Assembly (NCBI GenBank): GCA_963834525.1
Contig: CAWICA010000002.1
Coordinates: 36,666 to 100,665 of the forward strand
Source: Bryobacterales bacterium
GTDB taxonomy: Bacteria > Cyanobacteriota > Vampirovibrionia > Obscuribacterales > Obscuribacteraceae
Direction of reading: 5' to 3'
DNA length: 64,000 nt
Each line of letters opens with the position of its first letter. Within the stretch, counting starts at the first letter, position 1. Shown one piece after another: positions 1-64,000 of the stretch. The notes below the pieces were generated by a model. That model made no database searches. It had not been told where the DNA came from and was given only the letters and a program-made list of their open reading frames with translations. The position numbers and the translations under genes were made by a program.

Positions 1-194
1 ACAACCAAAGTGAATATTCTAAACTGCCAGGGAAAAGCGCATGATTATTTGATTTGAATGTAAAGGCAGACTCAGAAGCCGCAAAGCAGGCTGCCCACTG
101 GCAATAGGAAAGATTACTCGATTTTCATGCCAACCATAAACAATGATCTATAGCGATGATCAGGGCGCATCAGCGACGATACAATTTCTGAGCA

Positions 195-1199
195 ATGAGT
201 CAATCAAATATGTCGACCAAAATTGCAGATGTTCAAGCCGAACTCGAGAAAGCTTTTGTAAACTGGCAATTTTTGCCCTATACCCGAATTTATCCTTCGC
301 GACAGGCGTGCGCGCAATCTTTAGCCTCACTTTTCAATTATTCTGAATCCTTTTCCGACAATGGATCAGTTTGGTTGGTACGCCTCGGTGAGCGGCCTGA
401 ATCGTCCTGGTTTGGTGGTTTACGGTTTTTACCGCTGGAAACCGAGGTTTTCGAAGAGCGAACAGCCAGGCTGGAAATTTTCTTTACTGCTGACCCTGAT
501 GCCGTGTCCCCGAGGTCCATGGAAACTGGCATCAGACTCTTAGAAAAGCTTCATGGCGTGGCCAGAGAGCACAAAATCAGACACATCTCTTGTGCGGCGT
601 ACGCTGGTGATACTGCCATTTCTAATGCCGTGGAAACAGTTGGCTATAGAATGACAGACTCCATAGCTTCCTATCATCTACCGATTAAAACACCTCCAGC
701 GGGTGACGATCCATTCATTGGCGAAGCAGTGCCTGCCCACGTCGAGCGACTAGAACAGATCGCGTATGCATGTTTTTCGAATCGGTCACAAAATATCAAT
801 CGATTCAATAGCGATATTGGTCTCGGCCACGAAAGCGTAGGGCGGCTCTACTCACGTTTTGTTCGCGACGCGGTCTTAGATCATCAAGCCGATCTCACCC
901 TGGTGTACAAAGAGCAAGAACTGCCAACCGGTTTTATGACCTTCAAATTGGATAGAAAGCACAAAGGCGATACCACAGAGAAACTGGGGCGGGCTATACT
1001 CAGCGCAGTAGAGCCAAAGTTTCAAGGACACGGCACTTATAGAAAGCTTCTCATACGAGGCTGCCAGTGGCTCTCGGATCAGGGGATCACAGTCATTGAA
1101 GGCAAAACACAGCTATCTAACTATCGCGTCATTAAAGTATGGCAAGAGCTCGGTGCAGAACTAGCGTTTGCTTATCACACGCTACACATCACGTTGTAG
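195..1199 (+). CDS. WecD-like GNAT N-acyltransferase (nucleotide 4-amino-4,6-dideoxyhexose N-acyltransferase family), paralog 1 of 3
   Basis: 334-aa ORF. The C-terminal half follows the E. coli WecD (TDP-fucosamine acetyltransferase) pattern as I recall it: 'CFSNRSQNINRFNSD..LYSRFVRDAV..HQADLTLV', then a GNAT core ending 'EGKTQLSNYRVIKVWQELGAELAFAYHTLHITL'. Clear paralogs lie at 22556-23602 and 30206-31234. Confidence 0.6.
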   Translation: MSQSNMSTKIADVQAELEKAFVNWQFLPYTRIYPSRQACAQSLASLFNYSESFSDNGSVWLVRLGERPESSWFGGLRFLPLETEVFEERTARLEIFFTADPDAVSPRSMETGIRLLEKLHGVAREHKIRHISCAAYAGDTAISNAVETVGYRMTDSIASYHLPIKTPPAGDDPFIGEAVPAHVERLEQIAYACFSNRSQNINRFNSDIGLGHESVGRLYSRFVRDAVLDHQADLTLVYKEQELPTGFMTFKLDRKHKGDTTEKLGRAILSAVEPKFQGHGTYRKLLIRGCQWLSDQGITVIEGKTQLSNYRVIKVWQELGAELAFAYHTLHITL

Positions 1200-2514
1200 G
1201 GTGACGTCAGTGAAGATCGCTTTGTCGGATTTCATTAACAGAAGACGATCTGAGTTGCCGCCTGAGCCCACCGAGGCAAATTCTGCGCGTTGTCACCCGT
1301 CAACGATTGCAGCAAAGAAATTATTGGCGGCCTCCACCATCGCTTCGCTGATGGTGGCAATACTGCTTTTGTATTTGCCCGAGCAGTTTTTCAACGCCGA
1401 AACGGCCATGCATCATAGCGATTATCCAACTCATTTGGAAATCGCCCAGCAGATGCAACACACTCATACTATTTTGGTTCCGCATTTTTTGTACCAAGCG
1501 CTGGTCATTTTGATTCATTCGGCCATCCCTTGGTTTGATTGGATGATCGCTGGCTATTACATAGCACCATTGCTCTGTTATTTGTTTATGGGTTGGGCTC
1601 TCTATACTGTGATTGCTAAGTGGATTGGACCATTAGACTGCGCCTCGAAGGCGCTTACAGTCTTTATTTTGACGTTGTGCTTTATGATTGCCGGTCCAGT
1701 CAATTTGTTTAGTTATCCGCATTTGTACCTCGCCTACGCGGCTATGACTATGAACGTATACCACAATCCGACTATATTGTTGGCCAAGCCTTTTAGTCTC
1801 TTGGCGTTCGATCAAACAACCGAAATACTTCAGCTGAAGCAAAGAAAATGGCCCTTTGTTTTGTGCGCTTTGACGGTGCTCGGTCTCTTGTCCAAGCCGA
1901 GCTATCTCATTTGCTTCATTCCGGCACTGGTCCTATTACTTATTTATCGCTGTTTTCGCAAGCAATATACGAACTTGACGGCCATCATCTTTGGCGTGTT
2001 TGTTCCCTCCCTTTTGATTCTTTCCTGGCAGTATGTACTAATTTACACGCCCGGACATGCTGCATCCCTTTGGTATCATAGATCGATCGCGTTCGCACCG
2101 TTTGCCGTTGCAAGATACATTCCTGACTGCTATGGTCTGCATTTGATAGTGCTGCCGGTCCTGTCACTTTTGTTTCCGGCGCTTGTTTATCTTCTCTACC
2201 TGCCAGAGTCCCGCAAAGACCTCAGTCTCAACCTTTCCTGGCTGACTTACTTAATTTCTTTGACATATTTTCTCCTTCTTGCGGAGCTTTGCGGCGGAAA
2301 GGTTGACCTTACCGGCAACTTTTCCTGGGGGTGCCAATTATCGTATCTCATACTGTTTATTTATTCGACTTTATTTCTGTTGCGATGGGAGAGATCTGAT
2401 CAACGACGTCGCCGGACGATAGGGCAGTGGCTGGCACTCGCTGGCTGTTTTCTAACATGGTCACTGCACATCGTTGGTGGTTTGCTGCTCTATCTGCACC
2501 CATACTCTTGGTAA
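1168..2514 (+). CDS. Polytopic inner-membrane protein, GT-C-fold glycosyltransferase or Wzy-like (paralog of 23712-25007)
   Basis: 448-aa ORF with roughly 11-12 hydrophobic segments. The loop-1 motif 'HHSDYPTHLEIAQQM' and the later 'LLSKPSYLICFIPALVLLLIYRCFRKQ' are conserved in the paralog ('SYDYDMHLMYAAQMM', 'LLAKPNYVLALAPVVAIVTTFYFFKKQ'). The start is uncertain: the ORF overlaps the upstream gene by 32 nt, and GTG at 1201 is an alternative. Confidence 0.45.
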   Translation: MLITRYTSRCRVTSVKIALSDFINRRRSELPPEPTEANSARCHPSTIAAKKLLAASTIASLMVAILLLYLPEQFFNAETAMHHSDYPTHLEIAQQMQHTHTILVPHFLYQALVILIHSAIPWFDWMIAGYYIAPLLCYLFMGWALYTVIAKWIGPLDCASKALTVFILTLCFMIAGPVNLFSYPHLYLAYAAMTMNVYHNPTILLAKPFSLLAFDQTTEILQLKQRKWPFVLCALTVLGLLSKPSYLICFIPALVLLLIYRCFRKQYTNLTAIIFGVFVPSLLILSWQYVLIYTPGHAASLWYHRSIAFAPFAVARYIPDCYGLHLIVLPVLSLLFPALVYLLYLPESRKDLSLNLSWLTYLISLTYFLLLAELCGGKVDLTGNFSWGCQLSYLILFIYSTLFLLRWERSDQRRRRTIGQWLALAGCFLTWSLHIVGGLLLYLHPYSW

Positions 2515-2533
2515 TCACGAGTGGTAATGGTGA

Positions 2534-4288
2534 GTGTTAATGGCGAGCGACCCAAAAGTAGAATCTCCCGATATCCGATCGCCAAAATCGATTCCGCACG
2601 ACCAAGCAAGATCAATACACCTAGCTCCTATGACTAAAATTGAATTGACTATTCTCTTTGTGATTTCGCTGCTCCTCTGCTTGCTAGGATACCGGCTCAC
2701 GCTAGGAGTGGGTTTGAGCGACGAGTCGTTTTACTTGACCATGGCAGAATCAGTTATCGCTTGGGGTAAACCCTTTACTGTCATTGAAAATCTTGCGCAG
2801 ATTTCCGCCTTGCTCGTTGTGCCGTTCGTAATTTTCTGGCAGTCAGGATTGCACATGGGTAGCGATGGGATTATTCTCTTCCTTCGTTTTCTCTACTTGA
2901 TCCTAGCTTGTACGTCTTCATTTTTTCTGTTTGTCTATGCCAGAACTCGGCTCGATCGACCCGTCGCTCTTCTTTTATCAGTATTGCCGGTGGTATGGAT
3001 TCCTTACGGATTGCCGGCTTGTTCATACAATACTTTGGGTGAGAACTTTTTTCTCATTGGTCTTATTTTGCATTGCCTTAGTCCAAGTATTGGCGAGATT
3101 CGGCAAACTGCTACTCAAAATTTATTGTCTATTCTTGCTCCGTTGCCGTTCATCATCGCCTGCATCGCCTATCCGACATTTGCTCTGCCGATCATCGCTT
3201 TCTTGGCCATTACTTACTTTTTCTCGCCCAGCTCGCAGGCAAAAAGACAAGCGAAACTATCAGCACTTCTGATCATTGGCATTGGTCTGCTTATCGCTGT
3301 CTCAGTAATTCTCCTGTGTGGATGGGAAAACATCGACCGCGCATTGGTGATCATGAGTGAGTTTGAGAAAGCTTATAGCACGCTAAAACATGACCTGATA
3401 AAGCAGCAATTGCTGACCGGAAATTTCCCGTTCCTCTCGTTTTTTTCATTGCTGTGCGGTAGTGTCACAGCCTTCACAAAAAACCAAGTGTTAAAGAACT
3501 GGGCAATTATCGCTTTTTGCGCTGTGCTGATCATGGCTGCGAGCATACCAAGTTCTATGTATTTGCAGTCTCATACTGCCATTATCTTATTGGCCACTTT
3601 CTTGTCACCCTTATTGTTCAGCAAGCAAGAGATTCCGTTTACAATCAGAACGGCTATGGTTTGCTCTTTGTTGGCGGCAGCGATCACCACTAGTTGTAGC
3701 ACCACCATTTTTTATGCTTTTCCCTTAGGTGCATTTCCTTTTGTTTGTTTTGGTCTATGTGAAATTTTGCGGACTTTATTTGACGCCTCAGGTCGCTTCA
3801 CAAAACCAATCGCCTGGATACTTATAGGCACGATCGTTGCAGTCTTATTTTCAAGTTCCTGGCAATTCCTTTTCGGTGAGAGCTCTTTTAACCTATGGCA
3901 AAGCGAGCGAGTGCCTAACGGTGCATTTCGCTGGTTACGGACCTCTCCCCAGAAGAGACAACTTATCCTGGATCTGACCCGGGACTTTGCTGCTCTCGAT
4001 GGCCACTGTCGGACAATTTATGTCGCCGGACAACCAGGCATATATCTTTGCTCAGGATTAAAGCCTCTTGACCCGATGCTCTTTCACGTCCCACAGACTG
4101 AAGCGCTGAAACCAATTTTGCGCAAGTATTATGATTGGCATGGTCCGCCAGATGTATTCGTATGGGTACCTGACATAGGTTTTGGAAATTTGACCAGCTT
4201 TGATCAAGAGCTGCTAGCTAAATACTACTCGCCGCTAGTTAAACGAAAGGGATACACCATATTTCAATTGAACAAGAACTGGCGCTAA
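2534..4288 (+). CDS. ArnT/PMT-like GT-C-fold membrane glycosyltransferase
   Basis: 584-aa ORF with at least 10 hydrophobic segments followed by a soluble C-terminus of about 130 aa. The acidic motif 'LSDESFYLTMAESV' directly after the first TM resembles the loop-1 DE..Y motif of ArnT/PMT-type enzymes. It sits beside an ArnC/GtrB-type GT2 and a sugar aminotransferase. ATG at 2540 is an alternative start. Confidence 0.5.
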   Translation: MLMASDPKVESPDIRSPKSIPHDQARSIHLAPMTKIELTILFVISLLLCLLGYRLTLGVGLSDESFYLTMAESVIAWGKPFTVIENLAQISALLVVPFVIFWQSGLHMGSDGIILFLRFLYLILACTSSFFLFVYARTRLDRPVALLLSVLPVVWIPYGLPACSYNTLGENFFLIGLILHCLSPSIGEIRQTATQNLLSILAPLPFIIACIAYPTFALPIIAFLAITYFFSPSSQAKRQAKLSALLIIGIGLLIAVSVILLCGWENIDRALVIMSEFEKAYSTLKHDLIKQQLLTGNFPFLSFFSLLCGSVTAFTKNQVLKNWAIIAFCAVLIMAASIPSSMYLQSHTAIILLATFLSPLLFSKQEIPFTIRTAMVCSLLAAAITTSCSTTIFYAFPLGAFPFVCFGLCEILRTLFDASGRFTKPIAWILIGTIVAVLFSSSWQFLFGESSFNLWQSERVPNGAFRWLRTSPQKRQLILDLTRDFAALDGHCRTIYVAGQPGIYLCSGLKPLDPMLFHVPQTEALKPILRKYYDWHGPPDVFVWVPDIGFGNLTSFDQELLAKYYSPLVKRKGYTIFQLNKNWR

Positions 4289-4325
4289 GCAAGAGAACTT
4301 CCTATCCCAAACGAGATCAGTCAGT

Positions 4326-5042
4326 TCATCCGTTCTCTTCTAAATAGATGCGTTGCTGGTACCTAGGCTTGATCAACGCAAAAGCATGTTTTACCAGTTT
4401 CACAAATGTATAACCGGATTTGCCCAATTTTCTAACCTCGTGCCGCACAGTCACGCTTGTAAAATTGCTTGTGGCCCGGGTAAGCAGTAAGTCAATGTGG
4501 ACTAGAGGGCCTCTGTGAAAAGCAGAGGTACGAACAAGAACGGACCTAAAAGCGCGAAAAGCACTCATTTGACGAGCAGCTTCACATCCCATCTCTCTTT
4601 CAAGCAGTATTCGGACTACCGACGATCCAAGAACACGCCACAATCTTTGCTCAACTTTGCGCGGTCGACCATAGACAAGGTCATATCCTTCTTGCAGCTT
4701 ACGCAGAAGTTTTAAGATTTCAGAGGGAGGGTATTGCAAGTCATCATCTATGGTGACAATGACGTCATTGACCGCAGCCTGTATGCCGCAAAGTGTGGCG
4801 TTGTGTTGCCCGTAATTGCGAGCCAAGTTGATTCCCTTGATCCAGTCATGCTCATCGACGAGAGCCGAGATAACTGACCAACAAGCATCAATACTAAAGT
4901 CGTTGACAAGAATTAATTCGAATTTCAGCCCTTGTTCTGCCGACAACACCGTGTAAACAGCTTCGACAAGCTGACGCAAACTGCCAGCGCTATTGTAGAC
5001 GGGAACAACAACCGAAACTGAACGGGTGATGACTTCGGACAC
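4326..5042 (-). CDS. GT2 polyprenyl-phosphate glycosyltransferase (ArnC/GtrB/DPM1-like) without the usual C-terminal TM hairpin
   Basis: 'VSVVVPVYNSAGSL..ELILVNDFSIDACW..NLARNYGQHNATLCGIQAA..VTIDDDLQYPPSEI' is the ArnC/GtrB-type signature. The ORF stops at 238 aa just after 'SGYTFVKLVKHAFALI', where homologs continue into two TM helices. Only 37 nt separate it from the convergent gene. Confidence 0.7.
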   Translation of the reverse strand: MSEVITRSVSVVVPVYNSAGSLRQLVEAVYTVLSAEQGLKFELILVNDFSIDACWSVISALVDEHDWIKGINLARNYGQHNATLCGIQAAVNDVIVTIDDDLQYPPSEILKLLRKLQEGYDLVYGRPRKVEQRLWRVLGSSVVRILLEREMGCEAARQMSAFRAFRSVLVRTSAFHRGPLVHIDLLLTRATSNFTSVTVRHEVRKLGKSGYTFVKLVKHAFALIKPRYQQRIYLEENG

Positions 5043-5082
5043 GCCTTATAGCTCCTGATGAGAGATCACGTTATGCCTGTGC

Positions 5083-6240
5083 CTATGTCTTGAAAAAAGA
5101 GCGAATAATTTCGCAGAACCATTTTATCTCTTCTAAACCAATATCCTGTCCGGTTGGTAAGCACAGAACCTGCTCTGACAATTCTTCAGTGACAGGCAAC
5201 TTCCAGTTTGCGTCCTTATACGGTGGGAATTTATGCAAACCCGGATAGAAATAGCGGCGCGCCATGATCCCCTCATTTTGTAAGCGCGCCAGTAACGGCT
5301 CCCGCTTCTCTTTGTCCACAAAGATGACTATGTACTGATAGTTTGAACTGACCTCGGTGGGGAACTCTAGAAGCCGGCATTCGGGGGGTAAATACTGCTT
5401 GTAGCAAAAATAGTTTCGCCGATTGATCTCGATGATCTTAGACATGCACTCCAGGTTGGTCAGGGCCATGGCCGCATGTATCTCTGAAAGTTTCGCATTA
5501 GTCCCCAAACAATCGACTTTATCGTAGTCAACGAAACCAAAATTTCTCGCCAATCGGAGCTGCTTCGCAAGAAGAGCATCGCTGGTCGTGATTAAACCAC
5601 CTTCAAAGCCGTTGATAAATTTAGTGGCGTGCAAAGAAAACACCTCAGCATCGCCGAAACCACCGTCCCATTTGCCATTCCAACGACAGCCAAGTGAATG
5701 AGCGGAATCGAAAATCAGCTTGAGTTTATGCTTCTGCGCTAATTCCTCAAGTTCATCGATATTACACATTCCACCATAGACGTTCACAGCGAGGATTGCC
5801 TGTGTATTGCTGTTTATGAGCGGCTCAACAGTGTCTTTGGAAATCGAACAAGTCTTCTCGTCGATGTCACAAAAGATTGGCTTGAGGCCGACATTAGCTA
5901 TTGCATGGCCGCTCGCAACAAATGTAAACGAAGGGACGATCACTTCACCTTGCACACCCAGAGCTTTGAACAAGATCTCCAGGCCGATTGTGCCATTGGC
6001 CACTGCTATGCAATGTTTAGTGCCGAGTATTTTGTTGGTCTCTTCTTCCAAACCAGCAACAAAGCGGCCATTATTAGTAAAGTTGCGCTCGCTGAGAATT
6101 TCCTCTACGCGTTTGAGAAATAGCTCGCTGTCCATCACATTGGGACGGCCGACAAGATACTGAGCGCTCGCTACGACTGAGCCGTTCTTCTTGACAATTG
6201 ATTGATTATTCGCTAATTCTCGCGACACAGGCAAAGGCAT
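5083..6240 (-). CDS. DegT/DnrJ/EryC1/StrS-family PLP-dependent sugar aminotransferase
   Basis: 385-aa ORF with 'NGTIGLEI', 'FDSAHSLG' and the PLP-lysine context 'FSLHATKFINGFEGGLITT'. Confidence 0.85.
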   Translation of the reverse strand: MPLPVSRELANNQSIVKKNGSVVASAQYLVGRPNVMDSELFLKRVEEILSERNFTNNGRFVAGLEEETNKILGTKHCIAVANGTIGLEILFKALGVQGEVIVPSFTFVASGHAIANVGLKPIFCDIDEKTCSISKDTVEPLINSNTQAILAVNVYGGMCNIDELEELAQKHKLKLIFDSAHSLGCRWNGKWDGGFGDAEVFSLHATKFINGFEGGLITTSDALLAKQLRLARNFGFVDYDKVDCLGTNAKLSEIHAAMALTNLECMSKIIEINRRNYFCYKQYLPPECRLLEFPTEVSSNYQYIVIFVDKEKREPLLARLQNEGIMARRYFYPGLHKFPPYKDANWKLPVTEELSEQVLCLPTGQDIGLEEIKWFCEIIRSFFKT

Positions 6241-6335
6241 GAGAGATCCCGCTTGAAACCTTAATAAGGTTACATGGTACTAGCCCCACCCTAAAAGGAG
6301 TGTTTCTTAATATGCCGTCTGGTAGTCAAATTGAG

Positions 6336-7493
6336 CTACCTGGCAACCGCTTCCAATTCGCGTCGAAGCAGTTCAATTCTGGGACGCAACTGCGCATCAG
6401 TGTTGTATAGCTTGCGGAACGCAGCTTGCCCCGCTTTTTTTAACGCGGCAAGTTTTTTTCGGTCAGTGATGTATGAAGCGGCGATGTGGGCAATTTCTGA
6501 GGGCGAATGCCCAATCACGACTATTTCTTCTCGATCTTTGAGATAAAAATTTTGCCAGAGACAATCGGTAGCAAATATTGCCACTTCTTGCAGTCCCGCT
6601 TGGACGGCTGCTCCAGTGGGGAAGCCGTCAAATAGACCATGGATTGGATAACCAGCACGATTGGGTGAGATGAGAATGTCCATCTTTTGAAAGAACTTCA
6701 ATAACGCGCCGGTAGGCATCGGCATATGGAAATTTACTCGCTCTGATACATCATCATCACGAATGTCGCCTCGTTCGTAATCGCCGACGACGTGGAATTG
6801 CACCTTGAGGTTCAGAGAAATTAGCCTGCGGACAACGTCCATAAAAATATCGTAGCCTCTGTCTCGACCGTCCTCAACGTATTTACCGGAGACAAAACAA
6901 ATGTCGCAGGCACCATCGTCGACCATCTGGGCGTTGCCATTTCTTGATTCTCGCGAAGTCTCTTGCAAAAATTCCTCAGGCACCACCACCCCAGGAATAA
7001 GGGCAATTTGCTCCTCACGACAATACTGTCCGCCAAGTAAATAGTCCCTGGCGAATGGTTGGGTGACGATCACTTTGCGGAAATTCGGCAGCGACAAGAT
7101 TCTGCGCAATACTCCGTTAGATGCTTTGTGATAGGGCTGGAACGAACCACCAGGATAGAGTGTAAACACAAACGGGATCTTGCTTTTGATCAATTCTTTC
7201 CGGAATGTCTGGCAATTGCCGAGAAACACCATATAAAGCAACTCGGCAAAGTCAGCTAGATTTCTTTCGCCAGGTTGAAGAGATGAGACTCGTCCCTCAT
7301 ACTCTCGATGATGATCGACAAAATCGTCGATTAGTTTTGCAACCGGTTTGGTCTCACCTAGCGAATGCAGCTCGTCGCCGCTGGAGAGCACCACTGAGTC
7401 TTCTATGTTATCTAGATAGGCCGTAAATTCTGCGTACCTGGATGCAGATAATGGCGAAGGAAACACGTTGTCCAAAATTGCTAATTTAGGCAT
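6336..7493 (-). CDS. Divergent glycosyltransferase, GT-B fold (GT4-like)
   Basis: 385-aa soluble ORF. The C-terminal half ('FHVVGDYERG..MDILISPNRAGYPIHGLFDGFPTGAAVQAGLQEVAIFATD') has the layout of a GT-B donor-binding domain. The family assignment is weak. Confidence 0.45.
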   Translation of the reverse strand: MPKLAILDNVFPSPLSASRYAEFTAYLDNIEDSVVLSSGDELHSLGETKPVAKLIDDFVDHHREYEGRVSSLQPGERNLADFAELLYMVFLGNCQTFRKELIKSKIPFVFTLYPGGSFQPYHKASNGVLRRILSLPNFRKVIVTQPFARDYLLGGQYCREEQIALIPGVVVPEEFLQETSRESRNGNAQMVDDGACDICFVSGKYVEDGRDRGYDIFMDVVRRLISLNLKVQFHVVGDYERGDIRDDDVSERVNFHMPMPTGALLKFFQKMDILISPNRAGYPIHGLFDGFPTGAAVQAGLQEVAIFATDCLWQNFYLKDREEIVVIGHSPSEIAHIAASYITDRKKLAALKKAGQAAFRKLYNTDAQLRPRIELLRRELEAVAR

Positions 7494-7520
7494 CGAATTC
7501 CCTAATAAACATTGCCGCCG

Positions 7521-8750
7521 TTATTTGTCAGTTTTTCTAGGCAGAGTGCGGCCGTACACTAAACGTGCGCGAAACTGCCGGATTGGAGCGGTCATCCGCC
7601 AGGACTCCGATCTAAGCAATTTGTTGTGTTCATTTCGCAGCTGTTCTAATTCCGCATTCAAGGATTCAATCTTCTGATGAAAATGCTTTTTCTGCTGCGC
7701 GAATTCCTTATCGCAAATGGTCCGCATTTCATCAAGACCGCGTTTGTGTGCTCTAGCAGCTTTTTCTCTTGCCTCGGCAACTGCATGACGCCTCCACCAA
7801 TTTAAGCGCGAGATATACCAGCCAATTTCAAAAACGATACGGATGTAATCTTGCAGCATTTCTTCGGAACCCCAGTGTTCCATTTCCTTAGCTGCTTCAA
7901 GCACATCTGCTGGAGTAATGTTCGATTTGTACACTTGATCAAGCGTTCTAACAATATGCCTGAAGGCAACGCCATTGTGATCAGCCCAATGATCGCTGTA
8001 AAAATCCCCGTCCTCACAACTGATTTCTTGCGCGACGCAAAATTTACTGAATGAATCGCGCAAAATGACGAAATCATGCAGGATAAGAAGTGATTCCTTG
8101 ACCTTGTTGGATTCTGTTTGGTGTTCAAATTTACGCACATTGCTCAGACATTGAGACAGGAACATGTAATCGCCTTTCGCCGCCAGGCGGAAGAAAAATT
8201 CAAATGGGGCCAAAAAATAGTACCGTTCGTCGAAACCATCGAGCGCATAATCTCGGCGAAAGCAGCATGAAGACATGTGTTCAAAGTTCGGCTTGAAATC
8301 GAGAAGCGCATGCTTAGCTACCTCAGCCCCAGCGACTAATGTGTCAGCCTCTTTTGCCGTCCTCTCTGAGATGTAGGCGCCTTCGTGAGTGACAAATCTA
8401 CAAGACGAATCCGCTAAGACCAAATCGGGGCATAGAGCGAAGGCCCTGGCAAATGTTTTTAGGCAATCTTTCTCCAGGTAGTCCTTAGCAGATAAAAACT
8501 GAATAAGAGAGCCTCGGCTTTCCTGCAGAGCGCGGTTAAGTTTCTTTGCGGAACTACCAGAAATGTCAATTTTCCGCAGGCGTGGCTCCGAATGGCAGAG
8601 CTTCTTAGCATATTCGTGAGTACCGCCTTGGCTGTCACTGCAAATGAGCAGCTCAAAATCTGCAAAACTTTGGTTCAAGACGCTGTCTACGGCCTGACTA
8701 AGGTATGGTTCATCAGGTTCGGCGGCAATACACACCGAGATTAAGGGCAT
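7521..8750 (-). CDS. GT2-like protein with C-terminal coiled coil and S-W-R tail (paralog family with 12521, 15186, 58980, 63525)
   Basis: N-terminal 'ISVCIAAEPDEPYLSQAVDSVLNQSFADFELLICSDS' (GT2 fold). 'FLSAKDYL' sits at the position of the DXD motif. The C-terminus is heptad-like, 'KIESLNAELEQLRNEHNKLLRSESWRMTAPIRQFRARL'. Confidence 0.6.
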   Translation of the reverse strand: MPLISVCIAAEPDEPYLSQAVDSVLNQSFADFELLICSDSQGGTHEYAKKLCHSEPRLRKIDISGSSAKKLNRALQESRGSLIQFLSAKDYLEKDCLKTFARAFALCPDLVLADSSCRFVTHEGAYISERTAKEADTLVAGAEVAKHALLDFKPNFEHMSSCCFRRDYALDGFDERYYFLAPFEFFFRLAAKGDYMFLSQCLSNVRKFEHQTESNKVKESLLILHDFVILRDSFSKFCVAQEISCEDGDFYSDHWADHNGVAFRHIVRTLDQVYKSNITPADVLEAAKEMEHWGSEEMLQDYIRIVFEIGWYISRLNWWRRHAVAEAREKAARAHKRGLDEMRTICDKEFAQQKKHFHQKIESLNAELEQLRNEHNKLLRSESWRMTAPIRQFRARLVYGRTLPRKTDK

Positions 8751-8841
8751 TAAATGTACCTCTTAGTCGCTGCCAATGCGATTATCGATATTACACTACT
8801 CTTTTGCGTAATGACGCCCTGCTTCGGTGATTGACAGTTAA

Positions 8842-9648
8842 ATGGCGATACTTCAAGCGAATCCGTTAGTTAGTGTGGTTATCGCTTGCTATAACCAGAA
8901 ACAATTCTTGCGGTCACTGTTCAGTTCTTTGCTTGGACAAACTTATAGCAACCTGGAAATAATCTTTTTAGACGACTGCAGCCTTGACGATACTTGGGAA
9001 GCCAGTCGGCGGTATCAGGAGCAGCTCGAAGCTAAGTTTACGCGTGTACATATGGAACGGAATGCCACCAACCTTGGTGCCTTGCGAAACTTAGAAAAGG
9101 GTTTCGAAATGGTTTCCGGTGACTATGTATCGTATCTCGAAGCTGATGATTATTATTGTGCGACAAAGGTAGAAAGGAATCTGGAGTTTTTCGAGTCAAA
9201 TCCCTCTTACGGTGCTGTGCATTCAGACTATTATCTGGTGCAAGAGGACCTACAAGTATTGCCCAGGTTCGAAAAAAGCTGGATCGGCAAAGTTCCCTCT
9301 GGTTGGATCTTTGATGATCTGCTCACTAAAAGTTTCGTGCGCGCTCCCACTCTGATGGTTAGACGCGATTTTTTCTTGCGAGCATTCCAATTTGCCCTTT
9401 TTGAAAAGCGCGATTATCGAATGGGTGATTATCCAGGATTGCTAATGCTTTCGCAGATGACAAAAATCGGTTTCATTGAGGATCCGCTCGTATTCTATCG
9501 TGTGCTCGAAGTATCGATGAGCCATACACCGGTGCCCGGCGAAAAAGCGGCATTGATGAAAGCAGTGGAAAAAGTACAAAGGGATGCTCGTATGGGCAGG
9601 CTCAATCCGCAAGACCTAGCGCCCCGACTGGAGTTGAATCGCTGCTAG
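8842..9648 (+). CDS. GT2 glycosyltransferase (paralog of 14256-15026)
   Basis: 'VSVVIACYNQKQFLRSLFSSLLGQTYSNLEIIFLDDCSLDDTWE' and 'YLEADDYY' (DXD). It aligns along its length with the 14256-15026 product. Its 3' end overlaps the convergent gene by 47 nt. Confidence 0.8.
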   Translation: MAILQANPLVSVVIACYNQKQFLRSLFSSLLGQTYSNLEIIFLDDCSLDDTWEASRRYQEQLEAKFTRVHMERNATNLGALRNLEKGFEMVSGDYVSYLEADDYYCATKVERNLEFFESNPSYGAVHSDYYLVQEDLQVLPRFEKSWIGKVPSGWIFDDLLTKSFVRAPTLMVRRDFFLRAFQFALFEKRDYRMGDYPGLLMLSQMTKIGFIEDPLVFYRVLEVSMSHTPVPGEKAALMKAVEKVQRDARMGRLNPQDLAPRLELNRC

Positions 9649-11215
9649 CCAAATCTATAAGAAGCCGTGCGTTGCCATAATCGCGAGTGCCGCGGTCGAC
9701 ATGCAAAAATGTCAGCGGTTCTGTTACTTCGAAGATGCCGATGCCGAGCTTTTGAGCATCTATTATCTCCGTAGGTTGAAGATCAATCTTGTCGACCCAG
9801 ATCTCACCGTCTTCTACCCATCGTTCGTCAACGTCTTGTCGATAATCTCTGTTAATTAGTGCACCGTTTGAGTCAATTACGTGGAAGCAGACAGTAAACT
9901 TCAGCTGCATTCTTTTAAGAGCTTGCCAGACAAGTTTTACGATGGTACGTTCTTTGGCGACCGATATTTCCACGGCCCCTAAGGCAAAGCTATCACCAAA
10001 TCTGGCACCACGAAATTCGCTCGGCGTTTTTGAAGCCAACGCTTCTGCTTCAAGCGGGCGCAGTCTGGTCAACTCTCTCTCGGCTTCGTTGAGCTTGTTC
10101 GACAAATCGTAATGCTCTTTGCGCAGCGACTCGTAAGCATGTGCCAGTGAATTGTAAGCTTGCCCGAGAGACTCGTGTTCATGTCCAAGTTGCTCGATTT
10201 GCTGACCGTACTTGTTCCGTTCACTCCATACAGATGCTGCGTCGTAAAATATTTGTTGTTCTCCCACCGTTTTGAAAAGATATGAGTAAGACAACCCGCA
10301 CAGCGTCTCTATTCTCTTTGCCGTGTTCGGATCGGAAAACAGTTCATGCAAAAGTTGCAGTCCGAAAAGCTGATGCTCGGGACGCGAAACCATAATCGCT
10401 ACATGAGCAAGATGGAAGAGCGACAGCTCATCTACTAGAGGCCACGGATGACCCTCTACTTCCGGGAAGATGCTCTTCAGTGTCTTGATGTCTTTAATTC
10501 GTTTGCTATATTCTTGCAAGCACTGGATAGTCTCAAAGCGGAAGCGAGCGTGGCTCTCTTCCGTTAGCGCGCCGGCATTCTTACTGTTCGCTTGCATTCT
10601 GTATTTGATCAAGATGTCCGGTACAACTACGATTTCGGATTCAAACAGTATCCGCACCCAAAGGTTCATATCGCTAAGTTGCTTGAATTGTGGCGGGAAA
10701 TAACCAAATCGATCTAGTATCGAACGACGCACGAGTCCGGCTGGATTGCATAGATGATTGCGAACGAAAAACATCTCCCTGAGCAGCTCGAACCGGCCTT
10801 TGCCCACTCCATCGGGAGGGGACCCGGTTCCTAATGCGTTGCTGTCATCGTCAATATATGCGCTTTCGCCAAAAACGCCGATCGTATCAGGGTGACTTTG
10901 CAAAAACTTAAGCAGCGTATCGAGCATGTGTGGCTCGTAGACATCATCTGTTCCCAGCCAGGCAACGTACTCTCCTCGAGCATACCCGTACGCCAGAGCA
11001 GTGTTGGCAAATATGCCGCGATTTATGCTGTTTTCGATGATTTTTAAGCGAGGATCACGAAACTGCTTCAGCCGGGCCAAAGTCCCATCTGTTGAAGCAT
11101 CGTCCGAGACGATCAATTCAAAATCTTGAAAGCTCTGGCAAAGAACACTTTCGATTGCCTCTGCAACGTATCTTTCATGATTATAAGTTGGAGCGACGAC
11201 GCTTATCGCTGGCAT
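9602..11215 (-). CDS. GT2 glycosyltransferase, coiled coil, and a C-terminal beta-rich domain shared with the two AT3 acyltransferases
   Basis: 'ISVVAPTYNHERYVAEAIESVLCQSFQDFELIVSDDASTDGT' and 'WLGTDDVY' (GT2). The middle is heptad-like ('LGHEHESLGQAYNSLAHAYESLRKEHYDLSNKLNEAERELTRL'). The last 130 aa or so ('ARFGDSFALGAVEIS..VKLVWQAL..FHVIDSNGALINRDYRQDVDERWVEDGEIWVD..KLGIGIFE..LHVDRGTRDYGNARLLI') match the AT3 C-termini. I see no TM segment. Confidence 0.75.
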   Translation of the reverse strand: MPAISVVAPTYNHERYVAEAIESVLCQSFQDFELIVSDDASTDGTLARLKQFRDPRLKIIENSINRGIFANTALAYGYARGEYVAWLGTDDVYEPHMLDTLLKFLQSHPDTIGVFGESAYIDDDSNALGTGSPPDGVGKGRFELLREMFFVRNHLCNPAGLVRRSILDRFGYFPPQFKQLSDMNLWVRILFESEIVVVPDILIKYRMQANSKNAGALTEESHARFRFETIQCLQEYSKRIKDIKTLKSIFPEVEGHPWPLVDELSLFHLAHVAIMVSRPEHQLFGLQLLHELFSDPNTAKRIETLCGLSYSYLFKTVGEQQIFYDAASVWSERNKYGQQIEQLGHEHESLGQAYNSLAHAYESLRKEHYDLSNKLNEAERELTRLRPLEAEALASKTPSEFRGARFGDSFALGAVEISVAKERTIVKLVWQALKRMQLKFTVCFHVIDSNGALINRDYRQDVDERWVEDGEIWVDKIDLQPTEIIDAQKLGIGIFEVTEPLTFLHVDRGTRDYGNARLLIDLASSDSTPVGALGLAD

Positions 11216-11219
11216 CGGT

Positions 11220-12530
11220 TCACCTTCTTACACTAATTTCTCTGCCTGATTCTACGTCCGGGCAAGCGTCATGAGATTGTCCGCTCGACTTTAACTGCTC
11301 GAACAATTTGATATAAGAAGCAGCCATTTTCTCTTGGGAATAGTGACTGCAAACATTCTTGCGAGCAGCTTCGCCAAACTGTCTTGCCAATTGAGCATCG
11401 CGATAAAGTGCCGCAATTCTGCCAACGAAATCATCGACCGCCGCTACATCACAAATAAATCCGTTGATTCCATCTTGCACAACAATCGGTACGCTACCGA
11501 CTCGACTGGCGACAATTGGTGTGCCATGTGCTTGCGCTTCCATGAGAACGAGCGGCATGCCATCAAGCGATGACGGCAAGACCAAAACGTCTGTCACTGC
11601 CATTAGTGGGTGAACGTTCTTGATGAAACCTGGCAGATAAATGCGCGAACGAAGTTTAGACTGATCAATTCGCTCATCAATTTTCTTACGCAGCGGGCCA
11701 TCACCGGCCATAATGAATCTGATATTGTCGTGCTCCGTTAGCCTGCTAGCAATATCCACAAACATTTCTGGTTCCTTCTCCCTGGAAAAACGGCCAACGA
11801 AAGAGACAATAAACTTATCTTTGAACTCCTCGGGTAAGGCGGCGCGACCGGCAGCGGCGAATGCTGACAAATCCGCCTCCTGCGGAATGCATATGCCGTG
11901 CGGAATGGTAACAACGTCCTCCTCGCGGGCATCAAACTTATCCACCAACGTGTTTCGAAGCACTGGCGACGGAACAATTGTTTTGTCTATGTGCTTGCTG
12001 AAAAAACGATTGCTGTTCAGATGACCCACATCATTGAACAGCTGGTCCACGACATGGATCTTGGGATATCTTTTCCTTATTGCAGCAAGAGATCGATAAA
12101 TAAAGTCACAACCCATTTGCAAAAGACTCATCTGAGGATTGCGATCGAGGAGCTTGAACAGAAATGTTCTCATTTGTTTATCGGAGGAGAGAAATCTGGG
12201 CATGTGGTAAACAGGCAGACCCATCGCCTCAAACAGTGCGGTAGAATCGCCCATCGTTGGATTGGCCGGATTAGTGGTTATCACCACGACCTGCTCGCCG
12301 GATTGCTGCAAAAGCTGGCCTAAATGTCCAAAGAACACCTCAGTTCCATCGACTAGAAACGGTATGCACATTACAATTGTCGGTCTAAGAGAAAATCTCG
12401 CTCTATCAAAAAGAGTGCTGTCTTCCGGCACGGAGGACACAGGAGACGGCTGCCTGGCCAGCACCTGGTACTCAATATCGTCAACGGCAGACGACTCTTT
12501 TATAAACGTAATAGGACTTCTCAGCAACAT
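11220..12530 (-). CDS. GT4 (GT-B) glycosyltransferase, homologous to each half of the 54412-56730 protein
   Basis: 436-aa ORF. 'FVGRFSREKEPEMFVDIA', 'LPSSLDGMPLVLMEAQAHGTPIVASRVGSVPIVVQDGINGFI' is the GT4 E..E region. The N-terminal half ('VVVITTNPANPTMGDSTALFEAMGLPVYHMP') parallels both halves of the tandem GT4. Confidence 0.75.
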   Translation of the reverse strand: MLLRSPITFIKESSAVDDIEYQVLARQPSPVSSVPEDSTLFDRARFSLRPTIVMCIPFLVDGTEVFFGHLGQLLQQSGEQVVVITTNPANPTMGDSTALFEAMGLPVYHMPRFLSSDKQMRTFLFKLLDRNPQMSLLQMGCDFIYRSLAAIRKRYPKIHVVDQLFNDVGHLNSNRFFSKHIDKTIVPSPVLRNTLVDKFDAREEDVVTIPHGICIPQEADLSAFAAAGRAALPEEFKDKFIVSFVGRFSREKEPEMFVDIASRLTEHDNIRFIMAGDGPLRKKIDERIDQSKLRSRIYLPGFIKNVHPLMAVTDVLVLPSSLDGMPLVLMEAQAHGTPIVASRVGSVPIVVQDGINGFICDVAAVDDFVGRIAALYRDAQLARQFGEAARKNVCSHYSQEKMAASYIKLFEQLKSSGQSHDACPDVESGREISVRR

Positions 12531-14278
12531 TCGATAGAAACGTTGGCCTGGCCAAGATCTAAGTAATCCTCATTCAACAGATGTTTTTTGAAGACCAGGT
12601 AAGGATGATAGGCGAAACTGGCCAAACCATCCTGCGGATTTCTCTGAGCTGCCGGCGGCAATACAGACCATTGATGTTTTCCATTTCTTTGTTTTTGGCT
12701 GCTCTGTCTTCTGGCCGGTGCAATCAGGCTTTCACCAAAATGCTCCGCAAGAAATAATGCTTTTTCTAAATAGGTTAGTGTAACTTGATCGTCTGCTTTC
12801 CAAAAACAAATATATTTGCCTTGGGCAGATTCAATTGTTTTCTCAACTGCCTCAACAGATTGAGAACATCGCTCAAGGCGCACAGATTTTCCGGACGTCC
12901 TGAAGTCCGCAAGTAATTCCTCAGGTATTTCCTTGTCGGTCAATAAGACAATCTCCAGGCTCTCTAATGTCTGCTGTGAGAGCCGCTGCAAATTTTTGAT
13001 AGGCAATGGCCAGCTGTCCCAGAGTGGCACAATCACGGTAACTGCTACCAAATCCTTGGTCGGCTCCGATATTTGATTCTGGTTGATGATTCGATCGAGA
13101 CTTGCTTCTTGTGCTATCTCCGGCTCGAAGGAAGAGAACGGTTCTGTCTCCCTGCCTGTCAAAGTTCGACGCACTGATTGCACTTTCGTCGATAATTTCC
13201 ACGTCGCCGAGCGCAGGATCTTCTTTCTCACGAGCTCGAGTTCCTCGACTTCCTGCTCGATCGATTCAAGCTCCTTCTGTCCGACTAGATCTCTTTGGTG
13301 CTCTTGTGCACGCTGCGACCTGTTGATCCAGAGGTGAGTTAAGGATTCAAGGCAATCGGCTATTTCTTCAGGAGTAAGGTCATCAAACAGTATTTCAGCT
13401 GCCCGCAAACTGAGAGCAAGATCGCAATTGCCCGCCCTCACCATTGAGCTACCCACCTGATCGAGCGTCTTGTCAAACATGTCGCTGCGCTTACCTATTG
13501 ATAGCGAAGCGAGGCCAGCCGCCGCACTGGTGGAACTAAAGAGTTTGGTCAGATCAGCCAATTTAACAAGCGATTCCTTGAGCCGGTTATCTTGTGCCAA
13601 CTCATCGAAGTAGCGAACAGAGACAAGCTCAACATCCAGCGCATATGAGCTGCGATATGCCAGGAGCGAAGTCCAGAGAGCGAGGTCAGATCCGGCAACA
13701 TATCTGTCATCAATAGATTGAAATACATTATCGCGCCTGAACATAGTTGCCGAAAGTGGTCCGATCACACTATGCGCTTCGAGTAACGCCTCTTTGATCA
13801 CTGCTGTGCCTTCTAAAATAGTATTCGGGTGGTCTACCCGTACGCTCTTTATAAATGCCCCTTCTGCCGTGACACAGCGGTAGCCGCAGCTGACTATACC
13901 AACCTGGGGATAACGCTCAAAAATCCGCCCCATTTCATCCAATGCATTGAAATCAAGAGTGTCTCCCGGATTCAAGCATTTGATCAATCGCGAATCACTC
14001 TGTTTTATAAGCAACTTCAGAGCCTTGTTCCTTCCTAGCCGCTCTTGATTGCAAAAGACTTTGAAACGAGAGTCCCGATCAGCGTATTCCTGAGCAATGG
14101 CGAGAGAATCGTCTGCGGAATCTTCGTCAGCGATGAACACATCAAAATTCGGGTAAGTCTGACCAATGATGCTGTCCAAAGTTTCACGCAGGTACGATCC
14201 ATTGTTGCGTGCAACGAGGCAAACTGTCACCGGTGATCTCATTCGTTCCTCAGCTTTATAAAAGGCCGAGCCTGGCAT
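12521..14278 (-). CDS. Two-module GT2-like protein (GT2, coiled coil with S-x-T-W-K motif, second degenerate GT2-like module)
   Basis: N-terminal 'VTVCLVARNNGSYLRETLDSIIGQTYPNFDVFIADEDSADDS'. Central 'ELESIEQEVEELELVRKKILRSATWKLSTKVQSVRRTL'. C-terminal 'VAVTVIVPLWDSWPLPIKNLQRLSQQTLESLEIVLLTD' looks like a second Rossmann-like GT-A module. 'LNPGDTL' sits at the first DXD position. Confidence 0.6.
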   Translation of the reverse strand: MPGSAFYKAEERMRSPVTVCLVARNNGSYLRETLDSIIGQTYPNFDVFIADEDSADDSLAIAQEYADRDSRFKVFCNQERLGRNKALKLLIKQSDSRLIKCLNPGDTLDFNALDEMGRIFERYPQVGIVSCGYRCVTAEGAFIKSVRVDHPNTILEGTAVIKEALLEAHSVIGPLSATMFRRDNVFQSIDDRYVAGSDLALWTSLLAYRSSYALDVELVSVRYFDELAQDNRLKESLVKLADLTKLFSSTSAAAGLASLSIGKRSDMFDKTLDQVGSSMVRAGNCDLALSLRAAEILFDDLTPEEIADCLESLTHLWINRSQRAQEHQRDLVGQKELESIEQEVEELELVRKKILRSATWKLSTKVQSVRRTLTGRETEPFSSFEPEIAQEASLDRIINQNQISEPTKDLVAVTVIVPLWDSWPLPIKNLQRLSQQTLESLEIVLLTDKEIPEELLADFRTSGKSVRLERCSQSVEAVEKTIESAQGKYICFWKADDQVTLTYLEKALFLAEHFGESLIAPARRQSSQKQRNGKHQWSVLPPAAQRNPQDGLASFAYHPYLVFKKHLLNEDYLDLGQANVSIECC

Positions 14279-15026
14279 GCTGTCGAATCAGCATCACCGA
14301 GTCTCTGAAGGCTTGGCTCTTCTTTGTGTCATGACTAGCGGAGTTAGCCAATACTCTGTAGTAGGCTAGCGGTTCTGGAATGTAACCGAACTCAGTCAAC
14401 TTGCTCATACCAAGTACAGCGGGGTAATCAGTCATCATATAACCTCGCTCCTGAAAGAGAATGCGTTTATAACATTGCCGGTAGAGGTTCTTACGAACCA
14501 TAAGCGTAAGATGACCAACGGTGTTCTCTTGTAGTAAAGCATCATAGCCCCAGCCAGAAACCGGGTTAAGACTCGTAGTCTTAAAGAAGCCGCTATCGGC
14601 GACCTGACCATCTTTGTCGTGATAAAAATCAGAATGCACAGCACCGATATGCGAGTTTGTGTTTAAGTAGGAGACACAATAACCGAACCTCGTTGGATGA
14701 TAATAGTCGTCTCCGTCCATGCTACACATGTACTCTCCAGTTGCCTGACTCGCGGCAACTTCACCAGTCAAATGCATACCGAGATTGACTGAATTTTGTT
14801 GGATGGTCACATTTGCAAAAGCATCCTTAAGGCGAGTTTCGTACGACTTCGCTAAGGCGAAGCTTTCGTCCGGACTACAGTCGTCAACGAAAATGATCTC
14901 GAGGTTTCGGTATGTTTGAGCCAGTAATGAATCAAACAGATCAGTCAGGTATGGAGCGTGCTTATAACAGAGTATGCAAACGCTTACCAGCGGTTTATAG
15001 TCAAATCGGTTACCGGTTAGCAACAC
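14256..15026 (-). CDS. GT2 glycosyltransferase (paralog of 8842-9648)
   Basis: 'VSVCILCYKHAPYLTDLFDSLLAQTYRNLEIIFVDDCSPDESF' and 'SMDGDDYY'. GTG start. The gene overlaps the upstream stop, which suggests operon coupling. Confidence 0.8.
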   Translation of the reverse strand: MLLTGNRFDYKPLVSVCILCYKHAPYLTDLFDSLLAQTYRNLEIIFVDDCSPDESFALAKSYETRLKDAFANVTIQQNSVNLGMHLTGEVAASQATGEYMCSMDGDDYYHPTRFGYCVSYLNTNSHIGAVHSDFYHDKDGQVADSGFFKTTSLNPVSGWGYDALLQENTVGHLTLMVRKNLYRQCYKRILFQERGYMMTDYPAVLGMSKLTEFGYIPEPLAYYRVLANSASHDTKKSQAFRDSVMLIRQHARLGLL

Positions 15027-15185
15027 TCGGCTTGCTCTCCTTCATCACACTTTTTTCATCAAAACATCGCCAACAAAGTGTCTCAGGACCGCGCAGATGT
15101 GGCAGAGTTCATTTTCATCAAGTCTCCTTAGAAATTTTACGCGCTTTTATGACCTAAAATAGCTATCTACACTCGGTCGCATAGC

Positions 15186-16379
15186 ATGACAATGTTCTCA
15201 CTTTGTCTTTTGTCTAACCCTGGAAACGATGCTCTGGCAGTGGTCGACGCGCTGAGCTCCCAGACGTTTGCCGATTGGGAAGCAATTCTCTGCCTGGATG
15301 GTGCGGGTAACCAGAGCCAGGTCCTTGCTGAGCGCTCCCAAGCAGATCCACGAATCAAGCTAATCGCAGCCGACCAATCACTTAGTTTTTATGGCAACCT
15401 CAATCGTTGCCTAACGACCGCTCGGGGAGAATTGATAAAAATTCTCCATCCGAATGAACTCCTCTCCACTCAAGCATTGGCAGAACTGGTCGAGACTTTC
15501 GAAAAGAAAAGTGCCAGTCAGGTAGTCACATATGGCAGCAACGTGTTTTCAACGTTAGACCAGCAAGGAGGCCATAGCCTCGTTGATACCTTGTCTATGT
15601 TGCCGCCTGGACTGAGTGATCATTGTCTACAAGGATTGAAAGACTTTTTTCCGCTTAATGGAGAGCCGCGGTCGATTTATCTTTGCGCTTTCCGACGCCC
15701 TACCGTCCTTCCTCAGTTTGACCTGAAATTGAATCTGCTTGCCGAACATTGTTTTCTCTTTTCACTCTTTCAGCCTGAACCGGAAACAGTCCATTGCAAT
15801 AAAACTCTCAGCGAGATCGCCGTGCCTGAGCCAAAGCTAGACATATCAGCGGAGGTCCAATACCTCTCGCTCATCGGTGAATTAGTACTATTTCATGCAC
15901 GACTAGCTAAAGAAGATTCTCTCCACTATAGCTCGCTCATCATCCGGCTGAAAAAACTACGGGATGCCTTGGAAGACGAATGTTTCACAAAGTTTAGTAT
16001 TCCACTTCTAGAGTTGCTTGCTCGCGAAAGATTACCCATAAGAGATTTACCACCGGCGACTTTGAAGCAGATTGGCTTCGCTCTTACTGCTGCAGCCTGC
16101 GACCGCATTTTGCAAATCGAACAGACTCAAATTGACTGCTACTATCGCTCGATCAAATTGAAAGAATTGCGCGAACACAAGAAGTATTTGGAGCGGGAGG
16201 TCAACGCCCTGCTCGGCTCGCGTTCGTGGCGCGCGCTGGAACCACTTCGTTCAGCTAAGAAGAAGGCTTATGGTCTGGCGGCATTTCTAAAAAAACAAAC
16301 GCCATCAGGACCAAAGAACAATGGCAACGGTAGTACTGCCAACGGTGTCACCAGTCGTTCTCCCACTATTGCCGACTGA
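15186..16379 (+). CDS. Degenerate GT2-like protein with C-terminal coiled coil and S-W-R tail
   Basis: It aligns with the 58980-60197 family ('RIKLIAADQSLSFYGNLNRCLTTARGELIKILHPNELL' vs 'RIKHWINERNLKLFGNYNECMRRATGKYIKPFAHDDLL'). 'HPNE' replaces the DXD. The C-terminus is 'KLKELREHKKYLEREVNALLGSRSWRALEPLRSAKKK'. Confidence 0.5.
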   Translation: MTMFSLCLLSNPGNDALAVVDALSSQTFADWEAILCLDGAGNQSQVLAERSQADPRIKLIAADQSLSFYGNLNRCLTTARGELIKILHPNELLSTQALAELVETFEKKSASQVVTYGSNVFSTLDQQGGHSLVDTLSMLPPGLSDHCLQGLKDFFPLNGEPRSIYLCAFRRPTVLPQFDLKLNLLAEHCFLFSLFQPEPETVHCNKTLSEIAVPEPKLDISAEVQYLSLIGELVLFHARLAKEDSLHYSSLIIRLKKLRDALEDECFTKFSIPLLELLARERLPIRDLPPATLKQIGFALTAAACDRILQIEQTQIDCYYRSIKLKELREHKKYLEREVNALLGSRSWRALEPLRSAKKKAYGLAAFLKKQTPSGPKNNGNGSTANGVTSRSPTIAD

Positions 16380-17487
16380 TGGACGGTCGAGCTAGAGACA
16401 TTGAGTTAGCACCGGCGACCTGCTTGCTGATGAACCAGTCAGTAAGGCTGGCTGCACCATCTTTGAAGCTAATTTTGTGCTCGAATTTGAGTCTCTTCTT
16501 AACAGCAGAGCAGTCCGCTTGACAATATCTGATTTCGCCAGGAACCAATTGCCCAGTGCAATGGGGCTGAGCGGTCTCCGGATGCCCGACAGCGGCAAGT
16601 CTTTCTCTAACCTGGACAACAAAATCAAGTAGCGGCGTCTGGATTCCTGATCCAACATTGAAGAAATTGATACCAGCTAAATTTGTCTCAAGCACATCCA
16701 CATTGACCGAGACAACATCGCTGATATAGATGAAATCTCGACCTTGCAAGCCATCTTCAGTGATCATCGGACTCTGACCATTGATCAACATTTGAGTGAA
16801 TTGCGAATATGGATTACCGGCAGACTGACCCGGTCCATAAACGGTACAGTATCTGAGCACCACAATCGTGATGCCCAGCAAACGACAAGTAGACACGAGC
16901 AAATCTTCTTGTGACTTTTTTGTAATCGCATAAACAGACTCGCCGTTTCGGCTGGCACTCTCCGGAGTCCAGTCTGGTTCAATGTGGCCCAAACAATTTG
17001 GACAACGTGGATTCCAATCATTAAGTTCTTCGATTTGCTTTTGGGAAAGCCTCAGGTCCGGTCGCACAATCCCGCATTCGCCGCAGCAGTAGTTGCCTTC
17101 GCCATAAACACTAATCGATGACCCAAGAATGATTTTGTTCACCTGGTGGCGACCAGCTCTTAACACATCGACTAAGTTGGCAGTGCCGGCAATATTTGTA
17201 TTGACGAAATCGTGTACATGCTGTGCCGATGCGGCAACACCAACGGCGGCCGCTTTATGAAAGATCACATCCGAGCCGGCGACAAGCTTAGCGAGTAAAG
17301 CCTGATCCCGGACGTCACCGATGACTCTTTGCAAAGATTGCTCTTCATCTTTGCCAAAAGCCTCAGGGTAAGCCACGTTAGATGAGCGCGTAATAGTTGT
17401 TACAGAGTGACCTCGCCTGAGCAGCTCCGCGCTCAAATGAGAGCCTATGAAGCCCATGCCGCCGGTAATTAGAATTTTCGCCGCCAT
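16366..17487 (-). CDS. NAD-dependent epimerase/dehydratase (extended SDR) with an inserted Cys4 zinc-ribbon-like segment
   Basis: 'KILITGGMGFIGSHL' (Rossmann) and 'VYAITKKSQE' (YxxxK). The insertion 'CCGECGIVRPDLRLSQKQIEELNDWNPRCPNC' lies between them. The track ORF starts at GTG 17502. ATG at 17487 ('MAAKILITGG') is the more likely start. Confidence 0.8.
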   Translation of the reverse strand: MAAKILITGGMGFIGSHLSAELLRRGHSVTTITRSSNVAYPEAFGKDEEQSLQRVIGDVRDQALLAKLVAGSDVIFHKAAAVGVAASAQHVHDFVNTNIAGTANLVDVLRAGRHQVNKIILGSSISVYGEGNYCCGECGIVRPDLRLSQKQIEELNDWNPRCPNCLGHIEPDWTPESASRNGESVYAITKKSQEDLLVSTCRLLGITIVVLRYCTVYGPGQSAGNPYSQFTQMLINGQSPMITEDGLQGRDFIYISDVVSVNVDVLETNLAGINFFNVGSGIQTPLLDFVVQVRERLAAVGHPETAQPHCTGQLVPGEIRYCQADCSAVKKRLKFEHKISFKDGAASLTDWFISKQVAGANSMSLARPSISRQ

Positions 17488-17498
17488 ATTAAGACCAT

Positions 17499-17520
17499 GC
17501 ACTTCGCTGCAGTGAAGTGC
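17499..17520. promoter_or_regulatory. 22-bp near-perfect palindrome in the divergent SDR / AT3 intergenic region (candidate operator or hairpin)
   Basis: GCACTTCGCTGCAGTGAAGTGC. The outer 7 nt and the central CTGCAG pair perfectly, with one mismatched pair (G-T). It lies 12 nt upstream of the ATG at 17487 and 15 nt upstream of the TTG at 17535. Confidence 0.3.
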
Positions 17521-17534
17521 CTATCAGGTAGTTA

Positions 17535-19454
17535 TTGAGGAATTATCGCCTAAATCTCGAAGAATTATATTGTGCTCAGCTAATAAAAGAACAGCCTGTC
17601 GGACCAGATAGAATTGTCAACTGTAGAACTGCCGCTCGGGACAGTTCGCTGGGACGTTGTGAATTTGCTTTGATTCAGTTTGCCCCTACACTCGCAGCAA
17701 CCAATGCAGCGCTCAAACAAGCAGCGCCAACGGAGCGGCTCAATGCTCTGACGTCACTGCGTTTTTTTGCAGCGATGATGATTGTCTTACTACATTTCTC
17801 GTCTTCCCTCTGTCCAGAAGCTTGGCAGTTCGTCAAATATTTAACTCTAGGCCAGGGAGTCGCTTTTTTCTACGTTCTTTCCGGTTTTATCCTCACTTAC
17901 GTGTATCCTGAGCTTGCTGGGCTTAAGAATGTCCTGGCCTTTCTACGCGCTCGGTTCGCACGTATCTATCCGTGTCATCTCGTTGGTCTTGGATTGTCGC
18001 TCTTACTTGTTCCTACCGTCATGCCACATTCGAAGTTTGTGAAGATCCTGCTGGCGAACTTACTTCTGATTCAGGACTGGATCCCCATACGGGCCTACTA
18101 CTTCTCTTTGAACGCACCGGCATGGAGCATTTCATGCGAATTTTTCTTCTATCTCACATTTCCCTTTCTGATCCATCGATTTGCTAGAACGTGGAAACAA
18201 AAGCTCCTTGCCTGTGCACTCTTGGTCGTATCGCTGATTAGCCTTGGCTGCTACTTAAACTTGCCCATGTATGGAGACGATAACTTCAAAGTAGAGTGCC
18301 ACTGGTTCTTCGCTACCTCGCCTCTTGTCAGAATTTTTGAATTTTGCCTGGGCATGACAGCTGCACTTTTGTTCTCTCGAGTGCGCAATGTATTTAAAGC
18401 AACAAAAGTAACAACCTTACAAATGACAGTGATAGAGATTGTGCTGATGATAGCGGCATTACTTTGTCTGCTTGCCGGTGATCCCATGGCCATTTTAAAA
18501 AGCGCCCATACGAACATCGAAAAGGCATTTTTGATCTGGGCTGTTGGCAGCGGCGGGGCACCAATATATGCAGCAATCTTAATTACTTTCGCGCTGCAAA
18601 TGGGACGAGTATCAAAACTGCTCTGCTTGCCGTTCTTTGTCTTGCTCGGCGATATCAGCTATGCCATTTACTTATTACACTGCCCGATTATTGGATTTAT
18701 CACGCTGCACAAAGCACAACTCATAGATGTGCCACCAATTCTAGTCTACGCCGCTTTCTGGATTGCCACGCTATCTAGTTCTTATCTGTGTTTTGAGCTG
18801 ATTGAAAAACCATTGCGTGGACTGATCGTGGGTAAGGGACTGACTATAATGCCCAGGAAGCTAAACACTGCTCTTGCTGCCAATCTCTGTTGCATTTTCA
18901 TCTTAGTCGGTTTAACATGCGTTGCTCTAAACGCGCGAGCTTTCAATTGGCAGCTTTCTCGGGATAAAGTAATTGCCCTAGTGAATCAAACTCAAGCCGG
19001 AATTTCGGGCACCAAGTTCGGTGACTCATTCGAGTTAGAAGCATGTGCACTCCAACGTCAGGGCAAAGATTATGTGCTTAAACTGGTCTGGCGTAGCCGT
19101 GCCCTGCAGCCGTGTAAATATTACGTGGCAGTTCATGACATGGATGCTAATGGAAAGTTGCTGGGCTATAAGGACTATCCTCAAGATCTAGGTAAGCGCT
19201 GGGTTTGTCCTGGCCAAACCTGGCAAGATGTTGTGCCGATCACTAATTCGCAATGGCAGCAGACTAAACAAATTGGCATCGGCATCTATATCCCAGAGCC
19301 GTTCAGTATGTTGCCTTGCGATCGCGGCAGGCGCGATTATGCCGGTCACCGACTGCTCATTTCGGCAAATGAACTGCAGAATAAAGTAGAGGGAGGCGCA
19401 GCCATCTCAGACCATGCCTTGCGGCCGGTTGTTCACCCACAACAAGAAATGTGA
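17535..19454 (+). CDS. Acyltransferase-3 (OafA/YrhL-type) membrane O-acyltransferase with extra TM and a non-SGNH C-terminal domain, copy 1
   Basis: 'LNALTSLRFFAAMMIVLLHF', 'NAPAWSISCEFFFYLTFPFL' and 'LGDISYAIYLLHCPI' are AT3 hallmarks. An additional TM ('ALAANLCCIFILVGLTCVAL') follows, then a domain of about 130 aa, 'TKFGDSFELEACAL..LKLVWRS..YYVAVHDMDANGKLLGYKDYPQDLGKRWVCPGQTWQD..IGIGIY..CDRGRRDYAGHRLLI'. The true start is probably downstream of the TTG at 17535. Confidence 0.8.
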   Translation: MRNYRLNLEELYCAQLIKEQPVGPDRIVNCRTAARDSSLGRCEFALIQFAPTLAATNAALKQAAPTERLNALTSLRFFAAMMIVLLHFSSSLCPEAWQFVKYLTLGQGVAFFYVLSGFILTYVYPELAGLKNVLAFLRARFARIYPCHLVGLGLSLLLVPTVMPHSKFVKILLANLLLIQDWIPIRAYYFSLNAPAWSISCEFFFYLTFPFLIHRFARTWKQKLLACALLVVSLISLGCYLNLPMYGDDNFKVECHWFFATSPLVRIFEFCLGMTAALLFSRVRNVFKATKVTTLQMTVIEIVLMIAALLCLLAGDPMAILKSAHTNIEKAFLIWAVGSGGAPIYAAILITFALQMGRVSKLLCLPFFVLLGDISYAIYLLHCPIIGFITLHKAQLIDVPPILVYAAFWIATLSSSYLCFELIEKPLRGLIVGKGLTIMPRKLNTALAANLCCIFILVGLTCVALNARAFNWQLSRDKVIALVNQTQAGISGTKFGDSFELEACALQRQGKDYVLKLVWRSRALQPCKYYVAVHDMDANGKLLGYKDYPQDLGKRWVCPGQTWQDVVPITNSQWQQTKQIGIGIYIPEPFSMLPCDRGRRDYAGHRLLISANELQNKVEGGAAISDHALRPVVHPQQEM

Positions 19455-21370
19455 GCACTTTGATTTCCAGATCCAGCACGAACTTTGCGGAGCAAGTCGC
19501 CGCTTCCCCTGCGGCAGTCGATGCCGCACTGCAACGTCCATCCGCACCGGTTCGACTAAACGCTCTGACATCGCTGCGCTTTTTTGCAGCGATGATGATT
19601 GTCTTAATGCATTTTTCCTCCAGCATCTGCCCAGAATCAGTGCCGTTCGTACAATGTCTGGCATTGGGCCAAGGTGTGGCTTTCTTCTATGTTCTTTCCG
19701 GCTTCATCCTCACCTATGTCTATCCAGAGCTTGCTGGTCCTAAAGGTGCCCTGGAATTTCTGCGCGCCCGCTTCGCCCGTATCTATCCGTGTCATCTCGT
19801 TGGTCTCGGATTGTCGCTCCTGCTTGTTCCTACCGTCATACCACATTCCCAGTTCGTAAAGCTTTTGAGTGCTAACCTACTGCTAGTACACGACTGGATT
19901 CCGATCAGTGCCTACTACTACTCATTCAATGCACCGTCGTGGAGCATCTCCTGTGAATTTTTCTTCTACCTCGCATTCCCGTTTCTAATCCATCAATTTG
20001 CCAAAACTTGGAAGCAAAAGTTGCTTGCCTGTGCAGTTCTGTCCGCATCAATGATCGGCATTGCCTGCTACTTAAACTTGCCTATGGTTGCTAATAATAG
20101 TTTCGCATTGGACTCTCAATGGTTCTGCACTGACTCCCCTCTCGTCAGAATTTTTGAATTTTGCCTGGGCATGACAGCTGCGCTTTTGTTCTTTCGAATG
20201 CGCAGTGCATTTAAAGCGACTAAAGCACCGACCCTGCGAATGACTCTGCTAGAGGTTGTTCTGGTCGCAGCAGCATTACGTTATCTGTTGGCAGGAACCA
20301 TTTTATGGAGTGCCAATCCAAACATCGAAAAGGCTTTGTTTTGGGCTATTGGCAGCGGGGGAGCGCCTATATATGCGGCAATCTTAATTATCTTCGCGCT
20401 GCAAATGGGACGACTATCAAAACTACTCTGCTTGCCATTTTTTGTTTTGCTCGGTGACATTAGCTATGCTATTTATTTATTGCACTACCCGATCGTTGGA
20501 TTTATTGCACTGCACAAAGCGCAGCTCGCGGTATTGCCGCCAATTCTGGTCTACGCTGGTTTCTGGATTGCCACACTAGCTGGTGCTTACCTGTGCTTCG
20601 AGCTAATTGAAAAGCCGATGCGTGGACTGATCATGGGTAAGGGCTTAGCAATGCTGCCCAGAAAGCTCACTACCGCATTAGCAGTTAATTTGTGTTGTGT
20701 CTTTGCTTTAGTGGGTCTGACAGGCACTCTTCTAAACGACCGGGTTTGCAATTGGCAGCAGCTTTCGCACGACAAAATAGTATCCCTGACAAAGAGCACC
20801 GCAGCTGGAATTTCGGGCACCAAATTCGGCGGCATATTCGAGCTGAAAGCGTGTGCACTTCAACGCCAGGGCAAAGATTATGAGCTTAAACTTGTCTGGC
20901 GCAGCCGCGCCCTACAGCCGTGTAAATATTACGTGGCTGTTCATCTTTTAGATGCCAGTGGCAAATTGCTTGGATACAAAGATTATCCACAAGATCTTGG
21001 TAAACGCTGGGTCTGCCCTGGACAAACATGGCAAGATGTTGTGCCGATCACCCATGCACAATGGCAGCAGACTAAACAAATTGGCGTCGGCATCTATACC
21101 CCAGAGCCGTTTAGTATGTTGCCTTGCGATCGCGGCAAGCGCGATTATGCCGGTCACCGACTGCTCATTTCGGAAAATGAACTGCAGAAACTAGCAGACA
21201 GTACTTCAGAAATCTCAGACCATGCAGTTCAGACGGTTGTTCATCCACCACAGAAAATGTAATCGCCTTGATTTCCATTTCCAACACCAATTTTGCAGGG
21301 CAAGTTGACTCTACAAGCGCGTCTACCAGTGCCGCAGTGGAAGATCCAGCTGTACCCGTACGGCAAAATA
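17700..21370 (+). repeat. Tandem duplication of a unit of about 1.8 kb (two AT3 genes) plus a partial third unit of about 100 nt forming the 5' end of the next gene
   Basis: Long stretches are nearly identical by eye, for example 'cgtatctatccgtgtcatctcgttggtct' and 'caagatgttgtgccgatcac..caatggcagcagactaaacaaattggc' occur in both copies. The junction 'gttgttca.cca..a.aaatgt.a..c..ttgatttcca..tcc' recurs at about 19430 and about 21235. Boundaries are approximate. Confidence 0.8.
19451..21262 (+). CDS. Acyltransferase-3 membrane O-acyltransferase with the same C-terminal domain, copy 2 (tandem duplicate)
   Basis: 603-aa ORF collinear with copy 1 and highly similar at protein and DNA level. The GTG start overlaps the upstream stop (GTGA). 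Confidence 0.85.
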   Translation: MSTLISRSSTNFAEQVAASPAAVDAALQRPSAPVRLNALTSLRFFAAMMIVLMHFSSSICPESVPFVQCLALGQGVAFFYVLSGFILTYVYPELAGPKGALEFLRARFARIYPCHLVGLGLSLLLVPTVIPHSQFVKLLSANLLLVHDWIPISAYYYSFNAPSWSISCEFFFYLAFPFLIHQFAKTWKQKLLACAVLSASMIGIACYLNLPMVANNSFALDSQWFCTDSPLVRIFEFCLGMTAALLFFRMRSAFKATKAPTLRMTLLEVVLVAAALRYLLAGTILWSANPNIEKALFWAIGSGGAPIYAAILIIFALQMGRLSKLLCLPFFVLLGDISYAIYLLHYPIVGFIALHKAQLAVLPPILVYAGFWIATLAGAYLCFELIEKPMRGLIMGKGLAMLPRKLTTALAVNLCCVFALVGLTGTLLNDRVCNWQQLSHDKIVSLTKSTAAGISGTKFGGIFELKACALQRQGKDYELKLVWRSRALQPCKYYVAVHLLDASGKLLGYKDYPQDLGKRWVCPGQTWQDVVPITHAQWQQTKQIGVGIYTPEPFSMLPCDRGKRDYAGHRLLISENELQKLADSTSEISDHAVQTVVHPPQKM

Positions 21371-22536
21371 ACTGCGCATCGGGAGGCGGCAACAGTATTT
21401 GTCTCAGTTCTTTTGTAACATCTCTGCTTCTGTTTATTGCTCTTTTTATTTATGTCACACACATAGAGGCCAATCAACGCCGTCGCGACGAGATAGATAC
21501 TATGGTGTACCGGAACGCGACCGCCCGATCGTGTGGACGATTTGAGAAATTCATTATCGGCTCCGCCAATCCAGACATTATTCTGCTTGGTTCCTCTGTT
21601 TTTCTTACGCCGAGCGACCTTTACGACCTCAAATCTGCAAACGCTAAAAGGATGGGCCTAATACAACTGCAAAAGTTCTTGAACAACTATGTGACGCCAG
21701 TATCTTTCGTTCGTTGTCTGAACAAGCACGGGCTATCTAATGTCTCAGCCATTGACCTTTGCATGTCTGCGGCTGTGATTGCAGATGATGATTTGATTAT
21801 CAAACAATGCCTAATCTACCGTAAGAGACCAAGATTGGTTATTTATGGAATCAACCCTCGCGATTTTGCGTTCCATCTCAGCAAAACTTGGATTACCCCA
21901 GCTTTCAAAGACATTCCTCTTCTGCCATTTGCCTGTCCACGCTGGCTGCGCTTGTGTCTTGTCGAGCTGCGTCCCAGCTCCATTTTGAGAAACTTGGATA
22001 CTGAACGATCCTATTTCCGCCAAATGATCTTGCTTCCATCGAACTTAGTTCAGCAAACAAATGCTCATTTTGCCTTCCTGCTGTCGCCATTTACAAAGCA
22101 AAAATATAACGACATACCGGTGTCAGCCCTAGGCAAACTGCTCGAACCGAACAAAGACAAAATTGACTTAACAGGTCTAGATTGTTGCTTCGCTCCGCTC
22201 GATAGGGAATTCGTAAATAATCAATTCATCGCCCTGGAGAACTCGGCTAATTTGCTTCGGGAAAAAGACATCAAGCTGTTGATCGTCGAAATACCTTTTT
22301 GTCCTGGCGCGCAGGAGCGAATTCCCCAGGCGTTGAGAAATGAATACGAGCAAAGAATGCAATCGATCTGCAAAGAGTATGGCGCAATTCGCTACCAGCC
22401 TGAATCCGAGCAACAGTTTTCAACGGAAGATTATTTTGATTGGGTGCACATGAATGCAATCGGTGCAGCCAAATTGTTTGATGGCTTGTCAAATTTTATT
22501 AGCCAAAGACGTTCTCAGCTATTGCCCGGAGTCTGA
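21268..22536 (+). CDS. N-terminally membrane-anchored SGNH/DUF1574-like hydrolase or acyl-esterase fold protein (candidate partner of the AT3 enzymes)
   Basis: One N-terminal TM ('ICLSSFVTSLLLFIALFIYV'). 'DIILLGSSVFLTPSD' is a possible block I and 'DWVHMNAIGAAKLFDGL' is a DxxH-type block V. The first 35 codons or so are homologous to the N-terminus of AT3 copy 2. The fold call is tentative. Confidence 0.45.
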   Translation: MISISNTNFAGQVDSTSASTSAAVEDPAVPVRQNNCASGGGNSICLSSFVTSLLLFIALFIYVTHIEANQRRRDEIDTMVYRNATARSCGRFEKFIIGSANPDIILLGSSVFLTPSDLYDLKSANAKRMGLIQLQKFLNNYVTPVSFVRCLNKHGLSNVSAIDLCMSAAVIADDDLIIKQCLIYRKRPRLVIYGINPRDFAFHLSKTWITPAFKDIPLLPFACPRWLRLCLVELRPSSILRNLDTERSYFRQMILLPSNLVQQTNAHFAFLLSPFTKQKYNDIPVSALGKLLEPNKDKIDLTGLDCCFAPLDREFVNNQFIALENSANLLREKDIKLLIVEIPFCPGAQERIPQALRNEYEQRMQSICKEYGAIRYQPESEQQFSTEDYFDWVHMNAIGAAKLFDGLSNFISQRRSQLLPGV

Positions 22537-22555
22537 AAGTAGCGTTTTGCGGCTC

Positions 22556-23602
22556 TTACAATGTGATGTGCAACGTATGATAAGCGAATGCCATCTTACC
22601 GCCGAATTTTTGACTTATGTGGATGACTCGATAATTGGATAGCTGAGTCTTGTTTTCGACCACTGTCACTCCTCTTTGCGCAAGCCACTGACATCCCCTG
22701 GTAAACAGTTTATGGGCAGTGCCTAGTCCTTGCAGTTTTGGCTCAATCGCATTGAGTACGCATTTTGCCAGCCTTTCATTGATCGCTCCTTGGTGATCTC
22801 TATCCAGTTTAAAGGTCATGAAACCGGTTGGGTTACCATTTTGTTTCTGAACCAGTATTAGATCAGCTCGATGCTCGATCACAGCATTGCGGATGAAGCG
22901 AGAATAAAGCTGTCCGATCTGTTCGCGGCGAAGATCGGGGTCGCTATTGAATCGATTGACGTTCTGCGACCGGTCAGTAAAACAAGCACAAGCGATCTCT
23001 TCTAGTCGCCCAACATCGGCTACCGTAGCTTCTTCAATAGAATCTCCACAGCTAGAGTTAGATTCTTTGTCCTCGGTGCACAGTTTGGTGATCGGAACAT
23101 GGTAGGCGACAATGGTGTCTCGCAGTCTGTAGCCAGCAGTTTCAAGAGCATTAACGGCAGCGGCATCACCAGCAAATGCTGAACAAGAGATGTGTTTGAT
23201 CCCATGCCTTCGCGCCACGTCGTGAACCTGCGCTAAAAGTTTGACGCCAGCCCTTACCCCTGGTGCAGACAAAGCCGCCGTTTGGGCAGAGAAGAAAAAC
23301 TCCACTCTGGCTGTCCGCTGTCCGAAAACTTCGCTCTCTAGAGGCAAAAAGCGCAAACCGGCGAACCACTGCGGCTGATCGGGTTCAACCGTGCGAATCA
23401 ACCAGACGGAACCATCCTCCGAAAACACGTCGGCATAATTAAACATCGAGACTGCCGCTTGCGCACAAGCGCTTTTTGACGAATATAGGCTGACGTAAGG
23501 AAGAAATTGCCATTCCGCACAAGCGTCTTCGAGCGCAAGTTCAGCTTCGGATCGAGCACTTTCAGCGACGTTTGAAGTCAAATCTCTGGTAGCCAATATC
23601 AA
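22556..23602 (-). CDS. WecD-like GNAT N-acyltransferase, paralog 2 of 3
   Basis: 348-aa ORF collinear with 195-1199 ('WQFLPYVSLYSSKSACAQAAVSMFNYADVFSEDGSVWLIR', 'FAGLRFLPLESEVFGQRTARVEFFF', ends 'TQLSNYRVIHISQKFGGKMAFAYHTLHITL'). Confidence 0.6.
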   Translation of the reverse strand: MILATRDLTSNVAESARSEAELALEDACAEWQFLPYVSLYSSKSACAQAAVSMFNYADVFSEDGSVWLIRTVEPDQPQWFAGLRFLPLESEVFGQRTARVEFFFSAQTAALSAPGVRAGVKLLAQVHDVARRHGIKHISCSAFAGDAAAVNALETAGYRLRDTIVAYHVPITKLCTEDKESNSSCGDSIEEATVADVGRLEEIACACFTDRSQNVNRFNSDPDLRREQIGQLYSRFIRNAVIEHRADLILVQKQNGNPTGFMTFKLDRDHQGAINERLAKCVLNAIEPKLQGLGTAHKLFTRGCQWLAQRGVTVVENKTQLSNYRVIHISQKFGGKMAFAYHTLHITL

Positions 23603-23711
23603 ACTTATAAAACAGAAACGTTAATGCAGTGTAGCAGCGCGAGCTCTTCTGAACCTGAGGTTCGCATAATTTGTTTCCGCTTGCTGCTTTGAGCGGCTGC
23701 TGAAACTCGAT

Positions 23712-25007
23712 TTAGTGCAGCTTGAAGTCCCAACAGAAATTGAGAAATATACCGCCGACTATATGAGGCACAAAAGCCAAGATTGCCAGTGGGAATTTCC
23801 AGAGCAATTCTTTGCGTGGCACGGTGCCTCGCAAAAAAAGATTGACGCAGAAGCCGGCAGTAGCAATGAAAACCAAAAGGAGAGCGAACTCTGCACACCA
23901 GCCGAAATTTATGCTTGAATAACGCATACCTGACTCTGCCAGGAAATATGCAAAAAAGCAGGCAGACAGCATCACAGCCCAGGCAAAATTAAGTCGTACG
24001 TCTTGTACCGCCTGCTTGAAGAAAAGCAGATAAACAAGAAGCGGACAAAATATTGAGAGGAGAAACTTTTCGCCCAGATGTCCTGAGAACACGGACATCG
24101 GACCGAATGGAGCGAATATTACTGAGGATTTTAGCAGACCGGTCTGAGTCACATAAGTGAAGTAATATTGCCATGCCAGGACGCCGGCAGCAGGCATAAG
24201 CAAACCAAACACCAGAGCGAAGCCGCGTGAGAATTGTTTTTTGAAAAAGTAGAAAGTGGTTACTATTGCCACCACCGGAGCCAAAGCCAACACATAATTA
24301 GGTTTGGCCAATAGCGCCAGGGCCGTAGCCAGCGCTAGCCATAAAACCGTGCTTCGCCGTGGCATCGGTGTAACCATCAGGGTGCCGGTCAAATAAAAAA
24401 CCCAAATCGCTAAGGGCTTTTCCAAGAGTGCCGTGGGGCTGTGGAATACATCGAGCGGTATATAACCGAAAAATGGGCGTAGCCCGTGATTGAGGAGAAA
24501 ACTGATCGGCCCACAAATGCTAATAGCAAAAGCCAACAGCGCATAAATTGGTAGTGAAATATTCATGTCCCTTCGCTGTTGCCGATCTTGCTGATCGACT
24601 TTGATGAGATAAGCGAAGATCGCTGGAGGCAAAGCAAAAGAACAAATCAAGGCAAGAACTCGGCGTATGATAAAGTCGAGGCTCAATGCCGGCAGCAGCT
24701 TGTGAATCGCAATTGCGAAAAGATGATACAGAGGATGCGGCACAGTCAATTGATGACTACGCATCATTTGCGCTGCATACATTAAATGCATATCGTAATC
24801 ATAAGATGGCATACGGTTGAAAGGTAAATAGAAAAAATAGAGCGCGGTTAGGCCAAATAAGAGAGCTAGCGCAACAACACATGCCCGCGGTGCCGAGCGA
24901 AACGAATAAGTTGCGGTCTCAGAGCGAAAAGTATCTATCGCATTCGCCTTGAATGAGCCGCATTCACGCATGGCTGAACTCTCTTTTTTGAACTCAAAAA
25001 GTTGCAT
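23712..25007 (-). CDS. Polytopic inner-membrane protein, GT-C-fold or Wzy-like (paralog of 1168-2514)
   Basis: 431-aa ORF with many hydrophobic segments. It shares motifs with 1168-2514 (see that entry). Confidence 0.45.
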   Translation of the reverse strand: MQLFEFKKESSAMRECGSFKANAIDTFRSETATYSFRSAPRACVVALALLFGLTALYFFYLPFNRMPSYDYDMHLMYAAQMMRSHQLTVPHPLYHLFAIAIHKLLPALSLDFIIRRVLALICSFALPPAIFAYLIKVDQQDRQQRRDMNISLPIYALLAFAISICGPISFLLNHGLRPFFGYIPLDVFHSPTALLEKPLAIWVFYLTGTLMVTPMPRRSTVLWLALATALALLAKPNYVLALAPVVAIVTTFYFFKKQFSRGFALVFGLLMPAAGVLAWQYYFTYVTQTGLLKSSVIFAPFGPMSVFSGHLGEKFLLSIFCPLLVYLLFFKQAVQDVRLNFAWAVMLSACFFAYFLAESGMRYSSINFGWCAEFALLLVFIATAGFCVNLFLRGTVPRKELLWKFPLAILAFVPHIVGGIFLNFCWDFKLH

Positions 25008-25055
25008 ATAAACTCCGGCGCGGAAGTTAACGTCAGGAGCGCCTTTCTCCGAACC

Positions 25056-26546
25056 CTAGATGAACATTGCTGAACTGGGAAAACCGGCAACTGCGAAGTC
25101 GACGCTCTCAATTTTTGGTAGTTGATCGGGAGCCACGGCAGGAGCGGTAGCCGAATGTGCTGGATGGGCAGCGTCATGAACTATATTATCCATGTAGTAA
25201 TCGACTGCCTCTTGCGGGTTTCCTTCTTTGACGATTTGCCCTTTGAACAGAACAATGGCCCGATTGCACAGTTCAATAATATGTTTGCTTTCATGCGAAA
25301 CCAAAACAAGTATTTGGGATTGATTCATCATTTCATGCAGGCGGTCTAAACACTTCTGGACAAACTGCGCATCGCCGGCGGCAAATATTTCATCCATCAA
25401 AAGAATCTCTGGATCGCAGATCGCCCCAATCGAGAAAGCCAAGCGTCCATGCATGCCAGTTGAATAATATTTGATCGGCAGATCGATCATCTCACCAAGC
25501 TCAGAGAACTCGATGATCGCTTTTTCCAGCGCTCTCATCTGCTTGTAAGAGCGGCCCATAAGCGCTCCGTTCAGATAGATGTTCTCCCGCCCGCTCAGTT
25601 CATGATCAAAACCGGTACCCAGCTCGATCAAGGGAGTGATCTTGCCACGGACCAGAATCTCACCCGATTGAGCCGGATAAATGCCGACGATCATTTTCAA
25701 CAAAGTAGATTTGCCGGCGCCATTCAATCCCAGGATTCCCAGCCGATCCCCAGGGCGAAGTTCAAGATTGATGTTTTTCAGAGCGTCGAATTCAGTTACG
25801 GTGTTGTGATTCTTCCGGCTCATTCTCTGAACCACCGTCTCCTTTAGGCCGGGCGACGGATTTCGGTAAAGACGAAAGCGCAATGAGGCATCTCTAACAA
25901 TGACATAGACATCATTGTCGCTCCCCATGCTCTGCGCCTGCGCCGAACCTTCTCCTTCGCCGACGGTAGACACCGACGCCGTGCGCACAAGCAATTGCTG
26001 TTGATGGCGCCGGCTCAATTGCAGCCGTCTAAGGGCCCGGGGAGCGAACAAAAGAACAAAGCACAGAGCGGCCTCAATGAAAATTATGGCGAATGAGATC
26101 TGGGTGCCCTCTATCGACAGCCACCCAAGCGAGCGCACGCCAATGAAGACCGCAGTGACAAGAAAAACTGGCAAGCCAAGCTCGAATGCTTCCTTGATTC
26201 CTGTGTGTCCCCAATTACTTTTGTACACCCCGCAGAGCCAATTGACGAGCAACTGTAGAGCCACCACTATCGGTAGCAACCAGAGCAATTGATGAAGGTA
26301 CCCGGCATCTGCCTCTGATCTAAACAGGTCGAAATGGAAGCGGGCTATAAACGCTCCCACCAAAGCGAGCGCAATCAGAGCCGCATCGATGACCATTTGC
26401 CCAAGCCGCCTGGCCGTCACATTGGCGATCTCGGTAGTTTGAGTTATACCTGAATCTCGCGGCTGGACAAGAGTCTCCTGCGTAGCTGGTTGCGTTGCGG
26501 ATTCAGTTATGGGTTCAGTCAAAAGCGTGTTTGTTGTCGGTGCCAT
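25056..26546 (-). CDS. wzt: Wzt/TagH/KpsT-type polysaccharide-export ABC ATPase with an N-terminal four-TM extension
   Basis: The NBD has Walker A 'GILGLNGAGKSTLLKM', 'LIELGTGFDHELSGRENIYLNGALMG', signature 'YSTGMHGRLAFS' and Walker B 'ILLMDEIFAAGD'. About 230 aa carrying four hydrophobic helices precede it. The track ORF starts at 26609 and overlaps wzm. ATG at 26546 ('MAPTTN') is the more likely start. Confidence 0.85.
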   Translation of the reverse strand: MAPTTNTLLTEPITESATQPATQETLVQPRDSGITQTTEIANVTARRLGQMVIDAALIALALVGAFIARFHFDLFRSEADAGYLHQLLWLLPIVVALQLLVNWLCGVYKSNWGHTGIKEAFELGLPVFLVTAVFIGVRSLGWLSIEGTQISFAIIFIEAALCFVLLFAPRALRRLQLSRRHQQQLLVRTASVSTVGEGEGSAQAQSMGSDNDVYVIVRDASLRFRLYRNPSPGLKETVVQRMSRKNHNTVTEFDALKNINLELRPGDRLGILGLNGAGKSTLLKMIVGIYPAQSGEILVRGKITPLIELGTGFDHELSGRENIYLNGALMGRSYKQMRALEKAIIEFSELGEMIDLPIKYYSTGMHGRLAFSIGAICDPEILLMDEIFAAGDAQFVQKCLDRLHEMMNQSQILVLVSHESKHIIELCNRAIVLFKGQIVKEGNPQEAVDYYMDNIVHDAAHPAHSATAPAVAPDQLPKIESVDFAVAGFPSSAMFI

Positions 26547-26580
26547 GATAGTCAAAAGATCCCCAGCAAATAAGAAACCG

Positions 26581-30096
<3,516 letters not shown>

Positions 30097-30205
30097 AGTG
30101 TCCTCTGAAATCTAAAAATTACATCCGTCTTTCGGCACGCTTTGGTCTTGAACCCGAGAGAAAGGCGATCTCCAAGCGGCCTCAGCAGCTTTAGGATTGT
30201 CTAGC

Positions 30206-31234
30206 TCAATAATGAAAGTGATATTGATGATACGACCTTAGAATTTTTGCTCCCAGGCGCTGCCAAGTGGAATGAATCCTGCCTGAGAGCTGTGTGCCAA
30301 TCTGAACGTATTCAACGTCCTTTTCCTTAAGCCAATTTATGGTGGCGTGGACCAGGCATTTATAAATCCCACGTCCTTGGAACCCAGGTTTTACAGCATT
30401 AAGCGGAATGGTGGCAATGTTCTCGCCCGTTTGGCGCTCCTTCGTCGACGGCAGCTTTACCGATAAAAAGCCTGCCAGTTGCCCACCCTTTTCATAGACA
30501 AGTACTCGGTCGGCAAGGTCGCCGTCAAGACATCGGCTCACCCATTGGCGATAGAGAAGGCGAACCTGAGCCATGGAAAACATTGGATCGTTACTGAAAT
30601 GGTTCACACTATTTTTACGATCGCCAAAACACTCTTCGGCTATTTCTTCAAGCGGCAGACGATCTGTTGCCACAGCCGGCCGGATGAGGGAATCTGACAT
30701 CAATAGATCAGCTTGCCTTATTGCCAACCGATAGATGATCACAGTGTCGGCCAAGAAAAAGTTGCTTCTGGCCAACGCTATCGGCATAAGTCCATCATCA
30801 GCTTCGACAGAAGCAGTCAAATGAGTAAGCGCCTGTTTCTTTCCCTCCGCACAAATGAACGAGATAAAGTCTTGAGCCTCATTCACCACCTGCCAATTCA
30901 ATGAACTGAGTGAGGGGCTCAAGATTGGCTCAACTTTGCCGAATCTTCCTTCAAAAAACTCTGAATAGAAGTCGACAACTCTCAGGCCAGCCAAATACTG
31001 ATCGCCTGTAGCTGACGAGCCATAAAGCCAGGAAGCATCACCTTGAAGAAGCTTTTCCGAGACCAATGGGACAGCGCTTGCATTTTTGTCTCCGTCAGGA
31101 CCGGACTGTCCAGATTTTGTCGCTTTTCTAACTAGATCTTTGGCGATTTTAAGATCCTCCTCACTTTGCAAAATGGAAGTCTGTAGCGGAATGGAGGAGC
31201 ACGTCATAGTTAATAAGCTAGAACAGTCAGACAA
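30206..31234 (-). CDS. WecD-like GNAT N-acyltransferase, paralog 3 of 3 (most divergent)
   Basis: 342-aa ORF. 'CFGDRKNSVNHFSNDPMFSMAQVRLLYRQWVSRCLDGDLADRVLV' and 'PGFQGRGIYKCLVHATINWLKEKDVEYVQIGTQLSGRIHSTWQRLGAKILRSYHQYHFHY' parallel the other two copies. Confidence 0.55.
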   Translation of the reverse strand: MSDCSSLLTMTCSSIPLQTSILQSEEDLKIAKDLVRKATKSGQSGPDGDKNASAVPLVSEKLLQGDASWLYGSSATGDQYLAGLRVVDFYSEFFEGRFGKVEPILSPSLSSLNWQVVNEAQDFISFICAEGKKQALTHLTASVEADDGLMPIALARSNFFLADTVIIYRLAIRQADLLMSDSLIRPAVATDRLPLEEIAEECFGDRKNSVNHFSNDPMFSMAQVRLLYRQWVSRCLDGDLADRVLVYEKGGQLAGFLSVKLPSTKERQTGENIATIPLNAVKPGFQGRGIYKCLVHATINWLKEKDVEYVQIGTQLSGRIHSTWQRLGAKILRSYHQYHFHY

Positions 31235-31287
31235 AGGAGTTAGTAGCCTGGCTCACTGCTAGCCAGTGCAATCGTATGAAGAATTGC

Positions 31288-31359
31288 AATTGAATTGTAC
31301 CTTACGGATTCCAGAGCTCGGCAGACGGCTAGAAATGAGAGCTCAAATTGAATTGCACC
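31288..31359. promoter_or_regulatory. Pair of 14-bp direct repeats (AATTGAATTGYACC) spaced 58 bp apart in a divergent promoter region
   Basis: aattgaattgtacc at 31288-31301 and aattgaattgcacc at 31346-31359. They lie between the divergent starts at 31234 (-) and 31451 (+). Confidence 0.25.
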
Positions 31360-31450
31360 GAAGTTAGAAGTTTTGAAGGGTGCTGTTGCAGTCATGAACT
31401 TAAGAGATACTGCTTAAATAAGCGGACATCGGTGAAGCTCAGAAAATCTC

Positions 31451-32191
31451 ATGCTCAGTTCGAAAGTCTTGAAAGAAGACAATTCAAAAGTCGCAGTTAA
31501 AACGCTAGCCGTCCTACAACCAGGCTACTTGCCTTGGCTGGGATTTTTCGATCAGCTGCTCAAAGCTGACATTTTTGTTCTTTACGATGATGTGCAATTT
31601 GATAAGAGCGGCTGGCGTAATAGAAACCGCATTAAATCCCCAAGCGGGCCGCACTGGCTTACAGTTCCAGTGCGCGTTAGCCATCTGGGTCAGTCGATTT
31701 TAGAAGTGGAAATTGACAATCGTCTGCCTTGGGCTCGCAAACATTTGGGCACGATCAGCCAGTTCTATAAAAGAGCGCCTTACTTTCAACAGTATTTTTC
31801 AACGCTGGAAGAGCTCTTGCATAGAAAGTGGGAGCTCATTGTTGATTTGGATATTGCCTTGATCGAGCAATTCCGAATCTGGCTAAATTTGACGACGACG
31901 ATCGTGCGATCGTCTGAATTGAACGTGCCTGGCGATCGAAGCACCCGCCTTCTTAATCTTTGCTCATTATTTAAGGCCAATCAATACATCAGTGGCGATG
32001 CCGCCAGGAGTTATTTAGATGTAGACTTGTTTGAGCAACATGGTGTGCAAGTCCAGTGGCAACAATATGTTCACCCGATTTACCCGCAGGGTGAGGGAGA
32101 GTTTGTTCCCTATTTGTCGACACTAGATCTGCTGCTTAACTGTGGTGACGCCAGCCGTTCTATTTTGGCTGCTGAGGCGACGGCGCAATGA
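31451..32191 (+). CDS. WbqC-family protein (function unknown, associated with O-antigen loci)
   Basis: 'LAVLQPGYLPWLGFFDQLLKADIFVLYDDVQFDKSGWRNRNRIKSPSG..WLTVPV' matches my recollection of the WbqC-like family N-terminus. It lies immediately upstream of an aminotransferase. Confidence 0.65.
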   Translation: MLSSKVLKEDNSKVAVKTLAVLQPGYLPWLGFFDQLLKADIFVLYDDVQFDKSGWRNRNRIKSPSGPHWLTVPVRVSHLGQSILEVEIDNRLPWARKHLGTISQFYKRAPYFQQYFSTLEELLHRKWELIVDLDIALIEQFRIWLNLTTTIVRSSELNVPGDRSTRLLNLCSLFKANQYISGDAARSYLDVDLFEQHGVQVQWQQYVHPIYPQGEGEFVPYLSTLDLLLNCGDASRSILAAEATAQ

Positions 32192-32221
32192 AGCACTTTA
32201 ACTAATTGAGGAGACGAACTG

Positions 32222-33361
32222 ATGACCTCGGTATTGAATACGGTGTCCTTCTTCATGCACGATTTAGGGCAGGCCGAATTGGATTCAATTGGCGAAGTAT
32301 TGAAAGGCCCGATTTTAACTACCGGTGAATCAGTCGTCAGATTCGAAAATCGATTCGCTGAGTATCTAGGCGTCAGTTATGCACTAGGCGTGACGAGCTG
32401 CACAGGCGCCTTACATATGTCTTTGATCGCACTAGGAATCGGTGCGGCAGACGAGATAATTACTACACCCCAGACATTTATTGCCTCGGCCACATCAATT
32501 CTCGAAGCTGGAGCCAAGCCTATTTTTGTCGATGTCGAGCCTACTACCGGTAACCTCGATGCAGCAAAGATTGAGGCAGCAATTACCGATCGAACCAGGG
32601 CAATTCTTCCTGTCCATCTCTACGGCCAGATGTGTGATATGAAGGCAATTCGCCAGATTGCCGACAAGCATGGATTGTACGTAATAGAAGATGCGGCGCA
32701 TTGTATAGAGGGACGCCGCGATGGAATAGCCCCAGGACAGCTCGGCGATACGGCTTGCTTCTCCTTCTACGCCACCAAAAATCTTACCTGTGGCGAAGGC
32801 GGCGCAGTAGTGACCAATAGTCAGGTTTTGTACGAAAAACTAAAACTCCTGCGCGTACATGGCATGAACAAAATAGCGGCAGATAGAGCGAAAGAGGGAT
32901 ACAAACACTGGGACATGTCCATCCTCGGCTGGAAATACAATATGGACAATATCCAGGCTGCCATTCTTCTTCCTCAGCTAGACAGACTGGAATCCAATTG
33001 GCTTAAACGCGACAACCTGGCAAAACGTTACGAAGCCTTGCTTAGCGATGTTCCAAGTGCCAGGCGACCGCAAACACAAAATGGTGTAAGACATGCCTGG
33101 CATCTCTTTCCAATTTGGGTCGACAAAGCCAAGAGAGACAAAATTATCAACGGCTTGCAGCAGCGCGGCATTAGTGTGATGGTCAATTACCGAGCCATAC
33201 ATTTGCTCACATACTTTGCCGAGCATTTCGACTTCAAACTGGGCGATTTCCCGGTAGCGGAGATGATCGGAGACAGCACAATTTCGTTGCCGTTTTATCC
33301 AAACATGCCTGTCGAACACGTCGATTATGTTGTGCAGTCGCTGCAAGAATTGTCAGATTGA
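32222..33361 (+). CDS. DegT/DnrJ/EryC1/StrS-family sugar aminotransferase
   Basis: 'SCTGALHMSLIALGIGAADEIITTPQTF', 'IEDAAHCIEG', 'FSFYATKNLTCGEGGAVVTN'. A GAGGAG Shine-Dalgarno-like sequence lies 8 nt upstream of the ATG. Confidence 0.85.
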   Translation: MTSVLNTVSFFMHDLGQAELDSIGEVLKGPILTTGESVVRFENRFAEYLGVSYALGVTSCTGALHMSLIALGIGAADEIITTPQTFIASATSILEAGAKPIFVDVEPTTGNLDAAKIEAAITDRTRAILPVHLYGQMCDMKAIRQIADKHGLYVIEDAAHCIEGRRDGIAPGQLGDTACFSFYATKNLTCGEGGAVVTNSQVLYEKLKLLRVHGMNKIAADRAKEGYKHWDMSILGWKYNMDNIQAAILLPQLDRLESNWLKRDNLAKRYEALLSDVPSARRPQTQNGVRHAWHLFPIWVDKAKRDKIINGLQQRGISVMVNYRAIHLLTYFAEHFDFKLGDFPVAEMIGDSTISLPFYPNMPVEHVDYVVQSLQELSD

Positions 33362-33370
33362 TTCAGCCGA

Positions 33371-34471
33371 CTAATGCATCTCTTTCTTGCCGGACGCCGC
33401 AATGATCGGGATCTGGCGCATCCACATCTGAGGCTGCCACCATGCCTGGTTATGCTGATACCAATCTATCGTTTGTCGAAGCCCTTCTTCGAAAATAGTC
33501 CTTGGCTCCCAACCCAAGATCTCCTTGGCTTTCGACGCATCACAGGTATGCCGGAACACCTGCCCTGGACGATCTCCAACCGATTGGATATGGCTTCCTC
33601 CCTGGTTTGGATTGCGCAAAACAAGATCTGTTTTCCGACGTCCGCCGCCGACTGCTGCGAACTCCCGATCAGGAACTTCCATTTCTTTCTTTACCGCTTG
33701 CGCGATCTCCAGCACACTGCGATGCTCGCCTGTGCCAAGGTTAAATACCTGGCCAACCACTTTGTCACGCTCAACATGGATGAAACGATCCAGGGCATCG
33801 CAGTGATCTTCGACAAACATCCAGTCTCTAGCAGCAGAACCATCGCCATGTACTGTAATTGGCTCGTCCAGGATGCAGCTGGTGATAAAGCGCGGAATTG
33901 CTTTTTCCAAATGTTGAAAAGGACCGAAATTGTTGAACGGTCTAATAATCACCGCCGGAATCTGGTAAGTCGCCCAATATGAGTAAATAAGCCGATCTGC
34001 ACCACACTTCGCGGACGCGTAAGGACTCATGGGGTTCAGCGGGTGATCTTCATCCATCTTGTCGGTGAGGGCACTGCCGTACACCTCTGATGTCGAAATA
34101 TGCAAAAAGCGCTCCACCCGGTTGCGGTACTTGGCAACAGCATTAGCAACAGTCTGGGTGCCGATCACGTCGGTCTCGAAAAACAATCGATTGTCGTAGA
34201 TGGATCGAGTAACATGCGACTCAGCCGCCATGTGCACAACGACATCTGCTTGCGACACAAGAGTGTCCATCAATTCGCCGTTGCGCACATCGCCATACCA
34301 AAACTCATAGCGTGTCGAGCCGAAAGCACCATCGGGGCAGTTCTGCACACTGCCAGCGTAGGTGAGGGCATCAACTACCAGAATGCGGTAATCCGGATAC
34401 TTTGTATAAAGATGCTTAACAAAGTTGGAACCGATGAAGCCGGCTCCTCCAGTAATTAAGATGGTCTTCAT
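33371..34471 (-). CDS. rfbB: dTDP-glucose 4,6-dehydratase-like SDR
   Basis: 'MKTILITGGAGFIGSNFVKHL..VVDALTYAGS', 'HMAAESHVTRSI', 'ISTSEVYG', 'SPYASAKCGADRL', 'RPFNNFGPFQHLEKAIPRFI', 'VHGDGSAARDWMFVEDH'. The start is taken at ATG 34471; the track ORF starts at GTG 34519. Confidence 0.8.
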   Translation of the reverse strand: MKTILITGGAGFIGSNFVKHLYTKYPDYRILVVDALTYAGSVQNCPDGAFGSTRYEFWYGDVRNGELMDTLVSQADVVVHMAAESHVTRSIYDNRLFFETDVIGTQTVANAVAKYRNRVERFLHISTSEVYGSALTDKMDEDHPLNPMSPYASAKCGADRLIYSYWATYQIPAVIIRPFNNFGPFQHLEKAIPRFITSCILDEPITVHGDGSAARDWMFVEDHCDALDRFIHVERDKVVGQVFNLGTGEHRSVLEIAQAVKKEMEVPDREFAAVGGGRRKTDLVLRNPNQGGSHIQSVGDRPGQVFRHTCDASKAKEILGWEPRTIFEEGLRQTIDWYQHNQAWWQPQMWMRQIPIIAASGKKEMH

Positions 34472-34817
34472 GTTCCCTCGTTTTGGATAGCTCTGAAATG
34501 CCTGGCAGGCTAGACGCACAGGAGATGTGAGAACTGGATGGTATTGCTGGCGGACATAGTCACGTTAGCAGTATCCCTTACAATCACCGTAATCAGATCA
34601 CTCTCTGAATCTTTTTAAATTGCACCTGATCGCCTGCCACTGCCTGGCAGTGCATAGCATGATATTTGTCATGAAGTAATATTGCTTAGCAAATAAGTCG
34701 AGGGATCTTACTGCACTGACGTTACCATCAGCTCATTACTAGCGTCGTCCTAAGTCATATAATTGCTAGTCGCAAGCAATTGTGCTGCGGGCACTTGCTG
34801 GGGCAAGGATTTCGAAC

Positions 34818-35937
34818 ATGGTCCTCCAAGTCGAACCGAAAACAGAATATGGGCTAAGACCTGGCGCAGAGGAATTTCCTCTCATGGTCGTAATGTCCAT
34901 CATTTATCCTTGCAATTTCGGCTGTCCGATGTGTCCATACACCGATGGCAATTCGGACATCCGCAAATTTTATCGCGAGCGCGACGGCGAGCTATTCCCA
35001 GTCGAACTCTGGAAAAGCATTGCCGACGAGGCTGCCCTACCAGGCCTGGATGCGTTGCACCGGTGGCGGTGAACCAATGCTGCACCCTCAAATGGTTGAA
35101 ATGGTGGAATATGCCAGAGAGAAGGGCGCTCGGATCTGGATGAACACCAACGGCAGCATGTTCGGGCCACATCCTAAGAGTCGCGCAAAACTGGAGCGCA
35201 TCATTAACGCGGGCACGGACTTAATCGAGTTTTCGATGGATGCCGGCGATGCTCAAACTTATGCCAAGCTAAGACCACCAAGAGGCGGGTTGACCCGACC
35301 GGAAGAAGAGTGGTGGGCGAATCAAGTAGGCAATGTCAAAGCTGCCTTGGAATTACGTAAGAAGCTAGTGCGTCCGACTCGAGTCGTAGTATCAGTCATT
35401 CGTCAGGAAGCGATCGAAGGTAAGTTACAAAAGGCCGTAGACTTCTGGCTGAACGAGATCGGCGTAGACGAAGTGATTACACGCAAATTTCTCACCTGGG
35501 ACGACAACACACAGATACCTCAAGGCAAGGCCCTGGATAAACACCTGTACCATGATTTGCCCACCAAAAAGGAGCAACCATGCGTTTGGCCTTTCGAGCG
35601 ATTAAATGTCGACACGCTCGGGCGCATTTCATTATGCGGGCAGGACATTTCGTTTCGCACGGCAGACCTCTTCCCTAACGCCAACGACAAATCAATAAAA
35701 GAGATATGGCAAGGCGACGTTTTCAATTGGTACCGCAGCATGCATCTAGAAGGGCGCGGTGCTGAATGCTTCCCCTGCCGCGGCTGTTCAGCCTGGCTAG
35801 CTGGAGTGCGCGATTGGGAACATGGTTGGTTGAAAGTCCTGCGCAGTTCTGCGGATCACTTACGCAAGGTAATGGCTGAAGATCTTGGCGCCGAAGTGGA
35901 GATCTATACACCGCAGGCAGCGAAAACTTCCGTATAG
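34818..35937 (+). pseudogene. Radical SAM enzyme with a Cys-rich SPASM-like C-terminus, split by a 1-nt frameshift near 35030-35045
   Basis: The cluster motif 'YPCNFGCPMCPY' is in the frame of ORF 34782-35072. The expected downstream 'GGGEPMLHPQMVEMVEYAREKGARIWMNTNG' and the C-terminal 'QPCVWPFERLNV..SLCGQD..ECFPCRGCSAW' are in the frame of ORF 34945-35937. The frames join at 'gctgccctacc' (CCC run at 35035-35037). Confidence 0.7.
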
Positions 35938-35971
35938 CATTCGCTCTCATCCGGCAGTGCAAGGTGTCTAA

Positions 35972-37467
35972 ATGACAGATATTTTCTCTACTATCCTCTC
36001 ACCGCCTGGATTTTTTCATCCACAACTTTCGATTGTTACACAAGCGGCTTTCCGAGCGAGCTATGGCGTCTTGTTAATGGCCACTCTCATTATGGTGTTA
36101 CCGCATTGGCAAAGATTCTTTCTCAGCGAACGTTGGGGTGGCTACGCACAATCAACTCCTGATGTGGACTTAATCCAGAATCCCATCGTTACGAGAATTA
36201 TCGCAGTAGTCTGGCTTGCCCTAGCAATCATGCTTATCGTGGGGTGGCATCCGGTATTGGCTTCAGCGATCAATTTGGTTTTATGTCGCTATTTTTTCAT
36301 CCACATGCGTTGGAAGGGGATACTTCGTGGGTTCGGAGCGCCGGGTTTCATCACCTATTGGACTGGTCTTGTAGTTTTTCTCTTGAGTTGACTTTGCACT
36401 ACGCAATACAACAAAGGCCATTAGCTCTTTCGACCGCGCAGATCGACTTCGCTTTCATTATGCTGTCCGCCGGCCTGTATAAATTTACAGCTGGATATGC
36501 TCAAAACAACGGTATGGAGTTCGGCATGGCCAACCCGCAGTGGGGTTGGTGGTGGAAATTTTGGAAGAACATTTCGCCGGAAAACATCGTTTTCAAAACC
36601 CTAAATCATTTTGCCTGGAGTACAGAGGTAGCGGCCGGCATATTGATGCTCATACCGCAGACACGCTTCATAGGCGGTTCTTTGATTCTTCTTAGTTTCA
36701 TTTTTATAGCCACCCAAATAAGGTTGGGTGTGCTTTGCGAGATGGTCATAGCTGACTGCTTCATTTTTTTCCATCCCGGCAGTCCAGGTGATCATCTCTT
36801 GCAAGCGTGTCTATTGTCCCCAATGCAGACACTCAACTTTGCACCACAAAATGTTCCGATCCTCAGTACAGTGTTGATGATTCTGCTAGTTGCATATCTG
36901 GTCATTCTACCGTTTGCCCATGCCGGACTCTTTTACAATTTCTACGGCCAAAAAGCTTTGCCTGGAAAATTGCAAAGCGTACTGGAAAGATATACCAATT
37001 TCTTCGGCATTATCATCTGGCGAGTCTTTTCAGTCGATCATACGAACTTCTTTCCGCTGATCTATCGCCAGAAGCGCGATGGCTCGGAACGCGAACTGAT
37101 TACTAATTACGGCTGGCAAGGCGGACTGCGCTTCGATAATGTCGGTGAATCCATTGTATTGACGTGCCTTTTTACAACGCTCAAATATTATGCAAGTAAT
37201 CAAACGCTCTTCAATGAAAGACTGCAACGTTACGCCCGCACTCTTCCTTGTTCCGCCGATAGTCTTCTCGAGTTCGAATACAAAAGCATCCGCAAGACGA
37301 ACCAGGGTTTTGATTTTGTTCAGGTCGCCTCTTACTTAGTTGACCCGGTCAATAATTCTGTCATCGAAACAATCATTGACGCCTCTCATTCCGTCCATGC
37401 TGCTCACCACACTTCACCCGTTCAAGAAGGTGTCCGACCGGGCAGCTACGTTCCTCTAGGCAGGTAA
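35972..37467 (+). pseudogene. Polytopic membrane protein (weak HTTM-like N-terminus) with a soluble C-terminal domain, apparently split by a frameshift near 36375-36390
   Basis: ORF 35972-36391 ends inside a hydrophobic helix ('ITYWTGLVVFLLS*'). The adjacent frame continues 'LELTLHYAIQQRP..FAFIMLSAGLYKFTAGY..WGWWWKFW' through further TM segments. A T5 run lies at 36375-36379. An alternative reading is two separate genes. The family call is weak. Confidence 0.5.
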
Positions 37468-37469
37468 TT

Positions 37470-39392
37470 ATGTGCGGCATCGCTGGTGTCTTTGGCAAAA
37501 ATGACTTGGCTACGGTTGAGTCCATGCTTGATCGCTTAATCCACCGCGGACCAGATGATGGTTATGCGGTAAGTGGCACAAATTATGCCTTAGGAGCAAG
37601 GAGACTGAGCATTGTTGGCGTGGCTGATGGACGACAGCCTCTCTCAAATGAAAATGGACGCGTCTGGGCTGCGCAAAATGGAGAGTTGTATAACTACCCA
37701 AGCAAAAAATTGGAGCTAATTGCCAAAGGACATAAGCTCCACACCGGATGTGATACCGAGATGCTTCCCCATCTGTATGAGGAATATGGGAGCGATCTCG
37801 TCCAACATATTGACGGTATGTTTGCCGTTGCCATCTGGGATGAAGAGAGGCAAATAGGCGTTCTGGCTCGCGACCGCATGGGGAAGAAACCGCTCTATTA
37901 TTACGAAGATAATGGTTCGATTTACTTTGCCTCTGAGATCAAATCGCTTCTATGCGTACCGGGATTCAACCGGCGTATAAATCTCCAAGCACTAAATTAT
38001 TTTTTGAGTTTCAAACACGTTCCCTGCCCTCTAACCATTTTTGAGGGAATACATGTTTTACCCCCAGCTCATGTGCTCCTTTTTCAATCAGGTAAGTCTA
38101 TTGAACTTCGTCGCTATTGGCATATCAATTGGTCAGTTTCTGATGAACTAAGCAACTTAAGCCAAGATGACTTAGCTGATATGCTACTCGACCGTCTTCG
38201 TAAAGGTGTTGAGAAACGCCTGATGTCCGATGTACCGATCGGTTTTTTCCTTAGTGGTGGCATCGATTCAAGTTTATCCACAGCGCTGGCTGCAGAAATA
38301 TCTGCAAACAAAATAAAGACCTTTACGCTTACCTATGGCGATAGTTCGACAACTGCGGGCAAGGAAGAAGACAGAAAGTGGGCCCGCTTTACAGCGCAAA
38401 AATATGCTACAGAACACCACGAGGAAAACGTCGAATTTGCCGACTTCCCAGAAAATCTCCGCAAGATCATCGCCTGTTTTGATGAGCCTTTTGCCGGCAC
38501 TATCTCTACCTACTTTTTGGCTAGCCTGATCGCCAAGCACGTAAAAGTTGCGCTCTCTGGTGATGGCGCCGATGAATTATTCGGCAGCTACTTGTCCCAT
38601 CGTTTGGCCACGCCGCTATCTAATTATCCTCGCTTTTTGAAAAGCGGTGACTTGGACCTGATCAAGCCATTTCAGTCTCAGATCGACCTACTAAAACGTC
38701 TCTACGAGCCAAACGACTGGCAGTGGCGAGCGAAGCTCTGGGTCTACGAGGAAGATGAGAAAAGACAGCTACTATCGGCCGACATTTACGCCGCTCTCCA
38801 AGGCGCCTCCGCGCTCGAGCGGACTAGAGAGGATTTTTCGGGACTGACGGCCACCGATCCATTGAACAGGGTATTGGAAGCTGAGTACAAAACGATATTT
38901 CCCGATCAAGTTCTGGCATTTGTAGACAGGCTCTCGATGGCCCATTCCTTGGAAATTCGTAGCGCCTATCTGGATACTGACCTTGTGGAGTTCGCTACTC
39001 GCTTACCAGGCCATCTAAAAATTAAAAATGGCGAAACAAAGTATCTACTTAAAAAGGCTGCTTTGAAGTACTTTCCAAAGGAAATGGTGTTCCGCCAGAA
39101 AGAAGGCTTCCTGATGCCTATTACCAACTGGTTGCAAAAAGATCTCGAGAGCTATGTACGTGACACACTTAGCCCGAAAAGATTGAGTAAACATCAGCTT
39201 TTCAACCCTGCAACAGTTCAGCATTTGCTGGACGAACTTTATAATTCCGAGTGTGACTACAGGCATGTGAACAAAGTCTTCTCGCTAGTTGTTTTCCAAG
39301 AATGGTTCGAGCTTTATATGGATCACGCCGGTGCTTTACAAACAGGCTCTGGCCGAATTGCTTGCAGTTCTACTGCTATTCCCTGTTCCTGA
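37470..39392 (+). CDS. Asparagine synthase (glutamine-hydrolysing)-family amidotransferase, AsnB-like
   Basis: N-terminal nucleophile 'MCGIAGVFG', 'HRGPDD', 'NGELYNY' and PP-loop 'FLSGGIDSSL'. 640 aa. Confidence 0.85.
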   Translation: MCGIAGVFGKNDLATVESMLDRLIHRGPDDGYAVSGTNYALGARRLSIVGVADGRQPLSNENGRVWAAQNGELYNYPSKKLELIAKGHKLHTGCDTEMLPHLYEEYGSDLVQHIDGMFAVAIWDEERQIGVLARDRMGKKPLYYYEDNGSIYFASEIKSLLCVPGFNRRINLQALNYFLSFKHVPCPLTIFEGIHVLPPAHVLLFQSGKSIELRRYWHINWSVSDELSNLSQDDLADMLLDRLRKGVEKRLMSDVPIGFFLSGGIDSSLSTALAAEISANKIKTFTLTYGDSSTTAGKEEDRKWARFTAQKYATEHHEENVEFADFPENLRKIIACFDEPFAGTISTYFLASLIAKHVKVALSGDGADELFGSYLSHRLATPLSNYPRFLKSGDLDLIKPFQSQIDLLKRLYEPNDWQWRAKLWVYEEDEKRQLLSADIYAALQGASALERTREDFSGLTATDPLNRVLEAEYKTIFPDQVLAFVDRLSMAHSLEIRSAYLDTDLVEFATRLPGHLKIKNGETKYLLKKAALKYFPKEMVFRQKEGFLMPITNWLQKDLESYVRDTLSPKRLSKHQLFNPATVQHLLDELYNSECDYRHVNKVFSLVVFQEWFELYMDHAGALQTGSGRIACSSTAIPCS

Positions 39393-39451
39393 CGAGACCA
39401 AATGTTATATACTGGCAACCCTTGGTCGGGTTTGCTTATACGGGTTGATCA

Positions 39452-40645
39452 ATGACGGAAAACCAACGATCGCAAGTCGCAACCAGCAATGAAAATTACA
39501 TTCAAGCTCCTGAACTCAAAGCGTGGAGCCCAGGCAAGCTAACTGTTGTATTGCGCGCGCATAAAGGCGCTAATAGAGTCCAGCTATTGAATGCCCTGAA
39601 CTCTCTAGTTGCTCAAGATTATGTGCCGATGGAGATCCTGCTTGTCACTGATGATTCAGACATGACAGCGCAGGAGAGTTTGCGCTCTCTCGTTGCTTCG
39701 AGCTTCAAAACTCAAGAAGAGAAAAAACAAGGCAAAGTGCTTTTTTGCGATTGCTCTGATCTACAAGATTCCAGATCTCGACTCCTTAACGAGGGGATAC
39801 TCAGCGCTTCTGGTCAATATTTAGCCTTTCTGGATTATGACGACATAGTCTATCCGAGCGCTTATTCGACTTTGATTGATGAACTGATAACTTCTGGAAA
39901 GGCAGTGGCAGCAGGCGGCTGCAAAGTCGCACAGATGTCCTGGAATGGGGAGGACCTAGTTCAACTTAAGCTGCGTGATTTGGAACTGAAAGGCTCCTCC
40001 AAGTTAGATTTATGGCGAGCCAATTTCTTACCGATCCACAGCTTTGTCCTCAATCGAGCATTAATCGCAAACGAGCTTTTGCAAACGAACCAATCTCTCA
40101 ACCGCTTAGAAGACTACTGGCTTCTTCTTCAAATCTCATTCGCCGTAGAATTTTCATTTACGCGAATGGACAAACCGGTCTGCGAATACAGAACTTTCAG
40201 TGCCGATCTTTCTGGTGCCCAGACTTCAGACTCAAAAGACTGGCAAAGCGCGAAAGATTGCATTGATTTTCTATTGAGAGATTCTTTTGCCAAAGTGCAA
40301 GTCGAAGAGGTATGCCAAGTGTTGCGCGAACTGAGACAAGCAAGTCTCAAATTGGCCGCCGCCTCTGAAGAAGTGTCTCACAAACAGGCAAGGATGACGG
40401 AGCTGAAAGCGACTATACATTCCCTACAACAAGAAAATAACCAGCTCGGCGAAAGAATCGCCAATCTCACAAACCAGGCAGAAGGACTGAAGAGAAACAA
40501 CGAGCAGATGGCGTTGCAGCTCGACCAGCTAAACGCGATACTAGCGAGAAAGCCTTATTTTATTCTCTCCAGGCTGATGGGAGTGGCGGACCGGTTTAGA
40601 ACACGCCGCTCAACTAAAGAGACACTGCAAAACGAGGGCATGTGA
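39452..40645 (+). CDS. GT2-like glycosyltransferase with C-terminal coiled coil
   Basis: 'LTVVLRAHKGANRVQLLNALNSLVAQDYVPMEILLVTDDSDM' and 'YLAFLDYDDIVYPSAY' (DXD retained). The C-terminus is heptad-like, 'MTELKATIHSLQQENNQLGERIANLTNQAEGLKRNNEQMALQLDQLNAIL'. Confidence 0.55.
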   Translation: MTENQRSQVATSNENYIQAPELKAWSPGKLTVVLRAHKGANRVQLLNALNSLVAQDYVPMEILLVTDDSDMTAQESLRSLVASSFKTQEEKKQGKVLFCDCSDLQDSRSRLLNEGILSASGQYLAFLDYDDIVYPSAYSTLIDELITSGKAVAAGGCKVAQMSWNGEDLVQLKLRDLELKGSSKLDLWRANFLPIHSFVLNRALIANELLQTNQSLNRLEDYWLLLQISFAVEFSFTRMDKPVCEYRTFSADLSGAQTSDSKDWQSAKDCIDFLLRDSFAKVQVEEVCQVLRELRQASLKLAAASEEVSHKQARMTELKATIHSLQQENNQLGERIANLTNQAEGLKRNNEQMALQLDQLNAILARKPYFILSRLMGVADRFRTRRSTKETLQNEGM

Positions 40646-41910
40646 CAAATTTAGCGACTGAGAACAACCTACCCGCAAGCGTCGTTCGCCCAGAGCGGAA
40701 GATGCCGACGACTCTATTAGTTACATCGACTAGGCCAGGGGTGGGTACAGTGGGCGAGATTTTCCTTTCTGCTGTTTGCAAATTGTTCTCACGCGGAGAG
40801 CTTTATTGCGTTGCCGGTGTTTCCGTGTACGACATACCTGTTTTGGATCCTGACCTTGATTGGCTCGAAATCAATTCTTTCAAACTCCCTGGCGAATTTC
40901 ACTGGCAATATGAAGAAGAAACACCACTTAAAAAGCTGCTGAGAAAATTTCGCCATGTGGAGTTGTTGAGGGCCGACTTAAGTTCTCACGTGGAAGAACT
41001 TATCACAACAATCAAGAGAAAAAAAATTGAGCTACTTTTGCTCGTCTTGAATAGTCCAAGTATGATCCTGATCGCTGATGCCATTCTCAAACACTCCGAC
41101 ATTCCATCCGTTGCCATTGTTTGGGATCCGATTCAATCGATTACAGAACAACGCAAGATGGATCGCCTAAGTCAAGCCAAACTAGAAGAGCGATTTGATG
41201 CTGTGATCGGCAAAGTAAAAGCCTGCGGGGTAGCGTCGCCTGGCATGAAAGAATATTTGGCAAAAAAGGGCGTGCCTACCAAGGTGCTGATCAATCCAGT
41301 CAATCCTTATACCTCTTTTAAAGACAAAACAAAAGACAAGCTAATTATCAGTTTTGCTGGTTCAATCTATGCACACAAAGAGTTCAAAGCTTTACTCAAA
41401 GCGCTAAACAAATATGACTGGAAAATCAAAGATCGCGCTGTCGAATTACGCATATTCAGTCACTTTTGTGATTTGGCCATCCCTGCTTCGGGCAGGCGAG
41501 TCAATGTCTCATTTAAAGGCCATTTGCGCGAGCACGAATTGTTAGAGGAACTTGCCTCCTCACACGTAGCGTACTTGCCATATTGGTTTGACAAAGAATA
41601 TGCAAATGCAGTAAAGATTTGCTTCCCTAATAAGTTAGCTACTTACGTCGCTGCCGGATGCCCGATTTTATATCATGGGCCTGCCGAATCCACACCTGCG
41701 TCATTTCTGGCAAGATTTCACGTGGGCAAAAGCGTGCACAACGTTGACGCAGACAATTTAGCCGAGGCTCTCGGATCACTCGTTGATGATCAGAAGTTTT
41801 TGGCAGAATATCCCAGCCAACGAGCGAGCGCTATCAGCCAAGAGTTGAGCCCAGATATTTTCAGAAGCAGGTTTCTGGAACTAGTAGCGATGGCGACGGA
41901 AAAGAAATGA
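40642..41910 (+). CDS. Putative GT-B-fold glycosyltransferase, divergent
   Basis: 422-aa soluble ORF. The C-terminal half ('LIISFAGSIYAHKEF', 'FPNKLATYVAAGCPILYHGPAESTPASFLARFHVGKSV') has a GT-B donor-domain layout. The call is weak. Confidence 0.4.
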   Translation: MTNLATENNLPASVVRPERKMPTTLLVTSTRPGVGTVGEIFLSAVCKLFSRGELYCVAGVSVYDIPVLDPDLDWLEINSFKLPGEFHWQYEEETPLKKLLRKFRHVELLRADLSSHVEELITTIKRKKIELLLLVLNSPSMILIADAILKHSDIPSVAIVWDPIQSITEQRKMDRLSQAKLEERFDAVIGKVKACGVASPGMKEYLAKKGVPTKVLINPVNPYTSFKDKTKDKLIISFAGSIYAHKEFKALLKALNKYDWKIKDRAVELRIFSHFCDLAIPASGRRVNVSFKGHLREHELLEELASSHVAYLPYWFDKEYANAVKICFPNKLATYVAAGCPILYHGPAESTPASFLARFHVGKSVHNVDADNLAEALGSLVDDQKFLAEYPSQRASAISQELSPDIFRSRFLELVAMATEKK

Positions 41911-42806
41911 AGCGACCGAGAGTACTGATCTTTGGCGGCAAAGGAATGCTCGGGCACAAGCTGGCTCAGACGATTTCCGAAACCTGCGAAACACTAGCTA
42001 CGGTTAGAGAAACACAATTAGATTCTTTTACGAAGAAAGTTCTCGCTGATGTTGAGATCATCCCTTCAGTGGCAGTGGAGGATTTCGCTCAAATTCAATC
42101 CCTGATCAAAAAGATTCATCCGGCAGTGATCGTGAATTGCGTGGGAATCGTCAAGCAATTGCCGGCAGCGCAAGACTATATCAGTAGTATTGCGGTAAAT
42201 GCCTTGTTTCCCCATCAGCTTGCTCAAATTTGCAGATCAGAGAGCGTCCGCTTGATCGCTTTAAGCACCGATTGTGTCTTCTCCGGAAAGAAAGGCATGT
42301 ATACGGACTCCGACACACCGGATCCTGTTGATCTCTATGGTCGAACAAAATATTTGGGTGAAGTGCCTTTTGAGGGATGTCTGACTATACGAACATCCAT
42401 GATTGGGCGGCAATTAACCGGCACACATGGGCTCCTTGAATGGTTTTTGAATCAGCCTGACGCAAAAGTAAAAGGTTACAAAAATGCCATCTTCAGCGGA
42501 CTGACCACCAATACTTTGTCGCAAGTAATTGCGGAATTGATTTTTAAGCACCCGCAACTGTGCGGAATTTGGCAGGTAGCAGCTCAGCCCATTGCCAAAT
42601 TTGATCTGCTTCATGTAATAAAAGACGTGTACAACTTAGAGGTATCCATCGAGCCGGATACGGCTTACGTTTGCGACAGATCGTTGAATGGAGAAAGATT
42701 TAGAGAAGCCACATCGATAGTGATTCCCGACTGGACTGATATGATTACCCAGATGTACAGAGATCCGACCCCGTATCCAGCGCGGAGCATGCTGCATGTT
42801 AAGTGA
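41907..42806 (+). CDS. RmlD-like 4-reductase (dTDP-4-dehydrorhamnose reductase family, WbvR-like)
   Basis: 'RVLIFGGKGMLGHKL', 'LSTDCVFSGKKGMYTDSDTPDPVDLYGRTKYLGE'. 299 aa. It overlaps the next gene. Confidence 0.7.
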   Translation: MKRPRVLIFGGKGMLGHKLAQTISETCETLATVRETQLDSFTKKVLADVEIIPSVAVEDFAQIQSLIKKIHPAVIVNCVGIVKQLPAAQDYISSIAVNALFPHQLAQICRSESVRLIALSTDCVFSGKKGMYTDSDTPDPVDLYGRTKYLGEVPFEGCLTIRTSMIGRQLTGTHGLLEWFLNQPDAKVKGYKNAIFSGLTTNTLSQVIAELIFKHPQLCGIWQVAAQPIAKFDLLHVIKDVYNLEVSIEPDTAYVCDRSLNGERFREATSIVIPDWTDMITQMYRDPTPYPARSMLHVK

Positions 42807-43866
42807 TAAAAGAGTAGTTGTTTTCGGCGGCACTGGCTCGCTCGGCAAAGTTCTCGTGCGCCGGTTGCTGGAAGGGGAATTGGGCAAACCTAAGAAATTG
42901 CTGGTAGTTTCACGAGATGAAGCTAAGCAACATTTCATGAGACTCGAGTTTCAGAGACTGGCGGCAGCGAGCACGGACGAGATCTTTTACCATAACTACG
43001 AAAGGGTTTTGCAGTTCCACATCGGCGATGTGCGCGACTATAGCTCGGTTTTGACTGCGCTGAGAAACGCCGACTACGTTTTTAATGCAGCAGCATTGAA
43101 GCAAGTACCCGCCTGTGAATATTTCCCGTTTGAAGCCGTACAAACAAATATCGTCGGTGCTGAGAATATTATTCGAGCCGTTAGAGAGAACCATTTGCCG
43201 ATTCAGGCTGTCGTCGGCGTGTCCACTGACAAGGCCTGCAAACCAGTCAATGTTATGGGCATGACCAAAGCGATCCAAGAGAGACTTTACGGCCGAGCCA
43301 ATTTGGATTGCCCGAATACACGATTTGTCTGTGCCCGCTATGGCAACGTCATTGCCTCCAGAGGATCAGTGATACCACTTTTTCGCGAGCAAATTGCCCA
43401 GGGCGGTCCGGTCACCGTAACCACTGCCGATATGACTCGCTTTTTGCTGGGGTTAGATCGAGCTGTTGATACCATTCTCGAAGCATTGAAGAGTGGCAAA
43501 CCGGGAGAGATCTATATCCCCCGCTGCCCGGCAGCAAAAATAATTGACGTAGCCGAAGTAATTATTGGTGACCAGCCGATCGAAATAAAGATCATCGGCA
43601 TTCGACCCGGCGAAAAACTACACGAGTCGTTAATCTCAGCGGAAGAAGGCTATCGGACGATCGAACGAAATGGCTACTATGTCATTCTGCCAATGTTGCC
43701 AGAGTTGCAACCGGACAAATTCGAAGTCTACAAACTTGCGGGACGAGAGTACGATTCGCAATGCGATCTCATGAACAAAGAGCAAATCGAAAAGCTGCTT
43801 AGACAATACAATCTTCTCCTCGACGAAAGTACTCGAGTACGCATCAAACAAAGCCTTGCGGTATGA
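42796..43866 (+). CDS. UDP-GlcNAc 4,6-dehydratase/5-epimerase of the CapE/FnlA/WbjB/WbvB type
   Basis: 'VVVFGGTGSLGKVL', 'SRDEAKQ', 'HIGDVRDYSSV', 'FNAAALKQVPACEYFPFEAVQTNIVGAENI' and 'VSTDKACKPVNVMGMTKA', where Met occupies the usual Tyr position as in CapE. Also 'YGNVIASRGSVIPLF' and 'MTRF'. Confidence 0.8.
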   Translation: MLSDKRVVVFGGTGSLGKVLVRRLLEGELGKPKKLLVVSRDEAKQHFMRLEFQRLAAASTDEIFYHNYERVLQFHIGDVRDYSSVLTALRNADYVFNAAALKQVPACEYFPFEAVQTNIVGAENIIRAVRENHLPIQAVVGVSTDKACKPVNVMGMTKAIQERLYGRANLDCPNTRFVCARYGNVIASRGSVIPLFREQIAQGGPVTVTTADMTRFLLGLDRAVDTILEALKSGKPGEIYIPRCPAAKIIDVAEVIIGDQPIEIKIIGIRPGEKLHESLISAEEGYRTIERNGYYVILPMLPELQPDKFEVYKLAGREYDSQCDLMNKEQIEKLLRQYNLLLDESTRVRIKQSLAV

Positions 43867-44978
43867 GAATAATGACCATTCTGGGCACTCGCCCAGAGAT
43901 AATTCGACTATGCCGAGTAATTGAAAAGCTGGACAAAATATGTGAGCAACTCTTAGTGCACACCGGTCAAAACTTTGATCGGAATCTGAACGATATTTTT
44001 TTCAAGCAACTGAAAATTCGTAAGCCTGATCACATGTTGACGACAGCAGCTGAGACATTCGGCAAGCAAGCCGGAAATATTCTCTCATCCTGCGAAGAAC
44101 TAATGCTGAAGCTAAGGCCCGACCGCTTGCTTGTTTTGGGCGATACCAATAGCGCCTTATCGGTCATACCAGCTAAACGGCTGGGCATCCCAGTTTTTCA
44201 TATGGAGGCCGGCAATCGTTGCTTTGACGATCGAGTGCCTGAAGAGGTAAACCGGCGAATTATCGATCACTCCAGTGACATACTGATGCCTTATACCGAA
44301 CGAAGCCGTGCCAACTTGTTGCATGAAGGAATAGAGAGCAAGCGCATTTTCGTGACGGGCAATCCAATTTTCGAGGTAATTGAATATTATGCCCAGGAAA
44401 TAGAAAAGTCACCGATATTAGCAAAATTGTCCATTGAGCCGCACAAGTATTTCTTAGTCACTGCTCACCGTGCCGAGAATGTGGACGTCGAAAATCGGTT
44501 GCACCACATAATTCAGGCGCTGGAGACCTTGCACAAACAGTTTGGCATGCCAATTATAGTAAGCACCCACCCGCGCACAAAGGCTCGTATAGAACAGTTC
44601 AAATTCTCAGCAGGCAGTGCGGTCCGCTTTTTAGAGCCTTTCGGATTCCCCGACTTTGTTCAACTCGAGAAAAACGCATTCTGCACGCTCACCGACAGCG
44701 GCACCGTCCAAGAAGAGTGCTGCATCTTACACGTGCCTAATGTCACCATTCGCGACACAACAGAAAGACCTGAGACGATCGAAGCAGGCAGCAATATCAT
44801 ATCGGGCATCGGAACCGAGAGCATCGTACGTGCTGTTAAGGTAGCAGTGGAACGCGGTTGCAGTTGGAATGCACCGAGTGAATATCTCGCCCGGTCAGTG
44901 AGTGATACGGTTATTAATATCGTACTTGGCTATTCAGAATCACGAGTTGATACCCCTGTGCCCGATAACAGACAGTAA
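43863..44978 (+). CDS. Non-hydrolysing UDP-N-acetylhexosamine 2-epimerase (CapG/FnlC/WbvD/WecB family)
   Basis: 'MTILGTRPEIIRL', 'HTGQNFDRNLNDIFFKQLKIRKPD', 'VLGDTNSAL', 'HMEAGNRCFDDRVPEEVNRRIIDH', 'DSGTVQEE'. Confidence 0.85.
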   Translation: MRIMTILGTRPEIIRLCRVIEKLDKICEQLLVHTGQNFDRNLNDIFFKQLKIRKPDHMLTTAAETFGKQAGNILSSCEELMLKLRPDRLLVLGDTNSALSVIPAKRLGIPVFHMEAGNRCFDDRVPEEVNRRIIDHSSDILMPYTERSRANLLHEGIESKRIFVTGNPIFEVIEYYAQEIEKSPILAKLSIEPHKYFLVTAHRAENVDVENRLHHIIQALETLHKQFGMPIIVSTHPRTKARIEQFKFSAGSAVRFLEPFGFPDFVQLEKNAFCTLTDSGTVQEECCILHVPNVTIRDTTERPETIEAGSNIISGIGTESIVRAVKVAVERGCSWNAPSEYLARSVSDTVINIVLGYSESRVDTPVPDNRQ

Positions 44979-45031
44979 TGCAGCTCTTGCAACATCCAAT
45001 CCACAAGGAATTCATACGGAGGTAGTTAAGC

Positions 45032-46351
45032 GTGGAAGCATATTACACGGGTTGTCCAGCATGCTCCGATTTCGACCATGAAGTGCTCTTCCAAGCCTTT
45101 TATCATGGTGTCAATCATCCATTCGAGAACATTGTAATTTGCAGCAAGTGTGGCTGCGTCTTTAGAAATCCGGTTGTGCCGGACAATGGTTTGCACTATG
45201 CAAACGTACATAGCTGGGGGGACGGAAACGTTTTTAAACAGCGTTTTCAAACACTTTCTCAGTTCTTTCGCGATCGACAAATGTTGCTGCGGCCAGGAAT
45301 GATCCATCTCGACATCGGCTCAGGACCAGGTTGGTTCACTGAAATATTACACCGCGATAATCCTAATGTGCGCGTAGTCCTTTTGGAACCGACTCCTGAG
45401 GTTGGGGAGTACGCAAGACAACTTAATCCAAACGCAGTGGTGGTACCGAGCAGAATAGATGAAGCAGTATTGCCAGAAGGGTCCTTCGATCTGATCACCG
45501 CTTGCGGTGTCGATTACCTGTTTCGACATTACAGACGAGACCTGGGGAAAATTGCCGGACTCCTTCACCAAGATGGAACATTTTACATTGAGCGTAACGT
45601 CTTCATTCCGCAAAGGGCATGGGCCTTGCAAACAATCCATGACATAGAAGACATGTTCGCCGTCAACAACACGATGAACGTGTGGTTTCACAGAGACCAA
45701 TTCGTTGAGTGCATGTCCAGGATGTTTGATGTGGTCGAGAGCGTCGAGTATTCGATGAACATATCGCCAGCTGGCGGCAAGAGTAGTGGCAGTGAATTAA
45801 AGGGACTTTTCTGCAAGAAAAAGTCGGACAGCTCTAAGAATGACCACGTAAGCAGTTGGTATCTGGAAAACTTGAAGCATCTTCAAGGGTTGGCATACGA
45901 GACTTCGATCGCACAACTCAAGAGCTTGAAATCACAAGGGGTGCAAAACATCGCTATTTGCGGCACAGGCGAAGAAGCCCATACATTAGCAAATATCGTC
46001 CGACATCACGAGGTTTTTTCGATTTCTACATTTTTGTGCTTTGAAGAAGATCCCGCCAATACGCTCGGTAACGCGCCTGTTGGCGATTTGAGAGAATTCG
46101 AACAAGGCAACGATATTGATGCCATTCTTATCGCATCAATCGATAAACAGGACGAATATTCACGAGTTTTGTCCGAGAAAGGGCTTGCCGACATGGCGTT
46201 TCCATGTTTTCGGAAAGGAATAAACAGATTCGCCAGTACCACCAGTAAAGGCAATAAACTCCAAATCAAGGCATTCATGCCTTACACCTTGGCAGAGCAA
46301 AAGAGAACTGCACTGCAAGCCGCTCAGCGCGAGCCGACTCTGACTTCATGA
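45032..46351 (+). CDS. Class I SAM methyltransferase with N-terminal Cys4 zinc-ribbon and a C-terminal Rossmann-like domain
   Basis: 'CPACSDF..CSKCGCVF', motif I 'HLDIGSGPGWFTEIL', and C-terminal 'IAICGTGEEAHTLANIV..DAILIASID'. The three-part layout resembles NDP-hexose C-methyltransferases (TylC3-type), but with low confidence. GTG start. Confidence 0.65.
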   Translation: MEAYYTGCPACSDFDHEVLFQAFYHGVNHPFENIVICSKCGCVFRNPVVPDNGLHYANVHSWGDGNVFKQRFQTLSQFFRDRQMLLRPGMIHLDIGSGPGWFTEILHRDNPNVRVVLLEPTPEVGEYARQLNPNAVVVPSRIDEAVLPEGSFDLITACGVDYLFRHYRRDLGKIAGLLHQDGTFYIERNVFIPQRAWALQTIHDIEDMFAVNNTMNVWFHRDQFVECMSRMFDVVESVEYSMNISPAGGKSSGSELKGLFCKKKSDSSKNDHVSSWYLENLKHLQGLAYETSIAQLKSLKSQGVQNIAICGTGEEAHTLANIVRHHEVFSISTFLCFEEDPANTLGNAPVGDLREFEQGNDIDAILIASIDKQDEYSRVLSEKGLADMAFPCFRKGINRFASTTSKGNKLQIKAFMPYTLAEQKRTALQAAQREPTLTS

Positions 46352-46463
46352 AGTTGCCACCTGCGAACAAAATATAACCTGCACTAGAATTCATGAAGCT
46401 TGCAAAGAATTGGTCTTTAATATATGCAAAGCCTGAACCGGAGCATATAACGAGGAGCGAGAA

Positions 46464-47399
46464 GTGGCCGCAATTGACGTTCACCGCGAAGCGGATACAA
46501 AAGTAGTTGCACCAGAACAGTGGGTAGCTGAAGTAGCTAAGCTGGAAGACAAATATTGTCGCGAAATTCGAAGAGTCGATCCTGTCAAGGCTGTAAGTAA
46601 CATCAGCAGCGGATTCAGCGCAGGTTACCAGGTAATAAAGCCTTATCTGAAAAGATATGAAAATGCGAAGGTACTGGAGGTCGGATCCGGCTATGGTTTT
46701 GGTTTAACCTACCTGAGAAAACTGGGAATCAATGCTTTCGGCGTCGAACCTGGCAACAGCACGGGCTTCGAGGGCAGACATAATCAAGCCAAGCAATTGA
46801 TGGAAGCGAATGGAATCGAAAATGCCAGTCAAATTCTTTTTCCAGCAATGGGCGAGGCACTGCCGTTTGCAGATAGCTCATTCGACATTGTGTACTCCCT
46901 AGATGTATTGGAGCACGTTAGAAATATTGAGGACTGCCTGCGGGAAGCTTACCGCGTGGTTAAACCAGGCGGCATAATCATGATGGTTGTGCCCAACTAC
47001 AATTCTTTCCGAGAGCAACATTATGATGTGTTTTGGCTTCCGCATCTGTTGCATAACAAAGCCGTTGCTAGGTGGTATGTTAGAACCTTCTTTGGACGCA
47101 AGGATTGGTTTATAGACGAACTGACATTCGTAACGCCGAAGTATTTCAAGAACTTAGTTGGCAATATTCCTGAGTTACAAGGTATGAACTTCCGCGTGAA
47201 CATTGACCCGAATATTCCTTTTCTCAGCAAATTCTTTAGTCATGTTGCAGCGAGATATTATCAATTTAGATCTAAGAAACGCGTCAACTTGAGCGCGAGA
47301 GAAAAACTCTCTGGTGGATTGACTGAGCTGCTGCTAAATTTTGGCGAATTCATTGGAATGGCACAAGTTTGTTTTGTTATATGGGATCCGGCTAAGTAA
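46464..47399 (+). CDS. Class I SAM-dependent methyltransferase
   Basis: 'KVLEVGSGYGFGLTYL', 'FDIVYSLDVLEHVRNIEDCLREAYRVVKPGGIIMMVVPN'. GTG start. Confidence 0.75.
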   Translation: MAAIDVHREADTKVVAPEQWVAEVAKLEDKYCREIRRVDPVKAVSNISSGFSAGYQVIKPYLKRYENAKVLEVGSGYGFGLTYLRKLGINAFGVEPGNSTGFEGRHNQAKQLMEANGIENASQILFPAMGEALPFADSSFDIVYSLDVLEHVRNIEDCLREAYRVVKPGGIIMMVVPNYNSFREQHYDVFWLPHLLHNKAVARWYVRTFFGRKDWFIDELTFVTPKYFKNLVGNIPELQGMNFRVNIDPNIPFLSKFFSHVAARYYQFRSKKRVNLSAREKLSGGLTELLLNFGEFIGMAQVCFVIWDPAK

Positions 47400-47496
47400 A
47401 GCAGATTGTTCTAAAATGCAATAAAATCGAAGCCGGTGCGTAACACGAAGGTCGGGAACCGAAGGGAGTACAGCCGGTTCTAGCAATGTACTGCAC

Positions 47497-49245
47497 TCAG
47501 CGCCCCAGAAGTTTTTTGTAAATATCCTCACACTGTCGAACCGAATCTTCTGGACCTAACTGGTTCACAGCGGACAAGCAAAGATCGCCAATATGACGAC
47601 GGTAGTCCAAATCTCGAATCAGTTTACCAACCGCTTCCTTGACTTTCGCGAAGTCCCCTCTCGGCAATAGTACGCGAGGGTCGCATATGAAGCTGTCAGC
47701 AGGGGACCAATTTGTTTGATCAAACAGATGCATGTAGTCATTTTCGTAACAGACAATCGGGATACCCATTGCCATCGGTTGAAACAAAGTTTGCCCTCCA
47801 CCGTTTGGATAGGTATCGACGATGATATCCGCGATGGTTAAAATTTTGCGAAAGTCCTTACGCCAGCCAAGACAGCGAACTCTGTCTCGAACGCTTGGCT
47901 GAATTATTGAATCTAGAAAAGATACATTTTCATCCGACGGGCCAGCAGCTAAGTAATAGGCCCTGGGATGCTCGCACAATATTTCGGAGATCATCGCCCA
48001 ATGCACTCTGTCTTGAAATTTTTCCGGTCTGCCACCGCTTACCAGTACACAAGCATCTGGCGGCAAATGAAATTGCTCTTTCGAGTATGGTTCCAAGTCG
48101 GGCGCCTGCTTGCCAATCGTCTTAAATTCGACAAGCGAGCAATTGACAGGCGTATCCATGAGCGGATGCTTAGACCAACTGATGCACCAATCCAAAATTG
48201 GCGGCGCAAATTGAGCCGGCGGTCCGGCAATTATGCCAACCATTAGAGGAGCAGGCCGCAGCGAACACAAGAAATACTGAGAGTAATCTGCTAACCCAGC
48301 ACAAGTCACCAGAAGATCTAACTGGGCAGAGGCGATTTGTTTAGAGACCGCTATAATACGCTCACCAAGGTCTTCGATATCCGGTGCAACACAAACAGTA
48401 ACACCGCATTGCGCCAAGCGCTCTTTCCACATCAGCCCCTGTAGTGAGCTGGTTACGTATGAAGAAGGTTCAAGAGCAAAGCAAAAGATCTCAAATTTCG
48501 ATTTGTCATGCAATCTGCATATCGTTAAATTGATGTCCATGAGTATCGAGTTTAATTCAACGATGCCTCTAAGCAAATAGCCAATTCTTATTTTCGCGGA
48601 GGCCGGTCGGCTGGTCGGGACGGACTGGCAGCGCAACGGCTCTGCTAGCCTGTTTAACGATGACATGATCTCATGGTCGTATTCCCACCGATCGATCCGA
48701 TCGAGCAATGCATAAGTAAAATGAGCCTGGTCAAATTGTTCGATTGCCTTTTGAATGTCGCCCTTCTCGGCTGCAACTAGACCTAGACGCTTATGAGCTT
48801 CCCGTATCGCAGTTGTCTCTCCCAAGGCAGAATGTATATCTCGATATAAAGCCAAGATCTCAGCATCGAAACGAGAGAGAATCCACGCTCTCTCAATAAA
48901 CGCTTTAGCTATTTCAGGCTTACCGGCATGATGATAGACATAGGCTAGCTGGTAATTAACGTAGACGCGATCAGCAGTATGCTCACGACAAAGAAAGGGC
49001 AGCAACTCTTTAACCTCGACAAATTCTAGCGCAGCGATGCGTTTGGTAATTTGATCGAATTGCTCTTTGCTCTTCGGCTCCAGAGATTTGCCCGTTGTCG
49101 CAGAGACTTGCTCACGATCTGGTTTTGCTTTGAAGACCACCACTGAGGAATTTTCTGGTGGCGAATAATTGTCAGAGTTAGTCGTTCTGGTGACAGGTCC
49201 CACCAGTTTACGCCACGATTCAAGGAACACAGATTTCATCAACAA
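47497..49245 (-). CDS. TPR-repeat protein fused to a GT41-like (SPY/OGT-type, COG3914) glycosyltransferase domain
   Basis: TPR-like helices in the N-terminal half ('YQLAYVYHHAGKPEIAKAFIERAWIL', 'GDIQKAIEQFDQAHF'). The C-terminus 'LPPDACVLVSGGRPEKF..HWAMISEILCEHPRAYYLAAGP..RVRCLGW..IADIIVDTYPNGGGQTLFQPMAMGIPIVC' follows the OGT/SPY C-terminal pattern. Confidence 0.6.
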   Translation of the reverse strand: MLMKSVFLESWRKLVGPVTRTTNSDNYSPPENSSVVVFKAKPDREQVSATTGKSLEPKSKEQFDQITKRIAALEFVEVKELLPFLCREHTADRVYVNYQLAYVYHHAGKPEIAKAFIERAWILSRFDAEILALYRDIHSALGETTAIREAHKRLGLVAAEKGDIQKAIEQFDQAHFTYALLDRIDRWEYDHEIMSSLNRLAEPLRCQSVPTSRPASAKIRIGYLLRGIVELNSILMDINLTICRLHDKSKFEIFCFALEPSSYVTSSLQGLMWKERLAQCGVTVCVAPDIEDLGERIIAVSKQIASAQLDLLVTCAGLADYSQYFLCSLRPAPLMVGIIAGPPAQFAPPILDWCISWSKHPLMDTPVNCSLVEFKTIGKQAPDLEPYSKEQFHLPPDACVLVSGGRPEKFQDRVHWAMISEILCEHPRAYYLAAGPSDENVSFLDSIIQPSVRDRVRCLGWRKDFRKILTIADIIVDTYPNGGGQTLFQPMAMGIPIVCYENDYMHLFDQTNWSPADSFICDPRVLLPRGDFAKVKEAVGKLIRDLDYRRHIGDLCLSAVNQLGPEDSVRQCEDIYKKLLGR

Positions 49246-49259
49246 GACCTGTTTTCAAA

Positions 49260-50844
49260 CTACTTTTGACTCAAGCTTGACGGCTCAACGCGATTGGAGA
49301 ACTTGCGAATTCTATTTTTAACACGCCTGGCCGTATGCATAAAAAGCGAGCGAACTGAAGGTCTACTGCCAGCTACTAGCTGTTGTGCCTGCCTCAGACC
49401 ATCATCCAATCCTGCCTCGTACCCTTCTTTCCAGACTCTGGAGAGATGACCGAGTACCATTTCGCCCATGTTCTTGACCAGATTTGTCGCGTCAATTGCA
49501 TTGTCGACCCTACCAGGTGAATCGGGCTGCTCGGCGTAAATAGCCATGGTGGCCGGCTGTTCGAGCATAGCCGAGATCATTCCGGCCATTACTTGAAAGG
49601 AATGATTCGGACCGGTGCGTACTTTGAACTTTTCAATTGCCTGTTGATAGACCTGAATAGACTGCTCTGCCACCAGGCGAGGATTACAAGCCGAAAGTAC
49701 ATGCTGCCGCCCTTGCGCTTTTATTTTGGTTCTAAGAGCATCGTCTGCGGCTAAATGTATTATTCCGGCCGCTGAGATCTTGTGGGGAATTCGGCTGCAC
49801 AAGCCATGCTGTCTCACCATGTTTATGATATTCAGGTAGCCCACCAACTGCGGTGGCAACAACTACTCCTCCATACGATACTGCTTCCAGACATGCGTAT
49901 CCGGCAGTTTCATATTTTGAAGGAAAGACACAGATGTCCGCGTCAACTACATTTTGCTTGATCTGTTCCCGAGAAACTCGTCCAATAAATTCGACGTTCG
50001 CAGCCAAGCCCATTTTCTTTAGCTCTGCCCGCATCACCTCGGCATAGCTGATCTCCTTCCCGTATTCCACCGATTCGCTACCAGCAATTGTCAGTTTAAA
50101 CTTTGGAAAACGTTTGGCAATTACAGGCAGGCTGTCGAGCAATAGATCCGCTCCTTTCTGTCTTGTCACTTGCCCGAAACAGAAAAGACGCGGAAATATA
50201 TCTTCGTTGGGATCTACAGAGCGTGCAGGTACAGCTTCTGGCGGTGACAATGGAACATGGATGATTTGAAAATCTTCCAATGCCCGGCCGCATTTGACGC
50301 TGGCGCGCCTGGCAACGTCTAAGGCGCAGGCGACCAGACAGTCTGCTTCGGCGATTGTTGCCTGCTCTAGAACTTCTACCAGTTCTGTGTCAATCCAAGT
50401 AGATTTGCCTATGTCACCACTCCTCATCAGGTGAGCGAGCGGACCGTAACTGCGCACAACCAGTGGAAACTTGTGTTCCCGCGCATAGAAGAAGGCCAGA
50501 CCGTTATATTCTTGTGAATCAATAACATCCGGCTGAAATTCTTGAACGAAAGCAGAGAATTTTGCATGGAGCTGGCGTGCCTCCGCTGCAATTTGCGTAA
50601 ACTGAGGCAAACGCAAGCCTCTACTCCAGACAGTTTCAGGAACAAATCGCACCTGGCGAACATTGATCCCGTCTAGATCATATATTCCGTCGGCTCCATA
50701 ACGATCGAACGGATTGGCGAAACTGAGGACCGCCACTTCATGACCCAGTTTTCGCAGTCCCTGAGCCAACCCTGTATGCGCAGGCATCAAAGGATCCTCT
50801 GAGGCCTTCGTCGGAAATGTGTTGCAAATGATCAGAATTCGCAT
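49260..50844 (-). pseudogene. GT4 glycosyltransferase with a C-terminal extension, interrupted by a frameshift near 49768-49777
   Basis: ORF 49732-50844 carries 'MRILIICNTF', 'FPSKYETAGYACLEAVSYGGVVVATAVGGLPEYHKHGETAWLVQPNSPQDL' and then runs into a short out-of-frame tail. The expected continuation 'AAGIIHLAADDALRTKIKAQGRQHVLSACNPRLVAEQSIQVYQQAIE' is in the frame of ORF 49260-49862. Confidence 0.75.
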
Positions 50845-50857
50845 ATCCCACTCTCAC

Positions 50858-51937
50858 TTAGAAACGCTGGCAGATTTTCTCGAAGCTTTCTATCGAACCA
50901 ATGTCCACCCATTCCTCTCTCAATGGGAACGCGCATGTTTTGCCATTCTGGATCATCAGTTGCTCAAATAAGGATGGCATGTCATATGCACCCTGCTCGG
51001 GTAACAAGGCGAGTACCTCTGGCTGAAGAACATACATTCCAGCATTGATAAACGAGACATGCGTAGGTTTTTCGCGGATATTCGTCAGCATCTCTCCGTT
51101 CGTTTCCACGACACCATAAGGAATCTTCCACTCATAGGGAGCAACGGCCATCGTCGCGTCAGCTCGATGTACTTTGTGATACTCGAGCATTCTGACAACT
51201 GGCAGCTGAGTCTCGCTAAAAAGATCACCATTCATGACGACAATAGGACTGTGCGGAAATTCCGGCAACAAGCGCAGGGAACCGGCAGTCCCCAACATGT
51301 CTTTCTCTCGCAAATATTTTATTTCCGCACCCCAGCGAGAACCATCACCAAAAAACTCCTCGATCAGTTCAGCTTTGTAGTTCACCGAAAAATACAAGTT
51401 CTTAAAGCGCTGTTCGATCAAGGATTCTAACGTTCTTTCCAACAAAGGCTTACCACCAACCTTCAAGAGCGGCTTTGGACAATGATCGGTCAATGGACGC
51501 AAGCGATTGCCGTTGCCACCGAGCATAAGAATGACCGGGATGAGCCCCACGCCAGAATTAGCCGAAAGGTGTTCGACCGCTTCGGGTCGTCCAGCGGCAT
51601 CGAGCTTAACAACTACCCCTTCGCGCGTACGGAAGTTCTTGAGTTCGACGCGACCCGATGGTGGACTCAAAACTTTTTGCACCGACCGAACCGTATTTGC
51701 GCAACTGCTTAGAGCGCTGGCGATCGAATCCTGCGGAGAAACCCCCTGCAAAATCAATTTTCGCATCGTTGTATCGGCAAGCACCGTTACGAACTCGCCG
51801 AAATTGTTCACCACTACTGAGAACCCGCACTCAGTATCGTCAATCATAGCCAATGCGTCGCCAACGGTTGCGGAGTCGGCAATGATATGTTTCTGCCATT
51901 GTTCCATCGATAATTCCTGCGAAATTTGCTTAGACAT
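50858..51937 (-). CDS. CBS-domain-containing sugar-phosphate nucleotidyltransferase
   Basis: The N-terminal 120 aa or so look like a CBS pair. Then comes 'VILMLGGNGNRLRPLTDHCPKPLLKVGGKPLLERTLESL' (NTP-transferase G-x-G-x-R-L motif) and 'GTAGSL'. Confidence 0.75.
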   Translation of the reverse strand: MSKQISQELSMEQWQKHIIADSATVGDALAMIDDTECGFSVVVNNFGEFVTVLADTTMRKLILQGVSPQDSIASALSSCANTVRSVQKVLSPPSGRVELKNFRTREGVVVKLDAAGRPEAVEHLSANSGVGLIPVILMLGGNGNRLRPLTDHCPKPLLKVGGKPLLERTLESLIEQRFKNLYFSVNYKAELIEEFFGDGSRWGAEIKYLREKDMLGTAGSLRLLPEFPHSPIVVMNGDLFSETQLPVVRMLEYHKVHRADATMAVAPYEWKIPYGVVETNGEMLTNIREKPTHVSFINAGMYVLQPEVLALLPEQGAYDMPSLFEQLMIQNGKTCAFPLREEWVDIGSIESFEKICQRF

Positions 51938-52940
51938 TATAGACGTGTGGCTTGTAGGCGCTGAGATTTTCCTTCATCAGGAACCAGTCAACAGTTTCCC
52001 TTAGTCCCCTTCTTAATCCTTCAACTCCGCCGTATTCGGGAGTCCAATCTAAAATGGCCTTGGCTTTTCGGTTATCCGCAAGCAATCTGGTCACTTCGCT
52101 TTTTTCCGGACGCAGCCGAGCGCTATCGGTTTCCACAGCAATTTTGGCACCCATTACTTGAGCAATTAGGTTAACAGTGTCACCGATAGAAATCTCGAAT
52201 CCGGAACCAATGTTAATCACTTCACCATTGGATTGTTGACTCTCTGCTGCCGCAATGAATCCCCGAACAGTGTCGAGAACATAGTTAAAGTCGCGGGTTG
52301 GACTGAGCGATCCGAGCTTGATCGTGCTCTGTCCGCTGGCGATTTGAATAATTGTAGCTGGAATAATCGCCCGGGCAGACTGGCGCGGTCCGTAAGTGTT
52401 AAATGGCCTGATGATCGTGACCGGCGTAGCGAAGGAATTGTAAAAAGAGAGAGCGAGCTGATCGGCACCAATTTTGGTGGCAGAGTATGGGGACTGTCCT
52501 TGTAAGGGATGATCCTCGCTAATCGGAATCACTTTCGCCGAGCCGTACACTTCGCTCGTTGAAGTGTGAACCACTACTTTCGACGCCAAGATCACGGGCT
52601 GCTTCCAAAATGTTGAGAGTACCTCGAATATTCGTCTCAACAAATGAGCCGGGGGCCTGATATGAAAAGGAATAGCGATCAGAGCGGCAAGATGTAAAAC
52701 TATGTCTGAGCCACGCATTGCATTCTTCACACAATAGGCATCTCTGATATCGCCGCTGACAGCTTCGATCTCGCTTTTAACTTCAGCTGGGCAATAATCC
52801 AGATTGCCCCACGAATTATATGAGTTGTAGCAAATGAATGCTCGCACCTTGTAGCCGCGTCGCACCAGCTGCTCGGTGAGATGAGAGCCGATAAACCCAT
52901 CTGCGCCTGTAACCAGGATTGTTTTATCTTGCGAAGACAT
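51930..52940 (-). CDS. NAD-dependent nucleotide-sugar epimerase/dehydratase (extended SDR); ORF intact but contains a compensated double frameshift
   Basis: 'ILVTGADGFIGSHL', 'HTSTSEVYG', 'SPYSATKIGADQL', 'IRPFNTYGPRQSARAIIP'. Residues 'FHIRPPAHLLRRIFEVLSTFWKQPVILASK' are non-canonical. The overlapping same-strand frame (ORF 52519-52734) encodes the expected 'FSYQAPGSFVETNIRGTLNILEAARDLGVE'. Confidence 0.8.
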   Translation of the reverse strand: MSSQDKTILVTGADGFIGSHLTEQLVRRGYKVRAFICYNSYNSWGNLDYCPAEVKSEIEAVSGDIRDAYCVKNAMRGSDIVLHLAALIAIPFHIRPPAHLLRRIFEVLSTFWKQPVILASKVVVHTSTSEVYGSAKVIPISEDHPLQGQSPYSATKIGADQLALSFYNSFATPVTIIRPFNTYGPRQSARAIIPATIIQIASGQSTIKLGSLSPTRDFNYVLDTVRGFIAAAESQQSNGEVINIGSGFEISIGDTVNLIAQVMGAKIAVETDSARLRPEKSEVTRLLADNRKAKAILDWTPEYGGVEGLRRGLRETVDWFLMKENLSAYKPHVYNV

Positions 52941-53006
52941 TGCTGATTGTTACCTACTTTATCTGCGGATGGGTGCTGAGCATGATATCAGAGGAGAAAA
53001 CTTGCC

Positions 53007-54257
53007 TTAATACTGCGAGGATGTTGCCAATACCGATCGGCCGACCGCTCGCTCCACAATTCCCCAAAATTCACGCTGCGCATACTGGCGTGAAAATTGC
53101 TCACTGGCGATCCTGGCGCGTTCGACCACACGGCTACGAAGGTCTGAATCGCTGCTTAGCCTTTTAACAGCTTCGGCGAGTTCACTGGCATCGTTCACAA
53201 CCAGACCACACTCCTGCTTTTTGAAGAATTGACTAACGAAGGCGTCTTCCGGCGCATGAACGAGGACCGGTACACCACTGGCCAAATATTCGCCCATCTT
53301 CTGTGGTGACGCGGTCTTCAAGACATGGCGCATATCCAACTGAAAAGCCAATGGTAATAACAATATGTCGGCTTCTTGCTGAATCTTGTAGACTTCGTTC
53401 CCTTCGACATAATCGTGGAAGACCAGGCATTCAGAGGCAACTCCTTGAGTTTGCACGTATTCGGCGCTTTGCGCAGTGTAGACATGCAACTCAAATTCAC
53501 CTGGCGATTGCTCGAGCGCTCTGAGAAAATTGCAAATGGCATCGGCCTGGGCGAAGTACAGTGAGCCGGTGTAAACGATGCGAATGGGTTTTCGCTGACC
53601 GCATTCTACTGAACTGCCTGACCCGAACGCCAACGGACTAATCGAATTGCGAACGACACGCGGGCGAATTCGTTCTCGCTCAAAAAATCCATCCGCGAGG
53701 AGTTCATTGGGAGCAATCAGCCCTTTGGCCAGCCTCGCCCAAACTCGCTCAAATAACAATGCCATTGTTCTGAATCGTCCCGGGCCCCACTGCATGACTG
53801 GATCATCGAACATGTAAACGATGAATGGAATCCTCAGCTTCAGGCTCGCATAACAAACGGCGGGAATATCTAACCGACTCCCCGAGCAGGCAATCAGGAT
53901 CTCGGGATTAAAGCTCCTGGCAAAATGGCAGATCTCGTTAGCGCGCTTTCTGATTTCCAATAGCATTTCAGACGCTGTCTGCCAGCGGCTCTTGAACGTC
54001 CCAGTGATCTTTTCGTTGCTAAATACCGGCATCGACAAGTGTTCGTACCTGGCGGTTGATAGCTCTCCAGCTCTCTTTCTCGTCGTTCCCTGGTCGTCGG
54101 AAATAAACAACGTGTTGTCGCTGGTACTACCTTCAAATAGATGTCCCAATACCGTTGCCTGCCCAGTCGGCGAGGGGGGCACTGACGTGGAAACTACGAC
54201 CGTCCTCGGTCGAAGCAATTTCTTTGGAGCGGTCAACGTTTGCATCGTCGCTACCAA
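53007..54257 (-). CDS. Putative GT-B-fold (GT4-like) glycosyltransferase
   Basis: 416-aa ORF. 'IRIVYTGSLYFAQADAICNFLRAL', 'EADILLLPLAF..LKTASPQKMGEYLASGVPVLVHAPEDAFVSQFFKKQECGLVV' has a GT-B C-terminal domain layout. Confidence 0.5.
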   Translation of the reverse strand: MVATMQTLTAPKKLLRPRTVVVSTSVPPSPTGQATVLGHLFEGSTSDNTLFISDDQGTTRKRAGELSTARYEHLSMPVFSNEKITGTFKSRWQTASEMLLEIRKRANEICHFARSFNPEILIACSGSRLDIPAVCYASLKLRIPFIVYMFDDPVMQWGPGRFRTMALLFERVWARLAKGLIAPNELLADGFFERERIRPRVVRNSISPLAFGSGSSVECGQRKPIRIVYTGSLYFAQADAICNFLRALEQSPGEFELHVYTAQSAEYVQTQGVASECLVFHDYVEGNEVYKIQQEADILLLPLAFQLDMRHVLKTASPQKMGEYLASGVPVLVHAPEDAFVSQFFKKQECGLVVNDASELAEAVKRLSSDSDLRSRVVERARIASEQFSRQYAQREFWGIVERAVGRSVLATSSQY

Positions 54258-54340
54258 CGTCTAGAGATAAGGCGAGGTCTGAATTCGGTAATGTACACTG
54301 GGCATTGCCAAGCGTTCATGAAGTATCTCTCAATCAATAG

Positions 54341-54380
54341 TAAATATTAAGGGTGAATATTAAGCGATGATTATTAAGCG
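54341..54380. repeat. Three imperfect tandem repeats of 13-14 bp in an intra-operon intergenic spacer
   Basis: taaatattaaggg / tgaatattaagcg / atgattattaagcg. They lie between the stop at 54412 and the next start at 54257 on the minus strand. Confidence 0.6.
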
Positions 54381-54411
54381 GCTCTTCGCTAGACTGTCCA
54401 TGTACTGAAAG

Positions 54412-56730
54412 TCAAATACAGACCTTTTCTGCCAGTTTCTTAGAGCGCACAAGCAGCGATCGATAGCAATCGATCATTCTCTGCTCGCTAAAATTCTTTC
54501 TGACGCTTTCGTATGCACCAGCACCCAAACGCTTCGTCAAATCGCGATTATCAATTAGCCTCTGAATAATCGCGCAGAACTGATCAAGATTCCCCGGCTC
54601 GACTAAAAAGCCGTTCTCTCCATTGCGAATCATGATCGGAATTGAGCCGACGCTGGTGGCAACAACCGGCTTTCCATAAACCTGAGCATGTAATACGACT
54701 AGCGGCTGCCCATCATCGAGCGATGGAACCACCACCACATCTGATACCGAGACGAGCGGATCGACACTTTCGACAAAACCAGGCATGAAAATGCGTGCGC
54801 GCAAGTCAAATCGATCGATAAGACTCTCCACCCTGTCTCTCTCTGGTCCGTCACCAACCATAGAAAAGAAAACATTTGGCTGATCCTTCAACTGGTTAAC
54901 TATACGAACAAACATGGACGGATCTTTCTCTGGTGAGAGGCGGCCGAAAAAGGACACAACAAATTTTCCCGCTGCATCTGCCGGTAGAGCGCTTCGTCCC
55001 TTAATCACAGACCGCTCGATTTCAAGTTCTGTCGGTATGCGAATACCATGAGGCACCACATGTACCTTGTCGGTAACGTCTTTCAGTCCTGAGCGCAACT
55101 TGCCAGCCAATATTTCTGAAGGCACCACCGTTGCATCGACATATTGATGCAATTTCTGATTGCTCAACATATGCTTGCCATCATTGAATTGCTGATCGAT
55201 CACATTTATCGATGGATAGCATTGCTTGATCTCGGGCAGTAAATCGTAGCCCAATGTGCTACCAATCAAGAACACGTTGCCAAATCGTTCTCGCTCGATC
55301 AAGTCCAAAAGCTGCTTTTTTCGTTGATTGTCATCTGCAGACAATTCAGGCAACTTAAGGACCGAACAGCCTAGCACCTCAAACATAGGCGCACAGTCAC
55401 CCATGTTGGGTAGCACATCTCTAGTTGTCACAGCACTAAACCTGTAAACCGGCGTCAGTGCTTTTATCAAAGCAGTGAACAACGTTTGAAAGCCGCCGAC
55501 TGGCAACCAGGGGAAAACGAAAAGAACCTTGTCGCAATGTAGGGGCAAATCTGTACCGCTACCGTTTTTGCCCTCAAACAATTGCACAAACTGCTTGTTG
55601 ATTACCTTTTCGTCAAATGTGGAGGCGCAAATCTCAAATCCTCTTGTCCCCAATTGCTTAGCTAGATCCGGGCGCTTACACAAATCAGCTATCTTTGCCG
55701 AGAAGCCATCGAGATCCCCCGGTTCAACTAAATAGCCGTTCACACCATCGATAACCATCGTCGAAATTTGGCCAACGTTCGAGGCAATCACAGGTTTTGA
55801 GTGCGTGAGAGCATGCAGCACAATCAGCGGTTGTCCGTCTGTTACTGAGGGAACAACAAGGACATCCGATGCCGCCACAAGAGGGTCTACTTTTTCCACA
55901 AAACCGGAAACGTAGATTCTGTTCTGCAGATCCAACTCGTCGATTAGTTTGACCACTTCCGCCTTTTCCGGTCCATCACCTACCAGACAGAAGAAGCAAT
56001 CAGAAACATCTCGCAAGCGTTCAACGATACGCACAAAAAACAAGGCATTTTTTTCTGGCGACAGACGCGCAAGAAATGACACGACAAACTTTCCTTTCGC
56101 CGCATCCGGCAGTTGTCGCTTGCCGGAAGCTAAAGCTTGTGCTCGCTCGCTGGCGGAGGGTATGGCTATGCCACAGGGGATGACCACGATCTTGGTTTGG
56201 ATCTCGTTTACACCTTGCCTCAATTGAGCGGCGATGGTTTCACTGGGAACGATCGTTGTATCGATGAAGCCGTTCAGTGCTTGATTCTTTTTCATGTGCT
56301 TGCCATCGTCCCACAATTCATCAATGACATCGATTTCGGGATGTCGACATTTAATCTCCGGCAGCAAATCGTAAGCCATGGTACAACCGACGATGATCAG
56401 ATGATTGAATTTACCTCTTTCAACCAGATCGACAAACAACTTAGACCGCTCTTCATCAGTCTTGGCCAGATTAGGGAGATGCTCGACCTTACAACCAATG
56501 GACTCGAAGGCTTGAGTTCTGTCTCCCATATTGGGCATGGGATCGCGGGTGGTGACAACTGTAAAGTGAGTACCGGACATGTCCTTAATACGTCCTGAGT
56601 AGAGCGTTTCCACGCCGCTTACTGGCAGCCAAGGAAGCGCCAAAAGTACTTTTCGGCTGCGGGTCCCGAGATCCTCACTTTGATTGGATCGTTTGGAAAA
56701 TATCTTCTCTAAAAATCGCATGAGCAGCAT
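54412..56730 (-). CDS. Tandem double-GT4 glycosyltransferase (two complete GT-B modules in one polypeptide, WbdA-like architecture)
   Basis: 772-aa ORF. The halves are mutually homologous ('KVLLALPWLPVSGVETLYS..VVTTRDPMPNMGDRTQAFESIGCKVEHLPNL' vs 'KVLFVFPWLPVGGFQTLFT..AVTTRDVLPNMGDCAPMFEVLGCSVLKLPEL'). Each half ends in 'SPEK..F..IV..L' and 'VPS..DGQPLVVLHA...KPV(I/V)A(S/T)'. Confidence 0.8.
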   Translation of the reverse strand: MLLMRFLEKIFSKRSNQSEDLGTRSRKVLLALPWLPVSGVETLYSGRIKDMSGTHFTVVTTRDPMPNMGDRTQAFESIGCKVEHLPNLAKTDEERSKLFVDLVERGKFNHLIIVGCTMAYDLLPEIKCRHPEIDVIDELWDDGKHMKKNQALNGFIDTTIVPSETIAAQLRQGVNEIQTKIVVIPCGIAIPSASERAQALASGKRQLPDAAKGKFVVSFLARLSPEKNALFFVRIVERLRDVSDCFFCLVGDGPEKAEVVKLIDELDLQNRIYVSGFVEKVDPLVAASDVLVVPSVTDGQPLIVLHALTHSKPVIASNVGQISTMVIDGVNGYLVEPGDLDGFSAKIADLCKRPDLAKQLGTRGFEICASTFDEKVINKQFVQLFEGKNGSGTDLPLHCDKVLFVFPWLPVGGFQTLFTALIKALTPVYRFSAVTTRDVLPNMGDCAPMFEVLGCSVLKLPELSADDNQRKKQLLDLIERERFGNVFLIGSTLGYDLLPEIKQCYPSINVIDQQFNDGKHMLSNQKLHQYVDATVVPSEILAGKLRSGLKDVTDKVHVVPHGIRIPTELEIERSVIKGRSALPADAAGKFVVSFFGRLSPEKDPSMFVRIVNQLKDQPNVFFSMVGDGPERDRVESLIDRFDLRARIFMPGFVESVDPLVSVSDVVVVPSLDDGQPLVVLHAQVYGKPVVATSVGSIPIMIRNGENGFLVEPGNLDQFCAIIQRLIDNRDLTKRLGAGAYESVRKNFSEQRMIDCYRSLLVRSKKLAEKVCI

Positions 56731-56742
56731 CTGATCAATAAA

Positions 56743-56769
56743 TTCAGTAAGTTCAGTAAGTTCAGTAAA
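56743..56769. repeat. 3 x 9-bp perfect or near-perfect tandem repeat (TTCAGTAAG) 13 nt upstream of the start of the double-GT4 gene
   Basis: ttcagtaag ttcagtaag ttcagtaaa at 56743-56769. It lies in the divergent intergenic region 56731-56897, which also holds a consensus TATAAT at 56824-56829 (+ orientation, toward wecE). Confidence 0.9.
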
Positions 56770-56897
56770 TTAACGGCTTCCGGCCTGGACAGTCGCGTCG
56801 TCCGGCGGTTCTATTCCATGTTTTATAATCCGCAAATGCTATCATCTTGCATTAGCTTGCTATTACGACTCCGGACACGAGTGATTTTCTCCCAGCC

Positions 56898-58124
56898 ATG
56901 ACCGATCTTGTCTCCCCCACTCTAAGAAAGCATGGAGTTTCGGTCGAGATTCCGTTTACCAGAGCTTATCTGACCGGTAATGAGACTTTTTACATAAATC
57001 AAGCGCTTGCCGGCAACCACCTTTGCGGCAACGGTAAGTTCACAGACAACTGCCACAACTGGTTCAAAAAGCAAATCGGCAGCCCGGCTGCGTTTCTCAC
57101 ACACTCCGGCACAACGGCTTTGGAAATGTCTGCTCTATTAGCGGATCTTCATCCAGGCGATGAAGTGATCATGCCCTCGTTCACATTCGTAACAACAGCA
57201 TCGGCATTCGCCTTGCGCGGCGCAGTGCCAATTTTTATCGATATCAGAGAAGACAATTTAAATCTTGACGAGAATTTGATCGCCCAAGCGATTACTGCCA
57301 AAACGAAGGCGATCGTGCCTATGCATTATGCCGGCACCGCTTGCGAAATGGATACAATCCTGAGCATCGCCAGGAAGAACGACCTGATGGTTATCGAAGA
57401 CGCAGCCCACGGCTTGATGTCTTATTATCACGAGCGACCGCTCGGCAGCTTTGGTCAATTAGCGGCATTTAGCTTTCACGAGACAAAGAACATCGTCTCT
57501 GGGGAAGGCGGTGTGCTGATGGTCAATGATGAAAATCTCATCGATCGAGCGTTCACGATTTGGGAAAAGGGCACCAATCGACGTGAATTTTTCCTGGGCA
57601 AAGTCGATAAATACACGTGGCGAGAGCTTGGTTCTTCATTCTTGCCGTCTGAGATGACAGCGGCTTTCCTCTGGGCGCAACTCGAGCAAGCTGAATTCAT
57701 TACAAAAAGACGGCGTGAAGTTTGGAAAATGTATCACCAACTTCTTCAACCACTGGAAGAACGAGCGCTCTTACGCCGGCCAATTTACAAAGACGATTCA
57801 TCAATCAACGGCCACATTTATTACTTGATTTTGCCCACTCAAGAAAAGCGCGACGGGCTTCTATCGCACCTTTCTAAAGCGGGGATTGAAGCGGTTTTTC
57901 ATTATTTGCCTTTGCATAACTCAGTCGCAGGACAAAAGTTTGGCAAGTCTTGTGGCACGCTAGCCAATACAGACAGATTGAGTGCATGCTTGTTGCGACT
58001 GCCAATCTGGGTCGGTTTGTCGGACGGGCAAATCGATCGCGTAGTGGCATTGATCAAGGAATATCTTGGATACGAAGCTACTCCTTCCGTAAAGACCGGC
58101 AAGCGCGCGATCACAGTCGATTAA
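56898..58124 (+). CDS. wecE: dTDP-4-keto-6-deoxyhexose 4-aminotransferase (WecE/RffA family)
   Basis: It aligns by eye with E. coli WecE from the N-terminus: 'IPFTRAYLTGNETFYINQALAGNHLCGNGKFTDNCHNWFKKQIGSPAAFLTHSGTTALEMSALLADLHPGDEVIMPSFTFVTTASAFALRGAVPIFIDIREDNLNLDE' and 'FSFHETKNIVSGEGGVLMVND'. Confidence 0.85.
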   Translation: MTDLVSPTLRKHGVSVEIPFTRAYLTGNETFYINQALAGNHLCGNGKFTDNCHNWFKKQIGSPAAFLTHSGTTALEMSALLADLHPGDEVIMPSFTFVTTASAFALRGAVPIFIDIREDNLNLDENLIAQAITAKTKAIVPMHYAGTACEMDTILSIARKNDLMVIEDAAHGLMSYYHERPLGSFGQLAAFSFHETKNIVSGEGGVLMVNDENLIDRAFTIWEKGTNRREFFLGKVDKYTWRELGSSFLPSEMTAAFLWAQLEQAEFITKRRREVWKMYHQLLQPLEERALLRRPIYKDDSSINGHIYYLILPTQEKRDGLLSHLSKAGIEAVFHYLPLHNSVAGQKFGKSCGTLANTDRLSACLLRLPIWVGLSDGQIDRVVALIKEYLGYEATPSVKTGKRAITVD

Positions 58125-58139
58125 CATGAGGATAGTAAG

Positions 58140-58994
58140 TTGACTTACGCACCAGCCAAGTCCGGAGTAAATAAAGACACTTCCCTGCCTGAAAAAGCAG
58201 GAGCGTCTGGGCTGTTTTCTTTCGACAACGCCAGCTTCTTGTATGAGCCATATCCGATCGGCTTGATTAAACCGGCAATGGAGCCAAGTTTTTATCAGGA
58301 TCTGGTCAATACATTTCCCGATATTTCTCTCTTCAAAGAAATGCCCTACCTGGGCAACAAAGGCTCGAAAAAATGGTCTCTGGCAGAATTGAATAATGGC
58401 GAGAACTATCGAGCTTTTCTTCAAAAGAATGCGGCATGGAAAAAATTCCACGATTGGGTGAAAAGCCCGGAATTTTTGGTGCAAACAATTGAGTTTCTCA
58501 ATCGCAGCAATATAGAACTTGGCTATTTGCGTCCTGATGCCAACAGAGTTGACACCTGGTTGCAGAAATTAGATTTAGCGATTAGAAAATTCAAGAACGG
58601 TCACACATTGCCTTTAACAGCTCGTTTTGAATTTTCAGTTCTGCCGGCCGATGGCGGGCAGTTGCATCCTCATACTGATTCACCGTGGAAAGCGATTACT
58701 TATGTCGTATCCATGGCCAAGCCAGGTGAATGGGATCAGTCAATAGGCGGCGGCACCGATGTTTTACGGCCAAAAAAGGCAAAGCTAAGTTTCGGCTGGT
58801 TGAACGGCTATAAGGAATTCGACGATTGCGAAGTGATTCACACTTACGAATTCGAACCGAATCAAGCGATAGTTTTCGTCAAGACTTTCAATTCGTGGCA
58901 TTGCGTCAGGCCGATTCAGGGACACGGTTCAAAGGCTCTGCGCAGAACGCTGACAATAAATATCGAGAAAATCGACAAGTCAATTTTGCCTTGA
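58140..58994 (+). CDS. Putative 2-oxoglutarate/Fe(II)-dependent oxygenase-like protein
   Basis: 'GGQLHPHTDSPWKAITYVVSM' (H-x-D) and a distal 'FNSWHCVRP' His fit a 2OG-Fe(II) facial triad. TTG start; the exact start is uncertain. The family call is tentative. Confidence 0.45.
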   Translation: MTYAPAKSGVNKDTSLPEKAGASGLFSFDNASFLYEPYPIGLIKPAMEPSFYQDLVNTFPDISLFKEMPYLGNKGSKKWSLAELNNGENYRAFLQKNAAWKKFHDWVKSPEFLVQTIEFLNRSNIELGYLRPDANRVDTWLQKLDLAIRKFKNGHTLPLTARFEFSVLPADGGQLHPHTDSPWKAITYVVSMAKPGEWDQSIGGGTDVLRPKKAKLSFGWLNGYKEFDDCEVIHTYEFEPNQAIVFVKTFNSWHCVRPIQGHGSKALRRTLTINIEKIDKSILP

Positions 58995-60197
58995 CTTCAA
59001 CTTTCTAAGCGGGGCTGTCACTTTCCACGACATGCTGTTGCCGATTTCGCTCAATGCTTGGCGCAATTCGGCAATCTCCTTGTCTTTTTCCATAGTCTCT
59101 TGCTTCAAAGAGTTGGTTGTCTCTAACAGCTCAGATTTTTCCTTGTTCCAATTCAATTCAGACTGAGCATATGCTCGTGCTGCTGCTTTGCCTTTGCGCA
59201 AGCCGCTTTGATACAAAGCACTTTGCAAAAATGACAAAATTGCTAATCCTTTTAATTCAGATGAAAGATTGCGCGGCTTGCCTCGCTCGCTAGAAAAGAA
59301 CGAAAGCGGATCAGCTCCACCGCACATGTCTTGCAATACTGATGTTGGCTCCTGCAAGCGCTTGGCCTCGGACAGCTCGTATTCAAAATGGCGAATCACC
59401 ATATCAATGACATTTAAACAATAATCTTCCGAGGTCAGTCCCGCTTTTTCCAGATAATTCTTGTACCTCGCGCCCAAAAGAAACCAATCCATGGAAGCAG
59501 TCATATCGGCTGAACGAGCTTGGCTCCAGCTTTCAGCATGGTGCCGGAATTTACACAGCTCATCAGCAATGAAGTAATAGTCGCCGTGCTGCAATAGGCG
59601 ATAACTGTATTCCAGATCACCAATTTGTTTGAACGCCGGATCGTAACCAGTGCCCGCGTGTTCTCTGCGAAACATTTGCGAAACCGGCTCACCAAGCCAA
59701 TTGACAGCCTCCTTGAGCGTTTTGGCAATCGCTTCGACAGCGGAGATCCGGGTGTCTTGGGTAAACGGCTTCATAACTTTAGCAGCACGCTGCGACTTCG
59801 CTTCCAGTACTTGTCCTTCGGCATCGATCCAGGATCTGGCGCTGGTCACTAAGCTAACACCGTGTTCTTTCTCAAGAACGGCAACCATCCTCTCTATAGC
59901 ATCCGGTCTAAGAAGATCGTCGTGGGCAAACGGTTTTATGTATTTGCCGGTCGCACGCCTCATACATTCATTGTAATTGCCAAATAACTTCAAGTTTCGC
60001 TCGTTTATCCAATGCTTGATGCGAGTATCTTTGTCCGCATATGACGCAATGATTTGCTCTGTCTCGTCAGTCGATCGATCGTTAGCAATGAGCAGCTCAA
60101 AGTCTGAATAAGTTTGCGCCAAAACGCTATCGATAGCCTGGGACAGATAATTGACACCGTTATAAACTGGCAAGCAGATTGATACTTCAGGCATCAT
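58980..60197 (-). CDS. GT2 glycosyltransferase with C-terminal coiled coil and S-W-K tail
   Basis: 'VSICLPVYNGVNYLSQAIDSVLAQTYSDFELLIANDRSTDET' and 'FAHDDLL' (DXD intact). C-terminal 'KDKEIAELRQALSEIGNSMSWKVTAPLRKLKSRQN'. The start ATG shares one base with the upstream TAA stop. Confidence 0.7.
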   Translation of the reverse strand: MMPEVSICLPVYNGVNYLSQAIDSVLAQTYSDFELLIANDRSTDETEQIIASYADKDTRIKHWINERNLKLFGNYNECMRRATGKYIKPFAHDDLLRPDAIERMVAVLEKEHGVSLVTSARSWIDAEGQVLEAKSQRAAKVMKPFTQDTRISAVEAIAKTLKEAVNWLGEPVSQMFRREHAGTGYDPAFKQIGDLEYSYRLLQHGDYYFIADELCKFRHHAESWSQARSADMTASMDWFLLGARYKNYLEKAGLTSEDYCLNVIDMVIRHFEYELSEAKRLQEPTSVLQDMCGGADPLSFFSSERGKPRNLSSELKGLAILSFLQSALYQSGLRKGKAAARAYAQSELNWNKEKSELLETTNSLKQETMEKDKEIAELRQALSEIGNSMSWKVTAPLRKLKSRQN

Positions 60198-63100
60198 TAC
60201 CTTTGAGCGAATGCTACTAGTTGTTCGGAGTTATCATGATCCGGCTGATCAGATCTGGACTTATATAAGTCACGCCATGGTTGCTGAATGAAACCAGCTG
60301 GTAGTTGATAATATTCCTCAGCCAGCGCTCTGTAGTCTTCCCCATGAACCGCCGCCAGAGAGACCAATTTCGTATCGAGAATCTGGTCGTTGATCTTGCC
60401 TGCCTGCTTCATCCAGTCAATGGGAAAAAGCGTTCCCCAATTGATTTGCTTAAGACGATTGGCAATTGCACCCAGATCAAAGGCGAATGGGTAGAGATTA
60501 GCGCACATGGCAATGCTCAATGTATAGGAAAATGTCTCTGGCCATACAGAGGCAAAGAAAGATGCGTGACAGCCGATGCGATCTATGACATCCATCACCT
60601 TATCTTCCTGGTAAGGACCGGTTATCGACACGTTAGGCAATTTGCCAAGAACAGCCTCATCAGTGCTTCCTCCGACAATGACAAAGTGCAGTGGCAACCT
60701 GCGTTCACAGGCGTCTTGAGCGCAAGCGATGACCACATCTCGGCCTTTGTTGAGAGCAAGCGCTCCGATCACCGCTACTTTCAACGGCTCATCAACGCTC
60801 CGTCTCTTGATCGGTAAGGGTACTGCGGGAAGTTTCTCCGGATACGGTTGCATAATTAAGTTTAGTCCGTCAAAACGGGAGGCGAATCTAGCCAACACGT
60901 CCGGATTCTGGACGATTACTGCTCGCATTCTCTTTAGTAGCCTTTGAAAATCAGCCCGCCATGTGCTGACGTTCACTCGTCCGTAGGCGCTGCCGTTAGC
61001 GTCGATACATGTCTGGCAGCTGGACTGATCCGGTTCCCGGCAGTATATGCCGCTGCCGTCGATAAAATTGGCCCGCGGGCAGATGACAGCATAATCGTGC
61101 GTACTGAAATCAATCGGCACGTCACAGTTGACCGATACCATTTCCACCCAATCTTTTACTCTCGGTCCATAACACGCTAGCTGATTGAAATGAATGTGGC
61201 CGACTTTGAGAGCTTTCAACAATTCCTCTGTTTGTGGCCAGGGCGCGCTCATATCGATCTTGATATTGGGCAAAAGTCCTGTATCTAGACAATAGACTTC
61301 GCCGATCTCAGCCGCCTTTCTGGAAGGGCGAATAATAAATGCCCGCACGCCCAATGCTTGCCAACGTTCCGCCAGGTCCAATGTGTGGCGCTCAACCCCT
61401 CCGCCTAAACGGTGGCCAAATAGCAAGATCGAGCGATCGAATTTCGCCGGTACAGCACGCGCTAGATCAATTTGTTGCCGCACCGACGCCACCGGATCAA
61501 TTTTGCAAAAATCATCGATCAGCTTTTCATAGAATGGGTAGCGCTCCCGTATCACCTTTTCGCCGTGTTCCAGGTGGATGTTCTTGTCCGCACCAAACGA
61601 TGCGTTACCAATATGACGAACGAAAACATCCGCCGCCAAGACGTTTCGCCAGCCGCGCGCAGTGGCTCTAAGACAAAAGTCATTTTCCTCGCCATAGCCT
61701 TTGCCAAAAGCTTCTTGATCAAAGGCTCCCACATCCGCAAGACATTCACGTTTGATTAGCATGCAAAAGCCAACAGCGGTTGGAATATCTACAATTTTGC
61801 CTGCGTGCAGTCGGGCGACGATACCATCGAGATCCCGGTATTCAATTTCCAACTTCTTGTCGTTGTTCTGCAAGAACTTTGGATAACTACAGATGATCGC
61901 ATTGTTACTTAATGGCGTCACAGTTCCTATCTGAGGATGAGAGTGAGCAGCCGCCGTGAGCCTGTCCAGCCAGCCATCAAAAACGATCGCATCGGAATTC
62001 AAAAGAACGATGTCTGTCGAGGATGAAGCGGCAAAACCTTTGTTCACAGAACGCACGAAACCAAGATTTTCCTCATTTCGAATCAACTTGAACAATTGCA
62101 ATTTAGCCAATAGATCAAGTTCAAAACTAAGCTCAGACTCCGGTGAAGCATCGTCAATGACGATCAATTGATATGGCAAGCTTGATGCCGCTTGTAACAC
62201 AGAGTAGACGCAAGCTAAAGATAATTCCTTGTCTCGATAGACGGGAACGATCACAGTGACAACAGGCTTGCCCTCACTCAACAAACTGCTGTCGTTAGCG
62301 CTTGCCTCTGATTGCCGGGCCCGTTCAGTCGCTAGCTTTTGCCAATCGTCGGCCGAAGGAGCCTTGGGCACTGGCGCTATCTCTTGCCCTTGGCAAAATT
62401 CATCATCATCCAAGGGATTAGACATGGCTATTCCTGGCGGCACCGTACAGCGATTCTCTTTGGCACCGATTTGACAGTAATGAGCGAACGGACCATATTC
62501 ATAAACGGCGACATCTGGATTCTGAAAGAGATAAAAGTCCTGGTCAAAAGCTCGGTTAGGTCGCATTCTGTCGTGACGACCGTATTGCAAATAGTGCTCC
62601 AGAGCTGTCTCATACTGGCTTAGTTGACCGCAATATTGCCTGTAATAAACCGTGTCGAAATAGGGATTGGGCTGGCGACCTTCTTGATCACCACACCGTA
62701 TATAGTGGCATAGCGGCTCGACTTGCGCTGCTCTGACATCGGCATTGGCGGTCAAATAATAGAGTGGATCAAAAGTAGGATGAGGCTTAAATCCGCGCTT
62801 CCACCCTTCTGTCAGGTAATGGACTAAAGCAGACTCGACCGGTTGGCTAAGAGCCAGTTGTTTTTTGTAAAAGCGAACATCAAATAATGGATGTGGATTC
62901 AGTCCTTGCTCTTCACCTGAGTCAAGATAATGTTCGAGCAAAGTCATACCAGTTGGCCGCTTGCCTGACAGTTGACCGAGATAAAATCGAGAATCGAACA
63001 GTGGATGCGGTCTCAATCCAATAGCGTCACCCACAGATACATAATGTTCAAAAGCATTGGCGGCAAGAGGGAGATCCGCCTGGCTGCCGTAAAATAATTC

Positions 63101-63223
63101 GTCAAACGGAAGGAATCTATGTGGCGGTGGCGCTGATTTCGCCGGCACCTCCGGCAATTGAGACTGCCGGCTATAGGACAACTTACGCCAGGGTGGGAGC
63201 CAAGTAGGGAGCCGGAAATTCAT
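60197..63223 (-). CDS. 1008-aa multidomain glycosyltransferase: six N-terminal repeats of about 37 aa, a GT2 domain, and a C-terminal GT-B-like domain
   Basis: Repeats 'FD..FY....(10-14)..HY...G..EG..P.P.' occur 6 times (residues about 40-265). GT2 domain: 'VTVIVPVYRDKELSLACVYSVL..YQLIVIDDASPE', 'VLLNSDAIVFDGWL', 'YGEENDFCLRATARGW'. The C-terminus 'LKVAVIGALALNKGRDVV..HFVIVGGSTDE..FFASVWPETFSYTLSIAM' is GT-B-like. Confidence 0.75.
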   Translation of the reverse strand: MNFRLPTWLPPWRKLSYSRQSQLPEVPAKSAPPPHRFLPFDELFYGSQADLPLAANAFEHYVSVGDAIGLRPHPLFDSRFYLGQLSGKRPTGMTLLEHYLDSGEEQGLNPHPLFDVRFYKKQLALSQPVESALVHYLTEGWKRGFKPHPTFDPLYYLTANADVRAAQVEPLCHYIRCGDQEGRQPNPYFDTVYYRQYCGQLSQYETALEHYLQYGRHDRMRPNRAFDQDFYLFQNPDVAVYEYGPFAHYCQIGAKENRCTVPPGIAMSNPLDDDEFCQGQEIAPVPKAPSADDWQKLATERARQSEASANDSSLLSEGKPVVTVIVPVYRDKELSLACVYSVLQAASSLPYQLIVIDDASPESELSFELDLLAKLQLFKLIRNEENLGFVRSVNKGFAASSSTDIVLLNSDAIVFDGWLDRLTAAAHSHPQIGTVTPLSNNAIICSYPKFLQNNDKKLEIEYRDLDGIVARLHAGKIVDIPTAVGFCMLIKRECLADVGAFDQEAFGKGYGEENDFCLRATARGWRNVLAADVFVRHIGNASFGADKNIHLEHGEKVIRERYPFYEKLIDDFCKIDPVASVRQQIDLARAVPAKFDRSILLFGHRLGGGVERHTLDLAERWQALGVRAFIIRPSRKAAEIGEVYCLDTGLLPNIKIDMSAPWPQTEELLKALKVGHIHFNQLACYGPRVKDWVEMVSVNCDVPIDFSTHDYAVICPRANFIDGSGIYCREPDQSSCQTCIDANGSAYGRVNVSTWRADFQRLLKRMRAVIVQNPDVLARFASRFDGLNLIMQPYPEKLPAVPLPIKRRSVDEPLKVAVIGALALNKGRDVVIACAQDACERRLPLHFVIVGGSTDEAVLGKLPNVSITGPYQEDKVMDVIDRIGCHASFFASVWPETFSYTLSIAMCANLYPFAFDLGAIANRLKQINWGTLFPIDWMKQAGKINDQILDTKLVSLAAVHGEDYRALAEEYYQLPAGFIQQPWRDLYKSRSDQPDHDNSEQLVAFAQR

Positions 63224-63261
63224 TCTGAAAGCGCCTTAATCAGAGAATGGAATTATATCGG

Positions 63262-63306
63262 AGAAAATGTTCAGATAGAAAATGTTCAGATAGAAAATGT
63301 TCAGAC
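63262..63306. repeat. 3 x 15-bp tandem repeat (AGAAAATGTTCAGAT) in a divergent intergenic region
   Basis: agaaaatgttcagat agaaaatgttcagat agaaaatgttcagac. It lies 39 nt upstream of the start at 63223 (minus-strand gene) and about 220 nt upstream of the ATG at 63525 (plus-strand gene). Confidence 0.9.
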
Positions 63307-63524
63307 AGTGCCTGTCCGCGCTATGTTCGCATAACTTGACTTCCGATAACTTAAATCCAAATCAGCTTGCCGAGCTCGGGCGGACTTTCTTCACATTGAA
63401 GCGGGGCTTCACAACCTATTGCTAAAGACCGCTGGTAAAGTGTCTGCACAGATGACATCATAATCGCTAAGCCGAGAATAAATCTGCCTTCGTCCCCTTA
63501 ACTCGGGCTCCGCTGGAAAAACTG

Positions 63525-64000
63525 ATGTACGATAAAATTGCTGTTTCGGTTTGCTTGCCCATTTTTAACGGCGCCAAATACTTGGAGCAGGCGATAAATT
63601 GCGTACTGGATCAAGATTTTCAGAACTTTGAGCTCCTGATATCAGATGACGGCTCAACTGATGACAGTTGGAGCATTGTTGAACGCTATGCCAAGCAGGA
63701 TGCAAGGATATCTGCCTGGAAAACAAGCAAACAACTCGGGCTTTTTGGTAACTATAACGAATGCCTCAGGCGAGCTAAAGGTACTTATATCAAGCCTTTC
63801 GCTCAGGACGACTTAATTGAGAAGAACTGCCTGAGTCGCATGATGCAAATTTTCAACGAACATCGAGATGTCTCGCTCGTAACCTCAGCAAGAAATATCA
63901 TTGATGGCCAAGGAAATCTTCTCTCGCTGGAACGACAATTCGATACCGATACCAAATTGACAGCCAACGAGACGATCAAAGGCAACATGGCCACATTCGT
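63525..64000 (+). CDS. GT2 glycosyltransferase, 5' partial (runs off the window), paralog of 58980-60197
   Basis: Not in the ORF track because there is no stop within the window. My translation from ATG 63525 is 'MYDKIAVSVCLPIFNGAKYLEQAINCVLDQDFQNFELLISDDGSTDDSWSIVERYAKQDARISAWKTSKQLGLFGNYNECLRRAKGTYIKPFAQDDLI..VTSARNIIDGQG'. It is collinear with the 58980-60197 product. Confidence 0.7.
   Translation, partial: MYDKIAVSVCLPIFNGAKYLEQAINCVLDQDFQNFELLISDDGSTDDSWSIVERYAKQDARISAWKTSKQLGLFGNYNECLRRAKGTYIKPFAQDDLIEKNCLSRMMQIFNEHRDVSLVTSARNIIDGQGNLLSLERQFDTDTKLTANETIKGNMATF

What the first reader, a model, noticed from the sequence alone, without database searches (positions are those of the whole stretch)
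7521..16379. Family of GT2-like paralogs with coiled coils, a recurring S-W-R/K tail and partly degenerate DXD motifs: candidate scaffold or ruler proteins
At least five proteins share one GT2-like N-terminal module: 7521-8750, 12521-14278, 15186-16379, 58980-60197 and the partial gene at 63525. In each complete protein a heptad-rich segment follows, then a short basic motif: 'SESWRMTAPIRQFR', 'SATWKLSTKVQSVR', 'SRSWRALEPLRSAK', 'SMSWKVTAPLRKLK'. At the DXD position only two keep D-D ('AHDD', 'AQDD'). The others read 'SAKD', 'NPGD' and 'HPNE', so they may be non-catalytic. The proteins at 39452-40645 and 9602-11215 also carry coiled coils. In ABC-transporter-dependent O-antigen systems, coiled coils act as molecular rulers or scaffolds (E. 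coli O9a WbdD, WbbB-type proteins). Several coiled-coil proteins sharing a tail motif suggest a multi-enzyme assembly docked through a common element.
Basis: partly seen in the sequence, partly recalled or inferred. Interest (0 to 1): 0.6.

Follow-up and report, generated by a model that had tools for sequence, protein, structure and literature searches.

The report
Dead glycosyltransferase paralogs as enzyme adaptors
A sugar-polymer gene cluster encodes a family of glycosyltransferases that end in a helical stalk and a short, strictly conserved, positively charged end-piece; three copies have lost their catalytic residues but kept the stalk and a recognisable end-piece, and one of them is clearly a conserved, probably non-catalytic partner of the neighbouring enzyme.

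Summary
The element S-x-S-W-[KR]-x-T-x-P-[LI]-R occurs 11 times in the genome's reading frames against 0 in shuffles. Its W, T and R are invariant in 78 homologs, as conserved as the catalytic Asp residues.

AlphaFold models show a GT-A core, a helical subdomain, one 77-85-residue helix, a break at S-x-S, and a short cationic tail helix (mean charge +4.3).

The three copies at 7521-16379 have lost much more than the DXD. P0001 keeps 5 of 21 invariant GT-domain positions but 8 of 9 stalk/tail positions. P0001 belongs to a conserved degenerate clade. It always lies beside a small intact GT2 and upstream of a GT-B-like gene. In five related genomes the degenerate GT2, stalk, motif and GT-B-like domain form one polypeptide.

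P0001 is therefore most likely a pseudo-glycosyltransferase adaptor, comparable to COSMC or IRX9. P0002 and P0003 have no orthologs; their status is less certain.

What the end-piece does (membrane foot, docking peptide or coil cap) is unresolved. The "ruler" idea is untested. No library or paper searched describes the motif.

The parts
7521..8750 (-). P0001 (409 aa): degenerate GT2 + stalk + end-piece; the conserved pseudo-GT2 type
   Evidence: PF00535 E=7.6e-10. Keeps 5 of 21 strictly invariant GT-domain positions but 8 of 9 stalk/tail positions. AF2 pLDDT 83.6 with a confident GT-A core. Relatives P0126, P0129, P0130 and P0132 share the degeneracy.
8475..8498 (-). P0001 'FLSAKDYL': xDD position, ribose-binding Asp replaced by Lys, metal Asp kept
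   Evidence: Alignments; residue roles from the SpsA alignment.
8184..8213 (-). P0001 'LAPFEFFFRL': xED position, catalytic-base Asp replaced by Pro
   Evidence: role of the xED Asp per PMC7185993.
7614..7868 (-). P0001 long helix (aa 295-379), the stalk
   Evidence: AF2 secondary structure; heptad score significant for aa 351-380.
7569..7610 (-). P0001 end-piece 'SESWRMTAPIRQFR'
   Evidence: profile hit of 62 bits.
6336..7493 (-). GT-B-like partner (385 aa), 27 nt downstream of P0001
   Evidence: Weak PF13692 hit. Orthologs sit next to P0001-type genes (52% and 37.5% identity). Fused to P0001-like halves in G021, G083, G106, G108 and G076.
8842..9648 (+). Small intact GT2 (268 aa), divergent from P0001; third member of the module
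   Evidence: PF00535 E=9e-26. A close homolog (42-65% identity) is adjacent in L048, L049, G023, G016, G083, G106 and G108; in the two G076 loci the adjacent small GT2 is only a distant relative (22-23%); G021 was not examined.
12521..14278 (-). P0002 (585 aa): degenerate GT2 + short coil + degenerate internal motif + second partial GT2-like domain
   Evidence: No homolog besides itself. Overlaps both neighbouring genes.
13169..13210 (-). P0002 internal motif 'SATWKLSTKVQSVR' (T, P and R positions changed)
13955..13978 (-). P0002 'CLNPGDTL' at the xDD position
11220..12530 (-). Canonical GT4 (436 aa), overlaps the P0002 stop by 10 nt
   Evidence: PF00534 E=7.9e-35.
14256..15026 (-). Small GT2 (256 aa), paralog of 8842-9648; overlaps the P0002 start by 23 nt
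   Evidence: PF00535 E=2.6e-21; 42% and 40% identical to the module's small GT2 in L048 and L049.
15186..16379 (+). P0003 (397 aa): degenerate GT2 + helical region + end-piece
   Evidence: No ortholog in 104 family genomes; closest relative is P0001. Very long branch.
16218..16259 (+). P0003 end-piece 'SRSWRALEPLRSAK'
15441..15464 (+). P0003 'ILHPNELL' at the xDD position
58980..60197 (-). P0004 (405 aa): canonical, presumably active family member
   Evidence: PF00535 E=2e-28. 484 homologs found. AF2 pLDDT 94.3. All SpsA key Asp residues present.
59037..59267 (-). P0004 long helix (aa 311-387)
   Evidence: heptad score significant for aa 362-390.
58995..59036 (-). P0004 end-piece 'SMSWKVTAPLRKLK'
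   Evidence: W391, T394 and R398 are invariant in 78 homologs.
63525..63998 (+). P0005, 5' part of a 415-aa canonical member (AQDD) with a coiled coil and the variant tail 'SRITYRVAGRV'
39452..40645 (+). GT2 with an intact DXD (LDYDD) and a coiled coil but no S-W-[KR] motif; overlaps a GT4-like gene by 4 nt
9602..11215 (-). GT2 with an intact DXD (LGTDD), a coiled coil and a further C-terminal domain; no motif
25056..27534 (-). Wzt-like ATPase and Wzm-like permease: the locus is of the ABC-transporter-dependent type
   Evidence: PF00005 and PF01061.

Best explanation
Shown: the window encodes members of a widespread but uncurated family of soluble GT2 (GT-A) glycosyltransferases. Their C-terminal half is a helical subdomain, one long helix with heptad character (the stalk), and a strictly conserved cationic end-piece, S-x-S-W-[KR]-x-T-x-P-[LI]-R-x-h-[KR].

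Canonical copies (P0004, P0005 and about six more in the genome) keep all four Asp residues that bind UDP, ribose and Mn2+ and act as base in SpsA. They are presumably active enzymes.

The three copies clustered at 7521-16379 belong to a degenerate branch that has lost the ribose-binding Asp, the C-terminal His and many other invariant pocket residues. P0001 has also lost the catalytic base. They keep the fold and the stalk, and two of the three keep the end-piece intact.

Inferred: P0001 is a pseudo-glycosyltransferase. It works as a non-catalytic adaptor of a conserved three-part module made of a small intact GT2, the dead GT2 with stalk and end-piece, and a GT-B-like enzyme. In related genomes the dead GT2, stalk, end-piece and GT-B-like domain are a single polypeptide, so the two window proteins most likely form a complex. 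P0002 sits in an analogous arrangement (small GT2, P0002, GT4, all overlapping) and probably works the same way. P0003 is a further diverged copy.

Inferred by analogy with WbdD, WbbB and ORF7(O4): the stalk oligomerises. The cationic Trp/Arg end-piece forms the membrane-proximal foot that holds the assembly at the cytoplasmic face of the membrane, where undecaprenyl-linked acceptors and the Wzm/Wzt exporter are.
For: Family and fold:
- PF00535 hits.
- AF2 models.
- Foldseek finds only GT-A GT2 enzymes: CgT, K4CP, SpsA, TarP, RmlT, WrtF.

End-piece is real and selected:
- 11 matches against 0 in shuffles.
- W391, T394 and R398 invariant in 78 homologs.
- 158 of 274 relatives carry it, and 151 of 162 instances lie within 45 residues of the C-terminus.
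- Net charge +4.3 on average, never below +1.

Degeneracy:
- table: P0001 keeps 5 of 21 GT-domain invariants and 8 of 9 stalk/tail positions.
- Residue roles from the SpsA alignment and PMC7185993.

Conserved degenerate clade: (clade support 93-99).

Module synteny with orthologous neighbours.

Fusions:
- L031_858 residues 6-372 match P0001 (E=7e-24) and residues 493-825 match the 6336-7493 protein (E=3e-69).
- Three more fused proteins have P0001-like N-terminal halves: G083, G106 and G108. Two fused proteins in G076 carry a more distant GT2 half.
- In 10 of 11 P0001-like halves the DD pair is incomplete (four have lost both Asp). The C-His is lost in all 11. The end-piece is kept in 8 of 11.

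Membrane-proximal hints:
- P0058 has a transmembrane segment 4 residues after the motif.
- L032 and L035 have a hydrophobic stretch about 20 residues after it.
- ORF7(O4) and WbdD are precedents.
Against: - No activity, binding or localisation data exist.
- The metal-binding Asp (D94) is retained in P0001 and P0002 and is Glu in P0003. Some GT-A families work without a DxD or an xED Asp, so residual or altered catalysis is possible.
- P0002 and P0003 have no orthologs and very long branches. Their grouping with P0001 may be long-branch attraction.
- The tail helix is only weakly amphipathic (moment 0.39 against 0.31 shuffled). Strict conservation of S, W, T, P and R is more than generic membrane binding usually needs.
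- Only one clear case of a transmembrane segment after the motif was found.
- The split P0001-like genes in G023 and G016 lack the motif, so it is not essential to the module.
Confidence: 0.55

Rival explanations
1. The degenerate copies are still active glycosyltransferases that use a non-canonical catalytic apparatus. Possibilities are metal-independent catalysis, a phosphate acceptor that needs no base, or a switch towards a retaining mechanism.
For: - D94 (metal Asp) is kept in P0001 and P0002 and is Glu in P0003.
- R59, N76, F176/R177 and R200 stay conserved.
- P0002, P0003, P0130 and P0132 keep an acidic residue at the base position.
- PMC7185993 lists GT-A families that lack the DxD or xED Asp yet are active.
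Against: - Losses are multiple and concentrated in the pocket: P10, G14, S42, D44, N74, Y75, D93, N166, E170, P171 and H220.
- Four fused orthologs have lost both Asp of the DD pair, and all 11 have lost the C-His.
- An intact small GT2 (close homolog in 8 of the 10 modules examined, distant relative in the two G076 loci) always sits beside the module and could supply the GT-A activity.
Confidence: 0.2
2. P0002 and P0003 (not P0001) are paralogs under relaxed constraint on their way to becoming pseudogenes. Their resemblance to P0001 is shared ancestry without current function.
For: - No ortholog of P0003 in 104 family genomes.
- No homolog of P0002 in 5.8 billion proteins.
- Branch lengths of 2.95 and 4.48.
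- P0002's motif is itself degenerate.
- Neither reaches significance in the heptad score.
Against: - Both are uninterrupted frames of 585 and 397 codons.
- P0002 overlaps both neighbouring genes by 10 and 23 nt, as in translationally coupled operons.
- P0003 keeps S-x-S-W...P-L-R exactly.
Confidence: 0.15
3. The coiled coils are molecular rulers of the WbdD/WbbB kind, and the shared end-piece is a docking peptide. Through it many GT2 paralogs, active and dead, attach to one common partner or to each other to form a multi-enzyme assembly line.
For: - The locus is ABC-transporter-dependent.
- In such systems coiled-coil proteins are membrane-associated scaffolds and rulers (PMC11231755).
- At least seven coiled-coil GT2 proteins lie in one 64-kb window.
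- The invariant W, T and R lie on one outward stripe of the tail helix, as expected for a specific interface.
- The distance from the GT core to the motif varies from 129 to 216 residues in discrete clade-specific classes.
Against: - No sequence or fold link to WbdD or WbbB.
- No terminator chemistry can be assigned.
- The Wzt has no recognisable carbohydrate-binding module.
- No candidate partner was identified, and the one co-occurrence test was uninformative.
- The motif also occurs between domains of single polypeptides and ahead of varied domains (GT4, GT2, other). That fits a generic structural or membrane element at least as well.
Confidence: 0.2
4. The end-piece is purely structural: a cap that ends the coiled coil and sets its register or oligomeric state. 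It has no binding function of its own.
For: - It always follows a coiled coil directly, whether at the C-terminus or inside multidomain proteins, sometimes twice in tandem.
- S-x-S and T-x-P are typical helix-capping and kink elements.
- Its hydrophobic positions continue a 4-3-4 heptad spacing.
- E374 and L378 upstream are co-conserved with it.
Against: - A cap does not explain the uniformly high positive charge (+4.3) or the outward-facing invariant Trp and Arg.
- Coiled-coil GT2 proteins of the same window (39452-40645, 9602-11215) do without it.
Confidence: 0.2

Closest known systems
COSMC (C1GALT1C1), a GT31 paralog of T-synthase
   Same: A GT-A paralog that lost its DxD and xED motifs, keeps the fold, has no activity, and serves as scaffold and chaperone for an active glycosyltransferase (PMC7185993). 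P0001-type proteins likewise lose these motifs, keep the fold, and are tied to an active-looking partner.
   Different: COSMC is eukaryotic, belongs to a different GT family, partners with its own paralog and has no coiled-coil stalk. P0001 partners with a GT-B-like enzyme and a small GT2. The association is inferred from gene fusion and synteny, not shown biochemically.
IRX9/IRX9L (GT43) in the plant xylan synthase complex; GAUT7 in the GAUT1:GAUT7 complex (the latter from my own knowledge)
   Same: GT-A-type proteins whose DxD is dispensable or absent. They are proposed to anchor, scaffold or regulate the catalytic subunit (PMC9874913).
   Different: These are Golgi membrane proteins of plants, unrelated in sequence, with no stalk or end-piece.
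WbdD (E. coli O9a / K. pneumoniae O3) and WbbB (K. pneumoniae O12) coiled-coil terminator/ruler proteins
   Same: They belong to ABC-transporter-dependent glycan loci. The layout is an N-terminal catalytic domain, then a coiled coil, then a membrane-proximal C-terminal region or C-terminal GT modules. The coiled-coil protein acts as a membrane-associated scaffold (PMC11231755). The fused relatives (GT2 - stalk - motif - GT-B) have the WbbB-like domain order.
   Different: There is no sequence or fold similarity beyond generic GT folds. The N-terminal domain here is a GT2, dead in the module. Neither a terminating activity nor a ruler effect is shown. The genome has about 11 such proteins rather than one per locus.
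ORF7(O4), the GT137 Kdo-transferase terminator of K. pneumoniae O4
   Same: A stand-alone GT followed by an alpha-helical bundle and a C-terminal coiled coil. It localised mainly to the membrane (PMC11231755). This is the same overall layout as P0004.
   Different: It has a different catalytic fold and family.
SpsA, K4CP, TarP, RmlT and CgT (solved GT2 enzymes)
   Same: The GT-A core of P0004 and P0001 aligns with them (Foldseek E down to 1e-16). The canonical copies keep all the key SpsA Asp residues.
   Different: Judged from sequence-match spans and Foldseek TM-scores, the matches to these structures cover only the GT-A core, not the single long helix and S-W-[KR] end-piece. P0001-P0003 lack part of the catalytic set.

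Membership tests
GT2 / GT-A fold glycosyltransferases | Sequence match to the GT2 profile above the curated threshold | tested here: met
   PF00535 scores of 39.4, 103.9, 32.6, 99.9 and 94.5 bits against a cutoff of 23.3 for P0001-P0005.
GT2 / GT-A fold glycosyltransferases | GT-A (Rossmann-like) fold | tested here: met
   AF2 models of P0004 (pLDDT 94.3) and P0001 (core above 90). Foldseek top hits are all GT2 structures (run on the P0004 model only).
GT2 / GT-A fold glycosyltransferases (as active enzymes) | DxD/xDD donor- and metal-binding acidic pair | tested here: not met
   Met in P0004 (HDD), P0005 (QDD) and six other copies. Not met in P0001 (KD), P0002 (GD) or P0003 (NE).
GT2 / GT-A fold glycosyltransferases (as active enzymes) | xED Asp catalytic base (SpsA D191) | tested here: inconclusive
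   P0001 has Pro (not met). P0002 has Asp (met). P0003 has Glu (conservative change). Canonical copies have Asp.
GT2 / GT-A fold glycosyltransferases (as active enzymes) | Glycosyl transfer activity | not testable with these tools
   Needs an enzyme assay.
Pseudo-glycosyltransferase scaffolds (COSMC/IRX9-like, a functional class) | Loss of catalytic motifs with retention of the fold | tested here: met
   For P0001: 5 of 21 invariants kept; confident GT-A core. P0002 and P0003 show the same kind of losses, but their folds were not modelled.
Pseudo-glycosyltransferase scaffolds (COSMC/IRX9-like, a functional class) | The degenerate state is conserved across species (selection for a non-catalytic role) | tested here: met
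   Met for the P0001 type in 10 of 11 module members from at least 7 genera plus 2 metagenome contigs. Not met for P0002 and P0003, which have no orthologs.
Pseudo-glycosyltransferase scaffolds (COSMC/IRX9-like, a functional class) | Physical association with an active glycosyltransferase | tested here: inconclusive
   Supported indirectly by natural fusions and conserved adjacency. No direct interaction test was possible.
WbdD/WbbB-type coiled-coil terminator/ruler proteins | Encoded in an ABC-transporter-dependent glycan locus | tested here: met
   Wzm-like and Wzt-like genes at 25056-27534.
WbdD/WbbB-type coiled-coil terminator/ruler proteins | Extended coiled coil between the catalytic domain and the membrane-proximal end | tested here: inconclusive
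   AF2 shows helices of 77-85 residues, but heptad signal covers only the last 30-40 residues. The oligomeric state is unknown.
WbdD/WbbB-type coiled-coil terminator/ruler proteins | Chain-terminating activity at the distal end, with chain length set by coil length | not testable with these tools
   Needs polymer analysis of stalk-length variants.
WbdD/WbbB-type coiled-coil terminator/ruler proteins | Homology to WbdD or WbbB | tested here: not met
   PDB sequence and fold searches return only generic GT2 enzymes. The tail profile hits nothing but GCN4.

The most novel reading that the evidence does not exclude
The S-x-S-W-[KR]-x-T-x-P-[LI]-R end-piece is a dedicated, previously undescribed docking module. 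Through it a dozen stalked GT2 paralogs, active and dead, attach to one common membrane receptor or to each other. This would build a modular cytoplasmic assembly line for a complex glycan. The dead GT2 domains would then act as spacers or chain-binding heads that position GT-B enzymes at set distances from the membrane, making this a multi-ruler system rather than the single ruler known from WbdD and WbbB.
Probability: 0.15. Interest if true: 0.8.

Novelty: new variant of a known kind. Interest (0 to 1): 0.55.

Why it matters
Two things would be useful to people who study bacterial glycan assembly.

First, this is a clear bacterial example of a conserved pseudo-glycosyltransferase tied to active enzymes. 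It exists in both split and fused natural forms, so the interaction can be tested directly and the partners are known in advance. Non-catalytic GT paralogs are documented in eukaryotes (COSMC, IRX9, GAUT7) but I know of few in bacterial polysaccharide pathways.

Second, there is a short, strictly conserved, cationic element at the end of coiled coils in many polysaccharide enzymes. It is absent from Pfam, NCBIfam and the PDB. If it is the membrane foot or docking site of these stalked enzymes, it would give a sequence marker for the membrane-proximal end of coiled-coil scaffolds in ABC-transporter-dependent systems. That would help in annotating the large, poorly understood glycan islands of uncultured bacteria.

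Tried and rejected
- **Tail-only homolog search.** A region-restricted search with P0004 residues 366-405 collected only 2 candidates and found nothing new.
- **Literature search for the motif as letter strings.** It returned only chance word matches such as "miswritten".
- **Earlier notes by sequence.** No look-alikes.
- **Scan of named genomes with the P0001-clade alignment (A4).** The family alignment A3 was used instead, and the window's own genome record was withheld from that scan.
- **Co-occurrence of the tail with the Wzt N-terminal membrane module.** Uninformative: the module is in 34 of 41 relatives, mostly in frames of about 630-675 aa, so the match is not specific to a Wzt fusion.
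- **Sorting or secretion signal.** Considered and rejected. The tail has no hydrophobic segment and also occurs inside cytoplasmic multidomain enzymes.
- **Gene conversion among paralogs as the cause of motif conservation.** Considered and rejected. The motif is equally conserved in homologs only 36-59% identical from many other sources.
- **A clean 7-residue periodicity in stalk length.** Not seen. Lengths cluster by clade without an obvious heptad step.

Full report
**Setting.** The window is C2:36666-100665 of an 8-contig, 4.8-Mb genome. Almost all of it encodes polysaccharide biosynthesis functions:
- Wzm-like and Wzt-like ABC transporter genes at 25056-27534;
- many GT2 and GT4 genes;
- DegT aminotransferases, WbqC, epimerases and dehydratases;
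- two AT3 acyltransferases, an AsnB-like amidotransferase and methyltransferases.

The closest full-length family matches in named genomes are Candidatus Obscuribacterales MAGs. The window's own record was withheld from that scan, so the organism is inferred, not shown.

**The observation.** The five reading frames exist, translate to the quoted strings, and pass the Pfam GT2 threshold.
- A relaxed form of the tail motif matches 11 genome frames against 0 in five shuffles. A 33-column profile of the tail (A2) finds 13 places in the genome.
- Eight further copies of the same architecture lie on contigs C2, C5 and C6. C6 at about 24-36 kb is a roughly 95% identical, colinear copy of the end of C2. 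After allowing for that, about 11 family members are distinct.
- In P0002 the motif is internal and itself degenerate. P0005 continues past the window to 415 aa and ends in a variant 'SRITYRVAGRV'.

**The family.** P0004 has 484 detectable homologs. All 21 that I inspected end in ...N-S-x-S-W-K-V-T-A-P-L-R-x-h-K.
- In a 78-sequence alignment, W391, T394 and R398 are invariant. S388, S390, P396 and L397 are nearly so. They stand alongside the catalytic D93/D94 and the GEP and FR.H blocks.
- AlphaFold2 on this alignment gives a confident model (pLDDT 94.3): GT-A core to about residue 220, a helical subdomain at 224-301, one helix at 311-387, a break at S388, and a tail helix at 389-404.
- Foldseek finds only GT2 enzymes (CgT, K4CP, SpsA, TarP, RmlT, WrtF); judged from alignment lengths and TM-scores, the matches cover little beyond the GT-A core, not the stalk and tail.
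- The tail profile hits no solved structure except GCN4, through its coil part.
- Pfam and NCBIfam have no model covering the C-terminal half, and no curated family reaches its cutoff.

**The end-piece.** Over 151 C-terminal instances it lies a median 18 residues from the end.
- It is always net positive: mean +4.3 and minimum +1, against a slightly acidic rest of the protein.
- It has hydrophobic residues at positions 5, 9, 12 and 16, which continues a heptad-like 4-3-4 spacing.
- This places the invariant W, T and R on one outward stripe.
- The helix is only weakly amphipathic.
- It is modular. In relatives it also occurs between domains, always directly after a coiled coil and sometimes twice. 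Examples are GT2-stalk-motif-stalk-motif-GT4, GT4-GT2-stalk-motif, sulfotransferase-like-stalk-motif-GT-B-like, and an N-terminal coil-motif followed by a hydrophobic stretch.
- One family member (P0058) has a transmembrane segment four residues after the motif and then an SGNH domain.
- The element is frequent in the window's taxonomic family and order: 24 of 41 relatives have a hit at E<=0.01. It is absent from 300 other genomes sampled across the phylum at E<=1e-5. It also appears in a Selenomonadaceae MAG.

**Catalytic residues.** Alignment of P0004 to SpsA equates D40 with D39, D93 with D98, D94 with D99 and D194 with D191. In the SpsA crystal structures these residues bind uracil, ribose and Mn2+, and D191 is the proposed base (my knowledge of the SpsA literature). 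PMC7185993 confirms the general roles of the DxD, the xED Asp and the C-His. A weak, non-significant alignment segment to K4CP places family-invariant H220 at the C-His.

All canonical copies keep these residues. At 61 positions that are at least 90% conserved in the canonical family, the counts kept are:

| Protein | Positions kept of 61 |
|---|---|
| P0001 | 32 |
| P0002 | 27 |
| P0003 | 28 |
| Other copies in the genome | 46-61 |

- The losses fall in the GT domain. P0001 keeps 5 of the 21 strictly invariant positions. It loses P10, G14, S42, D44, N65, N74, Y75, K88, A91, D93, N166, G169, E170, P171 and H220 among those 21, plus D194 (99% conserved), which becomes Pro.
- By contrast it keeps 8 of 9 stalk and tail positions.
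- P0002 has D93 changed to Gly and D40 to Glu, and its motif is degraded.
- P0003 has Asn-Glu at the DD pair and Glu at the base, with an intact motif.
- AF2 shows that P0001 keeps the whole architecture: core pLDDT above 90, helix 295-379, break at 380-381, tail helix 382-401.

**Is the degeneracy conserved?**
- An exhaustive search with P0001 finds only nine proteins below 1e-30. The full-length ones (P0126 at 45% identity, then P0127, P0129, P0130 and P0132) share the loss of D93, H220 and the other pocket residues. Four of the five keep the motif.
- They form a supported clade with P0001 (SH-aLRT 93-99).
- P0003 has no ortholog in 104 genomes of the family, and its closest relative is P0001.
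- P0002 has no homolog besides itself.
- Both sit on very long branches. The tree puts all degenerate sequences on one side of a branch (support 91), but long-branch attraction cannot be excluded.

**The module.** P0126 and P0132 are each encoded between a divergently transcribed small GT2 (264-274 aa) and an overlapping downstream GT4-like gene. This is exactly how P0001 sits between 8842-9648 and 6336-7493.
- The neighbours are orthologous: 65% and 55% identity for the small GT2, 52% and 37.5% for the GT-B-like protein.
- The GT-B-like domain occurs in 8 of 104 family genomes.
- It is a separate gene preceded by a P0001-like gene in G023 and G016.
- It is fused behind a P0001-like half in G021, G083, G106 and G108, and behind a more distant GT2 half twice in G076, with the S-W motif between the halves in all but one G076 protein.
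- A close homolog of the small GT2 (42-56% identity) sits alongside in G083, G106, G108, G016 and G023. In the two G076 loci the adjacent small GT2 is only a distant relative (22-23%). The G021 neighbourhood was not examined.
- The fused G021 protein is colinear with P0001 (residues 6-372, E=7e-24) plus the 6336-7493 protein (residues 493-825, E=3e-69).
- Across 11 P0001-like halves the DD pair reads KD, TD, SD, GD, GA, ES, GV, GT, GT, GD and DD. The C-His is lost in all 11. The motif is intact in 8.
- Split and fused forms of the same components are the classic signature of proteins that work as one complex.
- P0002 lies in an analogous, fully overlapping arrangement: small GT2 14256-15026, then P0002, then GT4 11220-12530.
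- Several canonical copies also abut GT-B genes.

**Interpretation.** P0001 is best read as a pseudo-GT2 adaptor of a three-part glycosyltransferase module.
- COSMC is a close functional precedent: a GT-A paralog that lost its DxD and xED motifs and serves as scaffold and chaperone for its partner. The non-catalytic GT43 proteins of the xylan synthase complex are another.
- The layout of catalytic-type domain, coiled coil, then membrane-proximal end or further GT modules is the one described for WbdD, WbbB and ORF6(O7).
- The stand-alone ORF7(O4) (GT, helical bundle, C-terminal coiled coil) is membrane-associated. In all of these the coiled-coil protein is the membrane-associated scaffold of the complex.
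- By that analogy, and given the cationic Trp/Arg character of the end-piece and the single case of a transmembrane segment just after it, I propose that the end-piece is the membrane-proximal foot of the stalk.
- This last step is inference. A specific docking peptide or a structural coil cap fits the data about as well, and these roles are not mutually exclusive.
- The ruler idea is compatible with the variable, clade-specific stalk length (129-216 residues from core to motif) but has no direct support.

**Limits.**
- No coordinates of the AF2 models could be inspected, so I do not know how much of the long helix is a free stalk.
- No complex prediction was available.
- Earlier first-stage notes from other genomes mention the same S-W-[KR]...P-L-R element after coiled coils on other glycosyltransferase architectures. 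I treated these as leads only. My own searches confirmed independently that the element is modular.

Noticed in passing
window 54412-64000 and genome contig C6 about 24000-36400: C6 carries a roughly 95% identical, colinear copy of the end of contig C2: the double GT4, DegT, 2OG oxygenase, P0004, the 1008-aa GT, P0005, and beyond. This is either a recent segmental duplication or two strain variants binned into one MAG. It inflates the apparent paralog count.
   Followed up: partly
window 63525-63998, continuing to C2:101437: The full-length P0005 ends in 'SRITYRVAGRV' instead of S-W-[KR]. A similar variant, S-x-[ST]-[YFL]-[KR]-[IL]-G-[KR], ends the coiled coils of unrelated multidomain GT2 proteins P0168, P0170 and P0178. 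The end-piece may therefore exist in two flavours.
   Followed up: no
window 6336-7493: The GT-B-like partner has no NCBIfam hit, no PDB sequence hit and only a sub-threshold Pfam Glyco_trans_1_4 hit. It starts with a conserved block, L-x-[IV]-L-D-[DN]-[VI]-F-P-x-x-x-S-[AG]-F-R. It may represent an uncurated GT-B family.
   Followed up: partly
L033, L037, P0158, P0172, P0187, P0195 (relatives): Many multidomain relatives carry a second, shorter unit about 30 residues after the first motif. It has its own conserved signature: [EQ]-Y-L-x-Y-L-[RK]-[RK]-x4-I-x-x-S-[RQ]-S-W-[RKQ]-L-T.
   Followed up: no
P0058 (684 aa, metagenome homolog of P0004): A canonical family member in which the motif is followed after four residues by a transmembrane segment and then an SGNH/GDSL hydrolase domain. 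This links a cytoplasmic GT2 to a probably extracytoplasmic esterase in one chain.
   Followed up: no
C2:1512-1586, C2:102486-103742, C6:16690-17951: Fragments or frameshifted copies of family genes: a tail coded in a short or interrupted frame, or the body and tail in different frames. These are either pseudogenes or assembly errors at repeats.
   Followed up: no
L032 and L035 (relatives G027, G026); window 60197-63223: Proteins that start with coil + motif + a hydrophobic stretch continue with tandem 'D-P-x-P-L-F-D...Y-[WY]-Y-L...N-P-D' repeats. These appear to be the same repeat type noted earlier at the N-terminus of the window's 1008-aa GT. L030, L034, P0167 and P0186 also have these repeats right after the motif.
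   Followed up: no
window 12521-14278: The database copy of P0002 (P0166) is 573 aa, so gene callers use a start 12 codons downstream of the first ATG. P0002's C-terminal 180 residues form a second, truncated GT2-like domain with an intact 'KADD'.
   Followed up: no
window 25056-26609: In the Wzt-like protein the ABC ATPase domain starts only at residue 277 of 517. The N-terminal 270 residues match a module found in frames of about 630-675 aa in 34 of 41 relatives. No carbohydrate-binding module is recognisable after the ATPase domain.
   Followed up: partly

Follow-up and report, generated by a model that had tools for sequence, protein, structure and literature searches.

A C-terminal beta-sandwich domain common to two AT3 acyltransferase-type proteins and a soluble GT2 protein in a Wzm/Wzt locus

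Genes of the locus and their common C-terminal domain

The window (the whole stretch of DNA analysed, 64,000 nucleotides) contains two adjacent genes of the acyltransferase-3 (AT3) type on the forward strand. AT3-1 (positions 17535-19454) encodes 639 amino acids, a product recorded in the protein collection, and matches Pfam PF01757 (Acyl_transf_3) over residues 71-419 (E=1.5e-21); the protein consists of an AT3 core of ten transmembrane (TM) helices, an eleventh TM helix (TM11), a linker and a beta-sandwich domain. Its tandem paralog, AT3-2 (19451-21262, 603 aa), has a GTG start in a 4-nt overlap with the stop of AT3-1, and matches PF01757 over residues 38-382 (E=2.1e-25). Both scores are above the gathering score. 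The two proteins are 75% identical over their whole length, and the C-terminal domain is their best conserved segment (90% identity, versus 78% for the AT3 core).

On the reverse strand, a soluble family 2 glycosyltransferase (GT2; 9602-11215, 537 aa) was identified by its Glycos_transf_2 match. Its catalytic domain (residues 5-169, 10709-11203; PF00535, E=5.1e-28) is followed by a helical region, a probable coiled coil (residues about 332-392, 10040-10222) and a terminal beta-sandwich domain. The Pfam families HALZ, APG6_N and Sec10_N, which are of coiled-coil type, match only weakly within residues 328-397 (E=0.002-0.02) and suggest the coiled coil. Neither a TM segment nor a signal peptide was found in the GT2 sequence.

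By sequence comparison, the C-termini of AT3-1, AT3-2 and the TM-less GT2 are homologous copies of one domain of about 120 residues. The preliminary description had proposed this relationship and placed the GT2 copy at about 9650-10030; the family HMM delimits it to 9653-10006 on the reverse strand (E=1.1e-40), and the forward-strand copies to 19011-19364 in AT3-1 (E=1.7e-45) and 20819-21172 in AT3-2 (E=4e-46). Proper scoring bears the homology out: the AT3-1 and GT2 tails align in BLASTP with E=1e-30 (35% identity over 136 residues), and a profile of 51 family sequences detects the three copies at E=1e-41 to 1e-46, with no other open reading frame (ORF) of the window scoring better than E=2. 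The cytoplasmic GT2 copy retains all 15 of the family's signature residues; it is 33-37% identical to the AT3 copies of the window and 42% identical to some foreign AT3 copies.

Pfam left the C-terminal regions of the three proteins uncovered. No family of Pfam-A 2025 or NCBIfam 20.0 matched the window tails at E<=0.1 or covered the domain in 83 homologs at E<=1e-3, and the best match in profile searches of the PDB had E=0.27. Judged by these searches, the domain family is previously unannotated.

Two further features of the locus concern polymer modification and export. Only 6 nt downstream of AT3-2 begins a forward-strand ORF (21268-22536), a candidate SGNH-like (DUF1574-like) protein that would act in trans. 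Its Pfam matches are weak, both to DUF1574 (PF07611; 19.3 bits, E=8e-4, below the gathering cut-off of 29.1) and to Lipase_GDSL_2 (E=0.022, below the cut-off). The long form of the ORF contains a hydrophobic anchor (21397-21456); in the database the gene is called only from M79 onward and yields 344 aa. The sole database homolog, P0155, also has a weak PF07611 match and an N-terminal signal-like segment. The candidate SGNH blocks LLGSS (aa 106), YGINP (aa 193) and DWVH (aa 391) align with LLGSS, YGIAV and DIVH of P0155, and the Asn of block III is not common to both. The family profile did not detect the beta-sandwich domain in this candidate. On the reverse strand, 25056-27534 encodes Wzm (an ABC-2 permease) and a Wzt-like ATPase (Pfam ABC2_membrane and ABC_tran); the latter has an N-terminal hydrophobic extension and lacks a C-terminal carbohydrate-binding domain.

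Topology of the AT3 proteins and fold of the domain

The family-averaged hydropathy profile displays ten TM peaks followed by an eleventh. The extra helix that had been proposed to precede the domain in both AT3 proteins was located: TM11 is ALAANLCCIFILVGLTCVAL in AT3-1 (18870-18929, forward strand; from hydropathy and alignment to AT3-2) and ALAVNLCCVFALVGLTGTLL in AT3-2 (20675-20734, forward strand; the averaged peak at residues 408-427). In 41 family members the cytoplasmic loops contain on average 2.3, 3.4, 2.1, 3.1, 0.8 and 6.7 Lys plus Arg residues, and the outer loops 0.5, 1.3, 0.8, 1.0 and 1.5. The value of 6.7 belongs to the loop that precedes TM11, whereas the stretch that follows it in AT3-2 is net neutral in the family average. 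For the canonical 10-TM core and the eleventh helix, this positive-inside bias predicts that the N-terminus is inside, the C-terminus outside and the domain extracytoplasmic.

Two motifs that are essential in OafA (PMC7448272), R-X10-H in TMH1 and RXXR before TMH3, are kept in both AT3 proteins as RFFAAMMIVL(L/M)H and RARFAR. The possible counterpart of the GG-F/Y-XGV-D/P/V motif, which in the fused proteins lies where TMH2 ends on the outer side, next to a short TMH1-2 loop, reads LGQGVAFF, about 20 residues past the TMH1 histidine, with Ala in place of an Asp that is essential in OafA (PMC7448272). This sequence resembles the unfused class, and the long TMH1-2 loop, of the kind described for unfused AT3 proteins, is a difference from OafA/OafB of Salmonella and OatA of S. 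aureus. With these AT3-SGNH proteins, in which TM11 exports a C-terminal soluble domain (PMC7448272, PMC9833829), the window proteins share the 10-TM core, both conserved motifs, TM11 and an extended outer loop that links TMH3 to TMH4. The exported domain, in contrast, is a 120-residue beta-sandwich and not the SGNH alpha/beta/alpha fold with its Ser-His-Asp triad. Reviews of AT3 architectures list only AT3-only, AT3-SGNH, AT3-racemase (VanT) and NRF-AT3 forms (PMC9558356, PMC12423673).

An AlphaFold2 model of the AT3-2 copy, built from the 51-sequence alignment, is a confidently predicted nine-strand, all-beta sandwich (pLDDT 96.3, pTM 0.89). In Foldseek searches the best TM-score was to the C-terminal O-antigen-binding domain of Wzt (2r5o, TMq 0.54). 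Further matches included Wzt of A. aeolicus (8dl0) and accessory beta-sandwich domains of GH2 and GH3 enzymes, together with the lipid-binding sandwiches PDE6-delta, NPC2 and GM2 activator, ApaG and C2 domains. Similarity was weak overall (TM <=0.54, 8-16% identity). Among the close structural matches there was no enzyme fold and no SGNH structure, and an AlgX chain was absent from the top 50. The earlier reading of an unrelated, beta-rich module accords with this model, for which no catalytic fold was matched. An SGNH assignment was rejected, the model being an all-beta sandwich and neither AT3 protein having an SGNH-clan Pfam match.

The preliminary description had also stated that the module replaces the SGNH domain. 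This holds topologically, but perhaps not functionally, in view of the weak DUF1574/SGNH-like ORF directly downstream, which may supply SGNH activity in trans.

Distribution of the family and its fusion partners

An exhaustive search for the domain recovered 580 protein clusters at E<=1e-3, of which 174 reach E<=1e-10; the family occurs in Cyanobacteria, Melainabacteria, Verrucomicrobiota, Planctomycetota and Rokubacteria. Some 15 positions are conserved across phyla, including H49, D62, Q65, D80, D116 and R121; H49, D80, D116 and R121 are present in 82-98% of copies, while the cysteines are not conserved. AT3 is the partner in 52 of the 83 long family members and PMT_2 in five, and it is also the last domain of multi-TM proteins (700-850 aa) of the PMT_2 and other types, so that a suspected likeness to the C-terminal domain of PMT_2/GT-C proteins proved to be membership of the same family. 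Five AlgX-like SGNH proteins (P0049, P0072, P0112, P0136 and P0046) have one, two or three copies of the domain behind their SGNH part, and P0152, which is AlgX-like and clusters with P0049, is encoded just downstream of an MBOAT gene. A sulfotransferase, the GT2 and an AT3-PMT_2 triple fusion are single cases. Tandem arrays comprise two or three copies, and the domain is also found on small lipobox lipoproteins, after long Pro/Ala/Ser linkers. With few exceptions, the domain is fused to enzymes that modify glycans.

The domain does close a soluble GT2, and another lineage has kept this fusion: P0157 is a GT2 ortholog of equal architecture (36% identity over 97% of the query). A second locus, L017, contains six domain-bearing genes, which encode an AlgX-like protein, a GT2 ortholog, an AT3, a soluble protein of 400 aa, a membrane protein of 642 aa and a truncated product. 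The five full copies are 41-85% identical to one another (85% between the AT3 copy and the 642-aa copy) and 19-27% identical to the window copies, and the top three neighbours of each, out of 161, are same-locus copies only. All five full-length copies have altered motifs, DRGxRDW being changed to GGxCDW and DYxQD to DHxL. The GT2 bodies of L017 and the window are orthologous (E=4e-100). In these sequence comparisons the L017 copies group by locus and not by fusion partner. Such grouping need not reflect a common ligand; it could stem from a TM-linker-domain cassette that was duplicated recently within the locus.

Like carbohydrate-binding modules (CBMs), the domain is a discrete beta-sandwich appended to carbohydrate-active enzymes. 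In mycobacteria the multi-TM GT-C enzymes EmbA/B/C and AftD have beta-sandwich CBMs at their C-termini, outside the cytoplasm; the new domain is likewise C-terminal on PMT_2-type and multi-TM proteins, although it represents another sequence family from other phyla. AlgX has a C-terminal type-B CBM (PMC9487903), and the AlgX-like members of the family carry the domain at that same position, after the SGNH-like acetyltransferase, although Pfam ALGX stops at about position 170 of the 268 in its profile and does not cover the domain. In the AlgI(MBOAT)/AlgJ/AlgX system of alginate O-acetylation, the SGNH-like acetyltransferase with its CBM works with a membrane acyl carrier; in the window it is AT3, the membrane carrier, and not the SGNH-like protein that bears the module. 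The third comparison is with Wzt_C of E. coli O9a (PDB 2R5O), a beta-sandwich by which completed polymer is recognised in the cytoplasm, in a pathway that depends on an ABC transporter. The new domain has its top-scoring fold match there and occurs in Wzm/Wzt loci too, but it resides on modifying enzymes and not on the transporter. When the family profile was compared by hhalign with the genuine Wzt_C of the Wzt encoded at L019, the probability was 0.5%, and there was no Pfam match to PF14524.

Proposed role and alternatives

On balance, and with moderate confidence, the tail is best read as a new non-catalytic module of the carbohydrate-binding type that targets the enzymes of a pathway to their own polymer. 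The 10-TM core of AT3 would take the acyl group of acyl-CoA through the membrane. TM11 would leave the module outside, in the place that the SGNH domain takes in OafA/OafB, to bind exported polymer and keep it at the site of acyl transfer. Either AT3 itself or its presumed partner, the membrane-anchored DUF1574/SGNH-like product of the next gene downstream, would perform the final transfer. Since the locus includes a Wzm/Wzt ABC transporter, the same polymer would be completed on the cytoplasmic face, and the ABC-transporter-dependent pathway would therefore present finished polymer on both faces of the membrane; on the cytoplasmic side the GT2-coiled-coil protein would grip the nascent chain with its own copy of the module.

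Recognition of a glycan or product, suggested earlier, has thereby gained support, though not proof, because of the fold match to Wzt, the AlgX CBM position, the tandem copies and the co-variation by locus. Counting against it, the weak fold matches include lipid binders, hhalign found no homology to Wzt_C, and the GT2 copy of the window is no closer to the neighbouring AT3 copies than to some foreign ones. The approximately 15 positions that are constant across phyla, whose glycans are necessarily different, are also more than would be expected of a purely glycan-specific site.

That the module is instead a docking or oligomerisation domain, by which the enzymes of a pathway would form complexes on either side of the membrane (with, for instance, an SGNH-like partner docked onto AT3) and which would bind no glycan, seems rather unlikely. 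Its presence on many enzymes of one pathway, its place after a probable coiled coil in GT2 and the frequent use of beta-sandwich folds in protein contacts would agree with docking, as would the greater likeness of same-locus copies than of orthologous copies between loci, expected of co-evolving interaction surfaces. Yet copies that the membrane separates, and which are unable to touch, have the locus-specific variant in common; the domain occurs alone on long-linker lipoproteins and several times in succession on one enzyme, and the candidate SGNH partner lacks it.

Less probable still is binding to a lipid-linked feature of universal occurrence, for instance undecaprenyl (pyro)phosphate or the surface of the membrane, by which enzymes on either face would be anchored at lipid-linked intermediates. 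The strong conservation of charged and aromatic residues in distant phyla fits a universal ligand, the domain works in both compartments with no conserved cysteines, and prenyl-binding PDE6-delta, NPC2, GM2 activator and C2 domains appeared at a similar Foldseek rank; their TM-scores, however, were 0.35-0.52, the tandem arrays and long lipoprotein linkers suggest a reach away from the membrane, and the altered motifs of L017 point to variable specificity. Least credible is a catalytic module, i.e., a new acyl-transfer or esterase domain substituting functionally for SGNH in AT3. The exact SGNH position after TM11 and the conserved His, Asp and Arg residues are compatible with this, as is the lack of an annotated SGNH neighbour at the AT3-domain loci L015 and L016. 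Against it stand the fusions to AlgX-type SGNH catalytic proteins, GT2, GT-C and sulfotransferase, the arrays of two or three copies, the close structural matches devoid of enzyme folds and the separate SGNH-like gene that follows the AT3 pair.

The preferred reading, a polymer-targeting module, may be extended, more tentatively, to that of a pathway-specific "address tag", in which each locus would place its own variant on many enzymes, all recognising the same polymer. Its carriers would be cytoplasmic (GT2, GT-B-like and sulfotransferase) as well as extracytoplasmic (AT3, AlgX-like and GT-C), and the AT3-SGNH protein would be split into an AT3 carrier with a binder and a separate DUF1574 SGNH transferase. 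If true, this would provide the first functional context for the orphan DUF1574 family.

The shared C-terminal domain

The two tandem acyltransferase-3 membrane proteins of the window, AT3-1 (17535-19454; 639 aa) and AT3-2 (19451-21262; 603 aa), match Pfam Acyl_transf_3 over residues 71-419 and 38-382, respectively, and the soluble GT2 (9602-11215, minus strand; 537 aa) matches Glycos_transf_2 over residues 5-169. The lengths and Pfam matches agree with the three ORFs of the preliminary description. No Pfam or NCBIfam model covered their C-terminal regions, in which the common domain occupies 19011-19364 (AT3-1), 20819-21172 (AT3-2) and 9653-10006 (GT2, minus strand). The tails of AT3-1 and GT2 are 35% identical over 136 residues (BLASTP, E=1e-30), and a family profile run against the six-frame translation of the window detected the three copies at E=1e-41 to 1e-46 and no further copy better than E=2. 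Both scores rule out chance similarity: the likeness of the three tails, earlier claimed from the sequence alone, is real and far above chance.

AT3-1 and AT3-2 are most alike in the domain, with 90% identity; the core follows at 78%, the linker at 59% and the tail at 52%. Identity between the AT3 and GT2 copies is 33-37%; the best outside sequence reached 39% against the window AT3 copies, close to that figure, and the GT2 copy is slightly closer to foreign AT3-borne copies (42%). On these values, a recent transfer of the GT2 domain from the window AT3 genes was rejected. The GT2 gene converges on a gene at 8842-9648 (+), their 3' ends overlapping by 47 nt (window 9602-9648).

A word-indexed homolog search with the three-sequence alignment gave no matches. 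An exhaustive search was required: HMMER, run on 1.84 billion representative proteins, returned 580 clusters at E<=1e-3, of which 174 reached E<=1e-10. A degenerate DNA pattern for DRGPRDW...RLL located 11 genome loci, nine of them real, and the genome matches came from Nostoc, other Cyanobacteria, Melainabacteria, Verrucomicrobiota, Phycisphaerales and Rokubacteria. Fifteen positions were conserved in 82% or more of 142 copies (F10, G11, L16, W34, H49, D52, G55, D62, Q65, W78, D80, G113, D116, R121 and L122), and all 15 are kept in the three window copies, including that of the cytoplasmic GT2. No cysteine was conserved among the 142 copies; the AT3 copies hold four.

Sequence and profile searches of the PDB with the domain gave a best E-value of 0.27. 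AlphaFold2 modelled it from a 51-sequence alignment with high confidence (pLDDT 96.3, pTM 0.89) as nine beta strands and one short helix; full-length AT3-2, modelled from the single sequence, was unusable (pLDDT 44). Foldseek comparison of the domain model with the PDB produced only weak matches, every one a beta-sandwich domain. The highest TM-score (0.54) was to the C-terminal O-antigen-binding domain of E. coli Wzt (2r5o), and the others included A. aeolicus Wzt, ApaG/FBXO3, PDE6-delta, NPC2, GM2 activator, C2 domains and accessory domains of GH2/GH3 enzymes. Membership of Wzt_C was discarded, since a genuine Wzt_C domain, compared by profile, scored a probability of 0.5%, i.e., no signal. 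The model and the Foldseek matches therefore rule out an SGNH or any known catalytic fold, which bears out the original view of the tail as unrelated to SGNH. The domain is a new family.

Topology of the AT3 proteins and the downstream ORF

Hydropathy averaged over 41 AT3-domain proteins displayed ten peaks, a long TM3-TM4 loop and an eleventh peak at AT3-2 residues 408-427, a layout that agrees with the 10-TMH core plus TMH11 of OafB (PMC9833829, PMC9558356). In the same proteins, mean K+R content was 2.3, 3.4, 2.1, 3.1, 0.8 and 6.7 in the predicted cytoplasmic segments and 0.5, 1.3, 0.8, 1.0 and 1.5 in the predicted outer loops; the 25 residues following TM11 are net neutral. The C-terminal tail is thus predicted to be extracytoplasmic, and the eleventh peak and the K+R alternation favour, at the level of prediction, the extra helix ahead of an outside tail that had been proposed by analogy with the AT3-SGNH fused acyltransferases OafA and OafB. 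Small family members with lipoprotein signal peptides (lipoboxes LAAC, LTGC, LGGC and FGGC), together with signal-anchored AlgX-like members, confirm that the usual site of the module is outside the cytoplasm. AT3-1 and AT3-2 both contain R-X10-H (in TMH1) and RXXR, motifs essential to OafA (PMC7448272), and because of their retention the AT3 cores look active. The AT3 architectures given in reviews are AT3-only, AT3-SGNH, AT3-racemase and NRF-AT3 only; AT3 joined to a beta-sandwich is a new one, within the known concept of accessory binding modules.

Six bases 3' of AT3-2 begins an SGNH-like ORF (21268-22536, +) with weak, sub-threshold Pfam matches to GDSL and to DUF1574, an SGNH-clan family without known function (PMC9487903). 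Sequence and profile searches of the PDB with this ORF gave no matches. Its single database homolog, P0155, lies on a contig that gave no useful context; it is annotated as PF07611 and has a signal-like N-terminus, and the GSS, GINP and DWVH motifs of the ORF lie within the regions aligning with P0155. Considering the matches, this annotation and the motifs, the ORF may supply the SGNH step in trans, a suggestion drawn from one locus and weak scores. Since phmmer found no homologs of the ORF in the other loci compared (L001-L016), the AT3/DUF1574 pairing is drawn from the window only. The database gene call (344 aa) leaves out the hydrophobic anchor of the ORF, which is flanked by an unusual charge bias.

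The AT3-1/AT3-2 junction (19400-19560) aligns over about 170 nt with the junction of AT3-2 and the SGNH-like ORF (21210-21370), and the N-terminal sequence STNFAEQVAAS..PVRLN of AT3-2 has its homolog in the first ~35 codons of that ORF. From this repeat and the homologous N-termini, the second AT3 copy seems to have gained the 5' end of the downstream gene by fusion during a tandem AT3 duplication.

Fusion partners and grouping by locus

Among 83 long members of the family, the partners were AT3 (52), PMT_2 (GT-C; 5), AlgX-like SGNH (4), a sulfotransferase (1) and the window GT2 (1). The five PMT_2 proteins accord with the resemblance to PMT_2/GT-C tails that had been remarked on at the outset. 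One polypeptide, P0137 (1092 aa), has an AT3 and a PMT_2 (GT-C) domain as well as the C-terminal beta-sandwich, and many further multi-TM proteins of 700-850 aa bear the domain without a Pfam match. Scans of single proteins yielded five AlgX-like proteins; all have an anchor at the N-terminus and, at the C-terminus, between one and three copies of the domain. In locus L013, the gene of an AlgX-like-domain protein overlaps the stop of an MBOAT gene by one base; the two form the classic MBOAT/SGNH O-acetylation pair, with the new domain at the position of the type-B CBM that AlgX has (PMC9487903). A Wzm/Wzt locus (L019, JGI 3300042932, 2986-12238) encodes a 745-aa multi-TM protein with the domain as well as a Wzt carrying Wzt_C; both beta-sandwich families can therefore coexist in one pathway.

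The last homolog search revealed a second GT2-linker-domain protein, P0157 (514 aa; 36% identity at 97% query coverage). An ortholog of the same architecture rules out an assembly or annotation artefact, and by this comparison the cytoplasmic GT2 fusion described at first is conserved. P0157 is encoded in L017 (JGI 3300052894, 1-18927), where six genes within 21 kb end in the domain. Besides this GT2 ortholog, they encode an AlgX-like protein, an AT3-TM11-domain protein, a 642-aa multi-TM protein and a 400-aa soluble protein that gives a weak GT-B-like match; the sixth gene is cut by the contig end. The five full copies are 41-85% identical to each other and 19-27% to the window copies, while the GT2 bodies of L017 and the window are clear orthologs (E=4e-100). 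Among 161 copies, the three nearest neighbours of each of these five were L017 copies only, and the L017 copies have locus-specific motif variants in common (GGxCDWGNHRL and VGVHI). Judged from these sequences, the domain copies track the locus, a grouping that could be due in part to recent cassette duplication. The domains of the L017 AT3 and the 642-aa protein are 85% identical, and the preceding TM helix and linker look near-identical by eye, which gives the impression of a TM-linker-domain cassette copied from one type of membrane enzyme to another. Another locus, L015 (JGI 3300077820), contains orthologs of window 6336-9648 (GT4, E=4e-131; coiled-coil GT2, E=1e-105; GT2, E=6e-117), with an AT3-only gene and an AT3-domain gene at the place of the GT2-domain gene.

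The polysaccharide cluster and the putative role of the module

The entire 64 kb is one polysaccharide biosynthesis cluster, with more than 15 glycosyltransferases, sugar-nucleotide enzymes, methyltransferases and a Wzm/Wzt ABC exporter. The Wzt-like ATPase (25056-26609, -) is unusual among O-antigen-type exporters in that it has an N-terminal extension of ~250 aa containing hydrophobic segments and lacks a C-terminal Wzt_C carbohydrate-binding domain. Three more GT2 proteins (7521-8750, -; 12521-14278, -; 15186-16379, +) contain coiled-coil-like stretches with weak coiled-coil Pfam matches, followed by a common motif, SxSWR..(x)P(I/L)R (RSESWRMTAPIR, LGSRSWRALEPLR) or RSATWKLSTKV, which suggests a set that may assemble together. 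Three proteins of 334-348 aa (195-1199, +; 22556-23602, -; 30206-31234, -) have a C-terminal GNAT acetyltransferase domain and an unannotated N-terminal region of ~225 aa. At 34945-39392, inside the glycan cluster, a radical-SAM/SPASM protein, an unannotated 407-aa ORF and an asparagine-synthase-like amidotransferase are encoded, which may make an unusual sugar modification.

In Wzm/Wzt-type pathways the polymer is finished on the cytoplasmic face and exported afterwards, and the same structure is therefore open to both cytoplasmic and periplasmic enzymes. We consider the domain somewhat more probably than otherwise a putative non-catalytic module of carbohydrate-binding type, tethering each enzyme to the polymer of its own locus; the AT3-borne module would act outside the membrane, in the SGNH position, and the GT2-borne module in the cytoplasm. 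Polymer recognition is favoured by the occurrence of tandem repeats and long-linker lipoproteins, by fusion to enzymes with a catalytic SGNH domain of their own, and by the locus-specific motif variants found on both sides of the membrane. A protein docking module would be a distinctly weaker candidate, at about one chance in five in our estimate. Binding of lipid or undecaprenyl phosphate, to which the lipid-binding folds among the Foldseek results and the charged residues conserved across phyla would point, appears less probable still, and a new catalytic domain is the least probable of these readings.

Two questions are open in the AT3 field: what determines acceptor specificity, and by what means acyl transfer is completed by AT3 proteins that lack a fused SGNH (PMC9558356). 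The AT3-domain architecture parts a probable substrate-binding module from its catalytic partner, and each role is therefore testable alone. The module also flags ~580 protein clusters whose tail is now unannotated, so far mostly from environmental Cyanobacteria, Verrucomicrobiota and Planctomycetota. If it reads the polymer, it would define a new carbohydrate-binding family with two unusual features: its use by biosynthetic enzymes on either side of the membrane and its co-variation with the locus. Such co-variation could predict which enzymes share a glycan in uncultured bacteria, and domain swapping could retarget tailoring enzymes.

Follow-up and report, generated by a model that had tools for sequence, protein, structure and literature searches.

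Characterised Wzt proteins begin at the nucleotide-binding domain (NBD) and are soluble subunits that optionally carry a C-terminal carbohydrate-binding domain (PMC9445017). This type of NBD, with an ABC-2 permease partner encoded by a separate gene, is shared by Aquifex aeolicus Wzt (PDB 6AMX/6OIH/7K2T/8DKU), mycobacterial galactan Wzt/RfbE and TarGH/TagGH. Glycan recognition by Wzt, where it occurs, goes through the C-terminal domain. A bundle of four N-terminal transmembrane helices (4TMH) is instead known from other enzymes. In PglF/CapD(Cap5D)/WbpM-type enzymes it is always followed by a DUF (PF13727) and an SDR dehydratase domain, and in WbaP-type large phosphoglycosyltransferases (PGTs) by the DUF and a PGT core. 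The N-terminal 4TMH and DUF of WbaP and PglF have been equated by structure comparison, with a loose superposition of the 4TMH (RMSD 4.3 A), and the DUF of WbaP forms a cap over the cytosolic loops of its helix bundle (PMC10942596). The role of the 4TMH in PGTs and dehydratases has been termed ‘puzzling’ (PMC10942596). Truncated PglF is catalytically active, and inhibition of full-length CapD by lipid II is reported in the discussion of the same study (PMC6441080); such inhibition would be compatible with a membrane part that senses polyprenol-linked molecules.

Here, we describe 4TMH-Wzt, a Wzt protein fused to such a bundle and encoded in a 64-kb window (the whole stretch of DNA analysed) that is a glycan-assembly locus from a probable Obscuribacterales (Melainabacteria) genome. 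Compared with characterised Wzt, it has about 230 additional N-terminal residues with four transmembrane helices and lacks the carbohydrate-binding domain; compared with the PglF/CapD/WbpM enzymes, the module is followed by a Wzt NBD instead of the DUF and dehydratase domain. The fusion is real and lies in one minus-strand ORF of 517 aa, counted from the first ATG, with the stop included in its coordinates (Table 1). The initial annotation had put about 230 residues ahead of a Wzt/TagH-type NBD, and we count 232 from M1 or 211 from the second ATG (M22). Both starts lie upstream of helix 1. The first ATG overlaps the 3' end of wzm by 29 nt, while the second, 34 nt past the wzm stop, makes the leader closer in length to those of the homologues. 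The leader does not align with that of either fused homologue, P0113 or P0114. The permease gene wzm lies directly upstream in the same orientation, and the order wzm followed by fused wzt recurs at loci L002 and L005.

Table 1 Features of the fused wzt gene and its permease partner, in positions of the 64-kb window.
Feature	Position	Strand	Basis or remark
Full 4TMH-Wzt ORF	25056..26609	-	ORF listing; alternative start M22 at 26546
N-terminal leader, aa 1-61	26427..26609	-	polar, T/Q/P-rich, unconserved; pLDDT <50 in full-length model
4TMH module, aa 62-205	25995..26426	-	HMMER matches and their Pfam content, reciprocal phmmer, AlphaFold2, invariant residues
G-V-Y-K-S-N-W motif, aa 127-133, cytoplasmic loop between helices 2 and 3	26211..26231	-	family consensus GVYRxxWRY
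Linker, aa 206-232	25914..25994	-	variable, predicted disordered, pLDDT ~41; at the DUF/CoA_binding_3 start position of PglF-like proteins
Wzt/TagH-type NBD, aa 233-480	25170..25913	-	Pfam, NCBIfam, best solved relative, pLDDT >90
Gate-helix region	25803-25862	-	in NBD, before Walker A
Walker A, GLNGAGKST	25704-25730	-	motif in NBD
Q-loop, ELGTGF	25608-25625	-	motif in NBD
Signature, YSTGM	25452-25466	-	motif in NBD
Walker B, ILLMDE	25389-25406	-	motif in NBD
H-loop, VSHES	25287-25301	-	motif in NBD
C-terminal tail, aa 481-517, ~37 residues	25059..25169	-	disordered, pLDDT ~30
wzm, ABC-2 permease, 317 aa	26581..27534	-	PF01061 6.6e-12; NCBIfam Wzm/RfbD 2.3e-22

The C-terminal part is recognised by Pfam as ABC_tran (PF00005) at aa 277-409 (E 1.9e-18), and the top NCBIfam matches over aa 233-474 are Wzt/RfbE (E 1.4e-62) and TagH (E 3.5e-47). 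Both NCBIfam scores are below the equivalog cut-offs (211 vs 400), and 4TMH-Wzt is therefore not an orthologue of the galactan exporter. The closest solved relatives of the NBD in the PDB are A. aeolicus Wzt (7e-58), mycobacterial RfbE (2e-52) and TarH (6e-47), in alignments that begin at NBD residue 13 and cover the gate-helix region. As first proposed from the sequence, there is no C-terminal glycan-binding domain: Pfam gives no match to Wzt_C (PF14524) in 4TMH-Wzt, and the short tail is predicted to be disordered. The full-length model consists of two domains joined by a flexible linker; it was built on an alignment of 3 sequences over the N-terminal part, because MAFFT set 4TMH fragments onto the NBD in a composite alignment, which was discarded. 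The linker stretch VGEGEGSAQ was considered as a relic of the DUF GxGxxG strand (VGAGDAGQ in PglF-like proteins), but it is not present in P0113 or P0114 and is attributed to chance.

The four hydrophobic segments reported ahead of the NBD are present at the positions first given, with Kyte-Doolittle values >1.5 over 19 residues at aa 68-96, 102-130, 138-166 and 166-194. AlphaFold2 run on a 30-sequence alignment models aa 62-205 as four long helices (aa 63-90, 99-125, 138-160 and 173-204; pLDDT 93.6, pTM 0.87). Kinship with the PglF/CapD/WbpM modules, also proposed earlier, was recovered by a HMMER search of aa 1-235 against 1.84 billion cluster representatives, which returned 111 matches (best E 1.3e-27) with CoA_binding_3 (PF13727) in 54 and Polysacc_synt_2 (PF02719) in 26. 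By Pfam, both of these domains are missing from 4TMH-Wzt. Identity to the dehydratase modules is 36-44%, and shared features are the four helices, a D in helix 1, RF, an LP in helix 2, the GxY(R/K)xxW loop and an R past helix 4. In reciprocal phmmer searches from five dehydratases, full-length or truncated at the C terminus (P0006, P0015, P0024, P0032 and P0020), the sole match in the window is aa ~62-233 of 4TMH-Wzt, and P0059, whose class is unassigned, gives the same sole match.

The family-invariant residues D75, R90, P113, W133 and R191 are retained, and 14 of the 20 columns conserved at >=60% in the family are kept by all three fused proteins. The G-x-Y-(R/K)-x-x-W turn noticed past helix 2 is G-V-Y-K-S-N-W and fits the family consensus, except that the R-Y following the loop W is substituted in all three fused proteins, each of which is without the DUF. 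A profile search of the 4TMH against PDB sequences gave no match at E<=10. On the evidence of the HMMER and phmmer searches and the conserved residues, the 4TMH of 4TMH-Wzt is homologous to the N-terminal module of PglF/CapD/WbpM-type dehydratases.

The initial annotation had included WbaP in the same comparison, and this part was not directly borne out: neither sequence nor fold searches recovered WbaP. No protein with the 4TMH-DUF-PGT layout of the WbaP-type large PGTs was identified among the 111 HMMER matches, and in a probe of the five with Bac_transf the PGT domain lay upstream of the module, both in the three full-length proteins and in two fragments. When the 4TMH model was compared with the PDB by Foldseek, a method that is weak on simple bundles, the matches were non-significant helical bundles throughout (best E 0.52), and WbaP was outside the top 50 although the PDB should hold its cryo-EM structure (PMC10942596). 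WbaP-type large PGTs and 4TMH-Wzt have an equal number of helices and the same cytoplasmic ends but no detected sequence link. Given that our searches recovered no WbaP, the connection relies on the published structural likeness of PglF and WbaP.

Two further fused proteins were found, both encoded behind wzm: P0113 (63% identity, 89% coverage) and P0114 (59% identity, 86% coverage). The three fused modules form one clade (99/100 bootstrap), and the sister group consists of PglF-like modules of Obscuribacterales-type genomes, including a full-length PglF-like gene sited two genes upstream of P0113. A recent duplication of the module from the adjoining pglF-like gene in L002 was rejected, as identity is only ~38%. 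As judged from the module phylogeny, the fusion is conserved across three divergent lineages and has a single origin.

The layout is rare and does not belong to a common, already described Wzt subclass, being found in three lineages altogether; the 80 best loci from GTDB species representatives all lack it, and no description of it was found in the literature searched. ABC_tran occurs in 0 of the 111 N-terminal matches, which is weak evidence of rarity because representatives at 50% identity cannot count fusions. P0113 and P0114 are themselves not among these matches and are presumably clustered under NBD-only representatives. A word-index search with aa 1-235 returned nothing beyond a fragment of the same sequence, and one with the three-sequence 4TMH alignment gave no matches and missed even P0113, so it is uninformative on prevalence. 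Pattern matches but zero confirmed relatives were obtained from genome and metagenome contigs searched with the 4TMH alignment, and likewise from metagenome contigs searched with the window's own 4TMH.

An analogue exists in archaea. Three Methanobacterium Wzt/TagH-like ATPases, P0192, P0212 and P0213 (404 aa), also have four predicted N-terminal transmembrane helices, a linker and a Wzt-type NBD, and their genes lie in a glycan locus close to one for an ABC-2 permease. Unlike those of 4TMH-Wzt, their helices show no similarity detectable with a profile of the PglF-type 4TMH (<5 bits). By this comparison the Methanobacterium four-helix Wzt is an independent invention, which suggests that membrane anchoring of Wzt-type NBDs evolved more than once.

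The explanation that we consider probable is that a Wzt captured a PglF/CapD-like 4TMH, and that the module tethers the ATPase and probably docks the exporter to its substrate or to other 4TMH enzymes. 4TMH-Wzt would be the ATPase subunit of a Wzm/Wzt-type ABC exporter of a polyprenol-linked glycan. Its ancestor would have taken the 4TMH alone, without DUF or catalytic domain, from a lineage-specific PglF/CapD-like sugar dehydratase, the captured module being placed ahead of the NBD. Four helices with Arg-rich flanks at both ends predict an N-in/C-in module and hence a cytoplasmic NBD. A flexible linker of ~27 residues leads from helix 4 to the first NBD strand, and this point is ~15-20 residues ahead of the gate helix, the element that touches the lipid-linked substrate in solved Wzt structures. 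Each Wzm2Wzt2 would thus bear two additional 4TMH bundles alongside the Wzm channel. We infer a tethering and docking function for these bundles in the exporter: they would hold the ATPase at the membrane and probably give it a docking site, either for the polyprenol-linked substrate or for further assembly enzymes with a 4TMH, and such docking would replace the missing C-terminal glycan-binding domain in uniting substrate and exporter. Counting against this explanation, no initiating PGT or other 4TMH-bearing partner was found within the 64-kb window. Its sole PF02719 dehydratase is a soluble PseB/FnlA-like protein (42796..43866).

It is possible, but rather unlikely, that the module is a passive or near-neutral anchor, a leftover of recombination between a pglF-like gene and wzt that has no specific partner and does no more than hold the NBD at the membrane, or is idle. 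The closest NBD relatives are unfused (P0115 and P0116, both 87% identical, and P0117, 81%; their wzm and wzt overlap by 4 nt) and group with the fused proteins in one NBD clade, so the 4TMH is dispensable or easily lost. Among the fused proteins the module has evolved much faster than the NBD (37-44% vs 77-85% identity), which implies weaker constraint, and the disordered linker is unconserved. However, the ORF is intact, the family-conserved columns described above persist in three lineages whose modules have diverged to ~40% identity, and the helices are modelled with confidence. The intramembrane Asp and the loop Trp, which mere anchoring would not need, are also kept. An extra anchor is moreover unneeded for membrane location, given that soluble Wzt NBDs already sit on Wzm.

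We judge it highly improbable that the fusion is an artefact, with the true Wzt an ordinary soluble NBD that begins near M228 and the open frame upstream left over from a pseudogene or created by misassembly. An ATG (M228) does lie 5 residues ahead of the NBD, and Logan contig L001, which has the same sequence, has lost 1 nt, a deletion that breaks the ORF in two, and a 335-aa product is called there. That difference is located within a C/G homopolymer run on a low-coverage contig. Direct reading of the sequence finds no Shine-Dalgarno-like sequence at a usable distance from M228, and codon usage of the N-terminal part is coding-like in frame (0.11 per codon, against a mean of 0.138 and a minimum of 0.083 for genes of the window) and negative in the other two frames. 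P0113 and P0114, from independent assemblies of different samples, have no Met at M228 and read from 4TMH into NBD. An internal start at M228 is rejected because this Met is not conserved, and a start downstream of the hydrophobic region, which would have undone the initial annotation, is not indicated.

Single-chain TMD-NBD half-transporters are common among ABC exporters, but that the four helices form the protein's own TMD, working as a homodimer without Wzm, is the most far-fetched reading, as all three loci have a wzm ABC-2 permease gene directly upstream of the fused one, the helices are homologous to a non-transport enzyme module and not to any ABC TMD, and NBDs known to be paired with Wzm genes share 77-87% identity with this NBD.

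Beyond the capture and docking of a single exporter, the 4TMH could be a portable docking module that builds a membrane ‘glycan factory’, an idea we regard as speculative and doubtful. The bundle would then sit on the initiating transferases (large PGTs), on the first sugar-modifying enzymes (PglF/CapD-like) and, for the lineage studied here, on the ATPase for export, and its bearers would find one another, or the shared undecaprenyl-phosphate carrier, through it. If so, this would be the first case of export physically wired to initiation via the 4TMH, and a natural experiment in which the bundle works in the absence of the DUF that usually accompanies it.

The practical reach of the finding is limited to uncultured Melainabacteria and three lineages. 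For the family, it bears on the sharing of the 4TMH between large PGTs and dehydratases of the PglF type, a sharing that the authors of the WbaP structure also found ‘puzzling’ (PMC10942596). The bundle, without the DUF, is now seen on a third class of proteins from this pathway, one with an unrelated function. Its presence there argues that it is an autonomous module selected for something common to the members of the pathway, for example their membrane position, their carrier lipid or one another, and makes it unlikely that it is an appendage of catalysis. The fusion also offers a natural handle on the role of the 4TMH, through comparison with unfused relatives whose NBDs are 87% identical.

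In this Wzm/Wzt-type exporter, the 517-aa ATPase bears a borrowed four-helix membrane module (4TMH; aa 62–205) without the CoA_binding_3 domain (DUF) that normally follows it, and a flexible linker connects the module to the N-terminus of the nucleotide-binding domain (NBD; aa 233–480). An ABC_tran match (Pfam) covers aa 277–409, and aa 233–474 align to the NCBIfam models for Wzt/RfbE (E 1.4e-62) and TagH (3.5e-47) export ATPases; neither score reaches its equivalog cut-off, and hence the NBD is of Wzt type while the protein is not orthologous to any named system. Walker A, Q-loop, YSTGM signature, Walker B and H-loop are all present. The closest solved structures to the NBD are Aquifex aeolicus Wzt (7e-58), mycobacterial RfbE and TarH, with alignments that begin 13 residues into the NBD and include the gate-helix segment. 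A Pfam scan finds no Wzt_C domain and the final ~37 residues are predicted to be disordered, in agreement with the initial annotation, which saw no C-terminal glycan-binding domain.

That annotation also likened the N-terminal region to the membrane modules of PglF/CapD/WbpM and of WbaP. A word-index search with the N-terminal part gave nothing useful; when aa 1–235 were run exhaustively with HMMER against 1.84 billion cluster representatives, 111 matched at E<=1e-3, 9 of them at E<=1e-10 (best 1.3e-27), and every alignment fell at aa ~60–220. Pfam places CoA_binding_3 (PF13727) on 54 of the 111 and Polysacc_synt_2 on 26, with ABC_tran on none of these cluster representatives, and many of the remaining matches are N-terminal fragments. 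Using five dehydratases, full-length or C-terminally truncated, and P0059 (a match of unassigned class) as reciprocal phmmer queries against the window, the fused ORF is matched at aa ~62–233 (E 2e-27 to 6e-12), and no other window ORF matches the dehydratase membrane part. In a 30-sequence alignment the family-invariant D75 (helix 1), R90-F91, LP of helix 2 (P113) and R191 are kept and G127-x-Y129-(R/K)-x-x-W133 is present. PglF-like modules conserve 20 columns at >=60%, and 14 of these are retained by this protein and both of its fused homologues. By sequence homology, the module is thus related to PglF/CapD/WbpM modules.

The WbaP half of the comparison was not reproduced. Five of the HMMER matches also match Bac_transf; a probe placed a small PGT domain ahead of the module in the three full-length ones (PGT-4TMH-DUF-dehydratase) and in two fragments, an order that differs from WbaP's. 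The module has no matches among PDB sequence profiles, and Foldseek with the confident module model finds no significant match in the PDB. The WbaP cryo-EM paper reports that WbaP and PglF have 4TMH and DUF in common by structure (4TMH RMSD 4.3 Å), a sharing it terms puzzling (PMC10942596), so that the link of the fused module to WbaP is indirect. P0040, P0063 and P0070 are bifunctional proteins (830–885 aa) with a small PGT (PglC-like) domain ahead of 4TMH-DUF-dehydratase; the 4TMH therefore also occurs internally, and in some lineages it physically links initiation to sugar modification.

Four N-terminal segments pass the usual hydrophobicity threshold, at precisely the positions initially given for the four hydrophobic helices. 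The AlphaFold2 model of the module, from the 30-sequence alignment of aa 62–205, consists of four long helices, of which helices 3 and 4 are separated by a small hairpin (mean pLDDT 93.6, pTM 0.87), and the full-length model runs from a disordered leader through the four-helix bundle and a ~20-residue disordered linker to a confident NBD. The bundle has Arg-rich flanks (ARRLGQ ahead of helix 1, PRALRRLQLSRRH past helix 4), and we infer an N-in/C-in topology with a cytoplasmic NBD, which fits these ends and the even helix count. The first ATG (26609) lies within the last nine wzm codons, giving a 29-nt overlap, and the second (M22, 26546) lies 34 nt past the wzm stop and brings the leader length nearer to that of the fused homologues. 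Both starts keep all four helices, and the fused homologues do not conserve M228, an internal Met just ahead of the NBD; this argues against a start downstream of the hydrophobic region.

A full-length search found two proteins of the same layout, P0113 (487 aa; 63% identity over 89% of the query), present on several NCBI, JGI, ENA and Logan contigs, and P0114 (763 aa; 59% over 86%), which has an extra C-terminal TylF-type methyltransferase. Their NBDs are 77–85% identical to that of the window protein; the fused modules are mutually only 37–44% identical, about the same as against PglF-like modules of their own lineage. Among 50 modules in a neighbour-joining tree, those of the fused proteins form one clade (99/100 bootstraps), and its sister clade contains a Candidatus Obscuribacterales protein and the PglF-like protein of the P0113 locus, the product of a full-length gene (651 aa) two genes upstream of P0113. 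This grouping indicates a single capture of the module from a lineage-specific dehydratase. The R-Y after the loop Trp is replaced in all three fused proteins (WRY to WGH, WTQ or WNQ), which would fit loss of the DUF partner, given that the WbaP DUF sits as a cap over the cytosolic bundle loops (PMC10942596). P0114 (L005:1991-4282) is a triple fusion after wzm, of 4TMH, Wzt NBD and O-methyltransferase (PF05711/PF13578); a methyltransferase carried by the export ATPase recalls the chain-terminating methylation of cap-dependent O-antigen systems. At the P0113 locus, an Acyl_transf_3 gene (L002:11544-13331) directly follows the fused wzt.

The fusion appears rare, as first supposed, in a census that is incomplete. 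The closest NBD relatives, P0115 and P0116 (87%) and P0117 (81%), have the ordinary, unfused Wzt layout, with a 4-nt overlap between their start and wzm. In a weakly supported NBD tree, unfused relatives fall within the same clade as the fused set, which is not monophyletic (7/100), and this would mean that the module has been lost or that NBDs have been exchanged. Among 80 species-representative genome loci that have a related Wzt gene, most of them from Melainabacteria and Obscuribacterales, none has the module within 5 kb, and three further database scans found nothing; a zero count in the representative library is weak evidence, given that fusions are hidden there when clustered under NBD-only proteins. 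The 119 best Wzt relatives include 404-aa Methanobacterium proteins that, like the window Wzt, have four N-terminal TM helices and a nearby ABC-2 permease gene, but their helices have no similarity to the PglF-type module. In these Wzt/TagH-like ATPases (P0212, L088:4498-5712; also P0192 and P0213) the helices are predicted, and the P0212 gene lies ~830 bp downstream of the permease gene, from which a dTDP-sugar isomerase gene separates it. They are apparently a convergent membrane-anchored Wzt, and membrane anchoring of a Wzt-type NBD would therefore have arisen at least twice. Neither form was found described in the literature searched.

Other close Wzt relatives (P0133-P0142, P0158/P0171/P0185, P0159, P0131) carry many other accessory-domain fusions, with partners including Sulfotransfer_3 (~630–640 aa), DUF563/GT61-like (PF04577) and Methyltransf_12; P0131 has a ~480-aa N-terminal region without Pfam assignment. 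The NBD in this clade seems often to be fused to glycan-modifying enzymes. Seven Wzt proteins of 465–481 aa (P0122, P0124-P0126, P0128-P0130; Oculatellaceae and others) end in a ~200-aa domain (…GDGWH…EEFRW…NDVE…) without a Pfam call, which may be an unrecognised glycan-binding domain.

The entire 64-kb window is a glycan-assembly locus, with many GT2 and GT4 transferases, three DegT aminotransferases, WecD-like acetyltransferases, Acyl_transf_3 proteins, a PseB/FnlA-like soluble dehydratase, a UDP-GlcNAc 2-epimerase, methyltransferases and others. The ORFs scanned include no Wzx/Wzy-type gene and no initiating PGT (Bac_transf or Glycos_transf_4), so the initiating enzyme must be encoded outside the window. 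Neither a full-length PglF-like gene nor a second module copy was found in the 64 kb. Judging by its nearest homologues, the source organism probably belongs to the Obscuribacterales (Melainabacteria). From its gene position, the polytopic membrane protein may modify glycans at the periplasmic face or act like a ligase. The three GNAT proteins, dispersed over the locus, are built alike, each with a ~200-aa uncharacterised N-terminal region, and the tandem Acyl_transf_3 genes share a 4-nt overlap. The very large multi-domain glycosyltransferases are typical of polymerising enzymes in ABC-transporter-dependent pathways.

Table. Selected genes of the glycan-assembly locus (window positions).
Feature	Position	Strand	Basis or remark
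GNAT-domain protein, ~335–350 aa	195..1199	+	C-terminal GNAT
Acyl_transf_3 gene, 639 aa	17535..19454	+	long C-terminal extension
Acyl_transf_3 gene, 603 aa	19451..21262	+	long C-terminal extension
GNAT-domain protein, ~335–350 aa	22556..23602	-	C-terminal GNAT; WecD/RffC match (the one of the three compared with NCBIfam)
Polytopic membrane protein, 431 aa, directly downstream of wzt	23712..25007	-	no Pfam or NCBIfam match
Fused wzt ORF, 517 aa	25056..26609	-	ORF listing
wzm, ABC-2 permease, directly upstream of fused wzt	26581..27534	-	Pfam, NCBIfam
GNAT-domain protein, ~335–350 aa	30206..31234	-	C-terminal GNAT
Glycosyltransferase, 772 aa	54412..56730	-	two Glycos_transf_1 matches
Glycosyltransferase, 1008 aa	60197..63223	-	GT2 then GT4-type domains

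In the mechanism we propose, the linker would join ~15–20 residues ahead of the gate helix. In solved transporters this helix extends up to the lipid-linked substrate, at Wzm's lateral opening (PMC13649706); from this attachment and the gate-helix position, two extra 4TMH bundles would sit beside the channel entrance. A serious rival, which we regard as rather unlikely, is that the module is a near-neutral anchor: it changes quickly and very close relatives lack it, yet the intramembrane Asp and flanking Arg/Trp are retained. The fused Wzt is unlikely to be a half-transporter, and wzm precedes the fused gene in the P0113 and P0114 loci as well. It is also unlikely that the fusion is an artefact; codon usage of the N-terminal part is coding-like in the ORF frame and negative in both other frames. 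Logan contig L001:1-400 (ERR12035941) differs from window 25800..26260 only by a 1-nt deletion and one SNP in the C/G run CCCCGGGCCC, and the deletion splits the ORF so that a 335-aa 'Wzt' is called there; this is probably an assembly error, possibly a genuine frameshift variant.

The kept Asp and Arg/Trp point to a specific role and away from passive anchoring. As candidate functions, the module could bind the polyprenol-phosphate carrier or dock to other 4TMH-bearing enzymes; in WbaP the bundles form a dimer stalk (PMC10942596), and CapD is reported to be inhibited by lipid II (PMC6441080). Given that the ATPase has no C-terminal glycan-binding domain, the module could be a way of bringing substrate and exporter together.
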